From an archaeon (GTDB lineage Archaea; Nanobdellota; Nanobdellia; Pacearchaeales; GW2011-AR1), in assembly GCA_018651605.1 (NCBI GenBank), contig JABIDS010000009.1, positions 84,563 through 148,562 on the forward strand: a stretch of 64,000 bases of DNA, given 5' to 3'. Positions 1 through 64,000 of this stretch are shown here, piece by piece. Position 1 is the stretch's first letter; the number at the start of each line of letters is the position of its first letter. Under the pieces are notes generated by a model. The model did no database searches. It had not been told where the DNA came from and worked only from the letters and a program-made list of their open reading frames with translations. The position numbers were made by a program, and so were the translations under genes.

Positions 1-1469
1 AGAAGTGGAAGAAGATTGGGGATTTGGGGTTGGTTGCTGAAAAGGTTATGGGAAAGAAAAAGCAAGGGACTTTATTTTCTAATATATTGATGACTAAGAA
101 GGTTTTGGAGAATTTGAGAAGACTTCCCGAGCTTAGTGGTAAGGGAGCTGTTGATAAGAAGATGTCTTTGATTTCTGAGTTGTTGACTTCTGCTTCTGGG
201 ATTGAGGCGAAATATATTATTAGGACTTTGTTGGGGCAACTTCGTATTGGTGTTGCGTCTGGGACTATAAGGGATTCTATTGCAGAGGCTTGTTTTAAAG
301 AGAAGACTAAGGAAAATGTTGAGGCTGTTCAAGATTCTTATGATAAGATTACTGATTTTGCTCTTGTGTTTGATAAGGCTTGTAAGGGTTTGAAGACTTT
401 GCATGCGACTAAATTGGTTCCTGGAAATCCTTTGAAAGCAATGCTTGCGCAGAAGGCAGATAGTATTGAAGATGGTTTTAAGAAAGTTGGAAGTCCTGCT
501 GTTTTTGAATATAAGTATGATGGGTTTAGGATGATGATTAATAAGGATAAGAATGGGGTGATAAAGATTTTTACTAGGAGATTGGATGAGGTTACTAATC
601 AGTTTCCAGATGTTGTGAAATATGTTAAGGAGCATATTAAGGCTAAGTCTTTTATTATTGACGGGGAGGCTGTTGGTTATGATTTGAAGACAAAAAAGTA
701 TAAGCCATTTCAGGCGATTTCTCAGAGGATTCGGAGGAAATATCATATTGAGAAATTGATTAAGGAATTGCCGATTGAGTTGAATATTTTTGATATTATT
801 TATTATGAAGGTAAGTCTATGATTAATGAACCTTTTTCTGAGAGAACTAAATTGATTAGAAAGATAATTAGAAATAATCCTTATCATCTTCGAACTGCGA
901 AGCAATTGATTACTGATGATGTGAAGAAGGCGAAGGAGTTTTATAAGCAGGCGTTGAAAGATAATCAAGAGGGTGTTATGATTAAGAATTTGGAGGCAGA
1001 GTATCGTCCGGGATTGAGAGTTGGACATATGTTGAAGTTGAAACCTGCTGAAAATGAATTGGATTTGGTGATAACTGGTGCAGAGTGGGGGAAGGGGAAG
1101 AGGGTTGGTATTTTGTCGTCATTTACTTTATCTTGTAGGGATTCTGTGAAGGGTGAATTTTTGGAGATTGGAAAAGCTTCTACAGGCTTAAAAGAGAAGG
1201 AAGAGTTAGGTTTGTCTTATGGTGAGTTGACTAAATTGTTGAAAGGGTTGATTGTTAAGGAGAAAGGGCGTGAGGTTTTGGTGAAACCTAAAGTTATTGT
1301 GACTATTCTTTATCAAAATATTCAGAGAAGTCCGACTTATAAGTCTGGGTTTGCTTTGAGGTTTCCGAGGATAATTGCTTTAAGAGAAGATAGGCATGCT
1401 GATGATGTTGCTACGTTGAAGGAGATTGGTGGAGATTATGAGAGGCATGAATTGAAGATTAGGTATTGA
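1..1469 (+). CDS. lig: ATP-dependent DNA ligase (5' end outside window)
   Basis: Frame 3 is open from the window edge. Adenylation motif KYDG occurs in FEYKYDGFRMMI, followed by EGVMIK and LKLKP ligase/OB motifs. Confidence 0.9.
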   Translation, partial: KWKKIGDLGLVAEKVMGKKKQGTLFSNILMTKKVLENLRRLPELSGKGAVDKKMSLISELLTSASGIEAKYIIRTLLGQLRIGVASGTIRDSIAEACFKEKTKENVEAVQDSYDKITDFALVFDKACKGLKTLHATKLVPGNPLKAMLAQKADSIEDGFKKVGSPAVFEYKYDGFRMMINKDKNGVIKIFTRRLDEVTNQFPDVVKYVKEHIKAKSFIIDGEAVGYDLKTKKYKPFQAISQRIRRKYHIEKLIKELPIELNIFDIIYYEGKSMINEPFSERTKLIRKIIRNNPYHLRTAKQLITDDVKKAKEFYKQALKDNQEGVMIKNLEAEYRPGLRVGHMLKLKPAENELDLVITGAEWGKGKRVGILSSFTLSCRDSVKGEFLEIGKASTGLKEKEELGLSYGELTKLLKGLIVKEKGREVLVKPKVIVTILYQNIQRSPTYKSGFALRFPRIIALREDRHADDVATLKEIGGDYERHELKIRY

Positions 1470-1479
1470 GGATTAAATT

Positions 1480-1695
1480 TTAATAAGGTCTTAGAGCGAT
1501 TCTTTCCTGATCTTGATGAGGTATTTTTCTAAAGACTTCTCCGCCTTCTTTATAGGTATCTAAGATTATTCTATAAAGTGTGAATGCTCTTCTAAAAACT
1601 TCTTCATCTTCAGACATTCCTTCTTGTTCTTTAATTTTATCTAAAAGTTTTGCTGCATCTGGTGAGACTTTTAACTCAATGGTTCTTCCTTTCAT
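1480..1695 (-). CDS. hypothetical small protein (71 aa)
   Basis: Clean ORF with codon style typical of minus-strand genes here. No recognisable motif. Confidence 0.45.
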   Translation of the reverse strand: MKGRTIELKVSPDAAKLLDKIKEQEGMSEDEEVFRRAFTLYRIILDTYKEGGEVFRKIPHQDQERIALRPY

Positions 1696-1761
1696 TTTAA
1701 ATATAATTATAAGGAGTTTATAATGATTTATATGTTCAACTCAATTCGAACTCATAACAAC

Positions 1762-1770
1762 TTTTATAAA
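1762..1770 (+). promoter_or_regulatory. TATA-box-like element for the 1792 gene
   Basis: ttttataaa is centred about 26 nt upstream of ATG 1792, the same geometry as several other genes in the window. Confidence 0.45.
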
Positions 1771-1791
1771 CTTGTGAATTGTTATCTAGGT

Positions 1792-2343
1792 ATGGTGAGG
1801 AAAAAATCTATGAATAAAATTGCTCTTTCTATATTAGTTAGTATTATATTAACTGTGATAATTGTTTCGCTTGTTAATGTTGGTTTGAGTATATTTATGG
1901 AGAGACCGGATTATTCTGATTTTTGTGGGGAGTTTAAAACTCAAGAAATAATGGATAGTCAGGAAAGTTGTGAGGCGATTGGTGGTAAATGGAATCCTGA
2001 GGGAAAGTCGTATCCTCCTGCTCGGGCTGTTGATGGTGATGTTCAAGTGATTGATGGATATTGTGATAGAGATTTCACATGTCGTGAAGAATTGGAAGAG
2101 GCTGAAGATGATTATGATCAAAAGAGATATTATGTTTTTGCTTTGATTGGTTTTACATTGTTGTTGATTGGTTTGTTTTCTAAGGAGATTTTAATTCAGA
2201 TAACTGGTTTGGCTTCTGGAGGTATTTTGGTTTTTGAAGGGATTGTGACTAATTTTGATAATAAGATTGTTACTTTTATTTCTCTTCTTTTGATATTTGT
2301 TGTGTTTGGAGTTTTGGCTTATAGGATTGTGAATAAGGATTAG
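1792..2343 (+). CDS. membrane protein, hypothetical
   Basis: Start moved to ATG 1792 (MVRKKSMNK). Has an N-terminal TM helix, a Cys-containing acidic ectodomain and C-terminal TM helices. Confidence 0.6.
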   Translation: MVRKKSMNKIALSILVSIILTVIIVSLVNVGLSIFMERPDYSDFCGEFKTQEIMDSQESCEAIGGKWNPEGKSYPPARAVDGDVQVIDGYCDRDFTCREELEEAEDDYDQKRYYVFALIGFTLLLIGLFSKEILIQITGLASGGILVFEGIVTNFDNKIVTFISLLLIFVVFGVLAYRIVNKD

Positions 2344-3512
2344 ATGTTTACTAAGTTCTCCCCTAAATAAAATCTTTCTCTTTGATTATATTCTGGTGTT
2401 GTTAAACATGCTAATGCGCCTTTTAATCCTATCTCGTTGTCAATAACTGCATAAACTGGGACTTTGTTTACCCATTCTCTTTGAGTTGGGCCGTTATCAA
2501 ATTCATTCATTATTACTCTTGCTATTCTTTTATCTAATTCTCCTGAACCTATTTTTGTTTCAATGTTTTTCATTAAAACTCCTCCTGTTCCATATATTCC
2601 ACCTTTTGCTCCTTCATGTAATGCTAAATCATGAAAAGCTCTTCCTAATGATTTCCAGACAAAATCCATTGTTTCTCCATAAATAGATCCTGGAACTTCT
2701 TTTGCTTTTTTTGCTATGTATGCTGTAGGAATTGTTTCAGTTAATGCTTTTTTGTATTCTGCAACTTCTGCTGGATTTGTTTCTTCTGATTTTAAGAATC
2801 TATTTGTATAAAGACAGTTAAAAATATCTTCAACTCCTCTTCCTGATAAGACTGCTTCTAAGTGAGGTACATCTGATTTATATTTTTTAGAAAGGTATTT
2901 TGAAATCATTATTTCTTTTTCGTCTGAGGGATTAATTGGTAAGAACTTGTGTCCTCCTTCAGAATCAAATGGGAAGTATAATTTTTTATCTCTGTCATAA
3001 TGTAATCTGGTTGTTCCTAATCCTGTTCCTGGGCCTTGTATTGCTATTGGTGCTTTTGGAATTGCTTCTTCTAATTTATTGTTTGTATGAAGTAGTTCAA
3101 GGACGTTTAAGTTCATCTTTCCTCTTTTGAATTCTGCAATAGAATAAGCTATTGCTTTGTAATCATTTATTAAAGCTGTTGGAATTTTGGTTGTTTTGGC
3201 ATTAACTGAAAAATCGCTGTTTGTCATTATACATTCTGATCCATCTTGGTTAATTGGTCCTGCAGGACTTAAAACCATTGCATTAATATTTTTTAATTTA
3301 GTTTCTCTAAGAATATCTTCTAAAACTTCGGTGTTGAAGTCTTTTGTTCTTTGCCCATTATAGTTTGCCTTAAAGATGCAATCTAAATTTTCATTGGTTT
3401 CTGAATATACTCCTATTAAAATATTTGTTGCACTTACATCTCCTGCGATATAGAATCTTGATGTTGCCTGAGGGATTTCTTTTCTTTCTAAAACTTTTTT
3501 TTCAGTAGGCAT
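2340..3512 (-). CDS. glk: glucokinase-family sugar kinase (Glk-like)
   Basis: N-terminal FYIAGDVSATNILIG matches the GDxGGTN-type phosphate loop. GPGTGLGT is typical of the Glk family. Confidence 0.6.
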   Translation of the reverse strand: MPTEKKVLERKEIPQATSRFYIAGDVSATNILIGVYSETNENLDCIFKANYNGQRTKDFNTEVLEDILRETKLKNINAMVLSPAGPINQDGSECIMTNSDFSVNAKTTKIPTALINDYKAIAYSIAEFKRGKMNLNVLELLHTNNKLEEAIPKAPIAIQGPGTGLGTTRLHYDRDKKLYFPFDSEGGHKFLPINPSDEKEIMISKYLSKKYKSDVPHLEAVLSGRGVEDIFNCLYTNRFLKSEETNPAEVAEYKKALTETIPTAYIAKKAKEVPGSIYGETMDFVWKSLGRAFHDLALHEGAKGGIYGTGGVLMKNIETKIGSGELDKRIARVIMNEFDNGPTQREWVNKVPVYAVIDNEIGLKGALACLTTPEYNQRERFYLGENLVNI

Positions 3513-3696
3513 TATTTTAGGTAGTGAATCTTATTTATTAAGACTATCCCAATATAAAATATCTTCACTATTATTTTATTTTTTTCACTATTACCTATTT
3601 TCCCTCGCTGTTTATTTCTCCTTACCGAAAGCTTTAAATAGGCATTTCCTTTATAAAGTTTATCATAAACGAAAATATAGTTACTATAAAATTACA

Positions 3697-4257
3697 ATGG
3701 CTACAATTAAATCTAAAACATCTTTAAAAATTCAAAATATTGTTGCGACGACTTCTTTGGGTAAAGATGTTCCTTTGACAAAGTTGGCGAAGACTATTCC
3801 TAATACTGAATATAATCCTGAGCAGTTTCCTGGTTTGGTTTTGAGAGTTAAGGAGCCTAAGTCTGCTGTTCTTGTTTTTTCGTCTGGGAATTTGGTTTGT
3901 ACTGGGACTAAATCAATTGCGCAGGTTAAGTTAGTTATTGAGCAGGTTATTAAGACACTTAAGAAAATAAATGTTAATGTTACTGAGAAGCCGAAGATTA
4001 CTGTGCAGAATATTGTTGCGTCTGGGAATATTAATATGATGTTGAATTTGAATTTTTTGGCTTTGGAGTTGGAGAATACTGAGTATGAGCCTGAGCAGTT
4101 TCCTGGTTTGGTTTACAAATTGATTGAACCTAATGCTACGTTTTTGTTGTTTAGTAATGGAAAGTTGGTTTGTACTGGGACTAAGAATAATCAACAGTTG
4201 AATGATTCTATGGAGCAGTTGTTAGAGCATTTGAAAGTTGCGATGAATAATAAGTAG
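3697..4257 (+). CDS. tbp: TATA-box binding protein
   Basis: Two direct repeats carry IQNIVAT/VQNIVAS, PEQFPGLV and LVCTGTK signatures. Confidence 0.95.
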   Translation: MATIKSKTSLKIQNIVATTSLGKDVPLTKLAKTIPNTEYNPEQFPGLVLRVKEPKSAVLVFSSGNLVCTGTKSIAQVKLVIEQVIKTLKKINVNVTEKPKITVQNIVASGNINMMLNLNFLALELENTEYEPEQFPGLVYKLIEPNATFLLFSNGKLVCTGTKNNQQLNDSMEQLLEHLKVAMNNK

Positions 4258-4363
4258 AGGTTTGTTTTTTTGAGAGGTTTAGTTTTGAAATGATGTAATT
4301 TTTATGATATGTTATGAGTTTTTAATTAGGTTTGAGTAGTCTTATAAAAACATATTTTAGAGT

Positions 4364-4645
4364 ATGGAATTATTTAAAAAGATTAATTGTAAACAGGATT
4401 GTATGACTGATAAATTCATTGGAAGGAGAATTGAAGAAAGGGAATTAGGAAAGGTTTTGGAAGGAGATTCTGCTGCAGAATTAGTTCTTGAAGGTAAACT
4501 TCCTTTTGCAGATGCTTGTAAGGAATATGGTAGAGAAAATATTGTTGCTTTAATTTATGCTCAACAAAAGGTTCAATATGGTGGAGGATTAAGGGCGATA
4601 AGTATGATGAGAAGATCAAGTCTCTATGAGGGAGATAGTTTTTGA
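4364..4645 (+). CDS. hypothetical protein (93 aa)
   Basis: ORF only. Uses A-ending codons, unlike neighbouring plus-strand genes. Confidence 0.4.
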   Translation: MELFKKINCKQDCMTDKFIGRRIEERELGKVLEGDSAAELVLEGKLPFADACKEYGRENIVALIYAQQKVQYGGGLRAISMMRRSSLYEGDSF

Positions 4646-4742
4646 TATTAATTTTTTTAATTTTAGATTAACCCCAACTCAAAACATCTTTCAAAAGATA
4701 TATATGTTTAAAAATAAATTGTTCTTTTTGATTTAGATAAAA

Positions 4743-5612
4743 ATGGGTATGTTTTCACTATTTAATGTAAGTAATACTGTGTATTTTCCAGGATGTGCGA
4801 CATATTTTAGATTTAAGGAGAATTTTGAGGTTTATCAGAGGGTTTTTTCTAGGATGGGGATTGGTTTTAGGTTGATTGATAAAAAGATTTGTTGTGGTGT
4901 TGATGCATTTGAGGCAGGTTATGAGGGTGAGGCGCGGAAGTTGGCTCGGCGGAATTTTGAGATATTTAAGGAAGAGGGGATTGATGGGATTATTACGAAT
5001 TCTCCTGAAGCATATAGAATGTTTTTGCAAAAATATCCTGATTTTTTGCCTGATTGGAATATTGAGGTTAAGAATGTTTGGAGTTTGATGCTTGAGAGAT
5101 TGAAGAATAAACCTAAATTGATAAAACATAAGGCAATGGAAGTTGTGACATATCATGATTCGTGTTCTCTTGGTAGGGGTTGTGGAAGTTATGATGATGT
5201 TCGTGAGATTTTGGAGTTGTTTGGTTATGAGGTTCGGGAAATGTCTGATTCAAGAGAAGAGAGTGTTTGTTGTGGGAGTTGTGGTGGATTGGTTGTGGTG
5301 AATCCTGAATTAGCTAATAAGATTGCTAAAGAAAGAATACTTCAGGCTAAAAGAATTGGTGTTAAGAAGATAGTAGTTTGTTCTATGAAAAATTATGAAT
5401 TGTTAGATAGAAATGCTGGTGATGATATGGAGATTGTTGAGCTTTCGGAGATTTTGGCTGTTGGTTTGGGTTTGAAAGTTAGAAGAGAAGAGAAGGAAGA
5501 ATATATTGATGGTGAAGAGAGAGTTATTAATGATACTCAGGCGAATATTAATATTGAGAGAGAGTTGAAGGATGAGGATTATTATGAAGGTAATGATGGG
5601 AGGGATAAATGA
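4743..5612 (+). CDS. cysteine-rich (CCG) domain Fe-S oxidoreductase subunit, GlcF/HdrB C-terminal-like
   Basis: Two CCG-type motifs (KICCGVDAFEAG, SVCCGSCGG) with FPGCATYF and YHDSCSLGR. Its stop overlaps the next ATG (ATGA). Confidence 0.75.
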   Translation: MGMFSLFNVSNTVYFPGCATYFRFKENFEVYQRVFSRMGIGFRLIDKKICCGVDAFEAGYEGEARKLARRNFEIFKEEGIDGIITNSPEAYRMFLQKYPDFLPDWNIEVKNVWSLMLERLKNKPKLIKHKAMEVVTYHDSCSLGRGCGSYDDVREILELFGYEVREMSDSREESVCCGSCGGLVVVNPELANKIAKERILQAKRIGVKKIVVCSMKNYELLDRNAGDDMEIVELSEILAVGLGLKVRREEKEEYIDGEERVINDTQANINIERELKDEDYYEGNDGRDK

Positions 5613-6001
5613 ATCAGAAATTAACAGAAAAAGTAACAGAAGAATTTAATAAAAGAACAGAAGAATTTGAAGGAGAGAGATTTGAAGGGATTAAAATTGT
5701 TGGTGTGCGTAGTTTAATTAGAGAATTAAATGCGAGGGGAAATTCAAGAATAAAATATGATTTAGAATTAGAAGTAACTGAGGAATGTAAGGACAGGGAT
5801 TATGCTAAAACTGCGCACCTTCGACCTGAAAAATTATTTATGTATAAAATTGTGCAAAAGAAAAATGATTCTTCTAAATATGTTGGAGTAATATATGAGT
5901 CCATGAAAAATCCTGAAAATTGTAGATTGCATTTTCAAACAAATGATAGAGAGTATGTGGAAGCACATTCTGAAATTGTATGGAGGAAAGCACAAAAATG
6001 A
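5609..6001 (+). CDS. hypothetical protein (130 aa) embedded in oxidoreductase operon
   Basis: ATGA start/stop overlaps with both neighbours. No motif. A-ending codon style differs from the flanking genes. Confidence 0.55.
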   Translation: MNQKLTEKVTEEFNKRTEEFEGERFEGIKIVGVRSLIRELNARGNSRIKYDLELEVTEECKDRDYAKTAHLRPEKLFMYKIVQKKNDSSKYVGVIYESMKNPENCRLHFQTNDREYVEAHSEIVWRKAQK

Positions 6002-7617
6002 AATTAAAAGAAACTGTTTGTTATAATTCTGATGCGTCTCGGATAGTTGGTAAAGCTGAGAAGGTTTTTTTTCCAAAGAATGTTGAGGAAGTTCAGCAAA
6101 TAATTAAGACAACAAATTTGGATATTGTTCCTCGTGGTGCTGGGAGTGGTTTGATGGGTGGTTGTGTTCCTAATAGTTCTGTTGTTGTTGATTTGTCAAA
6201 GATGAATAATGTTTCTGAGTTTAAATTTAAGGAGAGGAGTGTTAGGGTTGGAGCTGGAGTAACTATTAAGGAATTAAATGAGAAATTAAATCAAGTGGGA
6301 TTTGAATTTCCTATTAAAATTAATAATCCTGTTGCTACAATTGGTGGGGCTGTTGCTTTGAATTCTTTTGGAGAATATGGTTTGAAATATGGTTCTATTA
6401 AAGAATGGATTGAGGAGGTTGAGTTTGTTAATGGGCGAGGAGAGTTAATGAAAACTACTAAGGCTGATGTTTCAGATGTTTGTGGAATGGAAGGGACTAC
6501 TGGAATAATTTGTTCTGTAACATTAAGGGTTATTCCTAAAGTTAATAAATCTATATCTTTGTTTCAGTCTGATAATCTTGAAGAAGTATTTTCTATAGCT
6601 AGAAGACTTAAATTGGAAAAAGAAGTTATTATGATGGAGCTTTTTCCTCCAATGGTTTCTAAATTGTTGGGCTTTCCTGAAACTTATAATCTTGTTATAG
6701 AATTTGGTTCTGAGAGGGGAAAGATAAGGGGGAAGGAATATGACGAATTGTTGAAGGCGAAGGATAAGGTTTTTTCTGTTATGTTTTCTCAGGAATATTA
6801 TAATGTTGATGATCCTAAGTTTTTCTTTGATAAGGTTCGGGATTTTATTTCGTTTTTAGATTTGAATGAGATTCCTTATGTTAGTTATCTTGGGGCTGGA
6901 ATTGTTCATCCTTTTTTTAAGGATTTTGAGAAAAATAAAAAAAATGCTGTTGTTGATTTTATAAAAAAATCTCGGGCTAAGGTTTCTAAGTTTGGGATTG
7001 GTTCTGTTCGAAAGGAATTTTTGGATTCTTTTGAAAAGAAAGTTATTGAGAGGGTAAAATTGAGGCATGATCCTTTTGGGAAATTGAATAAGGGGAAGTT
7101 GATTGATGTTGATGCTCATGAGAAGAGGTTGGGTGTGGTTGGTTCGGAGGTTAAGAAGGTTAAGAGTGGTTTTGGGGGAGGGGTTGGTAGGGGTGGTGAA
7201 AAGGGGTTGGGAGCTGTTGGTTCTGAAGTTGAGGAAAGGAAACCGATTGTTAGGGATGTTGTGAAGAGGGTTGAGGAGGTTAAAAAGGTGGAGGTTTTGA
7301 AAAAGGTTGAACCTTTGGTTGAAGAGAAGAAAACTGTTAAGAGTATTTTGGAGAGTATGGAAAAGAAGAAGGAAATTGAAAGTGCTGCTATTAAGGATAA
7401 AGAATTTTCTAAACCTAAGACATCTGCAGAGGATTATAAAATTATTCAGGATATTATGAATAATCGGAAGGGTAGGGTTGAAGATAAGCCTGTTGATGAT
7501 TTTGAGAAAAAACCTGGGAATGAAGCTTCTTTGCCTAAGAAGGAAGAAGATAGTGATGATAAAGATTTGATTAATAGGATTATGACAAATAAATTTGAGG
7601 ATGATGATGAAAAATGA
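5998..7617 (+). CDS. FAD-binding oxidase (GlcD / D-lactate dehydrogenase-like) with long K/E/V-rich C-terminal tail
   Basis: VPRGAGSGLMGG FAD-binding PCMH motif; RHDPFGKLNKGKL matches the end of the FAD-oxidase C domain; about 160 aa of low-complexity tail follow. Start set to ATG 5998, which overlaps the upstream stop. Confidence 0.8.
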   Translation: MKLKETVCYNSDASRIVGKAEKVFFPKNVEEVQQIIKTTNLDIVPRGAGSGLMGGCVPNSSVVVDLSKMNNVSEFKFKERSVRVGAGVTIKELNEKLNQVGFEFPIKINNPVATIGGAVALNSFGEYGLKYGSIKEWIEEVEFVNGRGELMKTTKADVSDVCGMEGTTGIICSVTLRVIPKVNKSISLFQSDNLEEVFSIARRLKLEKEVIMMELFPPMVSKLLGFPETYNLVIEFGSERGKIRGKEYDELLKAKDKVFSVMFSQEYYNVDDPKFFFDKVRDFISFLDLNEIPYVSYLGAGIVHPFFKDFEKNKKNAVVDFIKKSRAKVSKFGIGSVRKEFLDSFEKKVIERVKLRHDPFGKLNKGKLIDVDAHEKRLGVVGSEVKKVKSGFGGGVGRGGEKGLGAVGSEVEERKPIVRDVVKRVEEVKKVEVLKKVEPLVEEKKTVKSILESMEKKKEIESAAIKDKEFSKPKTSAEDYKIIQDIMNNRKGRVEDKPVDDFEKKPGNEASLPKKEEDSDDKDLINRIMTNKFEDDDEK

Positions 7618-7964
7618 GTGTAGAGATTGAGAATGCAAAGCAGGAAATTGAAGAGATAATTGATAAGTGTATTAAATGTGGTTTATGTAAGTCGCGTTGT
7701 CCTGTTTTTAAAGTTATTAGGGAAGAGTGTGTTTCACCTAGAGGGAAGGTTAGTTTATTTGAGTCTGGTTTTTTTGATAAAATTGTTTATGATTGTACTT
7801 TATGTGGGGCGTGTGAGCAGGATTGTCCTTTGGGATTGAAACTTTGTGATGCATTTATTAATGCTAGGAAGATGTTGGTTTTTCAGAAAAAAGGAATTGA
7901 TGAGAATGAGGAAATGATTAGGAATTTGAATAAGAGAGGTAATGTTTTTGGTGAGAAGGAGTGA
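7614..7964 (+). CDS. 2x[4Fe-4S] ferredoxin-domain protein (GlcF N-terminal-like)
   Basis: CIKCGLCKSRCP and CTLCGACEQDCP cluster motifs. ATGA overlap with the upstream gene. Confidence 0.8.
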   Translation: MSVEIENAKQEIEEIIDKCIKCGLCKSRCPVFKVIREECVSPRGKVSLFESGFFDKIVYDCTLCGACEQDCPLGLKLCDAFINARKMLVFQKKGIDENEEMIRNLNKRGNVFGEKE

Positions 7965-8032
7965 ATATTATCTACTGAGTAGTTAGACTTTTGTTGAAGA
8001 AAGTTTTTAAATGATAAAATATTAAAAAATTT

Positions 8033-8425
8033 ATGACAGATATACGAGAAAAATACAAAGCTTATTTAAAACAAGCAGAAAGTTTACCAAAAGAAATGAA
8101 AAGACGCGGAATTCAATATGTGAATCCTAGATTTATGGAAACTGATTTTGTTGTTTATGTTGATGGAACTGCAGAAGTTCCAAGAAGAGCTGAATCTTTT
8201 TTGGAATATATTGGATTAAAATCAAGACCAATGAAAAGAATTGGGTTGGATAGTGTTGGAGAATTATTATATCACTTAACTTCTGATCCTAATCGATATA
8301 ACTGCGTTCCAAAAGATTTAAATCAAATTGATTCGTTTAATTTAGAAAGATTAACAAATGCACTTAGTTTAGAGGAAGATGTTGTTAGAAGCTCAAAAAA
8401 ACTAATAGAAGGTTTGGGATTTTAG
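8033..8425 (+). CDS. hypothetical protein (130 aa)
   Basis: ORF only, with A-ending codon style on the plus strand. Confidence 0.45.
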   Translation: MTDIREKYKAYLKQAESLPKEMKRRGIQYVNPRFMETDFVVYVDGTAEVPRRAESFLEYIGLKSRPMKRIGLDSVGELLYHLTSDPNRYNCVPKDLNQIDSFNLERLTNALSLEEDVVRSSKKLIEGLGF

Positions 8426-8841
8426 AAATTATCATTATCTCTTAATTCATTTGGTAATTGGTTGTAATTAATTTCATCAGCTATTTCATCTAAGTCTTGA
8501 TGTTTTTTGAAAGTTTTATTTTTTATACTGTATGCAATATCTTCTAATGCACCATCTGTAACCATATGTCCTAAAAATCTGAGAGATTCTAAAAATAGAA
8601 TGGGATTAGCATCACTAACCTCTCCGGTTTTAAAAGCTTTATATAAGAAAAATAAATCTAATATGTTGATGGTGTTTTTTACTATTATTCTCTGTACTTT
8701 CTTTATTTTGTAATTTATTAAAAAATCATTTGCTTCTTGTCCAAAAGTAAATTCTCTGAATATGTATTCTTCATTTTTGAACTTATCATAACCAAAACCA
8801 AAGAAGTAATCTATTGTTTTTCTAAAACTTGGAAGTTTCAT
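8422..8841 (-). CDS. hypothetical protein (139 aa), co-oriented directly downstream of uS10
   Basis: Its start lies 4 nt after the S10 stop. No motif. Confidence 0.5.
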   Translation of the reverse strand: MKLPSFRKTIDYFFGFGYDKFKNEEYIFREFTFGQEANDFLINYKIKKVQRIIVKNTINILDLFFLYKAFKTGEVSDANPILFLESLRFLGHMVTDGALEDIAYSIKNKTFKKHQDLDEIADEINYNQLPNELRDNDNF

Positions 8842-8844
8842 TTT

Positions 8845-9153
8845 TTATTCTTTCATCTCAATCTTGATTGTAACATCTCTTGATACATAGAGTCTCATTA
8901 CTGCGTGAAGAACTCGGTCATCAGAAGGTAGGTCGATAACTCTTGAATGTATTCGCATTTCAAAGTTATCAAAAGTAGCTGTTCCGTCTCCGCACGGTGA
9001 TTTTCGAGTAGTTATTTTTAGCTTTTTTGTTGGTAATGGAATAGGGCCGCTTATTTGTATTCCGAATTTATTAGCAATGTCTTTAATTTTATCGCATATT
9101 TCATTAAGTTTTCCTATATTCATACTTTTCAATTTTATTCTTACTTTTGCCAT
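8845..9153 (-). CDS. rps10: 30S ribosomal protein S10 (uS10)
   Basis: 102 aa; KIRIKL...GPIPLPTK...FEMRIHSRVIDL is the classic S10 pattern. Confidence 0.9.
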   Translation of the reverse strand: MAKVRIKLKSMNIGKLNEICDKIKDIANKFGIQISGPIPLPTKKLKITTRKSPCGDGTATFDNFEMRIHSRVIDLPSDDRVLHAVMRLYVSRDVTIKIEMKE

Positions 9154-9263
9154 TTTAGTACTCGTACAATTCTATATTAGGATTTTTTAATCCTGTAATC
9201 TGAAATTGTATAATAAGGTATCAAAAAAGAGGTTTTTAAAGTTTTTTGTTTGGGTTTTTGAGT

Positions 9264-9415
9264 TTTCTATCCCTGCGGAAAGCCGGTTTAGAGAATCTTC
9301 GATTCTCTAACTCTCTAACTCTCTTTGAGAGAGTTGGAGACTTCACACTTTCCCTTTCCTTCCCAGGTTTTGAAATCTTCTTAGGAATTTAATAGAGTAA
9401 GAGGTTTTCAGAGAA
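9264..9415 (+). repeat. mosaic intergenic repeat, module A copy with two nested hairpins
   Basis: ccctgcggaaagccgg...cacactttccctttccttcccaggttttgaaatcttcttagg aligns with 17715-17820. Extra hairpins lie at 9288-9310 and 9317-9335, inside the stem-1 loop. Confidence 0.8.
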
Positions 9416-9461
9416 TATTAAGTAAATAAAAGTTTATAAGGGACTAACTATCTGATAAATC

Positions 9462-9914
9462 ATGGAAGATTCACAAGAAAAATTAGATTTAATGATGAAA
9501 TGTTATTTAGGAAAATTTCATCCAGCTCTGGGTTGTGAACTTCAGATAAACTCATGGGGTTTTGGTAATAACATGCAAGGTTTGTTAAGTTGTTCTGAAA
9601 ATTATTTGTATCATCCTACTGAAACTATCTGGACGTTTAAAATGGGAAAATTTTATCAAAGGGCACAATCTGCATATGATTCTTTTCCATTTGATAAACT
9701 TGATCCTGAAGATAAGGATTTTAAAATTTTATTCGAGGTTAAAGATGAACTTCAGAAATTAGGTAATGCGTTAGAAACACTTATTGAGAGTACTGATCCC
9801 ACTTACTTCAGGGAAGTTAGTGCATTAATTAAAAATACAATAAGATTAGTTGAACCGGATTATAGGAATGCTGTAAAAGATTTGTGGTATAAATTAAATC
9901 AAAAACAATCTTAA
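9462..9914 (+). CDS. hypothetical protein (150 aa)
   Basis: ORF only, with A-ending codon style on the plus strand. Confidence 0.45.
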   Translation: MEDSQEKLDLMMKCYLGKFHPALGCELQINSWGFGNNMQGLLSCSENYLYHPTETIWTFKMGKFYQRAQSAYDSFPFDKLDPEDKDFKILFEVKDELQKLGNALETLIESTDPTYFREVSALIKNTIRLVEPDYRNAVKDLWYKLNQKQS

Positions 9915-9955
9915 TCAGATTAAACTTTTAAATTACTTATTTAAATTATAGGAGT

Positions 9956-11392
9956 TCAATAATTGTTAAGCTGAGTCGGTTGGACTTGTCCTCCGACGAG
10001 AGGGTTTATTTTTAAATTAGTAGTATTATCTATTAATTCTATAGCATTTTTTAATAAATTATTTGATGTTGTTTCATCTTTAGAATCTGCAATTATTCTT
10101 AGAACTTTGTCCTCTGTTTTAGATTGTCTAAACCAAATCCATGAATTATTTTTTATGAATTTTAATCCTCCGTTCTCACCTCCTGTTTGTTGAAGTTGGA
10201 AGCCTTTTGTTTGATAGTATTGAATTATATTTGGTGTAAGATTTTGAAAATCTGTTTTTAGTTTTATTTTTTCTTTGAGATAATAATATTTTGGTAGGTT
10301 GTTGATTAGTTTTTGGAGATTGGTTTGGTTTTGTGTTAGGATTTTTAGTAGGTAGAGGGTTGTTAGGATTCCATCTCGGCATTTTGAGTTTCCTAATATG
10401 ATTCCTCCGTTTGAGCCTTCTCCACCTAGAATTGAGTTTTGTCTTTGCATTTCGTTGATTATGTTTGTTTCTCCGACTTCGACTTCAATGAAGTTTGTGT
10501 TGTGTTTGTTTGCTATTTCTTTAACTAGATAACTTGTGGCATCGTTGACTATTATTGGTGGTTTGGAATCTGGGTTTGATGATGGGTTGGTTAGGAGATG
10601 ATTTGCGAATATGGCGAGAATTTGATTCCCATTGATTAGTTGTCCGTTTGGTAATAGAATTTCTACTCTGTCTGCATCGCAGTCAAATCCTATTGCGAAT
10701 TCTGTTTTTGTGTTGTTGAGTTGTTCTTTTAATGGTTTTAATGATTCTTGGTTTGGTTCTATTAATCTTGTGAATTTTCCATGGTTCATGTTGATGTAAG
10801 TTGCAGGTATTTGGAATTCATTGAAGATTTGTTTTGATGAGATTCCTGCACCTCCATTTGGGTCTACTAGGATTTCTATTCCTTGTAGGTTTATTTCTCC
10901 TATTATGTCTCTTAGGAAGCCAATGTAAGAACCTAGGGCGCTGTCTTGATAGTTTTCTATTGTTTGGTTGTCTAAATGAAGTGTTATTAGTTGTTGATCT
11001 TTTATTTGATTAAATGTTTGTATTACTTTTTCTATATCTTCTATGTTTAAGACTCCTCCGTCTTTTCCTAGGAATTTGAATCCATTGTATTCTGGTTCGT
11101 TGTGTGATGCAGTTATTATTATTCCTCCGTCGCAATTGAATGTTCTGACTGCGTTTTCTATTATGGGTGTTGAGGAGATTCCTAAGTCTAGGATTTCGCA
11201 GTTTAGGGTTTTGATTAGGGTGTTTAGAATTTCTTCACCTGATTCACGAGAGTCTCTGCCTATTGCTATTTTAGAATTGGGGTTTTGTTTTAGAAATGAT
11301 GTAAAATATGAATGAGCATATTTTTGAGCTATTTCGGGAGTCAAATCTTTTTTGTATACTCCTCTGATTCCTGAAAAGGATTGAATGAGCAT
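9956..11392 (-). CDS. phosphoglucomutase/phosphomannomutase family protein
   Basis: ITASHNEPEYNGFK (active-site Ser loop), GFDCDADR (Mg-binding loop) and GGEGSNGGII (sugar-binding loop). The last ~20 codons run through a repeat-derived hairpin. Confidence 0.85.
   Translation of the reverse strand: MLIQSFSGIRGVYKKDLTPEIAQKYAHSYFTSFLKQNPNSKIAIGRDSRESGEEILNTLIKTLNCEILDLGISSTPIIENAVRTFNCDGGIIITASHNEPEYNGFKFLGKDGGVLNIEDIEKVIQTFNQIKDQQLITLHLDNQTIENYQDSALGSYIGFLRDIIGEINLQGIEILVDPNGGAGISSKQIFNEFQIPATYINMNHGKFTRLIEPNQESLKPLKEQLNNTKTEFAIGFDCDADRVEILLPNGQLINGNQILAIFANHLLTNPSSNPDSKPPIIVNDATSYLVKEIANKHNTNFIEVEVGETNIINEMQRQNSILGGEGSNGGIILGNSKCRDGILTTLYLLKILTQNQTNLQKLINNLPKYYYLKEKIKLKTDFQNLTPNIIQYYQTKGFQLQQTGGENGGLKFIKNNSWIWFRQSKTEDKVLRIIADSKDETTSNNLLKNAIELIDNTTNLKINPLVGGQVQPTQLNNY
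9975..9997 (+). repeat. bulged-T hairpin module (repeat family fragment) inside the 3' end of the PGM ORF
   Basis: GTCGG-tt-GGA-cttg-TCC-t-CCGAC has the same architecture and inner stem-loop as 53294-53320 and 63610-63632. Confidence 0.7.
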
Positions 11393-11466
11393 GATTAGAA
11401 AAGTTGAAATTGGTATTTAAAGGTGGTGTAGGAAGAATATTTATAATATCTCTACCTTGCTAATTT

Positions 11467-12201
11467 ATGGTAAACATTTCTCTTCCATTAAGACTTTTAA
11501 TATTTGTTGGTGTGATATTTGGTTTGAGTTTGATTTCTATTTATTATCCTAGTTTTAATGGAGATGTTATTTATGAAAAGAAATCTGCGATTGTTTTGAG
11601 AGTTATTGATGGTGATACTATTGAGACAGATAGTGGGAAGATTAGATTGTTGGGTGTGAATACTCCTGAAAGAGGGCAGGCTTATTATTCTGATGCTAAG
11701 GGTTTTTTGGGTTATCTTGTTAATGAAAGTGTTGAGATTTTGAGGGATGTTGAGGATTTGGATAAATATGATAGAAAGTTGCGTTATGTTTTTTATGATG
11801 ATGTATTTGTTAATGGTTTGATTCTTGAGACTGGATTGGGTACTTCATTTATGTTAGAAGGGTTGGTTTATGGGGAGAAATTAAAGAGGGCTGAGGAGCA
11901 GGGGAGGATGAATGGTGTTAATCTTTGGGTTGGGTCTGATGATGAATGTTCTGAGTGTATTGTTCTTTTGGAGTTGAGTGCTGAGGAAGAATTTTTTGTT
12001 TTGGAAAATGTTTGTTTAAAAGATTGTAGTTTGGAAGGTTGGAGTGTGAAGGATGATGCAAATCATATTTTTAATCTTGAAAGTGTTGGTGCAGGAGAGA
12101 TTGTTCGTTATGATTCGAAAGGGCGTGTTTGGAATAATGCAGGAGATAGATTTTTTATGAGGGATAAAAGTGGTGGGTTGGTTGTTTTTTGGGAGTATTG
12201 A
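11467..12201 (+). CDS. membrane-anchored thermonuclease (SNase-like) with lamin-tail-like C-terminal domain
   Basis: N-terminal TM helix. VIDGDTIETDSGKIRLLGVNTPE is the SNase signature. The C-terminal EFFVLENVC...LEGWSVKDDANHIF resembles an LTD domain. Confidence 0.8.
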   Translation: MVNISLPLRLLIFVGVIFGLSLISIYYPSFNGDVIYEKKSAIVLRVIDGDTIETDSGKIRLLGVNTPERGQAYYSDAKGFLGYLVNESVEILRDVEDLDKYDRKLRYVFYDDVFVNGLILETGLGTSFMLEGLVYGEKLKRAEEQGRMNGVNLWVGSDDECSECIVLLELSAEEEFFVLENVCLKDCSLEGWSVKDDANHIFNLESVGAGEIVRYDSKGRVWNNAGDRFFMRDKSGGLVVFWEY

Positions 12202-12258
12202 TTAAGTATAATAATCTTTAAAAAGGAAATAACGTAAATGAGTTAATGGAAGGAACAA

Positions 12259-12879
12259 ATGGAAAAAAGTAATGCTGATAAATTAATTTCTGGAGTAACT
12301 AGGACTTATGATAATCTAAAAAATTCTACAGAATATATGGTATGTACAAATGGATTAGCTCTTGTTAAGACTCCAAAGGAACAGAGAAAATTTTTGCAAG
12401 AAAGAATTAATGTTTTGATGAAAGATGTTCGAAAACAAGGATTAGAAAAATTTGCGGTATCTTTGGAAGGAGAACATAATGAGGTGTTTAGAGAACAGGT
12501 TGAGGAGTTGTCGCAAAATGCAGGAATTCAAAATATTGGATATTCTAATTCAATATATCGTAATTTTAATATTGGTGGAGCAATTTGTGGAATCTTAGGG
12601 GGAATAGTTGCATATAATTATGGGTCAGAATTAGCGACAGGTTGTGCAGAATATTTAAATGATGCTTCTCACTTACTTGCTCCAATAACTGGAGCATTAC
12701 AATTTGTAGGATCTGTTAGCTCTGCTTTTGTTGGAGGGGTTATGGGTTGGGTTGGAGGAAGATTTGGTTCTGGAGTAGTAACATTGCCATTATCTCAAAT
12801 TAAATATCCTTTAGCAAAAGATAGTGGTACTTATCAAGACTTTTATAATCTGATAAGAAATGATAAGGTGGATGATTAA
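12259..12879 (+). CDS. hypothetical protein with Gly-rich hydrophobic C-terminal half
   Basis: ORF. Glycine-zipper-like segments GGAICGILGGIVAY and GGVMGWVGGRFGSG. A-ending codon style. Confidence 0.45.
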   Translation: MEKSNADKLISGVTRTYDNLKNSTEYMVCTNGLALVKTPKEQRKFLQERINVLMKDVRKQGLEKFAVSLEGEHNEVFREQVEELSQNAGIQNIGYSNSIYRNFNIGGAICGILGGIVAYNYGSELATGCAEYLNDASHLLAPITGALQFVGSVSSAFVGGVMGWVGGRFGSGVVTLPLSQIKYPLAKDSGTYQDFYNLIRNDKVDD

Positions 12880-13328
12880 TATTCTTTGTAACTTTTCTCT
12901 AGATAATATTGAATTGGTAGAACCATTCCGGCTACGAAATCTACCCAGCCTATGAAACTTAATGTGATTAATATCCAGTTTTTGAATAGGACTGAGATTA
13001 TGAATAATCCTCCCCATGCTATAAGTCCAGATAGGAATAAGATGACCCATGTCATTTTGTCTTTTCTTTTGATGATGAAATCTGAGAGGTACATTGTTGT
13101 TATTCCTGATGAGATTAAGAATAGTCCGATTAGGACGTTGAATAGATAGAACATGTAAGAGATGTCGTTGCTGTATCTTGCGAAGAATCCCCATAGTTGG
13201 TCTATTGAGCTGAAGTTTGCGTTCATGTTGAATTTTATGAAAAAGATGTAGAAGAATCCGAATAGAATCATGTAAATTCCATTATAGAAAGTTATTCTTG
13301 CGCCTTGTTTAACTAACTTGATGTTCAT
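12876..13328 (-). CDS. integral membrane protein (about 4 TM)
   Basis: Four hydrophobic helices in 150 aa. Confidence 0.6.
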   Translation of the reverse strand: MNIKLVKQGARITFYNGIYMILFGFFYIFFIKFNMNANFSSIDQLWGFFARYSNDISYMFYLFNVLIGLFLISSGITTMYLSDFIIKRKDKMTWVILFLSGLIAWGGLFIISVLFKNWILITLSFIGWVDFVAGMVLPIQYYLEKSYKEY

Positions 13329-13392
13329 TGATTTTTTAAGGGAAATGATATTTAAAAGTATTTGTGGAGGGGGTTGGTGTTGTTTAAGTGTT

Positions 13393-14583
13393 TTATTTTT
13401 TTATAATCCTATAAACCTCATCACCTTTTCTGCACTTAGGTAATTTTAATCCAACTTCATCACCTTTTTTTGCTGAGTTGATATCTTTGTGATTTATTTG
13501 CATTGAGTTTATTTTTGTTCTTATGAGTCCTGTTGTTTTTCCAATTATTAGAATGTTGTCGTTGAGTTTGAGAGGTCCTTTACTTATTTTTAATAAACCT
13601 ACATTTAGTTTTGGATAGTAGTGTGTGATTTTTCCGATGAACTGTTTTTTCTGAGTTGCTGAAGAGTGTTCAACTTTTGAAAAGTCGTCTGATGTTGGTG
13701 TATCTAATAGGAATCCTGATGAGAATCCTTTGTTATAGACTTTGTTTAGGTTTTTTAGAGATTGTTCTATTTCTTTTTTAGTTAGTTTTTTATCTATTGC
13801 TTTTCTGTAAGTTTTGACTACTGTGTCAACATATTCTGGTTCTTTGTTTCTTCCTTCTATTTTGAATGATTTTATTCCTGCGTTTTTTAGTTTTTCTATA
13901 AATGGTAATGCACATAAATCTTTTGGAGAGAGGATGTAATTGTTTTCTAATTTTAGTTCGTTGTTTTGATTGTCTTTGATTGTGTAGGGTCTTCTGCAAG
14001 GTTGGATACATTGTCCTCTGTTTGCAGATTGGTTAAATGCAAATTGTGAGATAAGGCATCTTCCTGAAACTGAGATGCACATTGCTCCGTGGATGAAAAC
14101 CTCTGTTGGGATTATTTTTGAGATTTGTTTTATTTGTTTTAAGTTTAATTCTCTTGCAAGGACTATTCTTTCGGCTCCTAATTTTTTATAGAATTTTGCT
14201 GTTTCTGTGTTTGAGATTGAGCATTGAGTTGATATGTGAAAAGGAACTTTGTATTTTTTGCATAAAAGCATTACAGATATGTCTGAACAGATTATTGCGT
14301 CTATGTATTTTTTTGATTTTTTTATTATTGTTTCTACTTTTTTTAATTCGTTGTCGTAGATTATTGTATTAAGGGTTAGGTATAGTTTTATTTTTTTGGT
14401 TTTTTGTTGGGAGAGTTTTTTTATTTTTGGTAAATCTTTTATTGTGAAATTTTTTGCTCTTGCTCGCATGTTGAAACCTTGGATTCCAAAATAGATTGCG
14501 TCTGCTCCTGCGTTTATCGCAGTTACTAATGTTGGGAAGTTTCCTGCTGGTGCAAGGAGTTCTGGTTTGTTTTGTTTTGCCAT
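13393..14583 (-). CDS. peptidase U32 family protein
   Basis: KPELLAPAGNFPTLVTAINAGADAIYFG N-terminus and EVFIHGAMCISVSGRC core are typical of the U32 family. Confidence 0.8.
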   Translation of the reverse strand: MAKQNKPELLAPAGNFPTLVTAINAGADAIYFGIQGFNMRARAKNFTIKDLPKIKKLSQQKTKKIKLYLTLNTIIYDNELKKVETIIKKSKKYIDAIICSDISVMLLCKKYKVPFHISTQCSISNTETAKFYKKLGAERIVLARELNLKQIKQISKIIPTEVFIHGAMCISVSGRCLISQFAFNQSANRGQCIQPCRRPYTIKDNQNNELKLENNYILSPKDLCALPFIEKLKNAGIKSFKIEGRNKEPEYVDTVVKTYRKAIDKKLTKKEIEQSLKNLNKVYNKGFSSGFLLDTPTSDDFSKVEHSSATQKKQFIGKITHYYPKLNVGLLKISKGPLKLNDNILIIGKTTGLIRTKINSMQINHKDINSAKKGDEVGLKLPKCRKGDEVYRIIKK

Positions 14584-14805
14584 AATTAATCTAAATTGAT
14601 TAAGTTTAAGAAGTTAATGGATTATCGTGATTATGCCTTGGGGAATAATTTATATAGATGTTATTCTTATATTTTTATATTTTTATATCTTATTAATAAA
14701 GAGGTTTGAGAAAATGGGAAAAATTATAAAATTTATTCAAGAAAGTTGGCCTTATTTTTTTATAGCTATATCTATAATAATTTTTATTGTTATGGGAACT
14801 TCTAA

Positions 14806-15213
14806 TTAAGCTAATTGTTCTACTAATGCTTTTTGTATCTCTGCTTGTTTGGTTTTTCCTGTTAAAACAAATTCGTTCAAGGCTTCTAAATCTATCATCT
14901 TTTCTAGAGGTAGATATCCTCCAACTTTTTGTCTTAATCTAAATCCTGTTTTAAACCGAAAAGGAGTTATTTTTACATCAGAAAATTCTAAATCTTCCAT
15001 TTCAAAAAGATATTTACCTAATTCTCTTCTTGCATGGCAAAGCATTTCTTTCTCTGCAGTTGTTTTTGTAGTTGTATTATATCTTTCTCTGACTTCTTCT
15101 CTTTGATCTGGATGTATTTCTTGTCCAAATGAAAATGTTGCTGTAAGAATTGTTTCATATTTATGTTTAGAATGCCCTCCATCTCTTAAATGCTTATAAC
15201 TATAATTATACAT
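14806..15213 (-). CDS. hypothetical protein (135 aa)
   Basis: ORF only. Confidence 0.45.
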   Translation of the reverse strand: MYNYSYKHLRDGGHSKHKYETILTATFSFGQEIHPDQREEVRERYNTTTKTTAEKEMLCHARRELGKYLFEMEDLEFSDVKITPFRFKTGFRLRQKVGGYLPLEKMIDLEALNEFVLTGKTKQAEIQKALVEQLA

Positions 15214-15262
15214 TTTATTTTAATGATTTTTTGTATTATAAATATTATTGCATTTGAAAACC

Positions 15263-15270
15263 TATATAAA
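15263..15270 (+). promoter_or_regulatory. TATA box for GTPase gene
   Basis: tatataaa is centred 26 nt upstream of ATG 15292, consistent with a leaderless transcript. Confidence 0.5.
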
Positions 15271-15291
15271 CAAAGATTTCTTTCCTATTTT

Positions 15292-16137
15292 ATGAGACAA
15301 AAACCTACAAACCATGAATCTTATTGGGGAGTTATAAGAAGAATTGTTGAAGAGTCTGATTTAGTTTTGGAAATATTGGATTCAAGATTAGTGGAGCTTT
15401 CGCGAAATGAGGAAGTTGAGGCGATTGTTGAAGAGATTGGTCGGCCTTTGATTTATGTTGTGAATAAATCTGATTTGGTTTCTAAAGAATCTTTGAATAA
15501 ACAAGTTGAGAAATTGAAAGAGAAAGGGAGTGTTGTTTTTATTTCTGCTAAGAGTCCTAAGAGTACGAAGGTTTTGCTTTATGCGATTAAAAAGGCTTTT
15601 AAAAAATATGGTAAGAGGGAGATTGTTGAGCGTGGGAAGTTTGACCCTAAGCCTATTTATCGTGAGGCTAAGGGTGAGATTGTTGTTGGGATTTTGGGTT
15701 ATCCTAATGTTGGGAAGTCTTCTATAATTAATGCTCTTGCTCATAAGAAAAAAGTTAAGGTTAGTAAGAAATCCGGGACGACTCATGGTATTCATTGGGT
15801 TAAAGCTAGTGACGAGATTAAATTGATTGATAGTCCTGGAGTTATTCCTTTGAAGAAGGATGATGAAGTTCGTTATGGTTTGATTGGTGCTAAGGATACA
15901 GAGAGATTGAAGAATCCGGAGTTGGTTGTGCATGCGATTGTTGAATTGTTTTTGAAGAATAATGTTAGAGCTTTTGAGAAATTTTATAAGATTGAAGTTA
16001 AGGGTTTGGATGTTTATGAGATTATTGAGAAGATTGGTCTGCGGAAAAGTTATTTATTGAAGGGTGGAAAGATTGATGAGAATCGTGTTTTTTTGGATAT
16101 TATTCGGGATTGGCAACAGGGGCGGTTGGGGTTGTAG
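15292..16137 (+). CDS. circularly permuted ribosome-biogenesis GTPase (YlqF/RbgA/MMR-HSR1 type)
   Basis: Motif order is G4 (VVNKSDL), then G1 (GYPNVGKSS), then G3 (DSPG). Start moved to ATG 15292; the upstream part of the track ORF is hydrophobic junk overlapping the promoter. Confidence 0.8.
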   Translation: MRQKPTNHESYWGVIRRIVEESDLVLEILDSRLVELSRNEEVEAIVEEIGRPLIYVVNKSDLVSKESLNKQVEKLKEKGSVVFISAKSPKSTKVLLYAIKKAFKKYGKREIVERGKFDPKPIYREAKGEIVVGILGYPNVGKSSIINALAHKKKVKVSKKSGTTHGIHWVKASDEIKLIDSPGVIPLKKDDEVRYGLIGAKDTERLKNPELVVHAIVELFLKNNVRAFEKFYKIEVKGLDVYEIIEKIGLRKSYLLKGGKIDENRVFLDIIRDWQQGRLGL

Positions 16138-16170
16138 GGGTTTAAGGTTGGAGGTGTTAGGGTTTAGAAT

Positions 16171-16486
16171 GTTTCCTCCTCCAGCAGAGAGCCGGCTTAC
16201 GCCTTTCCCTCTCTGCCCGTTGCAGTTTTGGTAAGTTGTTAGAGGGTTTATTTTTTCAGATGAGTTTTCTTTGGTTGTTATGAGTGCGAAGTAGGTTTTG
16301 TAGAGAGTTTAAGATTTGGGTGATTCAGAGAATTAAAAATTCTCTGACTTAGAAAAATAAGCTATAAGCCCTATTATTTTTCTAATTTTAGTATTTAGCG
16401 AAGCACCCTGACGAAGTCGGGTGCGAAAGCGATATAGGATAAATGAGTAGAGCGAATGTATCTACACGAGCGGAGCGAGTGTTTAG
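16171..16486 (+). repeat. mosaic intergenic repeat, full-length copy (modules A + linker + B)
   Basis: Aligns by eye with 53125-53379, 58123-58415 and 63441-63695. Stem 1 is at 16184-16216, the nested palindrome at 16325-16347 and the bulged-T hairpin at 16403-16424. Confidence 0.85.
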
Positions 16487-16508
16487 TTGTTTAATTTTAT
16501 AGTTATAA

Positions 16509-16516
16509 TTTAAAAA
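16509..16516 (+). promoter_or_regulatory. TATA box for HAD hydrolase gene
   Basis: tttaaaaa is centred 26 nt upstream of ATG 16538. Confidence 0.45.
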
Positions 16517-16537
16517 GTGTGTTTTCTTATTCTGTTT

Positions 16538-17182
16538 ATGAAAAAGGGTGATAAAATAAAGGCAGTTGTATTTGATATTGGAGGAGTTTTGCAGTTATAT
16601 AAGAATCCTTCGCATGTTAAAAGTGGGGCATCTAAAGGTATTCATGAAACTTTGGCTCGGAAGTTTAGACGGGATTTGGATTCTTGGTTTGATGCAATTG
16701 ATACGCCATATGGTGAGGCAATGGTTGCAGGGATTTCACGTAAGAAGGCTATCTCTACTATTTCTAAAAATCTTGGGATTTCTGAGGCTAAGTTAGTGAA
16801 AGGGTATTGTAAGACAATTAAGAGATTTTTTAGGAAAAATAAGAAGTTGTATAATATGGCTTTTAGATTGAAGAAGAAAGGTTATAGAATTGGGATTCTT
16901 TCAGATCAATGGTATCTTTCTCAGGATGCGCTTATGCCTGCTCGAGATATTAAGGAATTTAATCCAGTTATTGTTTCGTGTGATGCAAAGGTTAAGTTAA
17001 GAAAGCCAGATGTTAAAATTTATAAATTGTTGATTAAAAAGTTGAGGCTTAAGGCTGATGAGATTTTGTTTGTGGATAATAGGGAGTATAATTTGAAGCC
17101 TGCTCGTAAAATGGGGATGAAGGTTTTACTTTTTAAGGATAATGATAAGGTGATTAAGGAGTTGGAGGGGTTGTTAAAATGA
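16538..17182 (+). CDS. HAD-superfamily hydrolase
   Basis: Motif I in KAVVFDIGGVL; GILSDQ and VDNREYN resemble HAD motifs II-IV. Start moved to ATG 16538. Confidence 0.7.
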   Translation: MKKGDKIKAVVFDIGGVLQLYKNPSHVKSGASKGIHETLARKFRRDLDSWFDAIDTPYGEAMVAGISRKKAISTISKNLGISEAKLVKGYCKTIKRFFRKNKKLYNMAFRLKKKGYRIGILSDQWYLSQDALMPARDIKEFNPVIVSCDAKVKLRKPDVKIYKLLIKKLRLKADEILFVDNREYNLKPARKMGMKVLLFKDNDKVIKELEGLLK

Positions 17183-17694
17183 AATTATTGGTGGAGGAAT
17201 TTTTTGGGAAAACTTTTGAATATATTGATGGGATGAATATTTTTGTGATAAGATGGATTGTTAAATTTATTTTTTATTTGGTTTTTGTTTTGATCGGAGG
17301 TTATGTTTTGATTTCTGTTTTTAGGAAGGATTTTTTGCCTATTGTTGTTATTGTTGGTCTTCTGATTTTGGGAGAGGTTGCACATTATTTGAGGAAGAGT
17401 CGTGAGAAGGTTATGGTGTCGAGAGTTACTGAGAAGAATAGTTTGGATGAGAAGGTGAAGAATGGTGGGTTGTTGGTTAAGGGGAAGAATAAAGGGCTTG
17501 GGTTTAATAAGGTGAAGAATAAAAGTTTGGTTAAGAAAAAGGTGGTTAGTGGGAGTGGTGTTAAAGGTGTTGGTGGGAAGAAGGTTGGGAAGAAAAAGGT
17601 TAAAAGTAAAATTTTGAAGAAGAAAGTAATTAAGAATAAGAATTTGTTGAAGGTTAATAAGGCGAAGAATGAGGATATGTTGAAGGGTGTTTGA
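17179..17694 (+). CDS. membrane protein with lysine-rich C-terminal tail
   Basis: ATGA overlap with the HAD gene. Two TM helices are followed by a KKKV/GKK low-complexity tail. Confidence 0.55.
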   Translation: MKLLVEEFFGKTFEYIDGMNIFVIRWIVKFIFYLVFVLIGGYVLISVFRKDFLPIVVIVGLLILGEVAHYLRKSREKVMVSRVTEKNSLDEKVKNGGLLVKGKNKGLGFNKVKNKSLVKKKVVSGSGVKGVGGKKVGKKKVKSKILKKKVIKNKNLLKVNKAKNEDMLKGV

Positions 17695-17714
17695 TTGACA
17701 TTTTAGTTGGTGAA

Positions 17715-17820
17715 CTTCCTCCTCCACGGAAAGCCGTGTTTCGCACTTTCCCTTTCCTTCCGAGGTTTTGAAATCTTCTTAGGGATTTAATTTATGGAGG
17801 GGAGTTTTCTTTTTTGTTGT
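17715..17820 (+). repeat. mosaic intergenic repeat, module A only
   Basis: cttcctcctccacggaaagccgtgtttcgcactttccctttccttccgaggttttgaaatcttcttaggg...ggagttttctttttt. Confidence 0.8.
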
Positions 17821-17846
17821 ATTTGGTTTATTAGATTTTAGAATTA

Positions 17847-19307
17847 TTAATCATATCTAGATTTTCTTTCTCGTCTTGCTTTGTTTCTTCCAACTGGGTT
17901 TTTGTTGTCAGATCTTCTGTTGTCTCTGTTTCCGTAACTTCCACCTCTTGAGCCACCTGAACTTCTTCTGTCACCAGTTCTACCATAACTGCTTCCTCTG
18001 CTGTCTCTTCCCCCGTAACTTCCACCCCTACCGCTATCTCTTGAAGAACCACGCCCACCATATCCACCCCTAGAACTTCCACCTCTTGAATAACCTCCCC
18101 TTCTATCTCCTCCTCTTGAACCTGAACCTCTATCTCCTATATTGTGTCTTCTTGCATATCTTTGTCCTTTTGTTTCTGGCATCCACCTTATTCTTACTCT
18201 TGGGACGTAGGGAGTTTCTACATGTTCTATCTTGACTCCTTCTATGTCTAAGACATTTCTAAAATTATCATAATCTCGACTTGAGACAACATTAATTACT
18301 TTTCCTTCTTTTCCTGCTCTTGCTGTTCTTCCTATTCTGTGGATATATTCATTTGCGTCGTTTGGTGTGTCGTAATTATAAATATGACTAACTCCCTTTA
18401 TATCTAGTCCTCTTGCTGCGACATCTGTGCAAACTAAAACATGAACTTCTTTTGAATGGAATTGTTCTAAGATTCGGCTTCTTTTTTCTTGGCTGAATCC
18501 TCCGTGGATTGGTAATGATTCTATTCCCATGAACTTAAGATTGTTTGAGACAAAATCTACATTGCTTCGAGTGTTACAGAAAACCATTACTAATTTTGCT
18601 TTTTCTATTTCTAATAAATGTTTTAGTAAAGAGTATTTTAGATTGTCGTCTACATCGTAATAAATTTGTTTTAATTTGCTTGGGTCTACATGTGATTCTG
18701 CTGAGACTTCAATTGGGTTGTTCATGTAATCTTGAGCAAGTAATACTATATCTTGAGAGATTGTTGCTGAGAATAAAAGGGTTTGTCGTTTTTTTGGGCA
18801 GTTGTTGATTATTGTTTTGACGTCGTCTATGAAACCCATGTCTAACATTCTGTCTGCTTCATCTAGAACTAATGTTTTTATATTTGATAAGTCAATTGTT
18901 CCTCTTTCTATATGGTCTAGTATTCTTCCAGGTGTTCCTACAATAATGTCTGCGTATTCTAATTGTTTTATTTGAGGAATTATTGAAACTCCTCCATAAA
19001 TTGCAGAAATACTTAATGGATCGTGTTTTGAGAAATTGTCTAGTGCGTCTGCTATTTGATCTGCTAATTCTCTTGTAGGTGTTAGAACTAATGCTTGAAC
19101 TCCATAATCTTTTTTAGTGTTTTGTAAAATTCCTGAACCAAATGCTAGTGTTTTTCCTGAACCTGTTGATGCTCCAGCTATAACATCTTTTCCTTCTATA
19201 ACTAATTTAATAGTTTTTTCCTGTATTTCGCTAGGTTTTTCAAATCCGTGTTCTTCAAGAGATTTTAAGATTGGATCTGAAATTCCTAATTCTTTAAATG
19301 CTTGCAT
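17847..19307 (-). CDS. DEAD-box RNA helicase with RGG/RS-rich C-terminal tail
   Basis: AGASTGSGKTLAF, VLDEADRM, SAT and HRIGRTARAG motifs. The last ~100 aa are an Arg/Gly/Ser repeat. Confidence 0.9.
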   Translation of the reverse strand: MQAFKELGISDPILKSLEEHGFEKPSEIQEKTIKLVIEGKDVIAGASTGSGKTLAFGSGILQNTKKDYGVQALVLTPTRELADQIADALDNFSKHDPLSISAIYGGVSIIPQIKQLEYADIIVGTPGRILDHIERGTIDLSNIKTLVLDEADRMLDMGFIDDVKTIINNCPKKRQTLLFSATISQDIVLLAQDYMNNPIEVSAESHVDPSKLKQIYYDVDDNLKYSLLKHLLEIEKAKLVMVFCNTRSNVDFVSNNLKFMGIESLPIHGGFSQEKRSRILEQFHSKEVHVLVCTDVAARGLDIKGVSHIYNYDTPNDANEYIHRIGRTARAGKEGKVINVVSSRDYDNFRNVLDIEGVKIEHVETPYVPRVRIRWMPETKGQRYARRHNIGDRGSGSRGGDRRGGYSRGGSSRGGYGGRGSSRDSGRGGSYGGRDSRGSSYGRTGDRRSSGGSRGGSYGNRDNRRSDNKNPVGRNKARRERKSRYD

Positions 19308-19415
19308 TTTATTGTTTTAATTAATCACGAGAAATAGCTTTTGTATTTCTCTAACTTTTTAGATAATCTAAATTGTTAATTAATTTTTTGTATATTGAGA
19401 TTTAGTGTGGGGGGT

Positions 19416-19721
19416 TTATAAGGTTGTGGGTTTTCTATCAGGAAAAACAGATTGAGAAAGATTTTTACCCACCCTTAAATTACGAGCGTAAACTTTAGGT
19501 TGTCTTTTTATATAAGAATTAATTTTCCTTACAACCCTTCTAGTAGAAATTGCTAAAGAATTAGCCATTGACGTATTTTCTCTGTCTATTTCATCCATGT
19601 GTCTATAACCTTCTGCATAATCTCTACATAAAGAACAATTTTCGAGGGGTCTTTCTTCACATAACGGACAAATCACATTTTTTCCTGGAATGTATTTTTG
19701 AAATAGATTACTAATGCTCAT
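19416..19721 (-). CDS. hypothetical zinc-finger protein (101 aa)
   Basis: CPLC...CSLC pair near the N-terminus; basic C-terminus. Confidence 0.45.
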   Translation of the reverse strand: MSISNLFQKYIPGKNVICPLCEERPLENCSLCRDYAEGYRHMDEIDRENTSMANSLAISTRRVVRKINSYIKRQPKVYARNLRVGKNLSQSVFPDRKPTTL

Positions 19722-19755
19722 TTAATAATTAATAAAAAGGGATATTTAAGAATTG

Positions 19756-20544
19756 TTATTGTACTGTTGCTTTAATTATTGTGATGTCTTCTACAGGTTT
19801 ATCTCCTGGACCTGTTTGTGTGTTTGCAATTGTGTCAATAATATCCATTCCTTCAATAACTTTTCCGAATACAGGATGTTTGCTTGTTGATGGTTCTTTG
19901 TCCCAATCTAAGAATGTGTTATCTACAAGATTTATGAAGAATTGGCTTGAGCCTGTGTTTGGGCCTCTGTTTGCCATTGAGATTGTATATTTTAAGTTTG
20001 AGTTTCCTTGTATGTATTCGTCTTGAATTTCTGGAATTGATGAGTCGCCCATTCCTGTTCCTGTTGGGTCTCCTCCTTGAATCATGAAATTTTTAATTAC
20101 TCTATGAAATATTACTCCGTCATAGGTTCCTTTTTCGACTAGGGTTTTGAAATTGTTTGTTGTTATTGGACTGTTTGTGTAGAGTTCTATGACTATGTTT
20201 CCTTTATTTGTTTCTAATAATATTTTTGTTGATTGTGTTTCTTGTTCCATGTTGTTTACTACGTAGCCTATCATTTTTGAGCCTACGAAAATTATTAATA
20301 TGATAAGAAAAATGCCTGTTATAAGTTTTGTGATGTTTGTTTTTGGTGTTTGATTATTGATTTCTATATTGGTTTCTTGAGTTTGTGATTGAGTTGGTTG
20401 TGGTTGTTCTTGTGGATTTTCTGGTTGTGGTTCTGGTTTTGGTTGTTCTTCTGGTTGTGGTTCTGGTTTTGGTTGTTCTTCATGGGTTGGTTCTGGTTCT
20501 GAGATTTCTTTTGGATTTTGGTTTGAAGGGTTTGGTTCTTCCAT
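19756..20544 (-). CDS. cyclophilin-type peptidyl-prolyl isomerase, membrane-anchored, with P/E/Q-rich N-terminus
   Basis: FHRVIKNFMIQGGDP and SMANRGPNTGSSQFFI. The N-terminus carries an EEQPKPEPQP tandem repeat and one TM helix. Confidence 0.9.
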   Translation of the reverse strand: MEEPNPSNQNPKEISEPEPTHEEQPKPEPQPEEQPKPEPQPENPQEQPQPTQSQTQETNIEINNQTPKTNITKLITGIFLIILIIFVGSKMIGYVVNNMEQETQSTKILLETNKGNIVIELYTNSPITTNNFKTLVEKGTYDGVIFHRVIKNFMIQGGDPTGTGMGDSSIPEIQDEYIQGNSNLKYTISMANRGPNTGSSQFFINLVDNTFLDWDKEPSTSKHPVFGKVIEGMDIIDTIANTQTGPGDKPVEDITIIKATVQ

Positions 20545-20584
20545 GGTTAATTTAGATTAAAGTTGTTTATAAATTTAACTGGGT

Positions 20585-21859
20585 TTATCTCCAATTATTA
20601 TTTCCGAAAACTTCATCTAAGACATCCTTACTTGCGTTGTTGATATTGCATTTTTCGCAGAGGTTGTTTTTTAATTGGTATTTTGGAAGTTCTCTTTTGC
20701 AGTTGTTGCAAGAGGTTATGCAATTTATGCAGAGGTTTTCTGAATTTATGGTTCTTGTGTGGTCTTTACAGAATATTTTTCTGCAGTTGTTGCATTTTAT
20801 TTGACATTTGCATAATTTTATATTGCAGATTGAACATTCTTCGAGGTTGCATTTTTTGCAATAGATTTCGTTGCAAGAATTGCATCTGTCTCCGCAATTT
20901 TTGCATGTGATGTGTCCTGATGAGCATAGGATTATTTCGTTTATTTCTTCATTGCAATTGTTGCAAGTTATTGGGTTGAATTCTCTTGTTAGTGGGTTGA
21001 ATGTTAATTGTGTTGTTGTTTGAGAGGTTTCATTTTTTAGGGTTAGATTATATATGAAGATAGGGTAATAGATTATGGTTGTGTTCATGAGCTTGTTTTT
21101 AATGTTTAGGCTGTGTTTTTGCATTTCATCGTTTAGGAAAAATTTTTCTTCTTTTCTTAATTCTCGAATTTTTTCTTGAGGATTATTTGATTTGTTTTCT
21201 ATTTCATTTACGCTTGATTGATAGTGTTTTTGTATTCTGTCTGTTTCTTTTTTCAAGCATTTTTTTAATTCTTTTCCTACTGTTTGAGTTTTGTATTCTA
21301 TTAATGATTTTAATTTTTCTTTGGCAATTGTGTAATCTTTCTTTATGCTTTCGCTGGGTATTTCTTTTATGTTCCCTTCGCTAGTGTTGTAGCTTGTTAA
21401 ATAGAAATCTGTTACTTGATTGTCTTTTATGTAAATTGTGTTCATGATTTGTTCTCTTTCGTTTAGATATTGAAATGTTGTCATGAATGTGAATCTTGTG
21501 AAGAATTTTGGAGTTTCGGTTTTGTCTATGTTTAGAATTTGACAGTTTCTTAATGGGAATTTGTTTGTGATTTCTACTTTGGGTTCTAGGTTGAAATCTA
21601 TTTTTAGTAAGGTTGTTTGACATAGACTTTCTAGGTATTTGTTCATTGTTTTTAAGAGGTATGAGCCTTGAGTTATTAGTTCTGCTCCGTCTATGTTGTC
21701 TTCGCTGTTGAATGCTAGAATAAATGGTTCTGGTTTTCCTGCTAATTTTTGAAAATCTTCTGGTATGTTTTTTATGAATAGTAGGTTGTTTTTTGTTTCT
21801 ATTTCACAGTTGAGGTTTTTGAAGAAATTTATTGTGAAGGTTTTTATTGGGTTTTGCAT
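20585..21859 (-). CDS. hypothetical protein with C-terminal array of about nine CxxC pairs (multiple zinc ribbons)
   Basis: The last ~125 aa contain CNNC, CKNC, CNSC, CKKC, CSIC, CNNC, CINC, CNNC and CEKC. It lies directly downstream of the SNF2 helicase gene on the same strand. Confidence 0.6.
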   Translation of the reverse strand: MQNPIKTFTINFFKNLNCEIETKNNLLFIKNIPEDFQKLAGKPEPFILAFNSEDNIDGAELITQGSYLLKTMNKYLESLCQTTLLKIDFNLEPKVEITNKFPLRNCQILNIDKTETPKFFTRFTFMTTFQYLNEREQIMNTIYIKDNQVTDFYLTSYNTSEGNIKEIPSESIKKDYTIAKEKLKSLIEYKTQTVGKELKKCLKKETDRIQKHYQSSVNEIENKSNNPQEKIRELRKEEKFFLNDEMQKHSLNIKNKLMNTTIIYYPIFIYNLTLKNETSQTTTQLTFNPLTREFNPITCNNCNEEINEIILCSSGHITCKNCGDRCNSCNEIYCKKCNLEECSICNIKLCKCQIKCNNCRKIFCKDHTRTINSENLCINCITSCNNCKRELPKYQLKNNLCEKCNINNASKDVLDEVFGNNNWR

Positions 21860-21964
21860 GTTGGGAGAAGGAGTGGGTGGTTTTTAAGTTTTATACAGAT
21901 AAAATAAGAGCCTGTTCAAACCCAGACTTTCATGTGTAGGTGTCCCATTGTCTTTCTTATAATA

Positions 21965-23752
21965 CTATATCTCATCTAACAATTCTTGATTATAATTATT
22001 TTCTTCCCTATATGCCTCAATTCCTTCATCGATTAATTCTGCTATTTTGTCAACCTCTGAGGAAAACATTTCAAGGTTGTTTTTTGAATCAATGAAAGAG
22101 TTCATAAGTCGTTCCTCTATTTTGTTTACGCCTTTTTCGCTGTAGCCGTCGAGTCCTAGATTGAAAAGAATGATTGGTAGTTCTCCGATTACTAATCCGA
22201 CGCAACACATTTTATTTATTATTAAATCCACGACATGTTCTTCCATTGTTCCTTTTGTCGCAAGGCTGTAAATGTTCATGTCTCTTTTTTGTCCTATTCT
22301 GTCGAGTCTTCCTATTCTTTGTTCAACTGACATTGGATTCCAAGGGAGGTCGTAGTTGATTAGGCTGTTACAGAATTGAAAGTTTAATCCTTCGCATCCT
22401 GTTTCAGTGCTTATCATTATCTCTGCTGAGTTTTTGAATTCTAGGATTCTTTTTGTTTTTTCTTCTCTATCTAGTCCTCCTACAAATTCAATTACTTTGA
22501 GTCCTAATGGTCTTAATTGTTCTGCGATGTATCTTAGAGTTGTTGGATGTTTTGTGTAGATTAACATTTTTGAGTCAGGTATATTTGTAAAGTTGTCTTG
22601 GACTATGTCTAAGAGTTTGTTTATTTTTGAATCTGTTTTTAGATTGTTGTAGGCATTGAGGATTCTTTGTGCTCTGTCTTTTGTTTTTTCATGGTATTTT
22701 TCATTGTTAATCATATTTGTTAGAGATTCTTTTGCTGATGCTATTGAACTTGTTATCTTTGGTAGAATTGCGTAAACTGCTAGTTTGCCATTTATTTCGT
22801 TTCCTGATGCAGAGAAGTATTGTTTTTTTATTAGGTCGCACATTTCTTCGTAGACTTCCATTTCTGGTTTTGTCAAATCTACTGGGACAACTTTTGGGAT
22901 TCTTTTTGTATAATTTATTTTTGTTTCGCTTCTCTTTCTTCTTACCATTAATTGGTTTAGTTTTCTTTTTAGTTCATAGGGGTTTAGTGGATATCTTTTG
23001 TTTCCTCTGTTTAGGAAATTTTTTCTGAATTCTTGAACTGTTCCTAAGTGTCCTCTTTTTAAAATGTGTAGTAGATTGTATAATTCTAGTAGGTCATTTT
23101 GGAAAGGGGTTGCTGTTAGGATTAGGAATCTTTTCTTTTTTATTTTATCTACAAATCTCCATCTTGTTGTTGTTCTGGATTTTAATTTGTGTGCCTCGTC
23201 TACTACTAGTAAGTCCCATTGAATGTCGTGGGCGTCTTTGTGTCTGAATTCTCCTATTTCTCTGTTGTATGCTTTTACTCTGTCTATGGAGGCTATTGCG
23301 AAGTTAGTATTTTTCCAATCTTTATCACTTTCTATAATTGTGAAATCTAATTCAAATTTTTCTTTTAATTCTGCTACCCATTGGTCTACTAGTGAGGGCG
23401 GTGTGAGGATTAATATTTTTTTTGTGAATCCTCTCATAATGCATTCTTTTAAGACTATTCCTGTTGTTATTGTTTTTCCTAAACCTACTTCATCTGCTAA
23501 TAATGCGGTACAGTTGAAATCTTTTAAAATCTTTAATGCTCCTTCTTTTTGATAGGCGAAATGATATTCTAAATTTTTTTTGACAACATCCCAGGAGATT
23601 AGTTCGTTGATTTCATTTTTTTTGTTGATTTCTTCTGCGGAGACTTTTAGGCTTAGCATTTCTTGAGATGAGAAATCGTTTTTTTCTACTTTGTCGAAAA
23701 GCATATCTACATTGTCGTCTGCAAATGATTCGTTGATTATTATTTCGTCCAT
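21965..23752 (-). CDS. SNF2-family (Swi2/Rad54-like) helicase/ATPase
   Basis: LADEVGLGKTI (I), VVDEAHKLK (II), LTATPFQN (III), DLPWNPMSVEQRIGRLDRIGQ (V-VI). Confidence 0.9.
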   Translation of the reverse strand: MDEIIINESFADDNVDMLFDKVEKNDFSSQEMLSLKVSAEEINKKNEINELISWDVVKKNLEYHFAYQKEGALKILKDFNCTALLADEVGLGKTITTGIVLKECIMRGFTKKILILTPPSLVDQWVAELKEKFELDFTIIESDKDWKNTNFAIASIDRVKAYNREIGEFRHKDAHDIQWDLLVVDEAHKLKSRTTTRWRFVDKIKKKRFLILTATPFQNDLLELYNLLHILKRGHLGTVQEFRKNFLNRGNKRYPLNPYELKRKLNQLMVRRKRSETKINYTKRIPKVVPVDLTKPEMEVYEEMCDLIKKQYFSASGNEINGKLAVYAILPKITSSIASAKESLTNMINNEKYHEKTKDRAQRILNAYNNLKTDSKINKLLDIVQDNFTNIPDSKMLIYTKHPTTLRYIAEQLRPLGLKVIEFVGGLDREEKTKRILEFKNSAEIMISTETGCEGLNFQFCNSLINYDLPWNPMSVEQRIGRLDRIGQKRDMNIYSLATKGTMEEHVVDLIINKMCCVGLVIGELPIILFNLGLDGYSEKGVNKIEERLMNSFIDSKNNLEMFSSEVDKIAELIDEGIEAYREENNYNQELLDEI

Positions 23753-23829
23753 TGTTTCACCTTCTTGTAGTTTTTAGAAAAATTAGAGGGGTTTAACTTG
23801 GGATTAAAGGGGTTTCTGATTTTTCTGAT

Positions 23830-23874
23830 TCAGAGAAATGGTGGCGGTTCTTGGTAGAAATGCTATTTCTCTGA
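23830..23874 (+). repeat. TCAGAGAA palindromic module (10-bp stem, 25-nt loop)
   Basis: tcagagaaat...atttctctga, with the flanking gatt shared with the 16325-16347 copy. Confidence 0.65.
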
Positions 23875-23930
23875 TAAGAATTAGGTTAAAAAAAGAAAGG
23901 AGGTTTTTAAGGATTGGGGTGATTGTTGGA

Positions 23931-24335
23931 TTAAATATAAAATATTCCAATCTGAATTAATCCAATTAAGAATCCGATTAATCCTCCAATCCATGTTATG
24001 AATCTGAGTTCTTTTTGTGCAACTCTTAGAACTATTGATTCTAGTTGTGTTATGGATAGAGAATTTATTTGGTTTTCTACGGAGTTTTTTATGTATTGTA
24101 TTGTTGCTGTTCCGATTATTGGGATTTTTTCTATTTCTCTTAGATTTGATGGGATTAATTCTATTGAGACATCTCCGATTCTTTGAGCTAGTTGTTTTCT
24201 GTGTTTTGGTAATAATCCTTGGATTCCTAGGATTTTTGTTCTTGGGTGAAAGAGCATTTTTATTGCTAGGTAATTTGTTGAATATCCAATTATGAAACCG
24301 ATTAGGGGGATAAGGATTAGTTTGTAGTCTATCAT
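23931..24335 (-). CDS. small membrane protein, DUF445-like
   Basis: GYSTNYLAIKMLFHPR N-terminal motif plus a C-terminal TM helix. Confidence 0.55.
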   Translation of the reverse strand: MIDYKLILIPLIGFIIGYSTNYLAIKMLFHPRTKILGIQGLLPKHRKQLAQRIGDVSIELIPSNLREIEKIPIIGTATIQYIKNSVENQINSLSITQLESIVLRVAQKELRFITWIGGLIGFLIGLIQIGIFYI

Positions 24336-24425
24336 GATATGGAGTTGTTTGTATGGTTATTAAATTTGTTGGTGATGTTGATTATTTAGGCAAAGACTTA
24401 AAAAGGCTTTTTTCTACAAAAAAAT

Positions 24426-25064
24426 ATGGTAGTTGAAAAAAATAATAAAGTGACTGTTGAATATGAAGGTAGATTTGATAATAAAGATGGCGAGGTTTTT
24501 GATAGTTCTGAAGGAAAGGAGCCGTTGAATTTTGTAGTTGGGATTGGAATGGTTGTGCCTGGTTTTGATAATGCTATTATTGGAATGGATAAGGGGCAAG
24601 AGAAAGAGATTACTTTGACTAAAGATGAGGCATATGGAGATTATAGGGATGAATTGAAGCAAAAGGTTCCTAGGAATGTTATACCTCAAGATCAGAAGCC
24701 TGAAGTTGGTATGATGATGATTATGGCTACACCTCAAGGACAGCAAATGCCTGCTAAAATTACTGAAGTTACAGATGAAGAGATTACTTTGGATATTAAT
24801 CATCCTTTGGCTGGGAAGGCACTTTATTTTAAAATAAAATTAGTAGATTATTCTGAGATGGATTCTGAGGAGTTGAAGAAGATGACTCAACCTCAGGAGC
24901 ATAATTGTAGTTGTTCTGAAGATGATGCTTGTAAAACTGGAGAGGAAGATTGTAAGTGTTCTGAAGATGGTAAGTGTGTAGATGATTCTAAGGTTGAAGA
25001 TGGTGTGGTTGGTGGGGATAAGAAAGATGAAGTTTCTATTGAAGATTTAGCTGAGGGAAAATAG
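24426..25064 (+). CDS. FKBP-type peptidyl-prolyl isomerase (SlyD-like) with acidic Cys-containing tail
   Basis: VTVEYEGRF...GEVFDSS, VPGFDNAIIGMDKGQ, INHPLAGK. Confidence 0.85.
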   Translation: MVVEKNNKVTVEYEGRFDNKDGEVFDSSEGKEPLNFVVGIGMVVPGFDNAIIGMDKGQEKEITLTKDEAYGDYRDELKQKVPRNVIPQDQKPEVGMMMIMATPQGQQMPAKITEVTDEEITLDINHPLAGKALYFKIKLVDYSEMDSEELKKMTQPQEHNCSCSEDDACKTGEEDCKCSEDGKCVDDSKVEDGVVGGDKKDEVSIEDLAEGK

Positions 25065-25112
25065 TAATTCTAATAATTAAAGATTTATAAAGAGTAGAGA
25101 ATAATATATAAT

Positions 25113-26810
25113 ATGGGAAAACAAAAATTTCAAAAGAATAAAGGAAAATTTAAGAAAGATAATTTTAAAGGTAAAGGGAATTCTGGTGAGGGTGGATTTA
25201 GAAAGAGTTTTGGTAAGGCTGGTTTTAAAGATAAACCTCGATTTCAAGAGAATCCAGAGTTGGTTGATATTTGTGATGTGAGTTCTGATTTAGCTAAGCA
25301 AACTATTGAAGTAAAGGGTTTGGTTGAGAGAGTTGTGCAGACTGGTGGGCCGACTGTTTTTATGATTTCTGATGGAACTGGGACTTTGGGTTTGAAAGGA
25401 TTTGAAGGACCTGGTGAAAGGGCATATCCTGAGATTGAAGAAGGAGATAGTGTTAAGGCGATTGTAAGTATTGGGGAGTTTAATGGGGAGCTTGAGGGAG
25501 ATATTAAGAAGATTTCAAAGTTGAGTGAAAAAGAGCATGAAGGTTATTTGAAGAAAATTTTAGATATTCAGAAAGAACGTGCTAAGGTTGAGGAAATTGA
25601 TTTTTTAGTTAAGAGTCCTATTCTGGATAAGTTGAAGGATAATTTTTTTAAGGCGGCTATGGAGATTCGGCTTGCGATAATTCAGGGGCGTCCGATAATT
25701 GTTAGACATCATAATGATACTGATGGTTATAGTGCTGGTTTTGCTTTGGAGAGGGCTATTTTGCCTTTGATTTTGAAGGAGCATAGTTCTGATAAAGCTG
25801 GTTGGGAGTTTTTTTTAAGGGCTCCGTGTGCTGCGCCGTTTTATGAAATTGATGATTCTATTAGAGATGCTGCGCAGTCGTTGAGAAATGTTGCAAAGTT
25901 TTCAAATAAAATGCCATTAGTTGTTATTGCAGATAATGGTTCTAGTCCTGAGGATTTGCTTGGGATAAAACATGGTAAAGTTCATGGGATGGAGTTTATT
26001 GTTATTGATCATCACTTTTCTGATGAGGATGTTATTACTGATGAAGTTTTAGTTCATATTAATCCTTTTTTAGTTGGTGAGAATGGTTCTGCGTTTTCTG
26101 CTGGAATGCTTTGTACTGAGCTTGCGAGATTAATTAATAATGTTGATAATTTAGAGCAGATTCCTGCGATGGCTGGGTTTGCTGATAGAATTGATTTGGA
26201 AAATCCTGCTGTTATGGAGGATTATTTGAAGATTGCTAAGAAACAGGGTTATACTAAGGATTTGTTGCATGATATTTCTAAGGTTATTGATTTTGTTTCT
26301 GCGAAGGTTCGGTTTATGGAAGTTCGTGAATATATGGAGGCTGTTTTTGGTGAGCCAAGAGAGAAGCAAAAGGCTTTGGTTGGTTTGTTGGCGCCGCATA
26401 TAAAGAAGTTGGAGAAGAAGGGTTTGGCTATTTCAAATGCTAATGCTACTACTGAGGAAATTGGTAAGACTACTTTGCAGATTATTGATATTGATAAGAC
26501 TTTTCCTGGTTTTGGTTTTTATCCTAAGCCTGGTATGGCTGTTGGAATGACTCATGATGATTTGCAGAAAACTAAGGGTGTTACTAGTTTGGTTTCAATT
26601 GGTTTGATGAATACTGCGATTACTATTCGTGCAACTGATGGTGCTAATTTTTCTGTTCATGATTTGATAACTTTTTTGAATAAAAAATTGCCTAATGCTT
26701 TTGTTGAAGGTGGTGGGCATAAGAATGCGGGGAGTATTAATTTTATTCCTAGTAAGAAGGATGAAGTTATGGCAGGACTGAGGGAGTTTATTGGGGAGAG
26801 AAAGGGGTAG
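25113..26810 (+). CDS. RecJ/GAN-like DHH-family nuclease with N-terminal K-rich segment and OB-fold
   Basis: HHNDTDGYSAG, ADNGS, VIDHHF (DHH) and GGGHKNAGS (DHHA1). The OB-like segment is VKGLVERVVQTGGPTVFMISDGTG. Confidence 0.8.
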   Translation: MGKQKFQKNKGKFKKDNFKGKGNSGEGGFRKSFGKAGFKDKPRFQENPELVDICDVSSDLAKQTIEVKGLVERVVQTGGPTVFMISDGTGTLGLKGFEGPGERAYPEIEEGDSVKAIVSIGEFNGELEGDIKKISKLSEKEHEGYLKKILDIQKERAKVEEIDFLVKSPILDKLKDNFFKAAMEIRLAIIQGRPIIVRHHNDTDGYSAGFALERAILPLILKEHSSDKAGWEFFLRAPCAAPFYEIDDSIRDAAQSLRNVAKFSNKMPLVVIADNGSSPEDLLGIKHGKVHGMEFIVIDHHFSDEDVITDEVLVHINPFLVGENGSAFSAGMLCTELARLINNVDNLEQIPAMAGFADRIDLENPAVMEDYLKIAKKQGYTKDLLHDISKVIDFVSAKVRFMEVREYMEAVFGEPREKQKALVGLLAPHIKKLEKKGLAISNANATTEEIGKTTLQIIDIDKTFPGFGFYPKPGMAVGMTHDDLQKTKGVTSLVSIGLMNTAITIRATDGANFSVHDLITFLNKKLPNAFVEGGGHKNAGSINFIPSKKDEVMAGLREFIGERKG

Positions 26811-26834
26811 TCCTGAATTTGTTTAGGGGGTTTG

Positions 26835-27098
26835 TTAAGGGTCGTTAGTTTGTTTAAACCAATCTAATTTTTCCCATTTTGATAATTGTTTAATTGCATA
26901 TTCACATTTGCAGGCATCTGATTTATCTTTGCATTCTTGAACTCTGAGTAATTCTTTGAATCCTTTTCTTCCTACGTATTTACTTCCTTTTCCAATTTCA
27001 TGGGCTTTCATTCTCGCATCTATGTTGTTTGTTACACCTGTATAAAATGAGCCGTCACAGCATTCTAGAAGATATACACACCAGATTTTGTTTGTCAT
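26835..27098 (-). CDS. GIY-YIG nuclease family protein (small, stand-alone)
   Basis: CVYLLECCDGSFYTGVTNNIDARMKAHE matches the GIY-YIG core. Confidence 0.8.
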   Translation of the reverse strand: MTNKIWCVYLLECCDGSFYTGVTNNIDARMKAHEIGKGSKYVGRKGFKELLRVQECKDKSDACKCEYAIKQLSKWEKLDWFKQTNDP

Positions 27099-27136
27099 AG
27101 GATAAATAATTATTTAGAACTAATTAAGCTTGTTGT

Positions 27137-27604
27137 TTATTCAGCTTTATCTTCTTTTGTATCTGTTTTTTCTTCAGATTGATTTTCTTGGTTGTCTTCT
27201 TCCTCTTCATATTCTTCATCTTCAAGTTCTAAATCTTCTAAAACTGAAAGTATTTTATCAAGTTTTTTGTTAAGTGTTTCAAATTGTTCTTGAGATATTC
27301 CTGATTGAGATGGTCTATCTTGGTTTCTTGAATTGTTGCTTCTTGAGTCACTATTATTCCTAAAACAATCGCTGCATAAAACTGGTTTGTTTCCTGAAGG
27401 TTTAAATGGAACTTGACATTCTTTTCCACATTTGTCGCATGTAACATCATGCATTTCTTGAGATCTTCGGTCACTTCTTCCAGAATTTCTGTCTCGTCCA
27501 AATCCTCCTCTTCCTCCAGAACGATTGTTGTTTCCAAATCTACTTGGACCACGTCTATCATCTCTACCTGATCTGTTTCCATTGTTTGGTCTAAAGTTTC
27601 CCAT
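27137..27604 (-). CDS. CxxC-x17-CxxC zinc-ribbon protein with RGG-rich N-terminus and acidic tail
   Basis: CDKCGKECQVPFKPSGNKPVLCSDC; N-terminal RGG/RS repeats; C-terminal E/D run. Confidence 0.7.
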   Translation of the reverse strand: MGNFRPNNGNRSGRDDRRGPSRFGNNNRSGGRGGFGRDRNSGRSDRRSQEMHDVTCDKCGKECQVPFKPSGNKPVLCSDCFRNNSDSRSNNSRNQDRPSQSGISQEQFETLNKKLDKILSVLEDLELEDEEYEEEEDNQENQSEEKTDTKEDKAE

Positions 27605-27732
27605 AGAGATTTATCATAATGTTAGTATATAAAGTTATGTTATTGGATGAAAATAACTTAGAGGGTTATTTAGATATAACTAATTAGTAGTAACATAACA
27701 AGGTTTATATACCTAGATTTTTCTGTTTAATT

Positions 27733-29319
27733 ATGGAATTCAAACAATTAAAACTTATAGACCCTATATTGAGGGCTTTGGAAAAAAAAGGATATGTAGA
27801 GCCAACTTTGATTCAAGAGAAGACTATTCCGTTGTTGTTAGATAATAGGGATGTGATTGGGATAGCTCAGACTGGAACTGGGAAGACTGCTGCGTTTGTT
27901 GTGCCTATTTTGCAAAGATTGCATGAGGGAAAGGAGAATGTTAGGGCGACAAAACCTAAGGCATTGATTTTGGCTCCGACAAGGGAATTAGCTGTTCAGA
28001 TATCTGAGAGTTTTAATGATTATGGGACTTTTCTTGGTCTTAAACGTACGACTGTGTATGGTGGTGTTGGATTAAGGCCTCAGATAAAAGATTTGCAACG
28101 TGGAACAGATATAATTATTGCAACTCCTGGAAGATTGCTTGATTTAATGAGTCAGGGGGTTGTGGATTTGAGAGAGATAGAATTTTTTGTTTTGGATGAG
28201 GCAGATAGAATGTTGGATATGGGATTTTTGAGAGATATACAGAAAATTGCTTTGGCATTACCAAAAGTAAAGCAGTCGTTGTTTTTTTCTGCGACAATGT
28301 CTCAAGATATTACTAGATTGACTCAGAAGTTTTTGAGGGACCCTGTTAGGATGGAGGTAACTCCTCAGTCTACTCCTGTGGAAAAAATAGAGCAGTCTGT
28401 TTTTTTTATTGATCCTGAAAATAAAATTGAGTTATTGTTTGATTTAATTGAGAGTCAAAAAATGAGTTGTATGTTGGTGTTTGTAAAGACAAAACATAAG
28501 GCAGATAAGATTTCTAAAATGTTGAATCATAATCGTATAAGTTCTGATGCTATTCATGGGAACAAGTCGCAGATTCAAAGAATGCGTGCTTTGAAGGATT
28601 TTAAGGCTGGAAAAGTAAAAGTTTTAGTGGCAACAGATATTGCAGCTAGAGGAATAGATGTTGAGAATATTAGTCATGTTGTGAATTTTGATTTGCCTAA
28701 TGAGCCTGAAAATTATGTTCATAGAATTGGGAGAACTGCTCGAGCTGGAACTGAGGGTATTGCTTATTCTTTTTGTTCGTCTGAAGAAAGAGATTTTCTT
28801 AATCAAATAGAAAGAATAACTAAAACTAAAACTAATCAAATGGAGCATAAGTATCATTCGAACAAAGCTAAGAATGCTGTTGGTGTTGATGCTAAGCCTA
28901 GGCCAAGAGGGCAAGGGTTTCAAGGAAGAAATGGAAGTAGATTTAGTCGTGGTGGGAATGGTTCTAGAGGTAGAAGTTTTGGTGGTGGTTCTAAGAGTGG
29001 TTTTGGTGGGGGTAAAAGTGGTGGGAATGGTTTTGGTGGTAATCGTGGCGAAAGTCGTAGTGGTTTTGGAAGTTCTAATAATAGTGGAAGTAGATTTAAT
29101 CGAGATTCAAGTGAAAAAAGATTTAGTAATGATAGTGGAAGTTCAAATAATAATGGGAGAAGTCAGAGTGTTAGAAAAAAATTTGATAAAAGATTTATGG
29201 GAAGTGGGAAAAATACTAAAAGTAAATATGGTAAAAATAAAGGGAATAGATCTCGGTTTGGTTCAAAAGTATCTGGTTCAAGTAGAGTGAGATCTGGAAG
29301 AACTAGTAGTAGAAGGTAA
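27733..29319 (+). CDS. DEAD-box RNA helicase with G/S/R-rich C-terminal tail
   Basis: AQTGTGKTAAF, VLDEADRM, SAT and HRIGRTARAG motifs, with about 150 aa of Gly/Ser/Arg/Asn tail. Confidence 0.9.
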   Translation: MEFKQLKLIDPILRALEKKGYVEPTLIQEKTIPLLLDNRDVIGIAQTGTGKTAAFVVPILQRLHEGKENVRATKPKALILAPTRELAVQISESFNDYGTFLGLKRTTVYGGVGLRPQIKDLQRGTDIIIATPGRLLDLMSQGVVDLREIEFFVLDEADRMLDMGFLRDIQKIALALPKVKQSLFFSATMSQDITRLTQKFLRDPVRMEVTPQSTPVEKIEQSVFFIDPENKIELLFDLIESQKMSCMLVFVKTKHKADKISKMLNHNRISSDAIHGNKSQIQRMRALKDFKAGKVKVLVATDIAARGIDVENISHVVNFDLPNEPENYVHRIGRTARAGTEGIAYSFCSSEERDFLNQIERITKTKTNQMEHKYHSNKAKNAVGVDAKPRPRGQGFQGRNGSRFSRGGNGSRGRSFGGGSKSGFGGGKSGGNGFGGNRGESRSGFGSSNNSGSRFNRDSSEKRFSNDSGSSNNNGRSQSVRKKFDKRFMGSGKNTKSKYGKNKGNRSRFGSKVSGSSRVRSGRTSSRR

Positions 29320-29342
29320 AATTTTTAATCCTTAATAATATT

Positions 29343-29486
29343 TTATCTATTTTCATTAGCTAATTTTATTTTTCCGCAATCTTCTTTGCATTTGCAGTTA
29401 CGGCAGATTCCTGAATTATCTGACCATTCGTTTGTTCCGTAACAAGCCTTTGTTGATTGCATTTGTTCTAATTTGTTTTTAGTCAT
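29343..29486 (-). CDS. possible small Cys-rich protein (47 aa)
   Basis: Hand-translated: MTKNKLEQMQSTKACYGTNEWSDNSGICRNCKCKEDCGKIKLANENR. Below the length cutoff of the ORF track. Confidence 0.3.
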   Translation of the reverse strand: MTKNKLEQMQSTKACYGTNEWSDNSGICRNCKCKEDCGKIKLANENR

Positions 29487-29545
29487 AGAATATTAGGTAT
29501 TTTAGGGTTTATATTTGCTTGGTATTGCTAATGAGTATCCAAAAG

Positions 29546-29553
29546 TTTAAAAA
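29546..29553 (+). promoter_or_regulatory. TATA box for tRNA-Asp
   Basis: tttaaaaa ends 27 nt upstream of the tRNA 5' end. Confidence 0.5.
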
Positions 29554-29579
29554 TGCTTAATGATAGGGTATTTTATCAA

Positions 29580-29651
29580 GCCCCGGTAGTATAGCGGTTA
29601 GTACTCTACCCTGTCACGGTAGCATCCCGAGTTCAATTCTCGGCCGGGGCG
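29580..29651 (+). tRNA. tRNA-Asp (GUC)
   Basis: Cloverleaf read by hand: acceptor gccccgg/ccggggc, D stem gtat/gtac, anticodon stem ctacc/ggtag with loop ctGTCac, T arm ccgag-ttcaatt-ctcgg. No encoded CCA. Confidence 0.9.
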
Positions 29652-29721
29652 TTTTCTTTACTAAGGTTTTCAAGGGAGAGATTTGGGGGGGAGAGTTTAA
29701 TTCGAGCATTTGCACTTTAAA

Positions 29722-29770
29722 GGTTATCAAGGGTTTAGAAAGGGAAAAGTGGAAGTGCGAGTAAGCCTGG
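29722..29770 (-). repeat. mosaic repeat, truncated module A fragment in inverted orientation
   Basis: The reverse complement ccaggcttactcgcacttccacttttccctttctaaacccttgataacc parallels gccgtgtttcgcactttccctttcc...ttgaaatc. Confidence 0.6.
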
Positions 29771-29784
29771 GTGTTTTTGAAGTT

Positions 29785-32700
29785 TTATCTACGTTTTTTA
29801 GTGATTTTCCACATTTTCTTTTTTGAAATTATTTTAAATATTAGAATAATTAAAAGTATTATTATCGCTGTTATGCCTGGGGTCCATCTTGTTGGTTTAG
29901 AAGTTTTTTCTTCAGTTAATTTTTCAACTTCTTCTTCATATCCTACTATTGCAAAATAACTAAAGCCAGGGGTTATTGTTTCATAATATGCATAATCACT
30001 ATCTTTATTCAAAAAATTTGTTTCAAGTTTTTCCCACTCTGATGAATATCTTAGTATTTTAACTGATTCTGGTTTAAATTTTTCATCAAACCACGATGAT
30101 GAAATTTTGAATTCGATTATTGCTTTGCTTATTTCTTTGTTGTCAATATTTTTTGTGTTGATAATTAAGTATTGGTATATTTTTCCTTTTGGTTTTGGCA
30201 TATCTAATAAGTTATTTATTGAAGAAACCTCTATTCTACTATTAATTTTTGAATTCTTTAATTTTAAAGTAATTTTATTAATGGCAATTTTTTCTTTGTC
30301 AATATTTAGATCATATTTTTTATTTGCTTCCATTTTACTCCAAACATTAATTATTGTTTCAATTTTGTTTGACTGTGTTGTTGAGATGGATCCTCCTGAG
30401 CTCGAGGTTGTTGTTGGCGAGATACTTTGTTCAATATTAGAACCATAGTAAATTGTAACACTTTCAGATATTGTTGAATTGTCCTTTGTTTGAACATATA
30501 TTTCGCTTGTGTTCTCTGCTCTTATTTTTTTGCTTAGTCTATGTGATGCTCCAGTCCTAACTCTAAAAGTTCCGTGGTATTCGTTTGTGTTTATTCCTGT
30601 TTCGTATGCTTTTATTGGAACTGCAATTGAGGAATCTGTACTATTTATGAGTACGGTAATAATGTCTTTTATTCCTGGGTCTCCTCCTGTTGCAGCAATA
30701 TTAACATATAATGGATCATTAATATTAACATAAACTATTCCTGAATTGTCCGAACCTGTATAATCCGATTCATCAGTTATTTTTATTGTGGAGATTGTTT
30801 TTGCAACAAAATCTTCTCCTGTACCATAGATTAGATAGATTCTTCCAGCATCATTTGCCCCGTAGTCATTATTAGTTGAGTCAATAACAAAGTCTTCATA
30901 CCCATCATTATTAATATCTCCTAGGCCATCCATTTCATAGGCTCCATCATCCTCATATTCTCCAATCCATGAAGCATTTGCATTGCTTATACTTGTTCTC
31001 ATTGAAAGTCCTGTTGGGCTTCCATAAACTAATTGCACTTCTCCAACTGATCCTAAGTCTGGCCTATAATTACCCATAAATAAATCATCCCACCCATCAC
31101 CATTTACATCACCAATAAATGAGTTTGATGACAGAGAATCACCACTGCGTTCGCCATACCATGAAGCATTTGCCGAACTAACATTATAGTTTCCAGCGTA
31201 AGATATTGGACTGCCGAATATTAAATATGTTTGACCTGCTCCAGATGCACCATAATCATTACTGCCACTATAAAAAATAATGTCAGCAATCCCATCTCCA
31301 TTAATATCTCCTGAGGATGCACTCCTAGCCCAATCCCCATCTGCTTCACCATACCATGAAACACTAACATCACTAACATTTGTTCTCATAGAAAATCCAT
31401 TTGATGAACCATAAACTAGATATATTTGTCCAGAATCATAGATTCCCATTGGAGATGTGAGCAATAAATCATCGTATCCGTCGTTATTAATATCTCCTGC
31501 ATAACTTGTGCCATATCCCAACCAGTCAGAAGCTTTTGCGCCATACCAGGAGGCATTCACTTCACTTACATTATAGTTTCCAGCGTAAGATATTGGACTA
31601 CCTAATATTAAATATGTTTGACCTGCTGAGTCTCCACCATAATCATCTCTAAAATGGTCAATAACAAAGTCGTCATACCCATCTCCATTAAAATCTCCTA
31701 TTCCTTCTGCCAGTGTATTCTCACTACTTTCAATAGATTCACGACTCCAAGAGGCATTTGCAGTACTGACATTTATTCTTCCAGAAAATATAGTTTCTCT
31801 TCCGTATATTAAATTAGTTCTCCCTATCCCTTCTTTTGCTACTGATGTATATCCATATGAGGGAATTAATAGATCATCATAACCATCCCCATTTATATCC
31901 CCTGCATATGACGTGCCTCTTCCAAGATCATCTTTACGATAGGCACCATACCACGAAGCATTTGATTCATTTACATTCATTGTACCACTAAATGTGTTAG
32001 TATTCCCATAAAAGAGATATACACTTCCAGTGTCAGATCCTCCATAACTATTATCTTCAGAGTATAAAATAAAATCTGAGTAACCATCATTATTAATGTC
32101 TCCAACATAGCTCCCACCCTCTAAATTGTCTCCACTATTTTCTCCATACCAACTTGCATTTGCCCCACACAATAGAGACATTTCATCTTCAAAATCAGTC
32201 CTGCCCCCACAATAATATATGCTATAGTTTTCATCTCCAAAAGCACAATTCCCTCCAATATCGCAAAGATAATAATTCCAATAATTTTCTCCAAAAGAAC
32301 TAAGCTCTATAGTCATATTACTATTGTTTTTTGTTCCTGTAATTTCTGTTGTTGAGAAATTATATAGTCCTTCCCGATCCCAAACATAAAGAGTCGCATT
32401 CTTTAAGTCAATAGAGGTAAAAGGATTAGAACTTAAATTCGCAACGAAATATTGTGTAGCCTCATAAGTGTAATCTTCTCCATCTAGGGGAGATATTAGT
32501 TCTACCTCTAATTCATTTAATCTGTATATTGTAACATTTGTTTCTTGTGTTTGATTACTTTTGCTCATATTACTGGTTAGATTAACATAAGAATAAAAGT
32601 TAAAAGTATTAGAACCCGCTGTTGCATTTACCCAGAAGGTAACCACTTCACTTTCTCCTTCAGAAATTGAGATATTGTATGGATTAGTTGACATATTTGT

Positions 32701-33729
32701 ATAGAAAGGAATTGCCCCAGTAGTTGTATTAATGAGGCCCCCAACATCTATATATAAACTATAATCTTCAACCTCGTTATAATCAGGAGCATTACAAGCA
32801 AGTTCATTTTCACCATATTCTGCAACGAGTCTAAACATTGTCGGTCCTGGAGCCGCACCTACAGGAACTGTAATATTTTTAGAGATTACGGTTCCATCGG
32901 TAGCTGTTCCACCCATTTCGTATCTTTCAGTAGTCTCGCTAAATACTTGGTCCTGATTCCAATCAAAAAAAGCTACTACATAATCAGTATAACCGTCATC
33001 AACATACAATGTAACATTTAATTCATAAGTTGTACCAAGAGTTAATAAGGTTATATTACTTGTCGCATCCAGATATCCTTCATTATCTCCTGAAGTATAA
33101 TCTATTTCATTAAATACTACTCTATCAATATATTCACCATAAGAGGTGTCTCCGCCAGTATTACTGCAATAAGTACTAGCATTAACGTCTGAACCTACGC
33201 CTGTCAAGAGTGCTAGACTCACATTAACCTCTCCACAACTTCCAGTTAAACAAGTTACATTAATGGTATAATTAAAAAAGTTATTTTGACTAATATTAAT
33301 ATTGCTTGTGGGATAAATAATTTCTAATCCTATTGATGAAGTATTTGTTGTCAAACTATAAATTGCTGTTTGATTCCAATTGTTTGATGTGTCATTTGCA
33401 TACCATCTATAGCCGATTACAGTTCCCTCTGTTTCATTTAGTGTTTTTGTTAGGTTTGCCCAAGAAGGTGTTGTGCTAAATGCTGTCCAGGTATCATTAA
33501 TCCAACTTCCAGTATTATTAGTTGAAAAAATATATCCTCCTGTAGGGTGTAGTGCTGTTCCATCTGTCCAATAAGAATAAAATTTTGCTGTGGAGTTTGC
33601 CAAGGTGGTGTTTACTCCAAAAAGGGAATATGCTGGATCTGCGTTTACCATTATGGTGAGAAAGATTAGTGTGATTATAATTAATGTAAGTGCTAATGTA
33701 GTCTTATGATGTCTTGTGCCTCTTTTCAT
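29785..33729 (-). CDS. giant surface protein: signal/TM, sequon-rich region, GEVED-like domain, ~7 FG-GAP repeats, PGF-pre-PGF-like domain, C-terminal TM anchor
   Basis: Repeated GDINxDGYDD calcium-loop motifs; FDWNQDQVF (GEVED-like); PGFSYFAIVG followed by a TM helix and KKK; many N-x-S/T sequons. Confidence 0.85.
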   Translation of the reverse strand: MKRGTRHHKTTLALTLIIITLIFLTIMVNADPAYSLFGVNTTLANSTAKFYSYWTDGTALHPTGGYIFSTNNTGSWINDTWTAFSTTPSWANLTKTLNETEGTVIGYRWYANDTSNNWNQTAIYSLTTNTSSIGLEIIYPTSNINISQNNFFNYTINVTCLTGSCGEVNVSLALLTGVGSDVNASTYCSNTGGDTSYGEYIDRVVFNEIDYTSGDNEGYLDATSNITLLTLGTTYELNVTLYVDDGYTDYVVAFFDWNQDQVFSETTERYEMGGTATDGTVISKNITVPVGAAPGPTMFRLVAEYGENELACNAPDYNEVEDYSLYIDVGGLINTTTGAIPFYTNMSTNPYNISISEGESEVVTFWVNATAGSNTFNFYSYVNLTSNMSKSNQTQETNVTIYRLNELEVELISPLDGEDYTYEATQYFVANLSSNPFTSIDLKNATLYVWDREGLYNFSTTEITGTKNNSNMTIELSSFGENYWNYYLCDIGGNCAFGDENYSIYYCGGRTDFEDEMSLLCGANASWYGENSGDNLEGGSYVGDINNDGYSDFILYSEDNSYGGSDTGSVYLFYGNTNTFSGTMNVNESNASWYGAYRKDDLGRGTSYAGDINGDGYDDLLIPSYGYTSVAKEGIGRTNLIYGRETIFSGRINVSTANASWSRESIESSENTLAEGIGDFNGDGYDDFVIDHFRDDYGGDSAGQTYLILGSPISYAGNYNVSEVNASWYGAKASDWLGYGTSYAGDINNDGYDDLLLTSPMGIYDSGQIYLVYGSSNGFSMRTNVSDVSVSWYGEADGDWARSASSGDINGDGIADIIFYSGSNDYGASGAGQTYLIFGSPISYAGNYNVSSANASWYGERSGDSLSSNSFIGDVNGDGWDDLFMGNYRPDLGSVGEVQLVYGSPTGLSMRTSISNANASWIGEYEDDGAYEMDGLGDINNDGYEDFVIDSTNNDYGANDAGRIYLIYGTGEDFVAKTISTIKITDESDYTGSDNSGIVYVNINDPLYVNIAATGGDPGIKDIITVLINSTDSSIAVPIKAYETGINTNEYHGTFRVRTGASHRLSKKIRAENTSEIYVQTKDNSTISESVTIYYGSNIEQSISPTTTSSSGGSISTTQSNKIETIINVWSKMEANKKYDLNIDKEKIAINKITLKLKNSKINSRIEVSSINNLLDMPKPKGKIYQYLIINTKNIDNKEISKAIIEFKISSSWFDEKFKPESVKILRYSSEWEKLETNFLNKDSDYAYYETITPGFSYFAIVGYEEEVEKLTEEKTSKPTRWTPGITAIIILLIILIFKIISKKKMWKITKKRR

Positions 33730-33968
33730 TATAATACCTCGTTCTTCATTTTTATGGTTAGTAAAAACAGATATATAAAATTATTTATTTTTTTAACTAG
33801 AAGAAGCATGGGGAATTGAGAATAATCTATCACTCCCCATCATTGTAATTCAGAAAATCAAATCCACCAATTAACAGGATTGAGTAAAAATACTACTTTC
33901 CTGTACAGGCGTTTTCTTATACTTTTTCCCAACAAATTTAAATAAGCCCTAAACCTGTTATGTAAAAG

Positions 33969-35024
33969 ATGGTAGTTAGAAGAAAAAATGAGAAGATTAA
34001 GAGAAAACCTTCTAGAAAACAATTGGCATCTCAACAATCAGTTGTTGAACAAAAAGATGCGTCTGCTATGACATTTTTTTTGACAATGATTTTAATTTTT
34101 ATGATTATTGCTCTTTTAGGAGTGTCTGTTTATTTTATTTATCTTAATATGCCTGGCGAGGCCTTGAGATTGAATGTTGAATTGCCTGAGATTAATAATG
34201 AGAATACTGTGTTAAGGTCGTCTTTTTCAGAGCAGTTTTATCCTAATATGAAATTTAATCATAATAATATTTCTTATAGTATGGATTTTAATTGTGGAGA
34301 TGTAAAGAAAGAGAGGATGCTTAGTGCTTTTGGAGATATTTCTTTGAAAATTCCTATTGTGAATTTTATTGAGGTTCGTGATAATCCGGATATTGAAGTG
34401 AGTTGTTCTGGTGAGGAGAAGGAATCGTTGAGGGAGGATTTTTTTATTGCTGGTGAAGGTGGGGCAAGGGAAATAATTCAAACAGATAAATATAATGTTA
34501 TAACTGAAGGGGTTATATTATTATATGATGATGATGGAAATAATGATTTACAGGAATGTGAATGGCCTAATGTTGAGATTCATGAGCTTATGCATGTTTT
34601 TGGATTTAATCATTCTGAAGATGAGCAAAGTATAATGTATCCTTATTTAGAGGATTGTGAGCAGGTTTTGGATTTAGCTATAGTTGAGAGATTGAGAGAG
34701 CTTTATTCTGAAGAGAACTTAGCAGATTTATATTTTGAAGAAGTGAATGTTATAAAACGGGGGAGGTATCTTGATTTTAATTTGACTGTTAAGAATTCTG
34801 GGTTAATTAATGCTAAAAATGTTAGTATAAGTATTTTGGATGAGGGGAAGATTATTGAAGAGAATGATTTGGGGGAGATAAATTATGGTGCAGGTATTTC
34901 TTTGAGTATTTCTGGTTTGAAATTAGCTCGGAAAAATCCAGAGGAGATAATGTTTGTAATTGATAAAGATGACAATATAAAAGAGATGGATGATAAAAAT
35001 AATATAGTAAAAATAAAGTTATAA
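33969..35024 (+). CDS. membrane-anchored matrixin-like zinc metalloprotease with CARDB-like C-terminal domain
   Basis: HELMHVFGFNH (HExxHxxGxxH) followed by the Met-turn SIMYP. N-terminal TM helix. Confidence 0.8.
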   Translation: MVVRRKNEKIKRKPSRKQLASQQSVVEQKDASAMTFFLTMILIFMIIALLGVSVYFIYLNMPGEALRLNVELPEINNENTVLRSSFSEQFYPNMKFNHNNISYSMDFNCGDVKKERMLSAFGDISLKIPIVNFIEVRDNPDIEVSCSGEEKESLREDFFIAGEGGAREIIQTDKYNVITEGVILLYDDDGNNDLQECEWPNVEIHELMHVFGFNHSEDEQSIMYPYLEDCEQVLDLAIVERLRELYSEENLADLYFEEVNVIKRGRYLDFNLTVKNSGLINAKNVSISILDEGKIIEENDLGEINYGAGISLSISGLKLARKNPEEIMFVIDKDDNIKEMDDKNNIVKIKL

Positions 35025-35047
35025 AAAATAAAAATAAGTTAAAAGAA

Positions 35048-35296
35048 TTATTCGGCAGACTCTTCTGCTTTTTCTTCTTCTGGCGCTTCTTCAGTTGCTT
35101 CTGCTTCTTCAGCTGCAGGTTCTTCTGCTGCTTCTTCAGCTGCAGGTTCTTCTTCAGTTGCTTCTTCAGCTGCAGGTTCTTCTTCAGTTGCTTCTTCAGT
35201 TTCTTCTGCTGCTTCTTCAGCTGCAGGTTCTTCTTCAGTTGCTTCTTCAGCTTCTGCTTCAGGCGCTTCTTCTTGTGTTTTTTCTTCTTCTTCCAT
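35048..35296 (-). CDS. acidic tandem-repeat protein (82 aa)
   Basis: ATEEEPAAEE decapeptide repeats from a 30-nt DNA repeat. TATA-like ttttataaat lies about 30 nt upstream of the ATG on the minus strand. Confidence 0.5.
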   Translation of the reverse strand: MEEEEKTQEEAPEAEAEEATEEEPAAEEAAEETEEATEEEPAAEEATEEEPAAEEAAEEPAAEEAEATEEAPEEEKAEESAE

Positions 35297-35425
35297 TTTT
35301 TTTTAAGAACAAATTTAATTAATTTATAAAATAGGTTTTACTTTTTAAACCTTTGTGAAATAGATTTACTCTTTTGCAGAGTGACAGATTGGTAGGTTGG
35401 GTTGTTAGAAGGTTTTGGTTGAGAA

Positions 35426-35593
35426 TTATTTATTTTTTGGAAGATTATCTGAAATGGATTTTTCTAAATCATCTTTGGCTTTTTTCCATTTTTTTGTTTT
35501 GCTTTTGACTTCTGTTTCTAGTTCTTCATCATTTACTTGATAATCTCGATTACTGCATGTTGCTTGTTGGAATTCTAGTTCTTTGAATTTCAT
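35426..35593 (-). CDS. possible small protein (55 aa)
   Basis: Hand-translated MKFKELEFQQATCSNRDYQVNDEELETEVKSKTKKWKKAKDDLEKSISDNLPKNK. Below the track cutoff. Confidence 0.3.
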   Translation of the reverse strand: MKFKELEFQQATCSNRDYQVNDEELETEVKSKTKKWKKAKDDLEKSISDNLPKNK

Positions 35594-35745
35594 TTTATGT
35601 TATTTGTAAGGGAAGGATATATTTAAGTTTTTGGATTGGAGGTGGGGGTTTGGTTGTTGTAATGTTATGAAAGAGTTTATTGATTGGGAGAAGATTTAAA
35701 TATGGTAAGTTTTTACTTAGATTAGCTCTGTTAGTGGAGTTTAAA

Positions 35746-35818
35746 CCCTCGATCGTATAATGGTTTATTACAGGCGGCTGTAGACCGCTTAATGCGAGTT
35801 CGATTCTTGCTCGAGGGA
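35746..35818 (+). tRNA. tRNA-Tyr (GUA)
   Basis: Acceptor ccctcga/tcgaggg with the C1-G72 pair typical of archaeal tRNA-Tyr; anticodon stem ggcgg/ccgct with loop ctGTAga; T arm gcgag-ttcgatt-cttgc; discriminator A. Confidence 0.85.
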
Positions 35819-35819
35819 T
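35808..35819 (+). repeat. attL core (tgctcgagggat) at 3' end of tRNA-Tyr
   Basis: Exact 12-bp repeat of 50573-50584. Extends to 18/21 matches (35799-35819 vs 50564-50584). Confidence 0.75.
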
Positions 35820-35845
35820 TGATGTATATGTTCGTGTTTGGTAAG

Positions 35846-35853
35846 ATTTATAA
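35846..35853 (+). promoter_or_regulatory. TATA box for integrase gene
   Basis: atttataa is centred 26 nt upstream of ATG 35876. Confidence 0.45.
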
Positions 35854-35875
35854 GGAAAAGGTTAGTAGATAATTC

Positions 35876-36970
35876 ATGGCGTTAGAAAACCAATACAAAA
35901 GAAGAAAAGAAGAATTATTAAATAATGTTTCTCCTTCAAATAAAAAATTATTTAATAAGTTCTTTGAATGGGAAGAGAACAAATTAAAGAGGAGTAATGG
36001 TATCTCAGAAATAGACGAAAGAAGCTATAAAACCCTTATTCTCTACATTCATTATTTTAAAAATTTAAATAAATGGTTTAAAGGAAAAGATTGGAAGAAG
36101 CTAACAAAAAAAGATATTAGAAAAGTATATGATGATTTAGAAGAGGGAAGAATAAAAAAATCCAATGGGGAACCTATGAAAGACAAGGTTTCTTATTACA
36201 ATAAAGTTTTCAAATCCAAGCCTTTTTCTCTTGCAGGAAAAAAAGATATTGCAGAAGAGGTTATTGAATTTACAGCCCCACAAATAGAACCAGTAAGATT
36301 TATTACTGAAGAAGATTTTAAAAAATTAGTTAAGGTTGTAGGTTTAAATTTTAAATTAATGTTTTGGTTGTTATGGGACATAGGAGAAAATGTAGGGTCT
36401 ATATTAGATTTAAGAAAAAAGAACTTTGTTAGAAAGATTGATGAAAATAAAGAACCAGAATATCATGTAATTCTTAACAAAGAAATTCTTAAAAGAAGTA
36501 GAACTCCTAGAACTGAACCAACACATTATAAGGAAACTGTTGAATTATTAGATTTAGTTTTACGAGACTTAAAAGATGATGATAAAATCTTTAATTTCGG
36601 AATGAGATATGCTGAACAAATTATGAAAAAAGCAGTTAATAAAACTAAAATTAAATGTAAACCTTCTGGAGAACAACCAACTATCAAAGATTTAAGAAGT
36701 GGAATGGCTTGTCATCTTTTATCAGAATGGGGATTTTCCACAGATGAACTTAAATCAAGATTAGGACATAAACCTTCTAGTAGGGCTATAGATAAATATG
36801 TTAATTATCTTGCTTTAAATAAGGTCCAACCAAAAAGAAAAATTTATGAGAGCAATATTAAACAATTGGAAACAGAAATTAAAGAGATGAGAGAAAGAGA
36901 AAAAATAAAAGATAGGAAAGTTCAAAAGCTTCAGGAGTTCTTAGATAAAATGGAGAAGAGGTTTAAATAA
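35876..36970 (+). CDS. tyrosine recombinase / integrase
   Basis: C-terminal catalytic pattern: DLRSGMACHLL (R, H), RLGHKPSS (H) and IDKYVNY (Y). Sits next to the tRNA att site. Confidence 0.8.
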   Translation: MALENQYKRRKEELLNNVSPSNKKLFNKFFEWEENKLKRSNGISEIDERSYKTLILYIHYFKNLNKWFKGKDWKKLTKKDIRKVYDDLEEGRIKKSNGEPMKDKVSYYNKVFKSKPFSLAGKKDIAEEVIEFTAPQIEPVRFITEEDFKKLVKVVGLNFKLMFWLLWDIGENVGSILDLRKKNFVRKIDENKEPEYHVILNKEILKRSRTPRTEPTHYKETVELLDLVLRDLKDDDKIFNFGMRYAEQIMKKAVNKTKIKCKPSGEQPTIKDLRSGMACHLLSEWGFSTDELKSRLGHKPSSRAIDKYVNYLALNKVQPKRKIYESNIKQLETEIKEMREREKIKDRKVQKLQEFLDKMEKRFK

Positions 36971-37602
36971 TTTGAACAAAAGTTCTTCTAAAGAATAAAT
37001 ATTCACACATAGTTTATTGGGGAGTTCTATTATCTTCATATATCCGTGAAACAATTAGAGATTTTGAAAACATGAAACTAATTTTCTACTTCTCATATTA
37101 TAATCTTCCTTATTTTATTTATAGTCTTTCTTTATCCATTTTCTTTTACGTTTTTTAATTGCTTCTTTTTTATCAAGTTCCTTTTCATTCTTATTTCATT
37201 CTATGAATTCTTTAGTATCTATTTCTTGCTGGAAAAAATCTTTGAGCATCTGGCACATTTGTATTTTCTTCTGCGTTCTAGAAGTACTAAAGATTAAAAG
37301 CAGTTTGGACATTTTGGTTGTAGATTTAATTTTTGCATGAGTGTTAATAGGTGGAGAAGTATTTACGTTTTGTTGAAATAGTAGCTTTTTTCTAGACCAA
37401 AAGACTTTTAAAAGGTATATACCTTGTATATTAGAGTATTTTCAGTTATGACTTAAAGAGTATACAGATTAATAAAAAGGTAAATGTAACCTTAAGTAAG
37501 CAAGAAATAAACGTCCCTTTTTTTCACAAATAAATGAGGATTTTTTTATTTATAAAACCTTGTAATCACTTTAAAACAACACTAAATTTTAAAACAAAAA
37601 AA

Positions 37603-38481
37603 ATGAAGATAAAAACACAAAGGAGTGAGAAAAAGATGGATGATGTAAATTTAGTCCAGCTTCCAAGCAATCAATTTGTTATTCCAAATAGTCAGGAAAT
37701 AGATTTGTCAAAGGTTTGTAATCAGAAGATTATAACTATGCCTTTTGCAGTTAAAGGTTTTAAATTCAGTTCAAGAAACATGAATAAATTTAACTCTTCT
37801 AATGTGAGCGAACAAAGGCAAGGATATAAAGAACTTTGTAACTTATATCCGAATTCAAAATTTCTTTTACATATCCAAGTCAAAGAAAAAACTGAATTTA
37901 CTGATGAACAAATAGAATTTATCGAGAAAGTTCAAGAGATTGAACAAAGTCCTTTTTTCTGTGTTTATGAGAAATCATACAAACAATCGGAAAAAGAACT
38001 TAAATCTCAGTTGATAGAGGCAAGAAAAAAATATCCTGACAAGGAAATAGTTCCAGCAGTAGAAATCTATACAAGATATAATGCGGAGAAGGTTAATGTT
38101 ATGTCTGAGCTTAATATCAAGAAATGTATTGTAATTTACAGGAACTATATCAAATATGAAGAAGAGTGGAAGGAATTAATGGGACTACTTGACACCATGG
38201 AAATTTCTCGTTTTGTTTTTGGTGTTAATCCACGTATGAGAAGGAAAAACAGGGCGTCGGTTTTATTAGCCCCATTAAGATATGGTGCTAATTATGTATG
38301 TCATGGACTTCCTTGGAGCGGTGGAAAAGGAAATGTCTATCTTTTAGATAACTGGGTTTACAAAGTTACTCAGAGAGCAACATATCCTATAAGCCGAGTA
38401 GATGCTTTGAATAAAGTAAATACATTGACACCAGAAATAAAAACATTAAGTGTAGAGCAAATTGAAACCTTGCTTTACTGA
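37603..38481 (+). CDS. hypothetical protein (island)
   Basis: ORF. Start moved to ATG 37603, downstream of the TATA-like tttatttataaaa. No motif. Confidence 0.5.
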   Translation: MKIKTQRSEKKMDDVNLVQLPSNQFVIPNSQEIDLSKVCNQKIITMPFAVKGFKFSSRNMNKFNSSNVSEQRQGYKELCNLYPNSKFLLHIQVKEKTEFTDEQIEFIEKVQEIEQSPFFCVYEKSYKQSEKELKSQLIEARKKYPDKEIVPAVEIYTRYNAEKVNVMSELNIKKCIVIYRNYIKYEEEWKELMGLLDTMEISRFVFGVNPRMRRKNRASVLLAPLRYGANYVCHGLPWSGGKGNVYLLDNWVYKVTQRATYPISRVDALNKVNTLTPEIKTLSVEQIETLLY

Positions 38482-38676
38482 TAGAGAAATATAGGGATGC
38501 TTATTGTATGCCTTATCCCACTCTAATAAAATTTTTTCTTTTATTTCTTTTTTTCTTTTTTTAGTTATTCTTCCTTCTATAAATGCTTTATCTACTTTCC
38601 GTCTTAGTGCTACAAGCATTATACATTTTCTTTTAAATTCAAGATGCCTTTCTTGTTTTTCATTATGGTTTTCCAT
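38446..38676 (-). CDS. hypothetical basic protein (76 aa, island)
   Basis: Start moved to ATG 38676 (MENHNEKQ), overlapping the stop of the upstream RHH ORF. Confidence 0.4.
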   Translation of the reverse strand: MENHNEKQERHLEFKRKCIMLVALRRKVDKAFIEGRITKKRKKEIKEKILLEWDKAYNKHPYISLSVKQGFNLLYT

Positions 38677-38842
38677 TGCTAATATCAATAAAAGGTTTAT
38701 TATTGAATACCCAATTTTCAATTATTTTTTTCATTAATTCAGAACGAGAATTACATCCATATAGTTTGAAAGCTCCGTCTAATAATTTTATGTTATTTTT
38801 CCCAACCGTGAATGAAACCTGATTTTCTTTTTTACTAACCAT
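38663..38842 (-). CDS. ribbon-helix-helix (CopG/Arc-like) DNA-binding protein (59 aa)
   Basis: Hand-translated MVSKKENQVSFTVGKNNIKLLDGAFKLYGCNSRSELMKKIIENWVFNNKPFIDISNGKP shows a beta-strand plus two-helix RHH pattern. Below the track cutoff. Confidence 0.55.
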   Translation of the reverse strand: MVSKKENQVSFTVGKNNIKLLDGAFKLYGCNSRSELMKKIIENWVFNNKPFIDISNGKP

Positions 38843-38947
38843 TTTATTGGTAACTTACCTTTAATTTTAAATGTAATGTTAATTTATAAATGTTTGTAAC
38901 TTACCTCTAATAGAAACATTTAAATAATAATATATACTAAGTATACT

Positions 38948-39136
38948 ATGGAAAAGAAAAAAATTGACATAGACCTTAGAGTTAGTTTAGATGAAGGAGA
39001 CGAAATGATAGAGAGAGATATAAGAAAATTTGGAAATGCAAGTCACGTAATATTGCCTCAGAAACATGAAGGGAAAAAAGCAATCATAATAATTACTGAG
39101 GAGATAAGGGATGAAACTAATTTAGTCAAGAGATAA
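38948..39136 (+). CDS. small AbrB/SpoVT-like (DUF2080-like) protein
   Basis: KFGNASHVILPQKHEGKKAIIII resembles the FGNSxxVxLPKxxxGKxV swapped-hairpin motif. Confidence 0.5.
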   Translation: MEKKKIDIDLRVSLDEGDEMIERDIRKFGNASHVILPQKHEGKKAIIIITEEIRDETNLVKR

Positions 39137-39145
39137 GTAAATCTA

Positions 39146-39403
39146 TCAAATTCGAAACTCTTTCAACTCCACCAACAACTCAAGATACTTCTTTCCCCTA
39201 TCACTAATAACATAATAGCTCTTCTTGTGACCTTTATCTTCCCTAACAATTAAATCTTTCTCTAATAAGTATTTCAATGCTGTCTGCAAAGTATCATGAC
39301 TCAAACCAATATCTTTATACAAACTGGCATAATTTTCATTTTTCTTATTTAACATATATAATATTTTATACAAACATTCAACAATTTTTATTTTAAATAT
39401 CAT
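39146..39403 (-). CDS. winged-helix transcriptional regulator (85 aa)
   Basis: YASLYKDIGLSHDTLQTALKYLLEKDLIVRED...YYVISDRGKKYL shows the wHTH pattern. Confidence 0.6.
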   Translation of the reverse strand: MIFKIKIVECLYKILYMLNKKNENYASLYKDIGLSHDTLQTALKYLLEKDLIVREDKGHKKSYYVISDRGKKYLELLVELKEFRI

Positions 39404-39460
39404 ACGGGAAAACCGATGTATTTATATATAACTATTACATAGAATTATCTATGCAATACA

Positions 39461-39880
39461 ATGGAGGTATTTAATATGAAAGTTGAAAGATTAATTTTAA
39501 GTTTGTTGTTATTTGTAGCAGTTTTTGTAGCTTTATTCTTTTTCATGCAATCAAATGAAGGATTTACGGGTAATGTTGTAGGAATAGATAGTAAAGCAAA
39601 AAAGATTGTAAATACGATAACACCTATTAAAAGTGATGCAGATAAGTGTGCAGAGAAGTATTTCTCATGTATTCAAAGATGTCCTCCTTCTTTATTAGAT
39701 GCAAGACTTTTGAGTTATACATGTTTTGTTTCATGTGCAGGGACTTATGGCGAAGAATGTGGAGAGGTAGGTTATGATTTGAGTTATAGTAATGAGGCGA
39801 AGATTGATTGTTTAGGTGAATGCATGACAGATTCTAAAATAATGACTTATAAAATAAACTGTATGGATAATTGTTTGTAG
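39461..39880 (+). CDS. secreted cysteine-rich protein
   Basis: Signal/TM helix followed by about 10 Cys in 90 aa. An alternative start is ATG 39476. Confidence 0.55.
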   Translation: MEVFNMKVERLILSLLLFVAVFVALFFFMQSNEGFTGNVVGIDSKAKKIVNTITPIKSDADKCAEKYFSCIQRCPPSLLDARLLSYTCFVSCAGTYGEECGEVGYDLSYSNEAKIDCLGECMTDSKIMTYKINCMDNCL

Positions 39881-39902
39881 ATAATTTTTCTTTTTTATTA
39901 TT

Positions 39903-40835
39903 TTATAATTCTATTTCAACCCAAACTAAATAATGGTCTGATTGTTCTTTAGTTATTTCTGTATAAATTCCATCATCAACATATTCTTCATTCATATCAT
40001 CATTTATAATAATTCTATCATAAGCACAATCTGTTTGTGAAACAGTTGTATCTTCACCATCTTCAATTAGATAATTCCAATCTACAAAATCTCCAGCCTT
40101 TCCATCATCATAACTACAATCTAAATTAAAATCTCCAATAATTAGGACATTTCCTGAATCCTCAACTAAATTTTCAAGTAAATTAATATCTTCTTCTACA
40201 CTATCAGGACTTGTATGATAATTCCAAGCAGTTAATTCATAATCATCAATAAGAAATTCAACCTTTAGTGGTGGTCTTTGAACTTCATCTTGATATTCTG
40301 AAGTATAATCAGTTAATGTTGCTTCAATACTTTTCTTATAGATAACTCCATATTGTTCTTTGCTTGTAGATTGACCTGCTCTTTGAGATATTTGACAATC
40401 ATAATCTTCTAATGAACTACAAAGAGTATTGAATGAACTTCCATCTTTATCTCGGATTTCTTGAAGGAAAAATATGTCATAATCTTCTATTAATGGAACA
40501 AAAAAACTTGAACCTAATTTACCCCATTTAGAATCTCCAAATATCTGTGCATTAAAGTTTGCTATCTTAATGTTTTGTGAATTAGGTTCTGGTTCATCTA
40601 TTACTTCTTTCTCTTCTTTATCGTCATCTTTCTCTTGTTCTTCTTCATCCTCACCATCCTCAAAAAATTCTTCTTTTGTTTCTTCAATAAAATCTTTAGT
40701 GTTTTCTGTTTGTTCTTCAATAATTCTAATAGTATTCCCTGTAATAGTATTAGTATCACTTGGAATCAAATAAAAGAAACTTCCAATTCCAATTACCAAT
40801 AAAAATATTAGTGTGAATAGTAATTTTTTAGCCAT
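39903..40835 (-). CDS. secreted endonuclease/exonuclease/phosphatase-family nuclease (DNase I-like)
   Basis: N-terminal TM/signal and acidic linker; IANFNAQIFG, FFLQEIRD, IIGDFNLDC and C-terminal SDHYLVWVEI are the EEP catalytic motifs. Confidence 0.8.
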   Translation of the reverse strand: MAKKLLFTLIFLLVIGIGSFFYLIPSDTNTITGNTIRIIEEQTENTKDFIEETKEEFFEDGEDEEEQEKDDDKEEKEVIDEPEPNSQNIKIANFNAQIFGDSKWGKLGSSFFVPLIEDYDIFFLQEIRDKDGSSFNTLCSSLEDYDCQISQRAGQSTSKEQYGVIYKKSIEATLTDYTSEYQDEVQRPPLKVEFLIDDYELTAWNYHTSPDSVEEDINLLENLVEDSGNVLIIGDFNLDCSYDDGKAGDFVDWNYLIEDGEDTTVSQTDCAYDRIIINDDMNEEYVDDGIYTEITKEQSDHYLVWVEIEL

Positions 40836-40836
40836 T

Positions 40837-41016
40837 TTATTTTTTTCTTAACTTATTTGCATATTCGACCTCTAATCTCTCATTTTTTTTAAAAGATTTA
40901 AGTAATCTAACAATTATAGAATTATAAGTTTCACCTTCCCCCAATCTTAAATTTTCAAGTTCTTCCTTAGTTTCCCTTGATACGACAATTTTAGGATTTT
41001 GTGGATAAGCTATCAT
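40837..41016 (-). CDS. small CopG/VapB-antitoxin-like protein (59 aa) immediately upstream of the DNase gene
   Basis: Hand-translated MIAYPQNPKIVVSRETKEELENLRLGEGETYNSIIVRLLKSFKKNERLEVEYANKLRKK follows the IxVSxETxxxLxxLxxGEsYxxVIxxLL pattern. Its stop lies 1 nt before the DNase ATG. Confidence 0.5.
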   Translation of the reverse strand: MIAYPQNPKIVVSRETKEELENLRLGEGETYNSIIVRLLKSFKKNERLEVEYANKLRKK

Positions 41017-41069
41017 AATATATTGTAATGTATTAGATATAAAAGGATTTAGTTAGGGGATTAAGATAG

Positions 41070-41393
41070 TTAGAATGAAGGCTTTTTATAATAAGGAATA
41101 AAGAGATTCCGATTCATTAAAATTCTAAAGATAACAATAAGAAGGAAGATAAAAATCAAGAAGATAAAAATTATGTTCATATAAATGGAAGGATTACTGC
41201 TCATCATTATTACATTATATACTCTTGATATAGCCATCCATGCAAGAAACAAAAAGAGCCATATGAAAAACATATCCTTAAAACCCCAATTTTTAGGTTC
41301 TATATTCATTGTTCTCCTATAGTTTGTTGGGATGTGATAACTCTCCTTCAATTCAAAAAACTTTTTCTTCAAATTAGCATGTACTTTTTTCAT
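41070..41393 (-). CDS. membrane protein (island)
   Basis: Start moved to ATG 41393 (MKKVHANL), which overlaps the upstream stop (ATGA). Two TM helices. Confidence 0.5.
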   Translation of the reverse strand: MKKVHANLKKKFFELKESYHIPTNYRRTMNIEPKNWGFKDMFFIWLFLFLAWMAISRVYNVIMMSSNPSIYMNIIFIFLIFIFLLIVIFRILMNRNLFIPYYKKPSF

Positions 41394-41539
41394 TTTCTCC
41401 TCAACCAACTCAAAGCATAAATCAAACTAATCACTAACAAGAACACTCCAGCAATCTTAATATAATGCCCACCAGCCAATAAACCAATACCAGCAATTAA
41501 AGAGATTATGAATAATCCTAAATCATTATTAGATTTCAT
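41390..41539 (-). CDS. small membrane protein (49 aa)
   Basis: Hand-translated MKSNNDLGLFIISLIAGIGLLAGGHYIKIAGVFLLVISLIYALSWLRRK, with two TM helices. Confidence 0.4.
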   Translation of the reverse strand: MKSNNDLGLFIISLIAGIGLLAGGHYIKIAGVFLLVISLIYALSWLRRK

Positions 41540-41540
41540 T

Positions 41541-41729
41541 TTAACTTGAAACCCATTTTTTAAATCTGCCTGCCATAGTAATCAAACCTAATACCGCTAA
41601 AATAATTCCTATAAACATCATAATTCCACCAATTTTTGAACCTTCAAATAAAAAAGGTACAGTTCCTTTAAAAAATAAGAGAAAACCTAAAACAAACATT
41701 ACTGCCCCAGTTAATAATTTGACTACCAT
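41541..41729 (-). CDS. small membrane protein (62 aa)
   Basis: Two TM helices, tightly packed in the operon. Confidence 0.5.
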   Translation of the reverse strand: MVVKLLTGAVMFVLGFLLFFKGTVPFLFEGSKIGGIMMFIGIILAVLGLITMAGRFKKWVSS

Positions 41730-41774
41730 TTTCTTTAATTCCTAGTAAAAACTACAAAATCAAACTTTATTAAA

Positions 41775-42023
41775 TTAACCTTTAGTAATAATTTTATCTA
41801 ACTTATCTTCAATCCTTTGTAATTGGGAATCTTCCCTAAGTTTCTTCCTACACCATTCAGAAAGAGAAATATTTTCATTTTTAGCCCTATCTTTCATCCT
41901 ATTGAGAGTATCCGTATCAATCATAAAGTGTATCTGAGAATTCTTTTTTAATGACGAATTAATATATTCTAAATTTTCTATTATCTCTTGCCCTATATCT
42001 TTTTTTCCTTGCCATTTATTCAT
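41775..42023 (-). CDS. ribbon-helix-helix-like protein (82 aa)
   Basis: HFMIDTDTLNRMKDRAKNENISLSEWCRKKL shows the RHH pattern. Confidence 0.5.
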   Translation of the reverse strand: MNKWQGKKDIGQEIIENLEYINSSLKKNSQIHFMIDTDTLNRMKDRAKNENISLSEWCRKKLREDSQLQRIEDKLDKIITKG

Positions 42024-42250
42024 TTCATTCTCCTCCGATTATTCCAACGAATAACCTTGATAGGTCGAACAGTTATTAAAAGCAAAATAGAAATAATAAG
42101 GAGGGAGATTAAGAACAATGACATATCGCCTAACCATCGATACTCTGTTCCCCAGGATTTTATTATTAAATCAATTAATATGATTGGAAGTGCCATTATA
42201 GCAAAATAAAAAATACCTTCAAGAAACATCTCTTTTAGTGCCTTTTTCAT
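42020..42250 (-). CDS. small membrane protein (76 aa)
   Basis: Two TM helices. A 4-nt overlap with the downstream RHH gene. Confidence 0.5.
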   Translation of the reverse strand: MKKALKEMFLEGIFYFAIMALPIILIDLIIKSWGTEYRWLGDMSLFLISLLIISILLLITVRPIKVIRWNNRRRMK

Positions 42251-42304
42251 TTTAATTAAGGATATTCTTCATTTATTAAATTAACTAAACAATTACTTAC
42301 TTGT

Positions 42305-42841
42305 TTAATCATAAAAAATTTCTTCAGGTTCATCGATTCTTTCTTGAATTAATTCTGCTAACCAATCTGCAGTTTCTTCTAAATTTTCAATTATAGAAAT
42401 ATTAGGTATTCTTTGAGTATGGTAGCCTTTTGATAATGAATAAATTGTTCTCTTCATATCTGCCAATGCCTGTCTAGAATTAGTATTATGGTGTCTGCCA
42501 TCTACTTCTATATTAAATTTAGCTTTTGGAATAGCAATATCAATAGTTTTATGTCCGTCCCATTTTTCTAATTCTGCAGGAATACCTCTTTTTATCAGTT
42601 CAAAATACAATGTTCTTGATTCACTGGTGGATTTTTTCAATTTCTTTTTACTTATATAATGAACTTCCTTATCATCATCTCTTTCATCATAATCATCTTC
42701 ATATTCTTCATCATAATCTTCTTGGCATCCCTCACATAATATCTTACCAAAATTTTCTTTTGAATCCTCCATAATACTTCTAGTTATTACTTCCTTACAT
42801 TCTGAACAATAATACTCATAATCCATGAAATAATTAAACAA
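42305..42841 (-). CDS. zinc-ribbon + DUF559/Vsr-like restriction-endonuclease-fold protein
   Basis: N-terminal CSEC...CEGC and an acidic linker. The C-terminal IDIAIPKAKFNIEVDGRHH resembles the DUF559 core (D...EVDG..H). Confidence 0.6.
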   Translation of the reverse strand: MFNYFMDYEYYCSECKEVITRSIMEDSKENFGKILCEGCQEDYDEEYEDDYDERDDDKEVHYISKKKLKKSTSESRTLYFELIKRGIPAELEKWDGHKTIDIAIPKAKFNIEVDGRHHNTNSRQALADMKRTIYSLSKGYHTQRIPNISIIENLEETADWLAELIQERIDEPEEIFYD

Positions 42842-42941
42842 TACCTAGTTAAATAATTTTCTAAATAATCATCTGATTATTTATTAGAAAAAACTTAAAT
42901 ATGCTTAAAATCTCTCTAAAATAAAGAAATGATTAAGGAAA

Positions 42942-43541
42942 ATGAAATTTCAAGAAAAATTATCCACTAAACAAATTCAATCAATTTTTTTAATTAGTGT
43001 TTCATTAATTTTATTTTATTCTTTAAGAAGTAAACCAGAACAGAGTGCAGAAATTCTTTTCTTGTTTATTTTTGTTATGTTTGGAGTTTCAATATTAAAT
43101 TTATTTCAAGAGAGCCATAAGAGATACAAAATATTAAGGTCTGAGACTATAGGAGATACGGGAGATTATGATAGCAAAGCAGAAAAAATAGTTGCAGATT
43201 ATTTCAAAGCAAAATCAATTAAATTTTATTTGCATCCTAAGGTTAAAGTTCCTAAAAAGATATGGATTTTTGACAATCCTTTTAGCAAGAGAGTATTAAA
43301 ACCTGATTTTTTCCTTCCTCAGTATAATGCGTTTGTAGAATATTGGGGTATGCTAGATGATGAAAATTACAAAAGAAAATCTGAATTAAAAAAGAAAGCA
43401 TACCGAGAAAATGATATTGATTTTATTTCCTTAACCCCAAGAGACTTAGAAGAAAGGCATAGGTTAGATTGGAATTTTACTCAGAAACTTCTTAGTTTAA
43501 TTAGAGACAGAGAAGGAAATGGATTGGAGTGGAGAAAATAA
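42942..43541 (+). CDS. membrane-anchored PD-(D/E)XK-like nuclease-fold protein
   Basis: Two N-terminal TM helices. KPDFFLPQYNAFVEYWGM matches the PDF...E-x-WG pattern seen in restriction-endonuclease-like domains. Confidence 0.5.
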   Translation: MKFQEKLSTKQIQSIFLISVSLILFYSLRSKPEQSAEILFLFIFVMFGVSILNLFQESHKRYKILRSETIGDTGDYDSKAEKIVADYFKAKSIKFYLHPKVKVPKKIWIFDNPFSKRVLKPDFFLPQYNAFVEYWGMLDDENYKRKSELKKKAYRENDIDFISLTPRDLEERHRLDWNFTQKLLSLIRDREGNGLEWRK

Positions 43542-43662
43542 GGGTTAGCCATTGGAAGCAAAACAATCACATGATTGTTTATTACACATAAACATCCTTA
43601 TGAAAATAACTACTTAAAATTAATTGTTTTAATCTTATTCTTTTGTTAATCTTTGCTAAATT

Positions 43663-44991
43663 TTATAACATTTTTATTTTTGAAATTAACAAATTTCGAA
43701 TATCTCCACCACTACAATAAACACTATTTGAACCCTTTCCTAGAAGAAATTCTTCTTCCCTAAGACCCAACGCCCTAAGAACTGCCATAAGTGATACTTC
43801 TGAAAATTTATATTTACTTTCACTTAAACATTTTTCATAATAAAATAAACTAATATTCGCCCCAATAATTTTGTTATCTTCTAAAACATATTCTTGATTA
43901 ATTGCAGGAGTTCCATCAAGCCAAAAATCCGTTTCATAAGAAAATGATTCTTTACTTATATTTTCATATTTTTTACAATAAAATTTAAGGTTTGAGGATT
44001 CCTTATCGCCTTCATAAATTAATAATTCTTTTAACGCATTTATTTCGATTTCTTTTATGGCATTTTTGATGTTATCAGTAGCATAATCTTCACAACCCAA
44101 TATTGAGTAAGTTACTGGATAATTATTCCATAAATAATTTTTCTTTTCTAAAATTTCTTCCTCTTTTTTTAATTCTACTTCATATTCTAAATCATACGGA
44201 TATATATTCAAGTTTGAACAATCTCCTTTAATTTCTCCATTAGAGTAGATGTGCTTTAAACAATTTATTGTATCTGCATCTATCTCTTTTATTTTACAAG
44301 TTTGAATAGAAATTTTTAAAGGGAACATTATCTGATTAGGAGTATCATAAACATGTCTAAATCCGAAGGTATGCAATATTTCATGAATTTCTGTCTGTGG
44401 AAAATCAAGACATTTTCCATTATAACTTCCCAGATAATTTGAAAAGAAAATTACTTCCCCAGTATTTATTTTATTTTTGTTAAAATCAGTAATTCCTCCG
44501 ACTCCTAAGACTTCCCATCCATCATAATTTTGATAAGTCCCATTAGAATCATAAAGTCCTTGAATTTTAAGTTTAGGATTTTCAGTTTCACTAACTTCCT
44601 TGAAGGTAATTAATCCTTCAGTTTCTTCTTCAATAATATTTAGTGCCTCTTTAATTCTTTTAACTTGCTTATTTCTAGAAATTCCATCCCTATACCAACT
44701 TTGACTTGATTCAGAATAGATGCCTAATGATGAGATATTTAAACTATAAGTTATAGGCATTTCTCTCCAATGCATTTCATTAACTTTTGAAAATGAATCA
44801 TTAATCAAATAATTTTTATTTTCTTTATCATAATCCTCATACGAATATTTCTTAGGAGTTTCTTCCAGATTTATTTTTGATGAATAAAAAAAAGCCAAAA
44901 CTAAAAAAATCATAAATACTAAAATAATTAAGAAATTTTTAAAACTATCTCTCTTTACATTTTTCCCCATTTTATTTTTTTCCCAATTCAT
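43663..44991 (-). CDS. secreted/anchored metzincin zinc metalloprotease (matrixin-like)
   Basis: HEILHTFGFRH (HExxHxxGxxH) plus the Met-turn QIMFP. N-terminal TM helix. Paralogous motif block to 33969-35024. Confidence 0.8.
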   Translation of the reverse strand: MNWEKNKMGKNVKRDSFKNFLIILVFMIFLVLAFFYSSKINLEETPKKYSYEDYDKENKNYLINDSFSKVNEMHWREMPITYSLNISSLGIYSESSQSWYRDGISRNKQVKRIKEALNIIEEETEGLITFKEVSETENPKLKIQGLYDSNGTYQNYDGWEVLGVGGITDFNKNKINTGEVIFFSNYLGSYNGKCLDFPQTEIHEILHTFGFRHVYDTPNQIMFPLKISIQTCKIKEIDADTINCLKHIYSNGEIKGDCSNLNIYPYDLEYEVELKKEEEILEKKNYLWNNYPVTYSILGCEDYATDNIKNAIKEIEINALKELLIYEGDKESSNLKFYCKKYENISKESFSYETDFWLDGTPAINQEYVLEDNKIIGANISLFYYEKCLSESKYKFSEVSLMAVLRALGLREEEFLLGKGSNSVYCSGGDIRNLLISKIKML

Positions 44992-45178
44992 TCATTAATT
45001 ACATTATATATTATAAAAATAGAGAGAGTGAGTATTTATTAAATTAACCCTTAGAAGTCCAAACAATCACCTGATTGTTTATTGTGAAGATTTGGATGGT
45101 TTTTAGAAGTAGAAATGAGTGATTTTAGGAGGTAGATTATTTAGTAAAGTTTTTATATCATATTTTATTAAATAATCT

Positions 45179-45346
45179 ATGAAATATAAGGGATTAATGG
45201 GATTAGTTATGATTATAATTGGAATTACCATAGTTTTAAAATTCCCCACATCAATGAATGGTTTTGGTATACTAATAGGTATGGGGCTTATTGTTATTGG
45301 AGGCCCTCTTACATTAACAAGCTTTATGAAATTTGTTACCAAATAA
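45179..45346 (+). CDS. possible small membrane protein (55 aa)
   Basis: Hand-translated MKYKGLMGLVMIIIGITIVLKFPTSMNGFGILIGMGLIVIGGPLTLTSFMKFVTK. More protein-like than the antisense 85-aa track ORF. Confidence 0.35.
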   Translation: MKYKGLMGLVMIIIGITIVLKFPTSMNGFGILIGMGLIVIGGPLTLTSFMKFVTK

Positions 45347-45381
45347 CTCATTTTCCCCATCTTTGATAATATCCACTCTTT

Positions 45382-45606
45382 CTAAATATTCATAAACCTC
45401 TCAACCGCTTCTTTTGCCCTTTTTGAAGATATCTTAAATCTTTTCATTAATAATTTGTAAGTGTTAGAATTTATCTTCTCTTCTACATATAATGGAACTA
45501 AAAAATCCCAAAAGTTTCCAAAGTGTGGGGAATCGCAGGGTTCTATTAATTCAGCATTTACTATTTGTCTTGTTTCAGGAGACCATACTTTTATTTTTTT
45601 TACCAT
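45382..45606 (-). CDS. hypothetical protein (74 aa, island)
   Basis: ORF abutting the upstream gene. Confidence 0.45.
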   Translation of the reverse strand: MVKKIKVWSPETRQIVNAELIEPCDSPHFGNFWDFLVPLYVEEKINSNTYKLLMKRFKISSKRAKEAVERFMNI

Positions 45607-46116
45607 CTACCCTTCCTTCCAAAACCAATATTTTCTTAGGTTGTGGTGATTTGAAATTCGCGCCCGTAATCCCTCTGAATGTTCAGTAATAATTATATCT
45701 GCCTTTTTACAAAAACTACAATGAAATTTATTTTTTCTTGCAGTCGGCATTCTCATTTGAAAATGGCCTTGGTATGCAATCAAATTAATAGCAAGTTCTC
45801 CAATCTTCTTACAAGTGCTTAAATCTTCTGGATTAACAATTGCAAGAGAAGGCTTATCTGCTTGAGAGTCAAGAATAACAACCCGAAAACATTTTTTATT
45901 ATGTCTTAATCTGAGGTGTTTTGGAATCCTCATATAACTATCATGAGGCAAATCACAAACCTCATGAAACTGAACTTTTAAAGGGTCATTCTTATCTCTT
46001 TTAGAAACATAAGGGATGAAGTTCCCATGCTTATTCATACGCTTTTTCTTAACAGGTTTTCCTGCATAAGTCTTTGGTTTCTTATGAGTTCCACCTTTAT
46101 CTGACCTAGTTTTCAT
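45607..46116 (-). CDS. hypothetical basic protein (169 aa, island)
   Basis: ORF with a K/R-rich N-terminus and His/Cys-containing core. No family recognised. Confidence 0.5.
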   Translation of the reverse strand: MKTRSDKGGTHKKPKTYAGKPVKKKRMNKHGNFIPYVSKRDKNDPLKVQFHEVCDLPHDSYMRIPKHLRLRHNKKCFRVVILDSQADKPSLAIVNPEDLSTCKKIGELAINLIAYQGHFQMRMPTARKNKFHCSFCKKADIIITEHSEGLRARISNHHNLRKYWFWKEG

Positions 46117-46206
46117 ATCAATTTCTCGGAATTCCTAATAAAATTCCGAACCCCCTTATAAATAATTCCGAACCCCATAATTAACATTTTACCGTCTATA
46201 AACATC

Positions 46207-46530
46207 CTAAAAATCCTCCTGAAGCTCATCTTTCATACCTATTCCGAATTCCGAATTTGCACATGTGTCCCCATAAGAGAATAAGATTAATCTATTGAGA
46301 TTAGTCTTTATCCTCGCTATTTTATTTAATCTTGGGAGCATTAAGATTGATTTATGTGGGTTTTTTCTCTCAGACCGCTGGGAATCCTTTAATGTGAGTG
46401 TACACATATTTGAGGTTTTTTTATTACCTATTGGTCTTATATGAACTTTTTCCATTTCTTCAGAAATTTGATTTTTAGTAATCCCAAACTTCCCTACCCT
46501 AGTGCAATTGAACTTTTTATTAATACTCAT
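46207..46530 (-). CDS. hypothetical protein (107 aa, island)
   Basis: ORF only. Confidence 0.45.
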   Translation of the reverse strand: MSINKKFNCTRVGKFGITKNQISEEMEKVHIRPIGNKKTSNMCTLTLKDSQRSERKNPHKSILMLPRLNKIARIKTNLNRLILFSYGDTCANSEFGIGMKDELQEDF

Positions 46531-46657
46531 TTTTATTTTAAAGTATCACTCCTTAATTTATTTTTCGTATATCTTGCCTCATATTTAAGTTTAGTTTTTG
46601 TTTCTCTTTCTCTTTCCAATTTATTTTCTTTTGTTGTTGTCATTTTATTTTAAAAGA

Positions 46658-46672
46658 AGGGGCAATGCCCCT
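46658..46672 (-). terminator. GC-rich hairpin followed by T-run on the minus strand
   Basis: aggggc-aat-gcccct is the only GC-rich hairpin in this AT-rich spacer. On the minus strand it is followed by tctttt, downstream of the putative Rep operon. Confidence 0.3.
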
Positions 46673-46730
46673 CCAATTCTCGCAGGCAACTAATAAACCA
46701 ATTGGTAATTTAATTCGCGAGTATATTTGT

Positions 46731-46853
46731 TCATTCTAAATCATCTCCAATGAGGTGCTCATCCATTTTATTTGAACATTCCTTACAGAGTTCTGAAATA
46801 TATTCTGTCTTCTCTTTCAAACATCCATTACATTTTATTTTATTTTTTTTCAT
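46731..46853 (-). CDS. possible zinc-ribbon peptide (40 aa)
   Basis: Hand-translated MKKNKIKCNGCLKEKTEYISELCKECSNKMDEHLIGDDLE (CxxC...CxxC). Its start overlaps the upstream stop. Confidence 0.35.
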   Translation of the reverse strand: MKKNKIKCNGCLKEKTEYISELCKECSNKMDEHLIGDDLE

Positions 46854-47008
46854 TATATTTCTCCAAATTCTTTTAATAATCTCCTTTGTTGATTTAGTTC
46901 TAGGGTTTCTTTTTCTTTTTCTGAATAATCTTCAGGATAGTTTTTCCTTCTGCGTTTTGAATCCAAAAGCATGGACTCAAGTATTTTGTTGTCAGTTTGC
47001 TCGGTCAT
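46853..47008 (-). CDS. possible small protein (51 aa)
   Basis: Hand-translated MTEQTDNKILESMLLDSKRRRKNYPEDYSEKEKETLELNQQRRLLKEFGEI. Confidence 0.3.
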   Translation of the reverse strand: MTEQTDNKILESMLLDSKRRRKNYPEDYSEKEKETLELNQQRRLLKEFGEI

Positions 47009-47057
47009 TTTTGGTTACCATCACCCCTAGGATTTAGTAGCCTCTTTTAATCACCTC

Positions 47058-49187
47058 TTATATTTTTGCTTCTTTCAATTCATTTATTAATTTTATTTTA
47101 TTATCTTGAAGAAGAATTTGAGACATCTCTTTTCCTAAATCTCCTAAATCTTCAATAGAATATTCCTTATCGGGTTCAAGAGTAATTTTTATCTCTTGCC
47201 CTTTTTTATATCCTGCGATGTTTAAGGATTCTAGAGGTGTAAACTTGCCTACTCCACCCTCCAAACCAAGTGTCAAAGTGTCAGAAGTGTCAGATTTACG
47301 CTTAATTTTCTTATTTTTTTTTTCAAGTGTCAGATTACTTACTGACACCTTCTTATTAAGTGTCAAGTAAGTGTCAGTATACCATTTATTTATTTTATCG
47401 TCGTTATACTTACACCCTGACACCTCTGACACTATTTTTAATATATTCTCTTTAACTACAAACCCTTGTCTTAATAAAATCTCTATGACCTTATAAAAAT
47501 CCAATCGATATCCCCTTTGATTTCCAGTAGGGTTTTCTCTAAAATCAGTAAATCCAAGACTGCTTAATATCATACCAATTTTAGTGTTTGAAATATCATA
47601 ATGTCTAGGACTTTGCTCATCTAGTTCACTAGTAAATTGATTTTTTATGAATTCTACAGATAAAAACTTTTCAACTTCATGTTGACTAAACAATTTAATT
47701 ACCGTTTGAGCCATTATCATCTCCCAACTTTGTTCATCAAAATTAAAATCTCTTATCTCAAATAATCTAACTAAAAAAGAACCTATTTTCTTTTCTAAGT
47801 TCTTATTAATACAACTAGCTAATGCAATCAATGGCTTTGCCAATACCCATTGTCTATTCGCTAATCCATAATCATTTTTAATATTTTTTAGTGAATCTTC
47901 ATATTTTTTATAATTCAATAAACCACAAATATAAATTTTATTTCTTATAGAGCAATATTTAGAATCATCTTCAGGAGGAGGTTCAATATTTCCTCTTAAA
48001 TCTCCTTTTGGTGCTTTAATCATATGCAATGCCACGCTTCTTTGTCCCAAAGCTCCTCTTAGAGGTTTTATAGAACCTATTGCAGAATCCCCTGCAGGGT
48101 CAAATTCATCTGTTTGATTTATATTTTTATCATTTTGTCTAGGAACAGTATTCCCTTTTTCATAACTTCCATTAAGATATTCAACAAGTTCAGAATCCCC
48201 TGTAGTCTTCTTTTTAGAATCATCAAAAAGTCTTTCCATTTCTTCCATAAATAATGTAGCTTTGTTATGATGTCTGTATCTGAAAAAATTTGCAGGAGTG
48301 GGGCATAAGAATTTTTTCCCATTAAAAGAAAGATTTGCTCCAATTCTCATTCCTTTAGATTTTGCAACTCCTGAAATACCTTCATGTTTAATAATTAAGA
48401 ATTTGTCATTTAAATCCCAGAAATAAGTTTTTAAATCTCTTAATGGAAGAAGAAAATACCACATATCATTTTCAAAAACCATCCCCTCATCATAGAATTT
48501 TTTAACGTCATTAAACACTTTTTCAAAGGTGTAGTCTTTTTTATTTAAATTACCCTCGCAAAAAAATTTAATAGAATTCAAACTCCACCTATTTCTTTTT
48601 AAGGTCATAATAGAATCAAAAACAAAGTTAACATCCTCAGGCTTATTATTTTCAGTAATTATTTTTCCATTTTCAAGAACAATCCCTGGAGATAATTCAG
48701 TAGTTTGTATTAATTTGCCTCTCTGCTTTTTTAAAATTAATTCATTAACCTTAATTCCATAATATCTATAGTTCTTATTTTTTATTTTTATCTTACCAAC
48801 TGCGTGGTCAAGAACCTGAGGTAATTCTGAATCATCTAAGATAAATTTATTTAAATCTTTATTAAACTCTTCTTTTTCTTTTCCCTCTAATCTTTCTTTC
48901 AAATCTTCATTATATTCATCTACAAATCTATCCGCATTTTCTTGACTTACCCTCATATAAACACAACTCTTCTCATTAGTTTTCAGCATCTTTTTATCTT
49001 GGAAAGCAACTTCTTTATTGTCTGGGTCTTCTCTAGGCAATTGTTTTAAGTGTTTTGTTAGAGTTTCCTTATCACTCAACCATTTCGCATATTTTTCTTT
49101 CTTAACTTGTTCTTCATCTGTTAAGTATTCTTTAAATTCAACCCTCTCAACATTTTCTTTAGTTGTCATTTTCAACACCTTTTTCAT
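47058..49187 (-). CDS. large island protein (709 aa), candidate replication protein
   Basis: Largest island ORF, heading an operon behind RHH/HTH genes. Degenerate P-loop-like GISGVAKSKG is followed ~43 aa later by LFMEEME (SF3-helicase-like spacing). An iteron array lies inside its 3' part. Function is inferred only. Confidence 0.6.
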   Translation of the reverse strand: MKKVLKMTTKENVERVEFKEYLTDEEQVKKEKYAKWLSDKETLTKHLKQLPREDPDNKEVAFQDKKMLKTNEKSCVYMRVSQENADRFVDEYNEDLKERLEGKEKEEFNKDLNKFILDDSELPQVLDHAVGKIKIKNKNYRYYGIKVNELILKKQRGKLIQTTELSPGIVLENGKIITENNKPEDVNFVFDSIMTLKRNRWSLNSIKFFCEGNLNKKDYTFEKVFNDVKKFYDEGMVFENDMWYFLLPLRDLKTYFWDLNDKFLIIKHEGISGVAKSKGMRIGANLSFNGKKFLCPTPANFFRYRHHNKATLFMEEMERLFDDSKKKTTGDSELVEYLNGSYEKGNTVPRQNDKNINQTDEFDPAGDSAIGSIKPLRGALGQRSVALHMIKAPKGDLRGNIEPPPEDDSKYCSIRNKIYICGLLNYKKYEDSLKNIKNDYGLANRQWVLAKPLIALASCINKNLEKKIGSFLVRLFEIRDFNFDEQSWEMIMAQTVIKLFSQHEVEKFLSVEFIKNQFTSELDEQSPRHYDISNTKIGMILSSLGFTDFRENPTGNQRGYRLDFYKVIEILLRQGFVVKENILKIVSEVSGCKYNDDKINKWYTDTYLTLNKKVSVSNLTLEKKNKKIKRKSDTSDTLTLGLEGGVGKFTPLESLNIAGYKKGQEIKITLEPDKEYSIEDLGDLGKEMSQILLQDNKIKLINELKEAKI
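47269..47432. repeat. iteron-like array: 10 copies of GTGTCA(G)/CTGACAC
   Basis: Direct copies start at 47269, 47277, 47286, 47326, 47359 and 47370. Inverted copies lie at 47342-47348, 47417-47423 and 47426-47432. A perfect inverted repeat, gtgtcag-8nt-ctgacac, spans 47327-47348. Confidence 0.8.
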
Positions 49188-49494
49188 CTTCTGATGATTT
49201 GTTTATTCTATTAAAATTATCAATATTTTCAAAACACAATGTTAATTTAACAGGATTTATACTCCAACCTTCTGCGATTTGATAGATAAGTTTTGCAGTT
49301 TTTGGTAAGTCATATCCTACCAAAATTTGTCTTACTCTTCCTTGAGAAATTCCTGCCTTTATTCCTGCTTCCTTATAATCTCGAAATCTTAACCTCAGGT
49401 ATGTTTTCAAATCATTTGCGTTTAAATCATCATTAAGTAGGTATTTATTAGAGATGATATTGTTAATATTTGGGTTTGATTGTGAATTTTTCAT
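49159..49494 (-). CDS. HTH DNA-binding protein (111 aa)
   Basis: YKEAGIKAGISQGRVRQILVGY shows the helix-turn-helix pattern. Confidence 0.55.
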   Translation of the reverse strand: MKNSQSNPNINNIISNKYLLNDDLNANDLKTYLRLRFRDYKEAGIKAGISQGRVRQILVGYDLPKTAKLIYQIAEGWSINPVKLTLCFENIDNFNRINKSSEDEKGVENDN

Positions 49495-49495
49495 C

Positions 49496-49651
49496 TTAAA
49501 CGGCCTTGATTGCAGAATTTAATTTCTGATTTTCTCTTAAGATTTTATTTAAAGGGATTTCAATATCATTCTCAATTATAAAAGTTAATTTTGGAAATCT
49601 CTCTCGAAATTCATCGTTAATAAAAGGTTTTTTATTTGATTCAAATTGCAT
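49496..49651 (-). CDS. possible small protein (51 aa)
   Basis: Hand-translated MQFESNKKPFINDEFRERFPKLTFIIENDIEIPLNKILRENQKLNSAIKAV. Packed between two genes with overlapping or abutting codons. Confidence 0.35.
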   Translation of the reverse strand: MQFESNKKPFINDEFRERFPKLTFIIENDIEIPLNKILRENQKLNSAIKAV

Positions 49652-49790
49652 TTTGTTTTTCCTGAATTTTTTGTAACACTAAAAATCTAATAAAAGAGGA
49701 TGTTGATAATCCAGAATCCTCTGCAATTTTTAATATTCTTTTTTTATTTTTATCGTCTATAAAAAATGTTATTGATTTTCCTTTTTCCAT
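49641..49790 (-). CDS. ribbon-helix-helix protein (49 aa)
   Basis: Hand-translated MEKGKSITFFIDDKNKKRILKIAEDSGLSTSSFIRFLVLQKIQEKQNAI is a classic RHH. First gene of the minus-strand operon. Confidence 0.55.
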   Translation of the reverse strand: MEKGKSITFFIDDKNKKRILKIAEDSGLSTSSFIRFLVLQKIQEKQNAI

Positions 49791-49929
49791 TTTACTAATA
49801 ACCTATGGTATTTTATAGTACTTTAAGGTAGATATGGTTTATAAACATTTCTATCATATAGTTTTATAGTTTACCATAATGTTTATATATTGATTTAGAC
49901 TTCTAATTTAAATATTATCCAAAAACAAG

Positions 49930-50532
49930 ATGGTTCAAAAACAAATTAACTCAAATGAAGAAGGTGTAAAGAATCTTTTTTTTGACAAAGAAACTCTTGA
50001 AAATGATTTTGAAGGTCTGATGACTTCTCTAACAGATATTGAACAAGGAGTAATAAAGATTTTATATGAGAAAAAACACGCTATGACAATGAGTAAAATA
50101 AGAGGTCTTTTAGTTGATGCTTATTTTCATTACTTAATAGAATTTTATGAAGAAAATACTAAAAAAAAGATTAACAACTTGGCTGAAAAGTCTATTAAAT
50201 GGAGACCTAATTTAGAATTAACATTTTTACAGGCAGAAAAGGTCATGCAAGGAATTACTAAAAAGATGAAAGAAAGGGGTGATAAAGCATTGTATGAGAG
50301 CCAGAGACTAAAAGAAATCAATGATGTTATGATTAATAATGGAATTATACTTCCTTCTAGGAATCTTGTTAATTCCTCCTTGATTAATCTAAAAAGAATG
50401 GGCTTAGTTTCTTTTAGATATGTTATTCCAACCAATTCTCTTAATAAGGAGGATTTTAATAAAAAAGATAGATATCAAAGAGAAATATGGTTCTTAAATC
50501 CTAAATTTTATACTTTTCTAAAAAAGTTATAA
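49930..50532 (+). CDS. hypothetical protein with wHTH-like segments (200 aa)
   Basis: IEQGVIKILYEKKHAMTMSKIRGLL and SSLINLKRMGLVSFRY resemble winged-helix recognition regions. Confidence 0.5.
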   Translation: MVQKQINSNEEGVKNLFFDKETLENDFEGLMTSLTDIEQGVIKILYEKKHAMTMSKIRGLLVDAYFHYLIEFYEENTKKKINNLAEKSIKWRPNLELTFLQAEKVMQGITKKMKERGDKALYESQRLKEINDVMINNGIILPSRNLVNSSLINLKRMGLVSFRYVIPTNSLNKEDFNKKDRYQREIWFLNPKFYTFLKKL

Positions 50533-50572
50533 TCCCTTAATTGTTTAAAACCCGAACTATAACTTCTATTAC

Positions 50573-50584
50573 TGCTCGAGGGAT
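50573..50584 (+). repeat. attR core (tgctcgagggat)
   Basis: Exact 12-bp copy of the tRNA-Tyr 3' end (35808-35819). Confidence 0.75.
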
Positions 50585-50630
50585 ATCCTGTTTTCTATAA
50601 ATTTAAAAACTTGAATATCTTTAGAATTGT

Positions 50631-51320
50631 ATGGAAGAGGGGATGTTAGAAGCAGCAAAGGTATTAGAATCTGAATCTAGAAATAATGGTTTTCTATTGA
50701 TTGTTTTTTTGATTTTGAGTTTTATGATTATGGTTGTGATTTCGATTTTTGGGTTTTTTTATTTTGGTGGAGATTCTGATGAAGGTAATAAATCTTTTTC
50801 TAATGATAGTTTGTTACAAAGTAATGTAAGTGCAGGTTCTGTTGTGAATGTTAGTGATGGAGGTGGGGAAGGTGTTAATGGATCTTTGGTGGGAGATGAT
50901 AATTCTAGTGATGAGGGTGTTAATGAGTCTGTTTTTGATGATGGAAGTGTTCCTAATCCGACAGGTTCTATAAAAATTTTTAAGATAAAAGATGATGAAG
51001 GAGAATATTTTTGTAATAATGTTACAAATTCTGAGCATGGAGTAAGGGTTTATACTTATAGGATTGTGAATGGGGTTAAGAATTTGTCAGAAGAATTTGT
51101 GGATAGTGCTAAAGTGAATAATTTGTGTGACCATTTTAATGTTAATGTGACTAATTATTATATAAAATGGGAATGGGAGGCTGTTGAAGGTATTGATGGC
51201 TATAGAATTTATCAGCATTATGCTCTTAATAATATTACTAAAAATTATAATTATTATGTTGATATGAAGGTTGGTTTTCATTCGTTAATTGATATGGGTT
51301 TGGATTTCTGGGTTTCTTGA
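50631..51320 (+). CDS. membrane-anchored secreted protein, hypothetical (FN3-like C-terminus)
   Basis: TM helix, G/S/D/N-rich linker, then YYIKWEWEAVEGIDGYRIYQ. Uses the chromosomal G/T-ending codon style. Confidence 0.6.
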   Translation: MEEGMLEAAKVLESESRNNGFLLIVFLILSFMIMVVISIFGFFYFGGDSDEGNKSFSNDSLLQSNVSAGSVVNVSDGGGEGVNGSLVGDDNSSDEGVNESVFDDGSVPNPTGSIKIFKIKDDEGEYFCNNVTNSEHGVRVYTYRIVNGVKNLSEEFVDSAKVNNLCDHFNVNVTNYYIKWEWEAVEGIDGYRIYQHYALNNITKNYNYYVDMKVGFHSLIDMGLDFWVS

Positions 51321-51383
51321 TTGATTGGGATATAACTATTTTATTATATCAAAATTTATAATAGGAGTATTTTATTTTAGTAT

Positions 51384-51674
51384 ATGGATAGGAAGAATTT
51401 GGCTGATAAATTAAAGTTTGTTGCGCAGACTGGGTTTTTGGTTCCTGCGATTGGTGAAGGGATTTATGGTGGTTCTCTTTTGATTTATGATTTTTGGATT
51501 AATGATTGTTTTTATTTTAAAGAACAAGTTACAAATGTTATTGGTGAGGTTAATTATGATGGATTTCAGTTGATTGCTCCAATTGTTGGAATTGGAAGTT
51601 ATATCTATTCTGTAGGGTATTGTTCTAATAAAATAAATAAGTTTGTTGATAAAATTGTTGGGATAGATAATTAG
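51384..51674 (+). CDS. hypothetical small membrane protein (96 aa)
   Basis: ORF with hydrophobic segments. Confidence 0.45.
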   Translation: MDRKNLADKLKFVAQTGFLVPAIGEGIYGGSLLIYDFWINDCFYFKEQVTNVIGEVNYDGFQLIAPIVGIGSYIYSVGYCSNKINKFVDKIVGIDN

Positions 51675-53041
51675 TTTCTCTTTTCATTAATATAAAATGC
51701 TCTGTTAGAATTTGTGTCTTTTAATTTTCCGTCTCTTTCATAAACTGCTCTTGCTGAGGGTAGTTCGAATCTTCCTATGACGCCTATTTTTGAATAAATA
51801 ATATAACTAAATACTCTTTCTTCTCCTTTGTTTAATGAGTCAATTTCCCAGCTTAATCTGTGATTGGTTAGGTCTATTTCATTTGGAGGAATTGCTCCGA
51901 ATCTTTCGTATAGTTTTACTAATGGTGGTAATTTATCAATGAGTCTGATTTTTGTTATGTGATTTTTTGCTTTAATCCTCAATGTTACTTTTAGAGCGAA
52001 TTGTCCTCCTTTTGTTTTGACAAATGATACGTTTTTGTTTAAGGTTAGATGGTTTGTTGAAGATTTTTTTGAAAGATATATTATTCCGAAGATTAGTAGG
52101 AATATGAATACTGGATAGAACCAATTTGTGGTTGAGATTATTTTTAGTTCTTCATTTGAGACAAGTTCTTTTTCCCAGATGTAGTATCTTCCAAATCCTT
52201 TGAATCCTGACTTAGTTGGTTCAATGTTGAAATTAGTGAATAGAGCTGTTATTAGGTTTTTTTCTATTCTTATGCTTACACTTTTTTTTACATTTCCTAC
52301 GTTGTGTCTGATAATTTCTTGTCTTTTTTTAATTAATCCTGAAGATGATTCGCTTGAATATAAATCTTCTTTTTCTAGGAAATTAATCATTGCTTCTTTG
52401 GTTGCTGATTTGTCTTGGTATTTTATTTTTGTGTTTGTTAAATAAGAGCCTGCTTCTAATGGTTTTATTTTTTCCTTGTCTAATTGTATCTCTATTTCTT
52501 TTATTTCTAGTGATTCTAATGTAAGTGTTTCTTTTTGTTCGAAAAATGCTGAGCTGAATTCTAGATTTAGGTTTTTGAAATCTTTTGATATTCTGTTTTT
52601 AATTGAAACTTGTATTGTATTTGAGTTTGGGTTTATGTTTGCAAAGGTTATGTCAAATGATGATTCTAAGTCTGCTACATTTAGTGTTAAGGTTTTCTTT
52701 TGTATGTCTTCTTCTGAATCTTTTATTATGTATTCAAATGTAAAAAATCCTTTTTTTGATAAAAGTGCTTTTTGTGGCATGGCTGAGATTCTTATTGTTT
52801 TTGTTTGTTGAGAGTTTATTGTGAAGGAATCTGGTTCTATGTCTACACCTACTAAAGAGTAGATTTCAAAATTATCTGAATCTTGGTTGTTTGTTATTAC
52901 TAAGTCGAAGATTGCTGGTTCGTTTAAATCGCTGATTGCAGTGTTTGATATTGGGATTGTGTTTATGTCTAAGTTTGTTGCTGAAAGAAGATTTAAGTTA
53001 ATTAATAATATTAGTGAGATTAAAATGTGGAGGTGTTTCAT
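51671..53041 (-). CDS. secreted/membrane protein with DUF11-like beta-sandwich C-terminal region
   Basis: N-terminal signal and an internal TM helix. The C-terminal LSWEIDSLNKGEERVFSYIIYSKIGVIGRFELPSA pattern is DUF11-like. Confidence 0.6.
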   Translation of the reverse strand: MKHLHILISLILLINLNLLSATNLDINTIPISNTAISDLNEPAIFDLVITNNQDSDNFEIYSLVGVDIEPDSFTINSQQTKTIRISAMPQKALLSKKGFFTFEYIIKDSEEDIQKKTLTLNVADLESSFDITFANINPNSNTIQVSIKNRISKDFKNLNLEFSSAFFEQKETLTLESLEIKEIEIQLDKEKIKPLEAGSYLTNTKIKYQDKSATKEAMINFLEKEDLYSSESSSGLIKKRQEIIRHNVGNVKKSVSIRIEKNLITALFTNFNIEPTKSGFKGFGRYYIWEKELVSNEELKIISTTNWFYPVFIFLLIFGIIYLSKKSSTNHLTLNKNVSFVKTKGGQFALKVTLRIKAKNHITKIRLIDKLPPLVKLYERFGAIPPNEIDLTNHRLSWEIDSLNKGEERVFSYIIYSKIGVIGRFELPSARAVYERDGKLKDTNSNRAFYINEKRN

Positions 53042-53124
53042 TTGATGAAAACATAATGAAGATATATAAATATTTTTGTGGGTGGTTGTATATTATAGGG
53101 TTATTGGGTTGAAAAATTATTGAA

Positions 53125-53379
53125 TTTCCGCCCCTGCGAAAAGCCGGTTTCACCTTTTCCTTTTCGCGCCTTTGCAGTCTTGAAATTTTGTTAGAGGGTT
53201 ACTTTTTGCAGATGAGAAGATTAGGTTTTGTCATGAATGCTAAAAATGTTTTTCATAGCTTCTGATATTTAGAAGATTTCAAAAAAATTAGAAATTTGGG
53301 TTGGACTTGTCCTCCCAAATTGATATAAAATAAGATGAGCGGAGCGAATGAATCTACGCGAGCGATAGCAAGCATTTAG
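53125..53379 (+). repeat. mosaic intergenic repeat, full-length copy
   Basis: Stem 1 at 53136-53167 (gcgaaaag/cttttcgc); bulged-T hairpin at 53294-53320; 3' block gatataaaataagatgagcggagcgaatgaatctacgcgagcgatagcaagcatttag. Confidence 0.85.
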
Positions 53380-53406
53380 CTAATGAGGATAATTATTAAA
53401 AATAAG

Positions 53407-53904
53407 CTAACTCTTAGCCTCCAAAGCTAAGAATGCTTTGGATTGGTCGATTAGTTCGAGTAATTCTTCGACAAGTCTTTGTTCATAATCATCAACTCTG
53501 TTTCTTATTAGGTATCTATCATAAACTCCTCTTAAGAATTTGAAGAAAGGTTTGTTTTCCCATCTATTTTCGTAGTCTTTTTCTATAACTGCTGTAAAGC
53601 TGACTTCTAATGTTCCTGAGTTCATTTTTACTTTTTTGCCTTCTCTTTGGACTTCGACGTCTTTCATTCCTAGAATCATCCATCTTATTTTTATTCTAAA
53701 TTGGAAATAATCAGAGATTTTTCTAAATGCTTCCCATTCTATTTCTATTTCTTTTGCATCTCCTGCAACTTTTTCAGAGTATTTTTTTTCTGTTAAATCA
53801 TAGCCTTCACTGATTATCCAATCGTATGCAAAACTATAATAATCTTTGAAATGAAAAATTCCTCCGTGTTTTATCTTCCCTTTGTAAATCTGATCTTTTT
53901 CCAT
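53407..53904 (-). CDS. hypothetical protein (165 aa)
   Basis: ORF only. Confidence 0.5.
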   Translation of the reverse strand: MEKDQIYKGKIKHGGIFHFKDYYSFAYDWIISEGYDLTEKKYSEKVAGDAKEIEIEWEAFRKISDYFQFRIKIRWMILGMKDVEVQREGKKVKMNSGTLEVSFTAVIEKDYENRWENKPFFKFLRGVYDRYLIRNRVDDYEQRLVEELLELIDQSKAFLALEAKS

Positions 53905-53978
53905 TTTTTTGTTGTTATATAATAGTTAAAGAAGTTGTCTATTTAAATATTTTCATCTGTATGTTTTTAGATGATTTG

Positions 53979-54536
53979 TTATTCTCCCATCTCTTTACAT
54001 CTTTCGCATAATTTTTTTCCGTCAACACTGTATAATAAATCAAATCTTTCGCATTCTTCACATATTCCTTCTTCAAAATTTTCCCTTACTGTTTCTCCTT
54101 TTAGGGCGTAGCCTTCTTTTGCGATTTGAAATAATTCTGGTTGGATTTTTAAGATGTCTTTAAGAGTTAGATATCCAATGACTTTTTTATTTACTGTTAC
54201 AGGTAATCTTCGGAATTTAACTCTTTTCATTAATTTTACTGCGTCGTAAATATCTGCGGACGGTTTTATTGTTGTTATTTTTCTTATACAAATGTCTCCT
54301 ACTTTAATGCCGCTTAAATCCTTTTTTTTGCTTAATGCCCAGATTATGTCTTTTTCAGTTAGTATTCCTCTTAATAGTCCTTTTTCTACAACTATTAAAC
54401 TTCCTACTCTTTTTTTGACCATTAATTTAACTGCTTCTAAAACTTGTGCATCAAAATTTATAGAAATAAAGTTTCTTGCCATGACATCTCCAACCTTGAC
54501 TCCGACTTTGACTGAAAAAGGGTTCCATTTTTTCAT
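53979..54536 (-). CDS. CBS-domain pair protein with C-terminal zinc ribbon
   Basis: Two CBS repeats (VGDVMARNFISI..., VGDICIRKITTI...). C-terminal CEECERF...CERC. Confidence 0.8.
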   Translation of the reverse strand: MKKWNPFSVKVGVKVGDVMARNFISINFDAQVLEAVKLMVKKRVGSLIVVEKGLLRGILTEKDIIWALSKKKDLSGIKVGDICIRKITTIKPSADIYDAVKLMKRVKFRRLPVTVNKKVIGYLTLKDILKIQPELFQIAKEGYALKGETVRENFEEGICEECERFDLLYSVDGKKLCERCKEMGE

Positions 54537-54619
54537 GAAATATGGAGTTATTGAGGGTATTTATAGTTGGTTAGGGATTAAAGTATGTTTTGTAGAATAT
54601 ATATTCTTGTTTGTGAATC

Positions 54620-54627
54620 TTTAAAAG
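54620..54627 (+). promoter_or_regulatory. TATA box for thermosome gene
   Basis: tttaaaag is centred 26 nt upstream of ATG 54649. Confidence 0.45.
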
Positions 54628-54648
54628 TTGATTTGGGTTTTGATTTTT

Positions 54649-56271
54649 ATGAGCGACAAACAACCGATTTATATTTTGCCTGAAAGTACTGAGAGAACTG
54701 TAGGTAAGGATGCTCAGAGGAATAATATTTTGGCTGCGAAGTTGGTTGCTGATTCTGTGAAAACGACTTTGGGGCCTAAGGGAATGGATAAGATGCTTGT
54801 TGATTCTGTTGGAGAGATTACTGTTACGAATGATGGTGTTACTATTTTGGAGAAAATGGAGATTGAGCATCCTGCGGCTAAGATGATGGTGGAGATTGCG
54901 AAGACTCAGGAGACAGAGGTTGGTGATGGGACGACGACTGCTGTAATGCTTGCTGGAAAACTTTTGGAAAATGCAGAGAAACTTTTAGATATGAAGATTC
55001 ATCCAACTGTGATTACTAAGGGATATAATTTGGCTGAGAGAAAAGCTAAGGAACTTTTGGAGGAGTTGAGTACTGGTGTGAGTATTGAGAGAGAAGATGT
55101 TTTGAAGCATATTGTTATGACTGCTATGACTGGAAAAGGTGCTGAAAGTGTTAAGGAGAAATTTGCAGATATAATTATTAAGGCAATTAAACAGATTCAG
55201 GAAGATGGGAATGTTGATTTGACTAATATTAAAATTGTTAAGAATAAGAGTAATAGTGTTGAGGATAGTGAGTTGATACGTGGTGTTGTTGTTGATAAAG
55301 TTCGGACGTCTATTGATATGCCTTCTAAGGTTGAGAATCCGCGGATTGCTTTGATTTCTGATGCTTTGGAGATAAAGAACCCTGAAGGAGATACGAAGAT
55401 TTCTATTTCAGAGCCTGCGCAATTGCAGAGTTTTATGGATAGAGAAGAAGAGAATCTTAAGAGGATTGTTGAGAAGATTAAGTCTGTAAATGCAAATGTG
55501 ATTTTTTGTCAGAAGGGAATTGATGATGTTGTTCAGTATTATTTGGCTAAGGAGAATATTTATGCTTGTAGGCGTGTTGCGAAGTCTGATATGGAAAGTT
55601 TGGCTTTTGCTACTGGTGGGAAAATTATCACGAACTTGAATGAAATTTCTATTGAGCAATTGGGTAAGTGTGAAAGTATTGAGGAAGTTAAACAAGGAGA
55701 TGATTCAATGACTTATGTTACTGGTTGTGAGAATCCAAAGGTTTTGAGTATTTTGGTTAAGGGCGGTAGTGAGCATGTTTTAGATGAGATTGAGAGAGCG
55801 ATGATGGATGGTTTGGGTGATGTTGCAGCTGTTATTAAAGATAAGAAAATTGTTGCTGGGGCAGGTGCTATTGAGATTGAATTATCTAAGAGATTGAGAG
55901 GTTTTGCAAATACTTTGTCTGGTAGGGAACAGTTGGCTGTTCAGGAATTTGCAAATGCTTTAGAGTTTATTCCTTTGACTTTGGCTGAAAATGCTGGGTT
56001 GGATCCAATTGATATTTTAACTGAGTTGAAATCTAAACATGATAATGGTGAGGTTTCTGCAGGGATTAATATTTTTAATAATAGAATTGAAGATACTTTG
56101 GTTCAGGGAATAATTGAACCTGCTAAAATTAAGAGACAGGCATTGAGTTCTGCTACTGAGGTTGCGATTATGATTTTAAGGATTGATGATGTTTTGGCTT
56201 CGAAATCTTCAGGGAATTCTAGAGGTGTTGGTTCTGGTGGTGGGATGGGTGGAATGATGGGGATGGATTAA
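54649..56271 (+). CDS. ths: thermosome subunit (group II chaperonin)
   Basis: [40 protein letters not shown] and a [11 protein letters not shown]-terminus. Start moved to ATG 54649. Confidence 0.95.
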
Positions 56272-56280
56272 AAGATTGGT

Positions 56281-56425
56281 TCGCTTTCGCTCACAACTTA
56301 TTTTATGTCAAAGTGCCTGACTTTGTCAAGGCACTTTTCTAATTTTCTTGATATCTGTTAAAATTTAATATTTTATGGAGATTAGTTTTCTTTTTGATTG
56401 TTGTTATGGTTTGTGGTTTTAAGTG
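56281..56425. repeat. rearranged mosaic repeat copy (module B hairpin inverted, module A tail forward)
   Basis: 56281-56340 is the reverse complement of hairpin-GCGAaAGCGA..ATAAAATAAG..GAGCGAA. It is followed by the forward agttttctttttgattgttgttatgg. Confidence 0.65.
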
Positions 56426-56510
56426 AATGATTTATATTAATATTTTTTAATAACTTTAAAGTGGTAATAATCGAAAAGTTTATAAAGTCTTTATTTATTG
56501 AAATGTTAAT

Positions 56511-57014
56511 ATGACTGAAGAACAAACACAATCTCAATTTATCTTTTGGGTAAAAGAAGCGGGAGTCTTTAGACCTGCTGAATTGAAAATGCCTGAGAAT
56601 ACAACTACTTATGGTTTAGAAAAAAATATAGAATTAAGAGAACAAGATATTCCTTTAGATTCATTAAATTTATTAAGTTCTGTTTATCTGGGGGATATAA
56701 ATATCTTTAAAGGACAACTAGAAGGATATGCCTCTAAAGATGTTTTTAAGGAATTTAAATCTCATGTATATGGAACAGTTTCTAATATTGTAAAACTTGC
56801 TGAAGGAGTTGCAAAAGAACAAGGAGCTCCATATTTTGCAGTAAATGTTGTTCAAACACCTAAGGATAGAACTTGGAAATTTGAGAGAAATAGAGATTTA
56901 TTAAAATACGTTGCAGCTATAAATTTCACAAGTATAGTAAAACCATTTAATGAGCCAAAAGGACCCTCAGAATTTGTCCTTTGTCCTACTGCACAATTAT
57001 ATGTATCAAAATAA
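56511..57014 (+). CDS. hypothetical protein (167 aa)
   Basis: ORF with A-ending codon style on the plus strand. Confidence 0.5.
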   Translation: MTEEQTQSQFIFWVKEAGVFRPAELKMPENTTTYGLEKNIELREQDIPLDSLNLLSSVYLGDINIFKGQLEGYASKDVFKEFKSHVYGTVSNIVKLAEGVAKEQGAPYFAVNVVQTPKDRTWKFERNRDLLKYVAAINFTSIVKPFNEPKGPSEFVLCPTAQLYVSK

Positions 57015-57065
57015 TTAGATTCTTCTTAAGATAACATTTAAATATGCTTTACACTTTTCTATTTT

Positions 57066-58103
57066 ATGTTAGATCAATATATTTCAAATGATTATCTTCG
57101 GGCATTAGTTGTAATGATAATACTTTTTATTGTAATTAGGTTGGGTTTATATTTTGTTACGAAGATTGCGATTTTTTTGACTAGGAAAACAAAGAGTGAT
57201 TTGGATGATAAATTAATTGAACGGTCTTCGAATCATTTGCATCTTTTGACATTGTTTATTGTTTTGTTTTTTGGTATTGGTGAAATATCTTTGGCAGAGA
57301 ATGTGAAATTTATTGTGTATAATATTATTCATTCTTTGATGGCCGTAGTTTTAGCGCATCTTATTTATGTTGTCTTGGATTTGTTGTTTATTAGGGCGGT
57401 GAGTTTGATTTCTCAGAGAACTAAGACTCGAGTGAATCAGAGTTTGGTTGCTTTATTTCATAGTTTTTTGAGTGTTGTTCTGATTCTTTTAGTTGTGATT
57501 TATATTCTTGATTTATGGGGATTTGAGATTGGACCTTTACTTGCTGGTTTGGGAATTGCTGGTTTGGCTATTGCTCTTGCATTGCAACCTATACTAAGTA
57601 ATATTTTTTCAGGAGCTTCAGTGATATTGGATAAGTCTGTGAAGGTTGGAGATTTGGTTTATTTAGAATCTCAGAGTATTAAGGGAAGGATTGAAAAAAT
57701 TGGATTGAGAAGCACGCAGATAAGAACTTTTGATAATGAATTGATAATTATTCCGAATAATAAATTGGCTGATGGTGTGATTCAGAATGTTGCTTTGCCT
57801 GAGCCTAAGACTAGGGTGACTGTTCCGTTTGGTGTTGCTTATGGTTCTGATATTGCACAAGTTAAGAAGATTGTTCTGGGAGAGATTGGTAGGATTAAGG
57901 ATTTTGTGAATGAACCTGAGCCTGTTATTAGATTTAGTGAGATGGCGGATTCTTCTTTGAATTTTACTGCTTATTTTTATGTTAATAGTTTTGAAAATAG
58001 GGCTAGTGCTTTAGATGAAGCAAATACTCGGATCTATAATGCTTTGAATAAAGCAGGTATTGAGATTCCGTTTCCGCAGATGGATGTTAGGGTGGAGAAA
58101 TAG
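57066..58103 (+). CDS. mechanosensitive ion channel (MscS family)
   Basis: Multiple TM helices, then VKVGDLVYL...IRTFDNELIIIPNNKLADGVIQN, the MscS beta-domain signature. Confidence 0.8.
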   Translation: MLDQYISNDYLRALVVMIILFIVIRLGLYFVTKIAIFLTRKTKSDLDDKLIERSSNHLHLLTLFIVLFFGIGEISLAENVKFIVYNIIHSLMAVVLAHLIYVVLDLLFIRAVSLISQRTKTRVNQSLVALFHSFLSVVLILLVVIYILDLWGFEIGPLLAGLGIAGLAIALALQPILSNIFSGASVILDKSVKVGDLVYLESQSIKGRIEKIGLRSTQIRTFDNELIIIPNNKLADGVIQNVALPEPKTRVTVPFGVAYGSDIAQVKKIVLGEIGRIKDFVNEPEPVIRFSEMADSSLNFTAYFYVNSFENRASALDEANTRIYNALNKAGIEIPFPQMDVRVEK

Positions 58104-58122
58104 AGGTTTGGTTGATTGAGGG

Positions 58123-58415
58123 GTTTCCGCCACCGCGAAAATCCGTTCCTTACGTCACTTTCCCATTTTCTTACCGAGTCTTGAAATGTTGAGGAAGGGT
58201 TTATTTTTGAAGATGAGTTTTCTTTTGATTGTTATGAGAACTTAGTTTTTTACGAGTGATTAAGATTTAGGAGATTTCAGTATTTAGCGAAGCGGACTGG
58301 CGCAAGCCGTCCGCGAGAGCGATATAGAATAAGATGAGCGGAGCGAATGAAACTTGTGGAAGAGGGATATAAGCGAACGAAGTGAGTTATCTACGCGAGC
58401 GAAGCGAGCGTTTAG
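58123..58415 (+). repeat. mosaic intergenic repeat, full-length copy (with a 37-nt insertion in module B)
   Basis: Bulged-T hairpin with a GCAA loop at 58292-58314. The segment acttgtggaagagggatataagcgaacgaagtgagtt is inserted between gagcgaatgaa and atctacgcgagcg. Confidence 0.85.
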
Positions 58416-58431
58416 GTATTTTTATTTTTTA

Positions 58432-60312
58432 CTAACTATCAATCAATTCCTTCATCCTATCAGTCAAAAACCTTGTGAATTTTCCTCTTCCGTTTGTTAG
58501 GTGGAGGTTTTCTTTTGCTCTTGAAAGTGCAACATAAAATAATCTTTTTTCTTCTTCCTCTTTATCGTAATCTTCTATTTTAATCATTTCAATTATTGGA
58601 TGGTCTGAGGCTTTGCATGGGAAGTTTTGTTCATTGCATCCTATTATGAAAACAACTTTGGCTTCTAGTCCTTTTATTGCGTGGATTGTTGCAAGTGTGA
58701 TTTCTCCTTGTTTTGCAGTTAGGAGGGATTTTTCTTCTTCACTTCTGATTATGTGTTGGATTTTTTTTTCTTTCATTAATTTTGAAAGTGTATTTAGTTG
58801 TCTGTTTGTTCTTGCTAGGATGAATATTTCTTGTTTGTCTATTGTGGAGTTTTGTATCTTGTTTATTATGAAATTCATTTCTTGGGTTTCTGAATCAAAG
58901 TTTGAGAGAGTTATTTTTCCATTATCTTCTAATGAATGGTTTAAGTCTGGAAGGTTCATGTCTCTTATTGATTCGTTGAAGAAATTAATGATGTTTTTGG
59001 TGCTTCGGTAATTTTTTGTTAGGCTTATTGTTTCAGGATTTGTATGTGTTTTTTCAAAGTTTAGAATGTAGTTTATGTCTGAGCCTCTCCATCCGAAGAT
59101 TGATTGTCGTGGGTCTCCTACTGAGAAGAAATTTGGGGCGTTGAAGAGATTAAGGAATTTGATTTGGGTTGAGTTGACATCTTGGTATTCGTCTACAAGA
59201 ATGTGTTCAAATTCTGGGATGAATTCTTTATTTTCGGTTAGGAATTTCATTGCGTCTAAAACTTGGTCTGAGTAATCTCTTAATCCTGCACGGAACATAT
59301 ATTCTTTTAAATATTTACAAATATTGTAAATCATCTTTGCTATTTCTTTGTCGTCTTCATCTGCCTCTTCTGAAAAATCGTAAAGATCTAAATTTTTATA
59401 TTTGAAATATTCTAAAATAAAAAAACAATCATTCATGAAAATGCTTGCTAGTTGTTCTTTTGTTTTTAATCTTTTTTGGGCTACTGAAAAATATTTGTCT
59501 ATTGCTTCATTCATTTTTAAATTTAGATTTTGTAATGCTCCACTTAGTGCTATAACCTTGTTTCCATAGCTCATTATTTTAACATTTCTTCCGTAAATTA
59601 ATTGTCCATATTTTTGTAGAATCTTTTCGCAGAAAGAATTGAATGTTTCTACTTGGACGTCATTAATGTTTAGTTGGTTTAGTCTTGTTATCATTTCTTG
59701 ACGAGCTTTTCTTGTGAAAGTTACTGCGAGTATTTTTTCTGGGTTGATTCCTTTGAATTTTACTAAGAACTCTATTCTTTTTGTTAGTGCTGTGGTTTTT
59801 CCTGAGCCTGCTCCTGCAATGCATAATATTTTTTGGTTGCTAGAGATGATTGCTTTTTTTTGTTCGTCGTTGTAGTTATTTAGAAAAAAATCTAATTCTT
59901 TGAAAATTTCTCTGTCTTTGTCTGTTATTATTGTTTTTTTGAAGATGAAATTGTTTTTTAATTTTTTAGAATTTAATGTTGGGTTTTGAAATTCTTTTAT
60001 TCCTTTTTGTGTTAATTTTAAGTATTTCATAAATCTGTTGTTGTTTGCTTCTACGAATTCTAAGAGATTGTTGCTTACTAGGTTGTTTATGATTTTTTCT
60101 AGTTGTTCTTTAGTGGTTTTAGAGAGGATTCCGAATTCTTCTAGGAGGTTGAGTCTGTTTAGTTTTATAGATTTGTTATTTGGATTTCCTTGTAAAAAAT
60201 CTATGAGAAGTTTTTTTCCGACGCCGAAGGGGATTTTTTGAATTGTTTTTAAAATTATTAAATAATCTTGAGAGTCATCTCTTTTGTAGGTTGGGATTGG
60301 TTGTGAGTTCAT
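58432..60312 (-). CDS. UvrD/PcrA-family SF1 helicase with N-terminal winged-helix-like domain
   Basis: IAGAGSGKTT (Walker A), LVDEYQDVN, GDPRQSIFGWRG, and TIHAIKGLE...LFYVALSRAK. About 150 aa of extra N-terminus. Confidence 0.85.
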   Translation of the reverse strand: MNSQPIPTYKRDDSQDYLIILKTIQKIPFGVGKKLLIDFLQGNPNNKSIKLNRLNLLEEFGILSKTTKEQLEKIINNLVSNNLLEFVEANNNRFMKYLKLTQKGIKEFQNPTLNSKKLKNNFIFKKTIITDKDREIFKELDFFLNNYNDEQKKAIISSNQKILCIAGAGSGKTTALTKRIEFLVKFKGINPEKILAVTFTRKARQEMITRLNQLNINDVQVETFNSFCEKILQKYGQLIYGRNVKIMSYGNKVIALSGALQNLNLKMNEAIDKYFSVAQKRLKTKEQLASIFMNDCFFILEYFKYKNLDLYDFSEEADEDDKEIAKMIYNICKYLKEYMFRAGLRDYSDQVLDAMKFLTENKEFIPEFEHILVDEYQDVNSTQIKFLNLFNAPNFFSVGDPRQSIFGWRGSDINYILNFEKTHTNPETISLTKNYRSTKNIINFFNESIRDMNLPDLNHSLEDNGKITLSNFDSETQEMNFIINKIQNSTIDKQEIFILARTNRQLNTLSKLMKEKKIQHIIRSEEEKSLLTAKQGEITLATIHAIKGLEAKVVFIIGCNEQNFPCKASDHPIIEMIKIEDYDKEEEEKRLFYVALSRAKENLHLTNGRGKFTRFLTDRMKELIDS

Positions 60313-60352
60313 TTTAGAATTAGAAGGTTATGGTTTTTAAAATGTGGTGAGG

Positions 60353-61327
60353 TTAGTCGAATAGTTCGCTTAGGCTTTCTCCAATACTTATTCTATAAAT
60401 TGCTTCTCCAAGTAAGGGGGCAAAAGAGATAGTTTCAATAAAATCATTCTCAGGAATTTTTAAAGTATCTCCAATGTATAATTTATCTATATACTTATCA
60501 ATACCTTCAAATCCTTTAGTAAATAATCCATGAGTGCAATATACAATAACTTTTTTTGCTCCATGGTCTTTGCAAGATTTTGCTGCATCTTTAGAAGTCC
60601 CTCCAGAATCCCACATATCATCAACCATCAAAACATTTTTACCTTCAACATTTCCCAAAATTCCTAAACTTCCTCCAACTTCTCCTGGAACTTTTCTATA
60701 TTTATCTCCCATTGCTAAATCTGTAATTCCTAATTTATCTGCACAATTTCTTGCTCTTTTTATTCCTCCTTCATCTGCACTCATAACAATAAGGTCTTCT
60801 AAAATTCCAGGATTATACTTATTTAAATGAGATTCTAACACTGGATGAGAATCTAGTCCATCAAAAGGTATTTTATAAAAACCTTGTATTGCAGGATTAT
60901 GAACATCTAAAGTCAAAACCCTATCTGCATAAAGTCCAACAACATCTGCTACAACTTGAGCTCCAATAGGCACTCTTGATTCATCTTTTACATCTTGTCT
61001 TGCAAATCTTAAATAAGGAAAAACATCTATAATCTCATGAGCCGATGAATTTTTTAAGGCATGATTTACTAAGCAAAGTTCTGTAAACCAACGAAAAGGT
61101 TCCAAATTAGAATCATGAATCAAGAAACAATCTCTTTTTCTAATATCTTTCTCAATCTTTGGTTTAATTTCTCCATCCCTAAAACTATACTTTTTAGAAT
61201 GACTATCAATTTTCCTTAATTCAAATTCTATTCCTTTTTTATTTAGTATATATTCATGAATTCTACAAGCTAATCCCCAAGTTTTACCTTTAGGATTTGC
61301 AATAATGGAACATTTATTATCTACCAT
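60353..61327 (-). CDS. prs: ribose-phosphate pyrophosphokinase (PRPP synthetase)
   Basis: LDVHNPAIQGFYKIPFDGL and the PRPP loop VDDMWDSGGT. Confidence 0.85.
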   Translation of the reverse strand: MVDNKCSIIANPKGKTWGLACRIHEYILNKKGIEFELRKIDSHSKKYSFRDGEIKPKIEKDIRKRDCFLIHDSNLEPFRWFTELCLVNHALKNSSAHEIIDVFPYLRFARQDVKDESRVPIGAQVVADVVGLYADRVLTLDVHNPAIQGFYKIPFDGLDSHPVLESHLNKYNPGILEDLIVMSADEGGIKRARNCADKLGITDLAMGDKYRKVPGEVGGSLGILGNVEGKNVLMVDDMWDSGGTSKDAAKSCKDHGAKKVIVYCTHGLFTKGFEGIDKYIDKLYIGDTLKIPENDFIETISFAPLLGEAIYRISIGESLSELFD

Positions 61328-61390
61328 CTTTTACCTAAAAAACAAAAATTAATTTATAAACATTATAGCAATGAAAGATATACATTAGGT

Positions 61391-63175
61391 TTATTTGATG
61401 TATCCGCCTTTTTGGAGGTTCCAGAGTTTTTTGTATTCTCCTTTTTGTTGGATTAGTTCTGAATGTTTTCCCATTTGGATTATTCTACCTTTTTTTAAGA
61501 CGATGATTCTATCTGCGTTCATGATTGTTGAAAGTCTGTGTGCGATTATTACAGATGTTCTGCCTTTTAGTAATTTTTGAAGGTCTTTTTGGATTTCATT
61601 TTCTGTTTCTGAATCTAATGCAGATGTGGCTTCATCTAGAACTAATATTTTTTTGTTTGCTAAGATTGCTCTTGCTATTGAAACTCTTTGTTTTTCTCCT
61701 CCTGAAAGTTTGACTCCTCTTTCTCCTACAATTGTGTTTTCTTTGTCTTGAAAGTTTTCTATTACCTTATCTAATTGTGCAAATTTTATTGCTGATAAAA
61801 CTTGTTTTCTTGTTGCTTTTGGATTTGAGAACTTTATGTTGTTGTATATTGTGTCGTCGAATAAAACGCATTCTTGAGGAACAATTCCTGTTTCACTTCT
61901 AATTGATTCTTGTTTGAATTCTCGGATATCTTTGTTGTCAATTAAAATACTTCCTTGATTGACGTCATAAAACCTGTTTAATAGTTTTACTAGTGTTGTT
62001 TTTCCGCAACCAGAATGTCCTACAAATGCGACTTTTTCGTTTTCATTTATTTTTAGATTGAAATCTTGGAGGAATTTTCTACGCCCATAATTGAAATTTA
62101 CATTTTTGAATTCAATTGTTCCTTTTGATATCTTTAAGTTTGGTGCGTTGTTTTTGTCTTTTATTTCATTTTCAAATCTATTGTATTCAAATAATTCTTG
62201 GAAGTCTGCCATTGAACGATAAAATCCTCTTAATCCGTGGACAAATCCGAATATGTATACTAGGAGTCCTGCGAATGTTGTGTAAATGAATGTTAATGTT
62301 CCTAGGCTTATTTGTCCATTTAAGAATTTTACTAGAGAGAAGTAAAGTAAGACAAATGTTCCTGTTCCTAAGATTAGGGATTGTCCTGCGCTCATCCATC
62401 GGAAGTAGTCCCAGTTTTTTAGGTAAAAGGCTCGTGTTGTGTCTGATAGTTTGACGAATTTGTCTTCTACTACTTTTTCTTTTCCGTAGTATTTTACAGA
62501 GTCTATGTTTGTAAAAATATCTGCGACGTTTCCTTTTTCAACATCTTCTGCTTTGTTTGCTTCTATGTTTGATTTTTCTTGGAGTCTTTGCAAGATAAAA
62601 CTGTAACTAATGAAAATTATTACGGTGATTAACATAATCATTGCTGAAAATGTTTCTAGGTAGATTAAGGAGAAGAAAACTAATGTTAGTTGTAAGATTA
62701 GAGTTATGAAATTGAATGAGATTATGTCTGTCATTCTTTCTACTGCTCCTGCGCCTCTGCCGATTCTGGAAATTAAGCTTCCTGTTTTGTGTGTTGTGTG
62801 GAAGTTGTGGTCTAATTTTAATATATGGTTGAAGAATTTTCTTTTTAAATCTGTGATGACATTATTTTCAAGTCTGTTTAGGAAATGAATTCTTAACCAA
62901 TTTGAAATTGATGTTAGGATGAAGAAGGTGATGAAAACTGCTCCAACAATTATTAAGATGTTTGTGAAGGCTGTTCTGGTTAATATTCCTGTGTTGAAAT
63001 CTGTTCCATTGTCAATTATTACTTTGAATAAAAATTTGTCTACAATGACTCTTATTTCTTTTATTAATACGAAAAGCACGACTAGGAACATTAGTAATTT
63101 GTATTTTTTTAAAAGATTCCAATATATTCTGAAGTTGTATTTGAAGTCTATTTCTTTTGATGATTTTGTTCTCAT
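61391..63175 (-). CDS. ABC transporter, fused permease/ATPase (MsbA/multidrug-exporter type)
   Basis: Six TM helices at the N-terminus; GHSGCGKTT, LSGGEKQRVSIARA, ILVLDEATSALD. Confidence 0.9.
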   Translation of the reverse strand: MRTKSSKEIDFKYNFRIYWNLLKKYKLLMFLVVLFVLIKEIRVIVDKFLFKVIIDNGTDFNTGILTRTAFTNILIIVGAVFITFFILTSISNWLRIHFLNRLENNVITDLKRKFFNHILKLDHNFHTTHKTGSLISRIGRGAGAVERMTDIISFNFITLILQLTLVFFSLIYLETFSAMIMLITVIIFISYSFILQRLQEKSNIEANKAEDVEKGNVADIFTNIDSVKYYGKEKVVEDKFVKLSDTTRAFYLKNWDYFRWMSAGQSLILGTGTFVLLYFSLVKFLNGQISLGTLTFIYTTFAGLLVYIFGFVHGLRGFYRSMADFQELFEYNRFENEIKDKNNAPNLKISKGTIEFKNVNFNYGRRKFLQDFNLKINENEKVAFVGHSGCGKTTLVKLLNRFYDVNQGSILIDNKDIREFKQESIRSETGIVPQECVLFDDTIYNNIKFSNPKATRKQVLSAIKFAQLDKVIENFQDKENTIVGERGVKLSGGEKQRVSIARAILANKKILVLDEATSALDSETENEIQKDLQKLLKGRTSVIIAHRLSTIMNADRIIVLKKGRIIQMGKHSELIQQKGEYKKLWNLQKGGYIK

Positions 63176-63440
63176 TTTGGTCTCTTACTTTTTTAAAGTA
63201 GTTAATTTTTTGGGATGGGTTTAAATATTAGATTGTCTCGTGGTTTTTATGTTATATTCAGATAATGAATCTTTGGATAAGATGTTTGAAAAGGGTGATG
63301 ATGGTGATGCGGATGATGAAGATGAGGTGGATGGGGATAGTTAGGGGATGAGGGATTGGAGTGATTCTTAATAGAAAGTTGATATGTGATTTAAAGTTTT
63401 CGGTTTGATTTCAAGAGGCTCGGTTTAAGGGGGTTTGGAT

Positions 63441-63695
63441 TTTCCTCCACCGCAGAAAGCCGTGCTCGCACTTTCCCTTTCTGCCCTTAGTAATCTTGAA
63501 ATCTTGTTAGAGAGTTATTTTATTCAGAGGAGTTTTCTTTTGGTTGTTATGAGGGTTAAAAAGTTTTGTATAAATATTAAGACTTAGAAGATTTCAGTAT
63601 TTTAGTGAAGCAGACTGGACTTGTCCGTCTGCGAGAACGACATAAAATAAGTGAGTGGAGCGAATGAATCTACGCGAGCGATAGCGAGTGTTGAG
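63441..63695 (+). repeat. mosaic intergenic repeat, full-length copy
   Basis: Stem 1 at 63452-63484 (gcagaaag/ctttctgc); bulged-T hairpin with a CTTG loop at 63610-63632. Confidence 0.85.
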
Positions 63696-63726
63696 ATAGT
63701 TTTTTTTATAATTTCTAGAAATCTTT

Positions 63727-64000
63727 TTATTCCCTATCTTCTGCGCAACAGATTAAAGAGTTCATGCAATTTTCAACGCAACCTAAGTTTTTTTCGTTTT
63801 CATTGCATTCTAAATCAAATGATTTGTCTACTATTCTTCCGCCTTCTACTGTGCATTCTGCGATTGTGATTATGTTTTCATCTACGACTTCCCAGTCATT
63901 TATGTAGATTAATTCTTTTTCTTCTTTATTATCTACGCTTACTACAAAACATCCTGGGCATTCTACGGGGTTTATGTTTTCTATTGTTGGTGGGTCTTGG
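63727..64000 (-). CDS. cysteine-rich hypothetical protein (3' part; 5' end outside window)
   Basis: Hand-translated open frame ...ECPGCFVVSVDNKEEKELIYINDWEVVDENIITIAECTVEGGRIVDKSFDLECNENEKNLGCVENCMNSLICCAEDRE, with the stop at 63727-63729. Absent from the track because no start codon lies in the window. Confidence 0.5.
   Translation of the reverse strand, partial: QDPPTIENINPVECPGCFVVSVDNKEEKELIYINDWEVVDENIITIAECTVEGGRIVDKSFDLECNENEKNLGCVENCMNSLICCAEDRE

Follow-up and report, generated by a model that had tools for sequence, protein, structure and literature searches.

The stretch of DNA analysed here (64,000 nucleotides, hereafter the window) comes from a Pacearchaeota-like DPANN archaeon and has a G+C content of about 32%; DPANN archaea have very small, gene-dense genomes. 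The window carries archaeal housekeeping genes, among them those for a thermosome subunit, TBP, an ATP-dependent DNA ligase, ribosomal protein S10, PRPP synthase and an ABC transporter. The thermosome subunit is 100% identical to a protein recorded as 'thermosome subunit [archaeon]', and the next relatives, at 74–87% identity, are, where named, Pacearchaeota or Nanoarchaeota. Two tRNA genes, both on the + strand, are the only features of the window recognised by Rfam at gathering score. Between convergent genes for MscS and a UvrD-like helicase, the gap is filled by a + strand element (c58) at 58104–58431, with a conserved core at 58121–58426, and within this element, at 58292–58314, lies a hairpin with an unpaired T on its 5′ side (GCGGAC-t-GGC-gcaa-GCC-GTCCGC), the inner part of which, GCGCAAGC, matches the motif GCGNNAGC (see below).

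This bulged hairpin is one module of a previously undescribed, strand-specific intergenic repeat of about 300 bases, found only in this archaeon. An alignment of four intergenic regions served to build nhmmer profiles, with which copies were located in the window; four are full (270–330 nt; c16, c53, c58 and c63), all on the + strand, and at least three are partial or rearranged, the elements making up about 2.5% of the 64 kb. The initial annotation of this DNA had described the hairpin and overlooked the larger mosaic element of about 300 nt that contains it.

Copies and modules of the mosaic element

The full copies differ in their insertions: c58 carries 39 extra nucleotides at 58351–58389, and c16 (16171–16497) carries 71, with two extra hairpins (16325–16347 and 16349–16385). 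The other two full copies, c53, with its own bulged hairpin, and c63, occupy 53123–53388 and 63438–63706. Module A stands alone at 17714–17818 (+), a copy detected by nhmmer, and in another partial copy on the + strand (9262–9409) the loop of the module A hairpin is enlarged by an inserted block with the hairpin TTAGAGAATC-ttcg-GATTCTCTAA (9288–9310) and a second inserted hairpin (9312–9340). A solo bulged hairpin with a module-A-like stretch, GAGAGGGTTTATTTTT, directly 3′ of it (9975–10015, +) overlaps the end of a PGM/PMM ORF. Adjoining the stop codon of the thermosome gene is an inverted partial module B (56273–56362, minus strand), joined by a near-palindromic CTTGATATC junction to a forward fragment from the middle of module A (56346–56411, +). 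Modules are found alone, nested and inverted, and a third kind of hairpin (AGAGAAT...ATTCTCT) is nested in two copies, at a different place in each, where chance would give 0. It is in these elements that the strongest DNA hairpins of the entire window concentrate.

At least three further hairpins accompany the bulged one. That of module A has the form GCAGAAAG-cc-GTGC-tc-GCAC-tttcc-CTTTCTGC at 63452–63484 (+), with equivalents at 16184–16216 and 53136–53167, and it also covaries: its outer stem is paired in 45 of 48 cells, with five of eight pairs changed on both sides, and its inner stem in all 15 cells, with all three pairs changed on both sides. A mini-hairpin at 58335–58347 (+), T-GA-GC-gga-GC-GA-A, has tandem G.A pairs around GCGGAGC; in c16 and c63 its GT..GC makes a G.T wobble. 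The 3′ terminal hairpin of c58, ACGC-GA-GC-gaa-GC-GA-GCGT (58393–58411, +), is followed by TTAG and a T-rich tail and has equivalents at 16464–16482, 53356–53375 and 63672–63691, the general form being ACGC-GA-GC-gaa/gga/gata-GC-GA-GYGT. Long-range pairing of a 5′ CCNCC box with GAGCGGAG was rejected, its register varying among copies. Also discarded was an ORF in module A for a small hydrophobic peptide (e.g., MSFLLIVMRT): the reading frame is not maintained, with a 1-nt deletion in c16 and a stop in the copy at 17714, and its length ranges from 7 to 19 aa.

Copies are on average 65% identical. Conservation is patchy: in the four-region alignment the stems are variable, several unpaired blocks are about 90% identical, and TTGTTAGAGGGTT, GATATARAATAAGATGAG and GAGCGAATGAATCTAC are near-invariant. 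TTTAG or TTGAG is found at both edges of the conserved core, which ends with one or the other in four copies; at the 5′ edge, TT(T/G)A(G/A), or TTTGG in c63, stands just 5′ of a TTTCC box in all six copies of module A, although with so few copies the borders cannot be fixed. Neither target-site duplications nor terminal inverted repeats were found around the copies in the window.

Shape and covariation of the bulged-T hairpin

Six copies of the bulged hairpin had been listed in the initial annotation, and we find all of them with exactly the sequences and coordinates given there (starting at 16403, 58292, 63610, 53294, 9975 and 56311). Those of c16 (16403–16424, +; GCACCC-t-GAC-gaa-GTC-GGGTGC) and c63 (63610–63632, +; GCAGAC-t-GGA-cttg-TCC-GTCTGC) have the single T seen in c58. 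That of c53 (53293–53321, +) has an uninterrupted outer stem of 8 bp and lacks the GAA/GAGA internal loop; the solo copy (9975–9997, +) lies outside module B, in the last codons of the minus-strand PGM/PMM ORF; the sixth (56310–56337, minus strand) belongs to the inverted module B fragment beside the thermosome gene. In the copies starting at 53294 and 9975, tt/t replaces the single T, a pattern that fits a T.T mismatch next to the bulged T equally well. All six are predicted, as both the MFE and the centroid structure, to take the shape originally proposed, in which an unpaired T on the 5′ side separates the outer stem from an inner one of 3–4 bp, capped by a loop of 3–4 nt; the folding check gave z-scores of −1.9 to −4.1 with DNA and −0.8 to −4.4 with RNA parameters. 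When the window was scanned loosely for this architecture, 28 matches per strand were obtained, the G+C-rich ones being these six hairpins and the others A+T runs. The copies, six per 64 kb, are 22–29 nt long and five of the six are intergenic, a size and location that agree with those of REP sequences (imperfect palindromes of about 20–65 nt outside genes); TTAG stands 0–4 nt 5′ of the stem in five of the six.

The flanks are shared less widely than had been thought. AGYGAAGC and GCGARARCG, the supposed common flanks of module B, border the hairpins at 16403, 58292 and 63610; those at 53294 and 56311 are set in TTAG-A...TTGAYAT, and the one at 9975 is outside module B. In c63 the 5′ flank has changed from GC to GT and the 3′ flank from GC to AC, a paired change that maintains the common outer helix and breaks both mini-hairpins, and thus favours one long helix over separate flanking mini-hairpins. 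A K-turn consists of a 3-nt bulge followed by G.A and A.G beside a canonical stem, and a sarcin–ricin motif of AGUA/GAA; the internal loop 5′-GC-GAA-GC...GC-GAGA-GC-3′ was inspected in both registers and neither consensus fits. Bulge–helix–bulge and ORB-origin readings were likewise set aside, as the sequence does not fit them.

Covariation was assessed on a hand-made structural alignment of the six copies, with a null distribution obtained by shuffling the 3′ partners in 5000 trials. All 53 stem cells are Watson–Crick pairs and eight of the nine pairs are changed on both sides, which bears out the original observation that stem positions vary while pairing is retained; shuffled partners were paired in 59% of cells on average, and none of the 5000 trials attained the observed 100%. 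The interiors of the hairpins at 58292 and 63610 are about 65% identical and their flanks 86–90%. An identical inner core, TGGACTTGTCC, occurs in three copies (9975, 53294 and 63610), so that the inner stem–loop is represented by only three independent versions. Selection for the shape of the hairpin rather than for its sequence, on one strand, is well supported; the initial annotation had proposed selection on structure in either RNA or single-stranded DNA, and the form that is read may be either. With six copies of unknown genealogy, the stems could also represent swapped palindromic cassettes and not stepwise compensatory substitutions.

Strand specificity, distribution and gene context

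The tandem G.A pairs, GNA and GNNA loops and G.T wobbles of the neighbouring hairpins work only on the + strand, the same pairs being C.T and A.C on the minus strand. The window contains 10 occurrences each of GCGNAGC (expected 2.07) and GCGNNAGC (expected 2.0), most of them inside the elements; all 12 occurrences of the mini-hairpin motifs in elements fit the DNA mini-hairpin consensus, and only four of the 12 are GNRA loops. GCGNAGC and GCGNNAGC form extraordinarily stable mini-hairpins in DNA, their RNA counterparts being much less stable, and natural examples, at the phage G4 origin, ssiA of RSF1010 and the early hairpin promoters of phage N4, are priming sites or promoters in single-stranded DNA (PMC13037366).

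Whichever way the genes point, third codon positions are extremely rich in G and T on the + strand; the GC3 skew is +0.92 and +0.88 where the gene is on the + strand and +0.53 and +0.60 where it is on the minus strand. Such skews are usually read as marking the lagging-strand template, which is exposed as single-stranded DNA at the fork, and the G/T richness of synonymous sites indicates that the + strand is probably this template. Not one G.T pair is present among the 53 stem cells of the bulged hairpin in the six-copy alignment, despite the strong G/T-enriching and C-depleting bias of the + strand, which argues that wobble is not tolerated there. The structured strand is the + strand in six of seven copies, a 6:1 bias that is not significant by itself; since the two tRNA genes lie on the + strand too, a tendency of expressed RNA genes to run in the direction of replication explains it equally well.

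Elements are spaced by about 5 kb or more, with housekeeping genes in between. Some lie 3′ of + strand genes and some between genes that converge, three copies stand head-to-head with genes on the minus strand, and the orientation of the copies is independent of the direction of the neighbouring genes; in three copies the element begins 17–35 nt past the stop codon of a + strand gene. Judged by comparison of orthologous gaps, the sites of c53 and c58 are empty in relatives: in the closest one, which comes from the same sample and has an 84% identical thermosome, just 2 nt separate MscS from the helicase gene, against the 328 nt of c58 here, and the gap that holds c53 measures 77–83 nt in two relatives against 365 nt here. 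Neither module A nor module B was found in five relatives with thermosomes 83–87% identical, which gave no nhmmer match, or in three more distant Pacearchaeota reached through homologues (about 56% identity) of a 167-aa ORF. Contigs of the same species in two ENA assemblies match the window at 99.94–99.98% identity and start within elements, the behaviour expected of repeats; the element is a cause of breaks in metagenome assemblies of its lineage.

Relatives of the sequence were also sought in libraries. For two elements, the best Rfam matches at E<10 are noise (9–15 bits against thresholds of 33–84), and the whole element, compared by blastn with plasmids and phages, gave no match. Two matches to a 19-base pattern, GAGCGAATGNATCTACNCGAG, in GTDB genomes and four in JGI metagenomes were rejected after nhmmer comparison, the similarity being confined to the pattern and due to chance; 49 loci from a two-pattern scan of IMG/VR were all chance matches as well. 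Structured mosaic intergenic repeats are a known kind of element, and the present one is without sequence relatives in any library searched; our literature search found no report of dispersed structured repeats in DPANN archaea.

The 64-kb window encodes no Cas protein, no reverse transcriptase, no TnpB and no transposase, whether of the DDE or of the Y1/HUH type (TnpA, PF01797), and Pfam gene maps of 10 kb to its left and 7.8 kb to its right contain none of these either; a RAYT was likewise found in neither, the sole recombinase in these maps being a weak Phage_integrase match about 6–7 kb past the right end of the window. The 167-aa ORF, which lies beside a rearranged copy, was considered as the cognate protein and discarded, as it is a conserved Pacearchaeota hypothetical protein also present in genomes free of the element; it has no family or PDB match. 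Neither a CRISPR-repeat-like reading of CTTGAAAT (no array, no cas genes) nor a template/variable repeat of a DGR (no reverse transcriptase, and differences between copies that are not confined to adenines) was retained.

Readings of the element and known systems

REPs are species-specific, have a tetranucleotide 5′ of a short hairpin and fall into sub-families with alternative complementary stem residues (PMC6006769; PMC3733652). The tetranucleotide is GTAG, or CGTC in a second superfamily (PMC3733652; PMC6006769), and its position 5′ of the hairpin foot is a structural feature common to REPs and the ends of IS200/IS605 elements (PMC6006769). We prefer, tentatively and with some reserve, to read the present element as a REP/BIME-like, non-autonomous mosaic repeat that acts as single-stranded DNA, with the bulged hairpin as its TTAG-tagged recognition module. 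Its modules (a 5′ two-level hairpin, the bulged-T hairpin, the GA-flanked mini-hairpin and the 3′ terminal hairpin), formed only on the G/T-rich + strand, would fold when this strand is single-stranded at the replication fork, and the folded modules would then be read by a structure-specific protein, most plausibly a HUH-type or similar nuclease or transposase encoded elsewhere in the genome. If this protein recognised the shape (the stem with its extrahelical T) and the foot tetranucleotide, the sequence of the stem could drift with pairing kept; its activity, or recombination between modules, may have carried the element to new intergenic sites and rearranged it, so that the copies would be, or would have been, mobile. 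A reading as single-stranded DNA is favoured by the covarying stems, the strand-specific pairs and loops, the excess of DNA mini-hairpins, the lack of wobble despite the strand bias, TTAG, species specificity, alternative stems, the + strand position of six of seven structured strands, mosaicism, the empty sites and the assembly breaks inside elements. Against it stand the absence of a transposase from the window and 18 kb of flanking gene map, a tag that is TTAG and not GTAG or CGTC, the paired flank change of c63 and the lack of target-site duplications and terminal inverted repeats; moreover, all reports of RAYT/REP systems to date are from Bacteria (PMC6006769), with none from Archaea (PMC6006769; PMC3733652). 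The restriction of G.T to the + strand could in part reflect mutational bias, and the 6:1 orientation, not significant in itself, is equally explained by co-orientation of RNA genes. Finally, unpaired blocks about 90% identical extend along the whole element, against an average of 65%, and such patchy conservation over the whole length is more like selection on each copy, through RNA or the binding of several proteins, than like a selfish repeat selected only at its ends.

That last feature brings in a serious contender, although a rather doubtful one, in which the copies would be paralogous structured RNAs transcribed from the + strand, either small RNA genes or 3′-UTR or terminator-like elements; their hairpins would stabilise the molecule or bind a protein, the unpaired blocks would be functional or protein-binding, and the 3′ hairpin with a T-run would end the transcript. 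GCAA and CUUG are classical RNA tetraloops and both are present; the covarying helices adjoin conserved unpaired blocks in copies otherwise about 65% identical, a long-range complement of 6–8 nt (UGAAAU/AUUUCA) possibly closes a middle domain in three of four copies, and the predicted folding energy is −82 kcal/mol for the + strand against −53 for the minus strand. The start of three copies 17–35 nt past a + strand stop codon, a T-run of at least five within 20 nt 3′ of the 3′ hairpin in two of four (c58 and c63) and the shared orientation of both tRNA genes point the same way. However, there is no Rfam match even at E<10, the whole element folds no better than its shuffles (z about −1), a conserved promoter of the type used in this lineage (AAAAGTTTATAAA) is not at a fixed position, three copies face minus-strand genes head-to-head, and the bulged hairpin has no G.U pair. 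The triloops closed by C:G and the GCGNAGC motifs are stable motifs of the DNA type (PMC13037366), and the absence of the element from close relatives is unusual for a functional RNA gene.

The initial annotation had offered, as a DNA-level alternative, the ends of IS200/IS605 elements, where TnpA binds similar hairpins of 20–25 nt at both ends (PMC6006769). A miniature derivative of such an element (a PATE-type MITE), with the hairpin of module A at its left end, that of module B at its right end, insertion 3′ of TTGAG/TTTAG without duplication and TnpA encoded elsewhere, would account for the absence of terminal inverted repeats and target duplications, for TT(T/G)AG both just 5′ of the conserved core and as its last conserved bases, and for orientation along the presumed lagging-strand template; IS200-type TnpA, the sole Y1 subclass known in Archaea, does occur there (PMC6006769). 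Yet the hairpin of module A (8-bp stem, structured loop of about 17 nt) has nothing in common with the bulged-T and 3′ hairpins of module B as regards its stem length, its loop or its bulge; neither tnpA nor tnpB was detected in the 82 kb that sequence and gene maps cover; the conservation of internal blocks exceeds the needs of the ends; and copies are about 65% identical, against about 99% for IS200 copies within a genome (PMC6006769). Strict membership is unsupported, since the end hairpins differ, TnpA was not found and the copies are old, and we consider this origin improbable; what stands of the suggested likeness is a looser trait, a tetranucleotide (TTAG) 5′ of the foot of an imperfect hairpin. 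Still more improbable is a decayed DDE-type MITE or an old duplicated intergenic segment, with palindromes that are by-products free of selection: partial, truncated and rearranged copies exist and no function is demonstrated, but stems diverge faster than flanks with no pair lost (53/53; 0/5000 shuffles), terminal inverted repeats are lacking, and non-Watson–Crick features are conserved in a strand-specific manner. Integron-like attC sites, which a tyrosine recombinase recombines in their folded, single-stranded form, would share the conservation of shape over sequence and the extrahelical T, and a weak Phage_integrase match lies beyond the right end of the window; but no R′′/R′ boxes (RYYYAAC/GTTRRRY) flank the hairpin, which at 22–29 nt is far shorter than attC sites, and copies are separated not by cassettes but by housekeeping genes (thermosome, PRPP synthase, ABC transporter), which leaves this reading scarcely credible.

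In a small DPANN genome, about 2.5% of 64 kb thus consists of an element of some 300 nt with a hairpin shape held by selection. Read as single-stranded DNA, the REP/BIME-like repeat would bring biology of the REP/RAYT or IS200 type into an archaeal lineage in which none has been seen, and would place the GCGNAGC DNA mini-hairpin in a natural context on a chromosome; read as RNA, it would be a new multi-copy structured RNA family in a host-dependent organism. A bolder version of the single-stranded DNA reading, which we regard as unlikely, is that the element is the first REP-like system in Archaea, combining mini-hairpins with a TTAG-tagged bulged hairpin on the lagging-strand template, with a dedicated reader that might be a HUH nuclease after domestication or, in the manner of the phage G4, ssiA and N4 sites, a primase or a factor that excludes SSB; if true, genome structure or replication would be shaped by the system, which would not then be plain selfish DNA.

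Among known systems, ERIC, BOX, Correia/NEMIS and bcr1 are, like the present element, dispersed, modular intergenic elements of about 100–300 nt with stable predicted hairpins, often in 3′ UTRs; they end in inverted repeats and/or are bordered by target duplications, and their folding is the same on both strands, whereas the present element is strand-asymmetric and has neither. With IS200/IS605 ends and PATEs it shares strand-specific subterminal hairpins, an extrahelical base, the absence of inverted ends and target duplications, and the link to the lagging-strand template; it differs in its dissimilar end hairpins, extensive internal conservation and old copies (about 65%), and in that no TnpA or TnpB was found. 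Stable DNA mini-hairpins are matched exactly by GCGAAGC, GCGGAGC, GCGAAAGC, GCGAGAGC, GCGATAGC and GCGCAAGC, clustered on one strand, some of the motifs in the element being flanked by tandem G.A pairs; unlike the G4, ssiA and N4 sites, which are single sites in phage or plasmid single-stranded DNA read by primases or RNA polymerase, the mini-hairpins lie here within a dispersed chromosomal repeat with no known reader. From REPs and BIMEs the element is set apart by its TTAG tag, its archaeal host, its long conserved unpaired blocks, the lack of a RAYT in the window and 18 kb of gene maps, and hairpins that all point in the same direction within a cluster, whereas those of BIMEs and REPINs alternate. 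It resembles them in having, amid A+T-rich DNA, a short (22–29 nt) extragenic hairpin that is imperfect and rich in G+C, and in its foot tetranucleotide, species specificity, alternative complementary stems, tolerance of bulges and mismatches, and mosaic clusters.

Rearranged and nested elements

The 270–330-nt mosaic intergenic repeat also occurs in a rearranged form, at positions 56273–56411, where an inverted piece of module B (the part that carries the bulged-T hairpin in full copies) is joined to a forward piece of module A (the 5' part, with a two-level hairpin). The junction, CTTGATATC, matches the inverted repeat TTGAAATC/GATTTCAA present within intact elements, and the rearrangement therefore looks as if this repeat had been the site of an inversion or a template switch.

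Two elements carry an insertion of a third hairpin type, AGAGAAT-loop-ATTCTCT (9288–9310 and 16325–16347), at different sites, one within the module A loop and the other between modules A and B. The copy at 16325–16347 has a TCAG...CTGA stem and is adjoined by a further hairpin at 16349–16385; the stem of the latter, like that of the hairpin at 9288–9310, starts with TTAG and finishes with CTAA.

Repeats in and beside genes

On the minus strand, at 9956–10060, the reading frame of a PGM/PMM-like gene extends across the solo hairpin (the bulged hairpin at 9975–9997, outside module B), so that the repeat supplies the last ~14 codons of the gene (…PLVGGQVQPTQLNNY*). A 1314-aa ORF (29785–33729, minus strand) contains seven tandem units of ~195 nt (~65 aa) each, and is probably a repetitive surface protein. 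A T/C-rich tandem repeat of short period (9–18 nt) occupies positions 35038–35307, directly after an M10 peptidase/CARDB gene and ahead of tRNA-Tyr.

The 167-aa ORF

The ORF at 56511–57014 codes for a hypothetical protein of 167 aa that is conserved in Pacearchaeota (22 homologues), and for which family and PDB searches returned no match. A promoter-like motif, AAGTGGTAA...AAAAGTTTATAAA, is conserved upstream of the ORF. In the closest relative, represented by a contig from the same sample (thermosome 84% identical), the ORF is missing from the thermosome–MscS interval. In a more distant Pacearchaeota genome (L065, 7400–7790), inspection by eye shows, upstream of the homologous ORF, a tRNA-like sequence that seems to be interrupted.

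Strand asymmetry and candidate insertions

Over positions 1–36000 and 50001–64000, synonymous sites show an extreme strand asymmetry, with a plus-strand GC3 skew of +0.92/+0.88 for plus-strand genes and of +0.53/+0.60 for minus-strand genes; T also exceeds A on the plus strand. Positions 36001–50000 are without this extreme asymmetry, their sole skew being of the gene-strand type (about ±0.3), which suggests that the stretch is an island, acquired or relocated recently. Its GC content is 28%, and hypothetical proteins predominate.

According to the gene map of the source contig, small hypothetical genes, a dUTPase, a DUF2341 protein and a 411-aa protein, the last with a weak Phage_integrase match, lie 0.5–7.8 kb to the right of the window; this cluster may be an integrated element adjoining c63, a full plus-strand copy of the repeat.

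A relative whose thermosome is 83% identical (L012) carries, at 2233–2528, an intergenic insertion of 295 nt that is not present in the window. The insertion contains a perfect 11-bp hairpin, AGCTTCATGAC-ttta-GTCATGAAGCT, with ATAGCGAAG ahead of it, and may represent an analogous yet unrelated hairpin element of a sister lineage.

Follow-up and report, generated by a model that had tools for sequence, protein, structure and literature searches.

On the + strand of the 64-kb stretch of DNA analysed here (the window), positions 63406 to 63709 hold a noncoding sequence of about 304 nt. It is flanked by the 5′ end of an ABC-transporter gene and the 3′ end of another gene, both on the − strand. Near its left edge is a hairpin, stem 1 (63452 to 63484, + strand), whose 8-bp helix joins 63452-63459 (GCAGAAAG) to 63477-63484 (CTTTCTGC). 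The whole sequence is one copy (c63452; nhmmer, 1.8e-87) of a modular interspersed repeat, of which stem 1 is the left-hand, near-terminal hairpin. The source organism is a Pacearchaeota-like member of the DPANN archaea, a group that includes some of the smallest, most streamlined genomes of any cell, so a structured repeat of about 300 nt that fills some 3% of 64 kb is unexpected.

The repeat has two forms, a short one with module A only (about 180 nt) and a longer one in which module B follows module A (about 300 to 365 nt). Both nhmmer and a covariance model run with filters off found six copies in the window, all on the + strand, which together make up about 2.7% of the sequence and lie between housekeeping genes on both strands. 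Besides c63452, three are full copies. The first, c53136 (53088 to 53393, +), is flanked by two − strand genes. The second, c58137 (58104 to 58431, +), occupies all the space, stop codon to stop codon, that separates two convergent genes, for MscS and a UvrD-like helicase, and its GA-rich block carries a 38-nt insertion. The third, c16184 (16136 to 16500, +), has two added hairpins between modules A and B (approximately 16323-16388). The remaining two consist of module A only: c17728 (17679 to 17861, +) lies where two genes converge, its left edge running over the stop codon of the gene upstream, and c9277 (9230 to 9440, +) is located between two divergent genes, the S10 gene and one for a 150-aa protein. 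Three further copies came from outside the window. Module A stands alone in four of the nine, at other loci than the full copies, and this short form is as common as the full one. Identity between copies is low, 50 to 73%, and no near-identical pair, which would be a recent one, was found among the copies compared.

Stem 1 recurs throughout this set. It has 8 bp in c16184 (16184-16191, GCAGAGAG, with 16209-16216, CTCTCTGC; + strand) and in c53136 (53136-53143, GCGAAAAG, with 53160-53167, CTTTTCGC; + strand). The other three window copies keep a 6-bp version. In c58137 (58135-58142 with 58165-58172), the helix is reduced to 6 bp, starting at 58137 and 58165, plus a G.T; in c17728 (17726-17733 with 17752-17759), the 6-bp core is 17728-17733 with 17752-17757; and in c9277 (9275-9282 with 9354-9361), it is 9277-9282 with 9354-9359. 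A preliminary description of this DNA had reported these six octamer and hexamer pairs, and each was located exactly where it had been placed. That description had also named the observation that would count against a covarying helix, namely, additional copies in which the two octamers vary independently. The three copies from outside the window all pair: ACAAAAAG with CTTTTTGT, ACGAAAAT with ATTTTCGT, and TCGGAAAG with CTTTCCGC. Over the nine distinct copies, 66 of 72 stem 1 positions are Watson-Crick pairs, 2 are G.T, none is A.C, and 4 are other combinations; five different perfect 8-bp helices are represented.

Could this be a chance by-product, in an AT-rich genome, of low-complexity purine and pyrimidine runs (GAAAG and CTTTC)? 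The arms have little complexity, and with a second CTTTCC immediately 5′ of the 3′ arm, a degree of complementarity comes cheaply. The folding z-scores of single copies are also modest, −0.9 to −2.9. The covariation tests refute this explanation. When the 3′ arms of the six window copies were permuted, the observed 43 Watson-Crick pairs were reached in only 2 of 720 arrangements, the true assignment and one trivial swap. In an ungapped alignment of the six copies, 90.9% of cells are paired, a level matched by none of 500 shuffles, with slid controls at 50 to 63%; both sides have changed in 7 of 11 pairs (5 of 8 in stem 1 and 2 of 3 in an inner helix described below). A set of eight copies gave 92% paired cells, again with 0 of 500 shuffles as high; over all these tests, slid controls fell to 50 to 64%. 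The five distinct perfect octamer pairs, and the pairing in new copies that had been located without the stem sequence, speak against chance as well, and we consider it hardly credible. Stem 1 is a real helix, maintained by compensatory substitutions, as the preliminary description had proposed. The ungapped alignment was used for covariation; RNAalifold on MAFFT alignments of module A put the 3′ arm out of register and missed stem 1. Stem 1 is the minimum-energy RNA fold in five of the six window copies and the minimum-energy single-stranded DNA fold in all six copies tested, three from the window and three external. Minimum-energy folds of the full-length repeat disagree among copies. Maintenance by compensatory change argues for a single strand, be it RNA or DNA, that functions in folded form.

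The region that stem 1 encloses had been described as a conserved loop of 16 to 17 nt. Its ends are indeed invariant, but only as CCG on the 5′ side and C-TTT-(C/T)-C on the 3′ side; the middle is a covarying mini-helix, and the apex is variable. The region thus consists of a 2×5 internal loop (CC facing YTTTYC), the 3-bp mini-helix, and the apex. In c63452, CC (63460-63461) faces TTTCC (63472-63476), the inner helix joins 63462-63464 to 63469-63471, and the apical loop is CTCG. The mini-helix appears among copies as GTG/CAC, GGC/GCC, and GGT/ACC. The apical loop has 3 to 5 nt in most copies and 10 nt in c58137. The apex of c9277 holds two added hairpins (approximately 9287-9308 and 9309-9343), some 60 extra bases, which bears out what had been said of this copy. 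Two tandem CTTT(C/T)C motifs are available as partners for the 5′ arm of stem 1, and in eight of the nine copies both follow the arm sequence.

Stem 1 is not the only conserved helix. In c63452, module B contains hairpin P3 (63605 to 63638, +), in which a lower stem of 2 bp (GT/AC) is followed by a purine-rich internal loop (GAA/GAGA), a 6-bp stem (GCAGAC/GTCTGC), an unpaired T on the 5′ side, a 3-bp top (GGA/TCC), and the loop CTTG. Among copies, all three paired segments of P3 covary. It lies at 53293-53321 in c53136, at 58287-58320 in c58137, and at 16398-16430 in c16184. The terminal hairpin of module B is P4 (63672 to 63691, + in c63452), built from ACGC and GTGT at the foot, a GA on each side forming tandem G.A mismatches, a GC/GC step, and the loop GATA. 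A conserved tail, T(T/G)AG, then follows. P4 ends at 53375, 58411, and 16482 in the other three full copies of the window, and one of its pairs runs through the series C-G, C.A, and T-A across copies. Taken together, the helices of module B have 95% of cells paired, with 0 of 500 shuffles as high, and both sides have changed in 6 of 17 pairs. Two other candidate pairings were rejected. A long-range helix of TGAAATCTT with AAGATTTCA (63497-63505 with 63591-63599) fits c63452, c53136, and c17728, and was dropped for its noncompensating changes in the external copy L022a and its absence in c16184. Pairing of upstream G-runs with a CCNCC block 5′ of stem 1 was unconvincing because the + strand is G-rich throughout.

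These results narrow what stem 1 can be on its own. It had been proposed as a protein- or ligand-binding element. The compensatory changes support a folded strand with a function; rather than a stand-alone binding element, however, stem 1 is one of at least three covarying hairpins in the repeat. A ligand-binding, riboswitch-like role is unlikely, since copies are found in convergent, tandem, and divergent intergenic regions whatever the orientation of the neighboring genes. The most plausible candidate role is as a recognition site for a protein, whether a transposase or some other factor that binds single strands.

Module A might instead encode a small hydrophobic protein of about 40 to 66 aa, with the helix as a by-product of coding. 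A stop-free frame of 40 to 52 codons on the + strand crosses module A in four window copies, and public metagenomes carry the same frame as two annotated proteins, P0121 (66 aa) and P0122 (47 aa). The repeat has no other long stop-free frame, and three of the six window copies interrupt this one, c58137 by indels that shift it and c17728 and c9277 by stops. In c53136 the frame has no start codon. Comparison of c63452 with c53136 by eye revealed no synonymous bias in the substitutions, and exhaustive searches of 1.8 and 5.8 billion proteins returned only P0121 and P0122. Coding could not, moreover, yield position-specific compensatory changes in arms 16 to 17 nt apart. Together, these observations largely refute the coding hypothesis, and we hold it to be very unlikely. 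At least two database “hypothetical proteins,” P0121 and P0122, are then spurious ORFs called across the repeat.

We also considered a structured RNA family that functions in place, as a 3′-UTR or read-through element, a small RNA, or an omegaRNA-like scaffold. Stem 1 would then be an RNA helix that presents the CC/UUUCC internal loop to a protein or another RNA. Several compensated helices and conserved unpaired blocks fit such a family, as do motifs typical of RNA: the G-C-flanked tandem G.A in P4, the GAA/GAGA loop under P3, and CUUG and GCAA tetraloops. The apex with its inserted hairpins behaves like a variable RNA stem. Wobbles on the + strand are G.T (two in stem 1, more in P4), with one C.A only. 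Moreover, the copies are old, to judge from their identity, and still have perfect helices, and five of the nine begin at or just past the stop codon of a co-oriented gene. On the other hand, a co-oriented upstream gene that could give read-through is absent for the other four (c53136, c63452, L022a, and c9277). Independent transcription finds little support either. We built a promoter position weight matrix from 44 window genes, whose start codons are preceded by TTTAWAWA at a median position of −29; in or upstream of the nine copies, no + strand TATA-like site exceeded the 25th percentile of the promoters of genes. Between modules A and B, only c63452 has a TATA-like run, and an internal promoter was rejected.

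The RNA reading also lacks an Rfam match. At gathering thresholds, Rfam 15 matched only two tRNAs in the window. With two copies as queries and E ≤ 10, it returned noise (best 14.8 bits against a cutoff of 55), and the IS605-associated and HEARO families were unmatched. A module A pattern run against GTDB genomes gave four chance bacterial matches only, and a module B pattern run against JGI metagenomes gave two unrelated GC-rich matches only. Three scans of viral contigs yielded nothing or chance matches in GC-rich phage genes, and blastn against plasmids and phages found no match. One copy per 10 kb would also be an unusual density for an RNA gene family.

A comparison with related genomes bears on all of these readings. 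The gap between the MscS and UvrD genes, filled by the element over 328 nt in the window, is about 2 to 3 nt in one relative, R1. At the c53136 site, the gap of 365 nt in the window corresponds to about 147 nt in R1 and 77 nt in another genome, L013. About 62 kb of sequence from five relatives yielded no copy, and in a sixth genome the gene spacing leaves no space for one at three syntenic sites. A further relative, R2, has two copies at the MscS-UvrD locus. L022a is nearer to c63452 than to c58137, and orthology of c58137 to the R2 copies is unsupported. Presence of the repeat thus differs between related genomes at syntenic sites, and the repeat is spread within a small clade of Pacearchaeota-like DPANN archaea. 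Contigs of the same strain (99.9 to 100% identical) carry every copy they span, with no insertion polymorphism seen. Between genomes, the identity of copies reaches 79% over 282 nt, compared to 62 to 64% at four-fold degenerate sites of the flanking genes, where 50% is the chance level. By this measure, the repeat evolves more slowly than synonymous sites. Slow evolution agrees with an RNA functioning in place; the missing copies at the R1 syntenic sites and in the 62 kb from relatives do not. Overall, we regard a structured RNA of this kind as possible, though on balance unlikely.

Another reading is a double-stranded or cruciform DNA site for a chromosomal protein that serves replication, segregation, chromatin, or recombination, with an orientation bias like that of KOPS or Chi. 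The single orientation of the window copies suggests it (6 of 6; two-sided p of about 0.03; GC skew in the window is dominated by gene strand), and so do the conserved sequence blocks that lie outside the helices and the want of a promoter or ORF. But a duplex site needs conserved sequence rather than compensatory changes that keep only intrastrand pairing. A housekeeping site would also be expected in close relatives, yet R1 and others are without copies, and 300 nt with optional modules and inserted hairpins differs from known polar motifs. We judge a site of this sort to be improbable.

The structure of the ends is informative with respect to mobility. The longest terminal inverted match is 4 to 6 nt, and shuffled sequences average about 5 nt, which means that there is no terminal inverted repeat. 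Direct repeats of more than 6 nt were not seen at the flanks, with the termini placed approximately rather than to the base, and a short target duplication may be present. The foot of stem 1 is at least 18 to 31 nt from the left edge, as bounded by upstream stop codons in c58137, c17728, and the external copy L022b, and the foot of P4 is at most 7 nt from the right edge (L022a). The left hairpin and P3/P4 have only a G-C-rich foot and a stem-bulge-stem layout in common, with no sequence similarity. We found no conserved target motif of 4 to 6 nt 5′ of the element; a TTAG-type motif was rejected because its placement was inconsistent among copies. A trinucleotide, WAG, recurs weakly 31 to 46 nt upstream of stem 1, an observation picked post hoc.

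We favor, with a probability of roughly 45%, the reading that the repeat is a nonautonomous, hairpin-dependent mobile element that resembles the PATEs derived from IS200/IS605, with putative termini and a putative transposase. In its favor are the selected helices of both modules, the interspersed multicopy distribution, the variable presence at syntenic sites, the want of a promoter, the slower-than-neutral evolution, and the traits shared with published PATEs. The element would be transposase-free and mobile now or until recently, and its + strand would be handled as a folded single strand. Stem 1, with the CC/YTTTYC internal loop and the mini-helix, would serve as a structure-specific recognition hairpin for the left end, and the hairpins of module B would play that part for the right end. 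As in those PATEs, the enzyme would be of the HUH/Y1 type and would work in trans. Selection for transposition competence would keep the helix paired while the sequence drifts, and the copies with a weakened helix (c58137, c17728, and c9277) would be decaying relics. More speculatively, the conserved interior and module B might also encode a transposon-associated RNA of the omegaRNA kind. The 64-kb window contains no transposase gene, whether Y1/HUH, TnpB, or any other, and none is listed in gene tables that extend as much as 10 kb past the queried genes of the window genome and of R2. No pair of near-identical copies was seen, which leaves active transposition conjectural. Long-term retention with intact helices could instead reflect a function in place.

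Such a function might belong to a previously undescribed single-stranded element of ultra-small DPANN archaea, which would then be neither junk nor selfish DNA and would be kept in place by purifying selection even though it costs a streamlined genome about 3%. It could be a new transposon-derived, omegaRNA-like guide or scaffold family whose nuclease or recombinase is encoded elsewhere, or a two-state hairpin switch, an idea that comes from the ability of the 5′ arm to pair with either tandem CTTT(C/T)C motif. We consider this rather doubtful.

The choice matters. As a mobile element dependent on hairpins, the repeat would mean that Pacearchaeota have an unrecognized system of single-strand transposition, and it may link to RNA-guided nucleases of the TnpB type. 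If it is an RNA functioning in place, it represents a new class of multicopy structured RNA. The repeat is also a likely cause of contig breaks in these metagenome-assembled genomes.

Several known systems share features with this repeat. Like classical MITEs (SM-type in Sulfolobus, and those of Haloquadratum), it is short, nonautonomous, and intergenic, with lineage-specific presence. MITEs, however, are defined by terminal inverted repeats related to DDE transposons and usually by target-site duplications, neither of which was found in the repeat. BOX elements of Streptococcus pneumoniae (boxA-boxB-boxC) and the BIME/REP sequences of enterobacteria are intergenic, multicopy, hairpin-rich, and ORF-less, with optional modules, and often lie at the 3′ ends of genes. 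The repeat is likewise intergenic, multicopy, modular, hairpin-rich, without an ORF, and often at the 3′ ends of genes, but it has no sequence similarity to them, keeps a single orientation, and is far more diverged. REPs are palindromes of about 35 nt associated with RAYT transposases and are usually found as BIMEs, facing both ways, and BOX modules are bacterial and more uniform in sequence. Integron attC sites act as single-stranded hairpins in one orientation, with structure conserved while sequence drifts, and archaeal integrons have been reported in DPANN and other archaea. The repeat resembles attC in being one-oriented, in keeping its structure, and in its putative recognition as a folded strand. 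In contrast to attC, the genes that separate its copies are conserved housekeeping genes, lie on both strands, and stay syntenic in relatives without the element; no cassette array or integron integrase was found near the copies. The omegaRNAs or reRNAs of TnpB and IscB, encoded in the right ends of IS200/IS605 elements, offer another parallel, since the repeat bears hairpins and has a structured region of about 150 to 250 nt that abuts its right end and is more conserved than the left end. It differs from them in that its genome has no known TnpB or IscB gene, and in the lack of a promoter and of an Rfam match.

The closest comparison is with PATEs, transposase-free derivatives of IS200/IS605 such as HqIRS of Haloquadratum walsbyi and the PATE-like elements of Geobacillus stearothermophilus (PMC3119063, PMC10055086). 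They have no terminal inverted repeat, target duplication, or conserved ORF; they carry near-terminal palindromes, in whose hairpins small palindromes may be inserted; and their copies are heterogeneous (PMC3119063, PMC10055086). They often encode omegaRNA-type RNAs (PMC10055086). The repeat departs from PATEs in several respects: no IS200/IS605 transposon or TnpA/TnpB with matching ends is known for it, no conserved target oligonucleotide was found, copies without the presumed right end (module A only) are frequent, and the host is a DPANN archaeon rather than a haloarchaeon or a Firmicute. Its left and right hairpins are dissimilar, unlike those of IS608 and many PATEs. At 180 to 365 nt it is, like PATEs, too short for a transposase, and it has neither a conserved ORF nor terminal inverted repeats. 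Its hairpins lie near both ends, the 5′ one further from its end, and its very heterogeneous copies include small palindromes inserted in the near-terminal hairpin. A PATE would also be expected to take its orientation from replication, with its top strand on the lagging-strand template; the six window copies all lie on the + strand. The repeat would share the strand-specific, single-strand logic of PATEs, and its right half, like theirs, may carry an RNA.

The preliminary description had singled out an 8-bp helix, stem 1, whose two octamers appeared to change in concert between copies. All of its sequences and coordinates were correct on recheck. Three copies form perfect 8-bp helices of differing sequence, GCAGAAAG/CTTTCTGC, GCAGAGAG/CTCTCTGC, and GCGAAAAG/CTTTTCGC, and the weaker stems reported in the other three window copies retain six or seven pairs. 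Stem 1 has 43 Watson-Crick pairs in these six copies. When the 3′ arms were reassigned in all 720 ways, only two assignments reached 43: the true one and a trivial swap of two identical arms. Covariance analysis, which had been proposed as a check, bore the helix out. In an ungapped alignment of the six copies with apical loops taken out, pairing extends to 90.9% of cells, and both sides are altered in 7 of 11 pairs. None of 500 shuffles covaried as strongly, and pairing fell to 50 to 63% once the 3′ partner was shifted by 1 to 3 columns.

The structural inference in that description was right in essence. What it describes, however, is a single hairpin within a larger modular repeat, with stem 1 about 45 nt inward of the repeat’s left edge. 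Module A (~180 nt) carries stem 1 along with three conserved blocks, TTGAAAT, GAGTTTTCTTT, and TTGTTATGAG. Module B (~120 nt) contains a hairpin, P3 (6-bp stem, bulged T, 3-bp top, and a CUUG, GCAA, or GAA loop), seated above a GAA/GAGA internal loop. A GA-rich block that hardly varies, GATGAGCGGAGCGAATGAATCT, also belongs to this module, which closes with the terminal hairpin P4 (ACGC-GA-GC-loop-GC-GA-GYGT, with tandem G.A), followed by a T(T/G)AG tail. In module B helices, 95% of cells pair, 6 of 17 pairs are altered on both sides, and 0 of 500 shuffles match; one P4 position is T-A in a copy from a relative, R2, where the window copy c53136 (copies are named by stem 1 position) shows a C.A intermediate. 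Four copies comprise both modules (16136-16500, 53088-53393, 58104-58431, and 63406-63709), and two comprise module A only (9230-9440 and 17679-17861). With filters off, hidden-Markov and covariance models run over the entire window recovered these six and no others, all on the plus strand, making up about 2.7% of the window. The window has just two occurrences of a small palindrome, AGAGAAT-N5-ATTCTCT, against a chance expectation of 0.01, and both fall within element copies: at 9290-9308 in the stem 1 apex of c9277 and at 16327-16345 in the linker joining modules A and B of c16184. It may be a tiny hairpin cassette in its own right that targets the repeat.

Pattern scans of public collections found no further copy of the repeat. 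We therefore searched protein databases with the translated stop-free plus-strand frame of module A, looking for other copies that gene callers had mistaken for ORFs. Two “hypothetical proteins” emerged, P0121 (66 amino acids [aa]) and P0122 (47 aa), whose ORFs run straight over module A, stem 1 included (L022 1770-1970 and L024 1104-1247); they are almost certainly annotation artefacts. Their contigs carry three new copies, chosen without reference to stem sequence: L022a, a full copy in R2 (ACAAAAAG/CTTTTTGT, 8 pairs); L022b, module A only, also in R2 (TCGGAAAG/CTTTCCGC, 7 pairs); and L024, module A only, on an ENA contig (ACGAAAAT/ATTTTCGT, 8 pairs). Octamers varying independently in additional copies would have spoken against the helix; all three pair. 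Over eight copies, 92% of stem cells pair, a value reached by 0 of 500 shuffles. The 72 positions in nine copies comprise 66 Watson-Crick pairs, 2 G.T, no A.C, and 4 mismatches, and five different perfect octamer pairs are present. Stem 1 is thus confirmed and strengthened beyond chance, and accidental complementarity of the two arms is a far less likely explanation. The repeat’s helices are selected as intrastrand pairs; a protein site in duplex DNA is likewise far less likely. On the plus strand the wobbles are G.T, apart from one C.A in P4, a weak indication that plus is the strand that folds. The repeats, interspersed, modular, and rich in hairpins, form a new family in Pacearchaeota-like archaea.

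The “conserved 16-17 nt loop” first attributed to stem 1 is not a plain loop: it resolves into an internal loop, a covarying helix, and a variable apex, and within it CCG and C-TTT-Y-C alone are invariant. Above the 8-bp stem lies an asymmetric internal loop, 5′-CC opposite 5′-YTTTYC, and then an inner 3-bp helix that covaries (GTG/CAC, GGC/GCC, GGT/ACC). The apex is 3 to 5 nt, with an additional 5 nt in c58137 and, as had been reported, two complete extra hairpins in c9277 (9287-9343). Minimum-energy folds have this anatomy in five of six window copies as RNA and, as single-stranded DNA, in all six copies tested (three from the window and three external). The “loop” closes with six bases, CTTT(C/T)C, that repeat in tandem the beginning of the 3′ arm (63470-63484 in c63452, with equivalents in all copies). 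In 8 of 9 copies this motif changes together with 5′-arm position 4: where that base is G, both motifs have C, and where it is A, both have T. The two motifs abut, so only one of them can pair with the 5′ arm at a time. In these nine copies, the tandem motif could reflect either an alternative, mutually exclusive helix, and so a two-state switch, or a footprint of slippage or duplication.

We then considered what the repeat might be. It has no match in Rfam, even at E≤10, and no similarity to plasmid and phage records. A gene can be rejected: the sole long open frame has no start codon in c53136, a frameshift in c58137, and premature stops in c17728 and c9277. A small ORF is, again, far less likely than the readings considered below. 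A classical MITE is rejected as well, with terminal inverted repeats absent and flanking direct repeats not above chance. For window genes, the median position of the TTTAWAWA box is −29 relative to the start codon, the arrangement of leaderless archaeal genes. Neither within nor ahead of the nine copies does the plus strand carry a box that scores comparably, and an independently transcribed RNA gene family is rejected accordingly. Cis-regulation of particular genes was also rejected, since the repeat keeps one orientation whatever its neighbors, in intergenic settings that are convergent (four copies), tandem (four), and divergent (one).

The window itself is gene-dense chromosomal DNA of about 32% G+C, with housekeeping genes on both strands: DNA ligase, glucokinase, ribosomal protein S10, thermosome, DEAD, SNF2, and UvrD-type helicases, PRPP synthetase, an ABC transporter, and two tRNA genes. 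Apart from a 100% identical protein, the nearest relatives of its thermosome, at 74 to 87% identity, are labelled Pacearchaeota or Nanoarchaeota, and the host is therefore a DPANN archaeon of Pacearchaeota type. There is no transposase, integrase, or reverse transcriptase gene within the 64 kb. GC skew over the whole window is very strong and tracks gene strand (+0.3 to +0.58 for plus-strand genes, about −0.1 to −0.28 for minus-strand genes); coding strands are G-rich and C-poor, and cumulative skew climbs to 5.2, a net positive drift that may mark a leading strand. A very large minus-strand ORF (29785-33729, 1,314 aa) with seven tandem ~195-nt (~65-aa) units at roughly 30880-32180 probably encodes a repeat-domain surface protein. 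Positions 35038-35307, just downstream of an M10-peptidase/CARDB gene and ahead of tRNA-Tyr, carry a degenerate TTCTTC/AGC-rich tandem array of period 9 to 18 nt, which may represent the low-complexity tail of a coding sequence or a microsatellite between genes. A plus-strand 31-aa ORF (63249-63344) closely precedes the c63452 copy and may be a genuine conserved micro-gene; a 33-aa ORF adjoins the ABC-transporter gene at the same place in R2 and in a second relative, R1.

The repeat is lineage restricted and variable between relatives. R1, from the same JGI sample as the window’s genome, has 84% thermosome identity. The gap between MscS and a UvrD-like helicase is 328 nt in the window, wholly element, versus about 2 to 3 nt in R1 with the same gene order. 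The c53136 site spans 365 nt in the window, ~147 nt in R1, and 77 nt in another relative (87% identity). Profile and covariance models found no copy in ~62 kb of DNA from five relatives (76 to 87% thermosome identity). R2, whose MscS and UvrD are 84% and 83% identical to those of the window in amino acids, has two same-orientation copies at the MscS-UvrD locus, where the window has one and R1 none. They flank an additional 183-aa gene (L022 1186-1737) that matches no Pfam family and lacks a window homologue; this difference could reflect gene gain beside repeats or deletion by inter-repeat recombination. Gaps of about 300 to 420 nt in JGI gene tables fit the size of further copies: in R2, upstream of a 463-aa gene and downstream of the 33-aa ORF, and in the window’s genome, 8 to 10 kb left of the window. 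Same-strain contigs (99.9 to 100% identical) contain every copy they span, with no strain-level polymorphism seen. Module A copies are only 50 to 73% identical to one another and do not cluster by genome or locus. The best between-genome pair, L022a/c63452, is 79% identical over 282 nt, versus 62 to 64% at four-fold degenerate sites of flanking genes, where chance level is 50%. The repeat is thus either under purifying selection or has moved between these co-resident lineages since the split.

The main rival reading is a structured RNA functioning where it sits. It is favored by evolution slower than neutral, by how old the copies are, and by motifs resembling those of RNA (tandem G.A, GNRA and CUUG loops). 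The missing promoter, four copies without a co-oriented upstream gene, and close relatives lacking the repeat speak against it, and we regard it as less likely than the reading that follows; function in place would be of greater interest.

The selected intrastrand helices, lineage restriction, single orientation (six of six window copies), and lack of an own promoter or ORF point instead to mobile single-stranded DNA. The repeat would be a transposase-free element, mobilised now or formerly as single-stranded DNA, and its near-terminal hairpins would be the recognition structures, by the logic of IS200/IS605 elements and their transposase-free derivatives, the palindrome-associated transposable elements (PATEs). 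We put the probability that it works like a PATE at roughly 0.45. Against this, no Y1/HUH or TnpB gene was found in the window or in the gene tables flanking it, the left hairpin is unlike the right ones, no conserved target oligonucleotide was found, A-only copies are as frequent as full ones, and young, near-identical copies were not seen; the repeat is therefore only a candidate PATE. It matches published traits of archaeal PATEs point by point, target duplications being probably absent here too (no flanking direct repeat exceeds 6 nt). Such PATEs lack inverted terminal repeats and target duplications, are too short for a transposase, diverge well above canonical transposons, and carry small repeats inserted in near-terminal palindromes; their palindromes lie close to the termini, the 5′ one further from its end than the 3′ one (PMC3119063). 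The foot of stem 1 is at least 18 to 31 nt from the left edge, as bounded by upstream stop codons in c58137, c17728, and L022b, and in L022a no more than 7 nt separate the foot of P4 from the right edge. PATEs often encode omegaRNAs acting in trans (PMC10055086), and such coding would explain the well-conserved interior and module B. The repeat would gain in interest were it tied to a DPANN system of RNA-guided or single-strand transposition. Among non-autonomous hairpin-bearing repeats, PATEs are the closest known kind.
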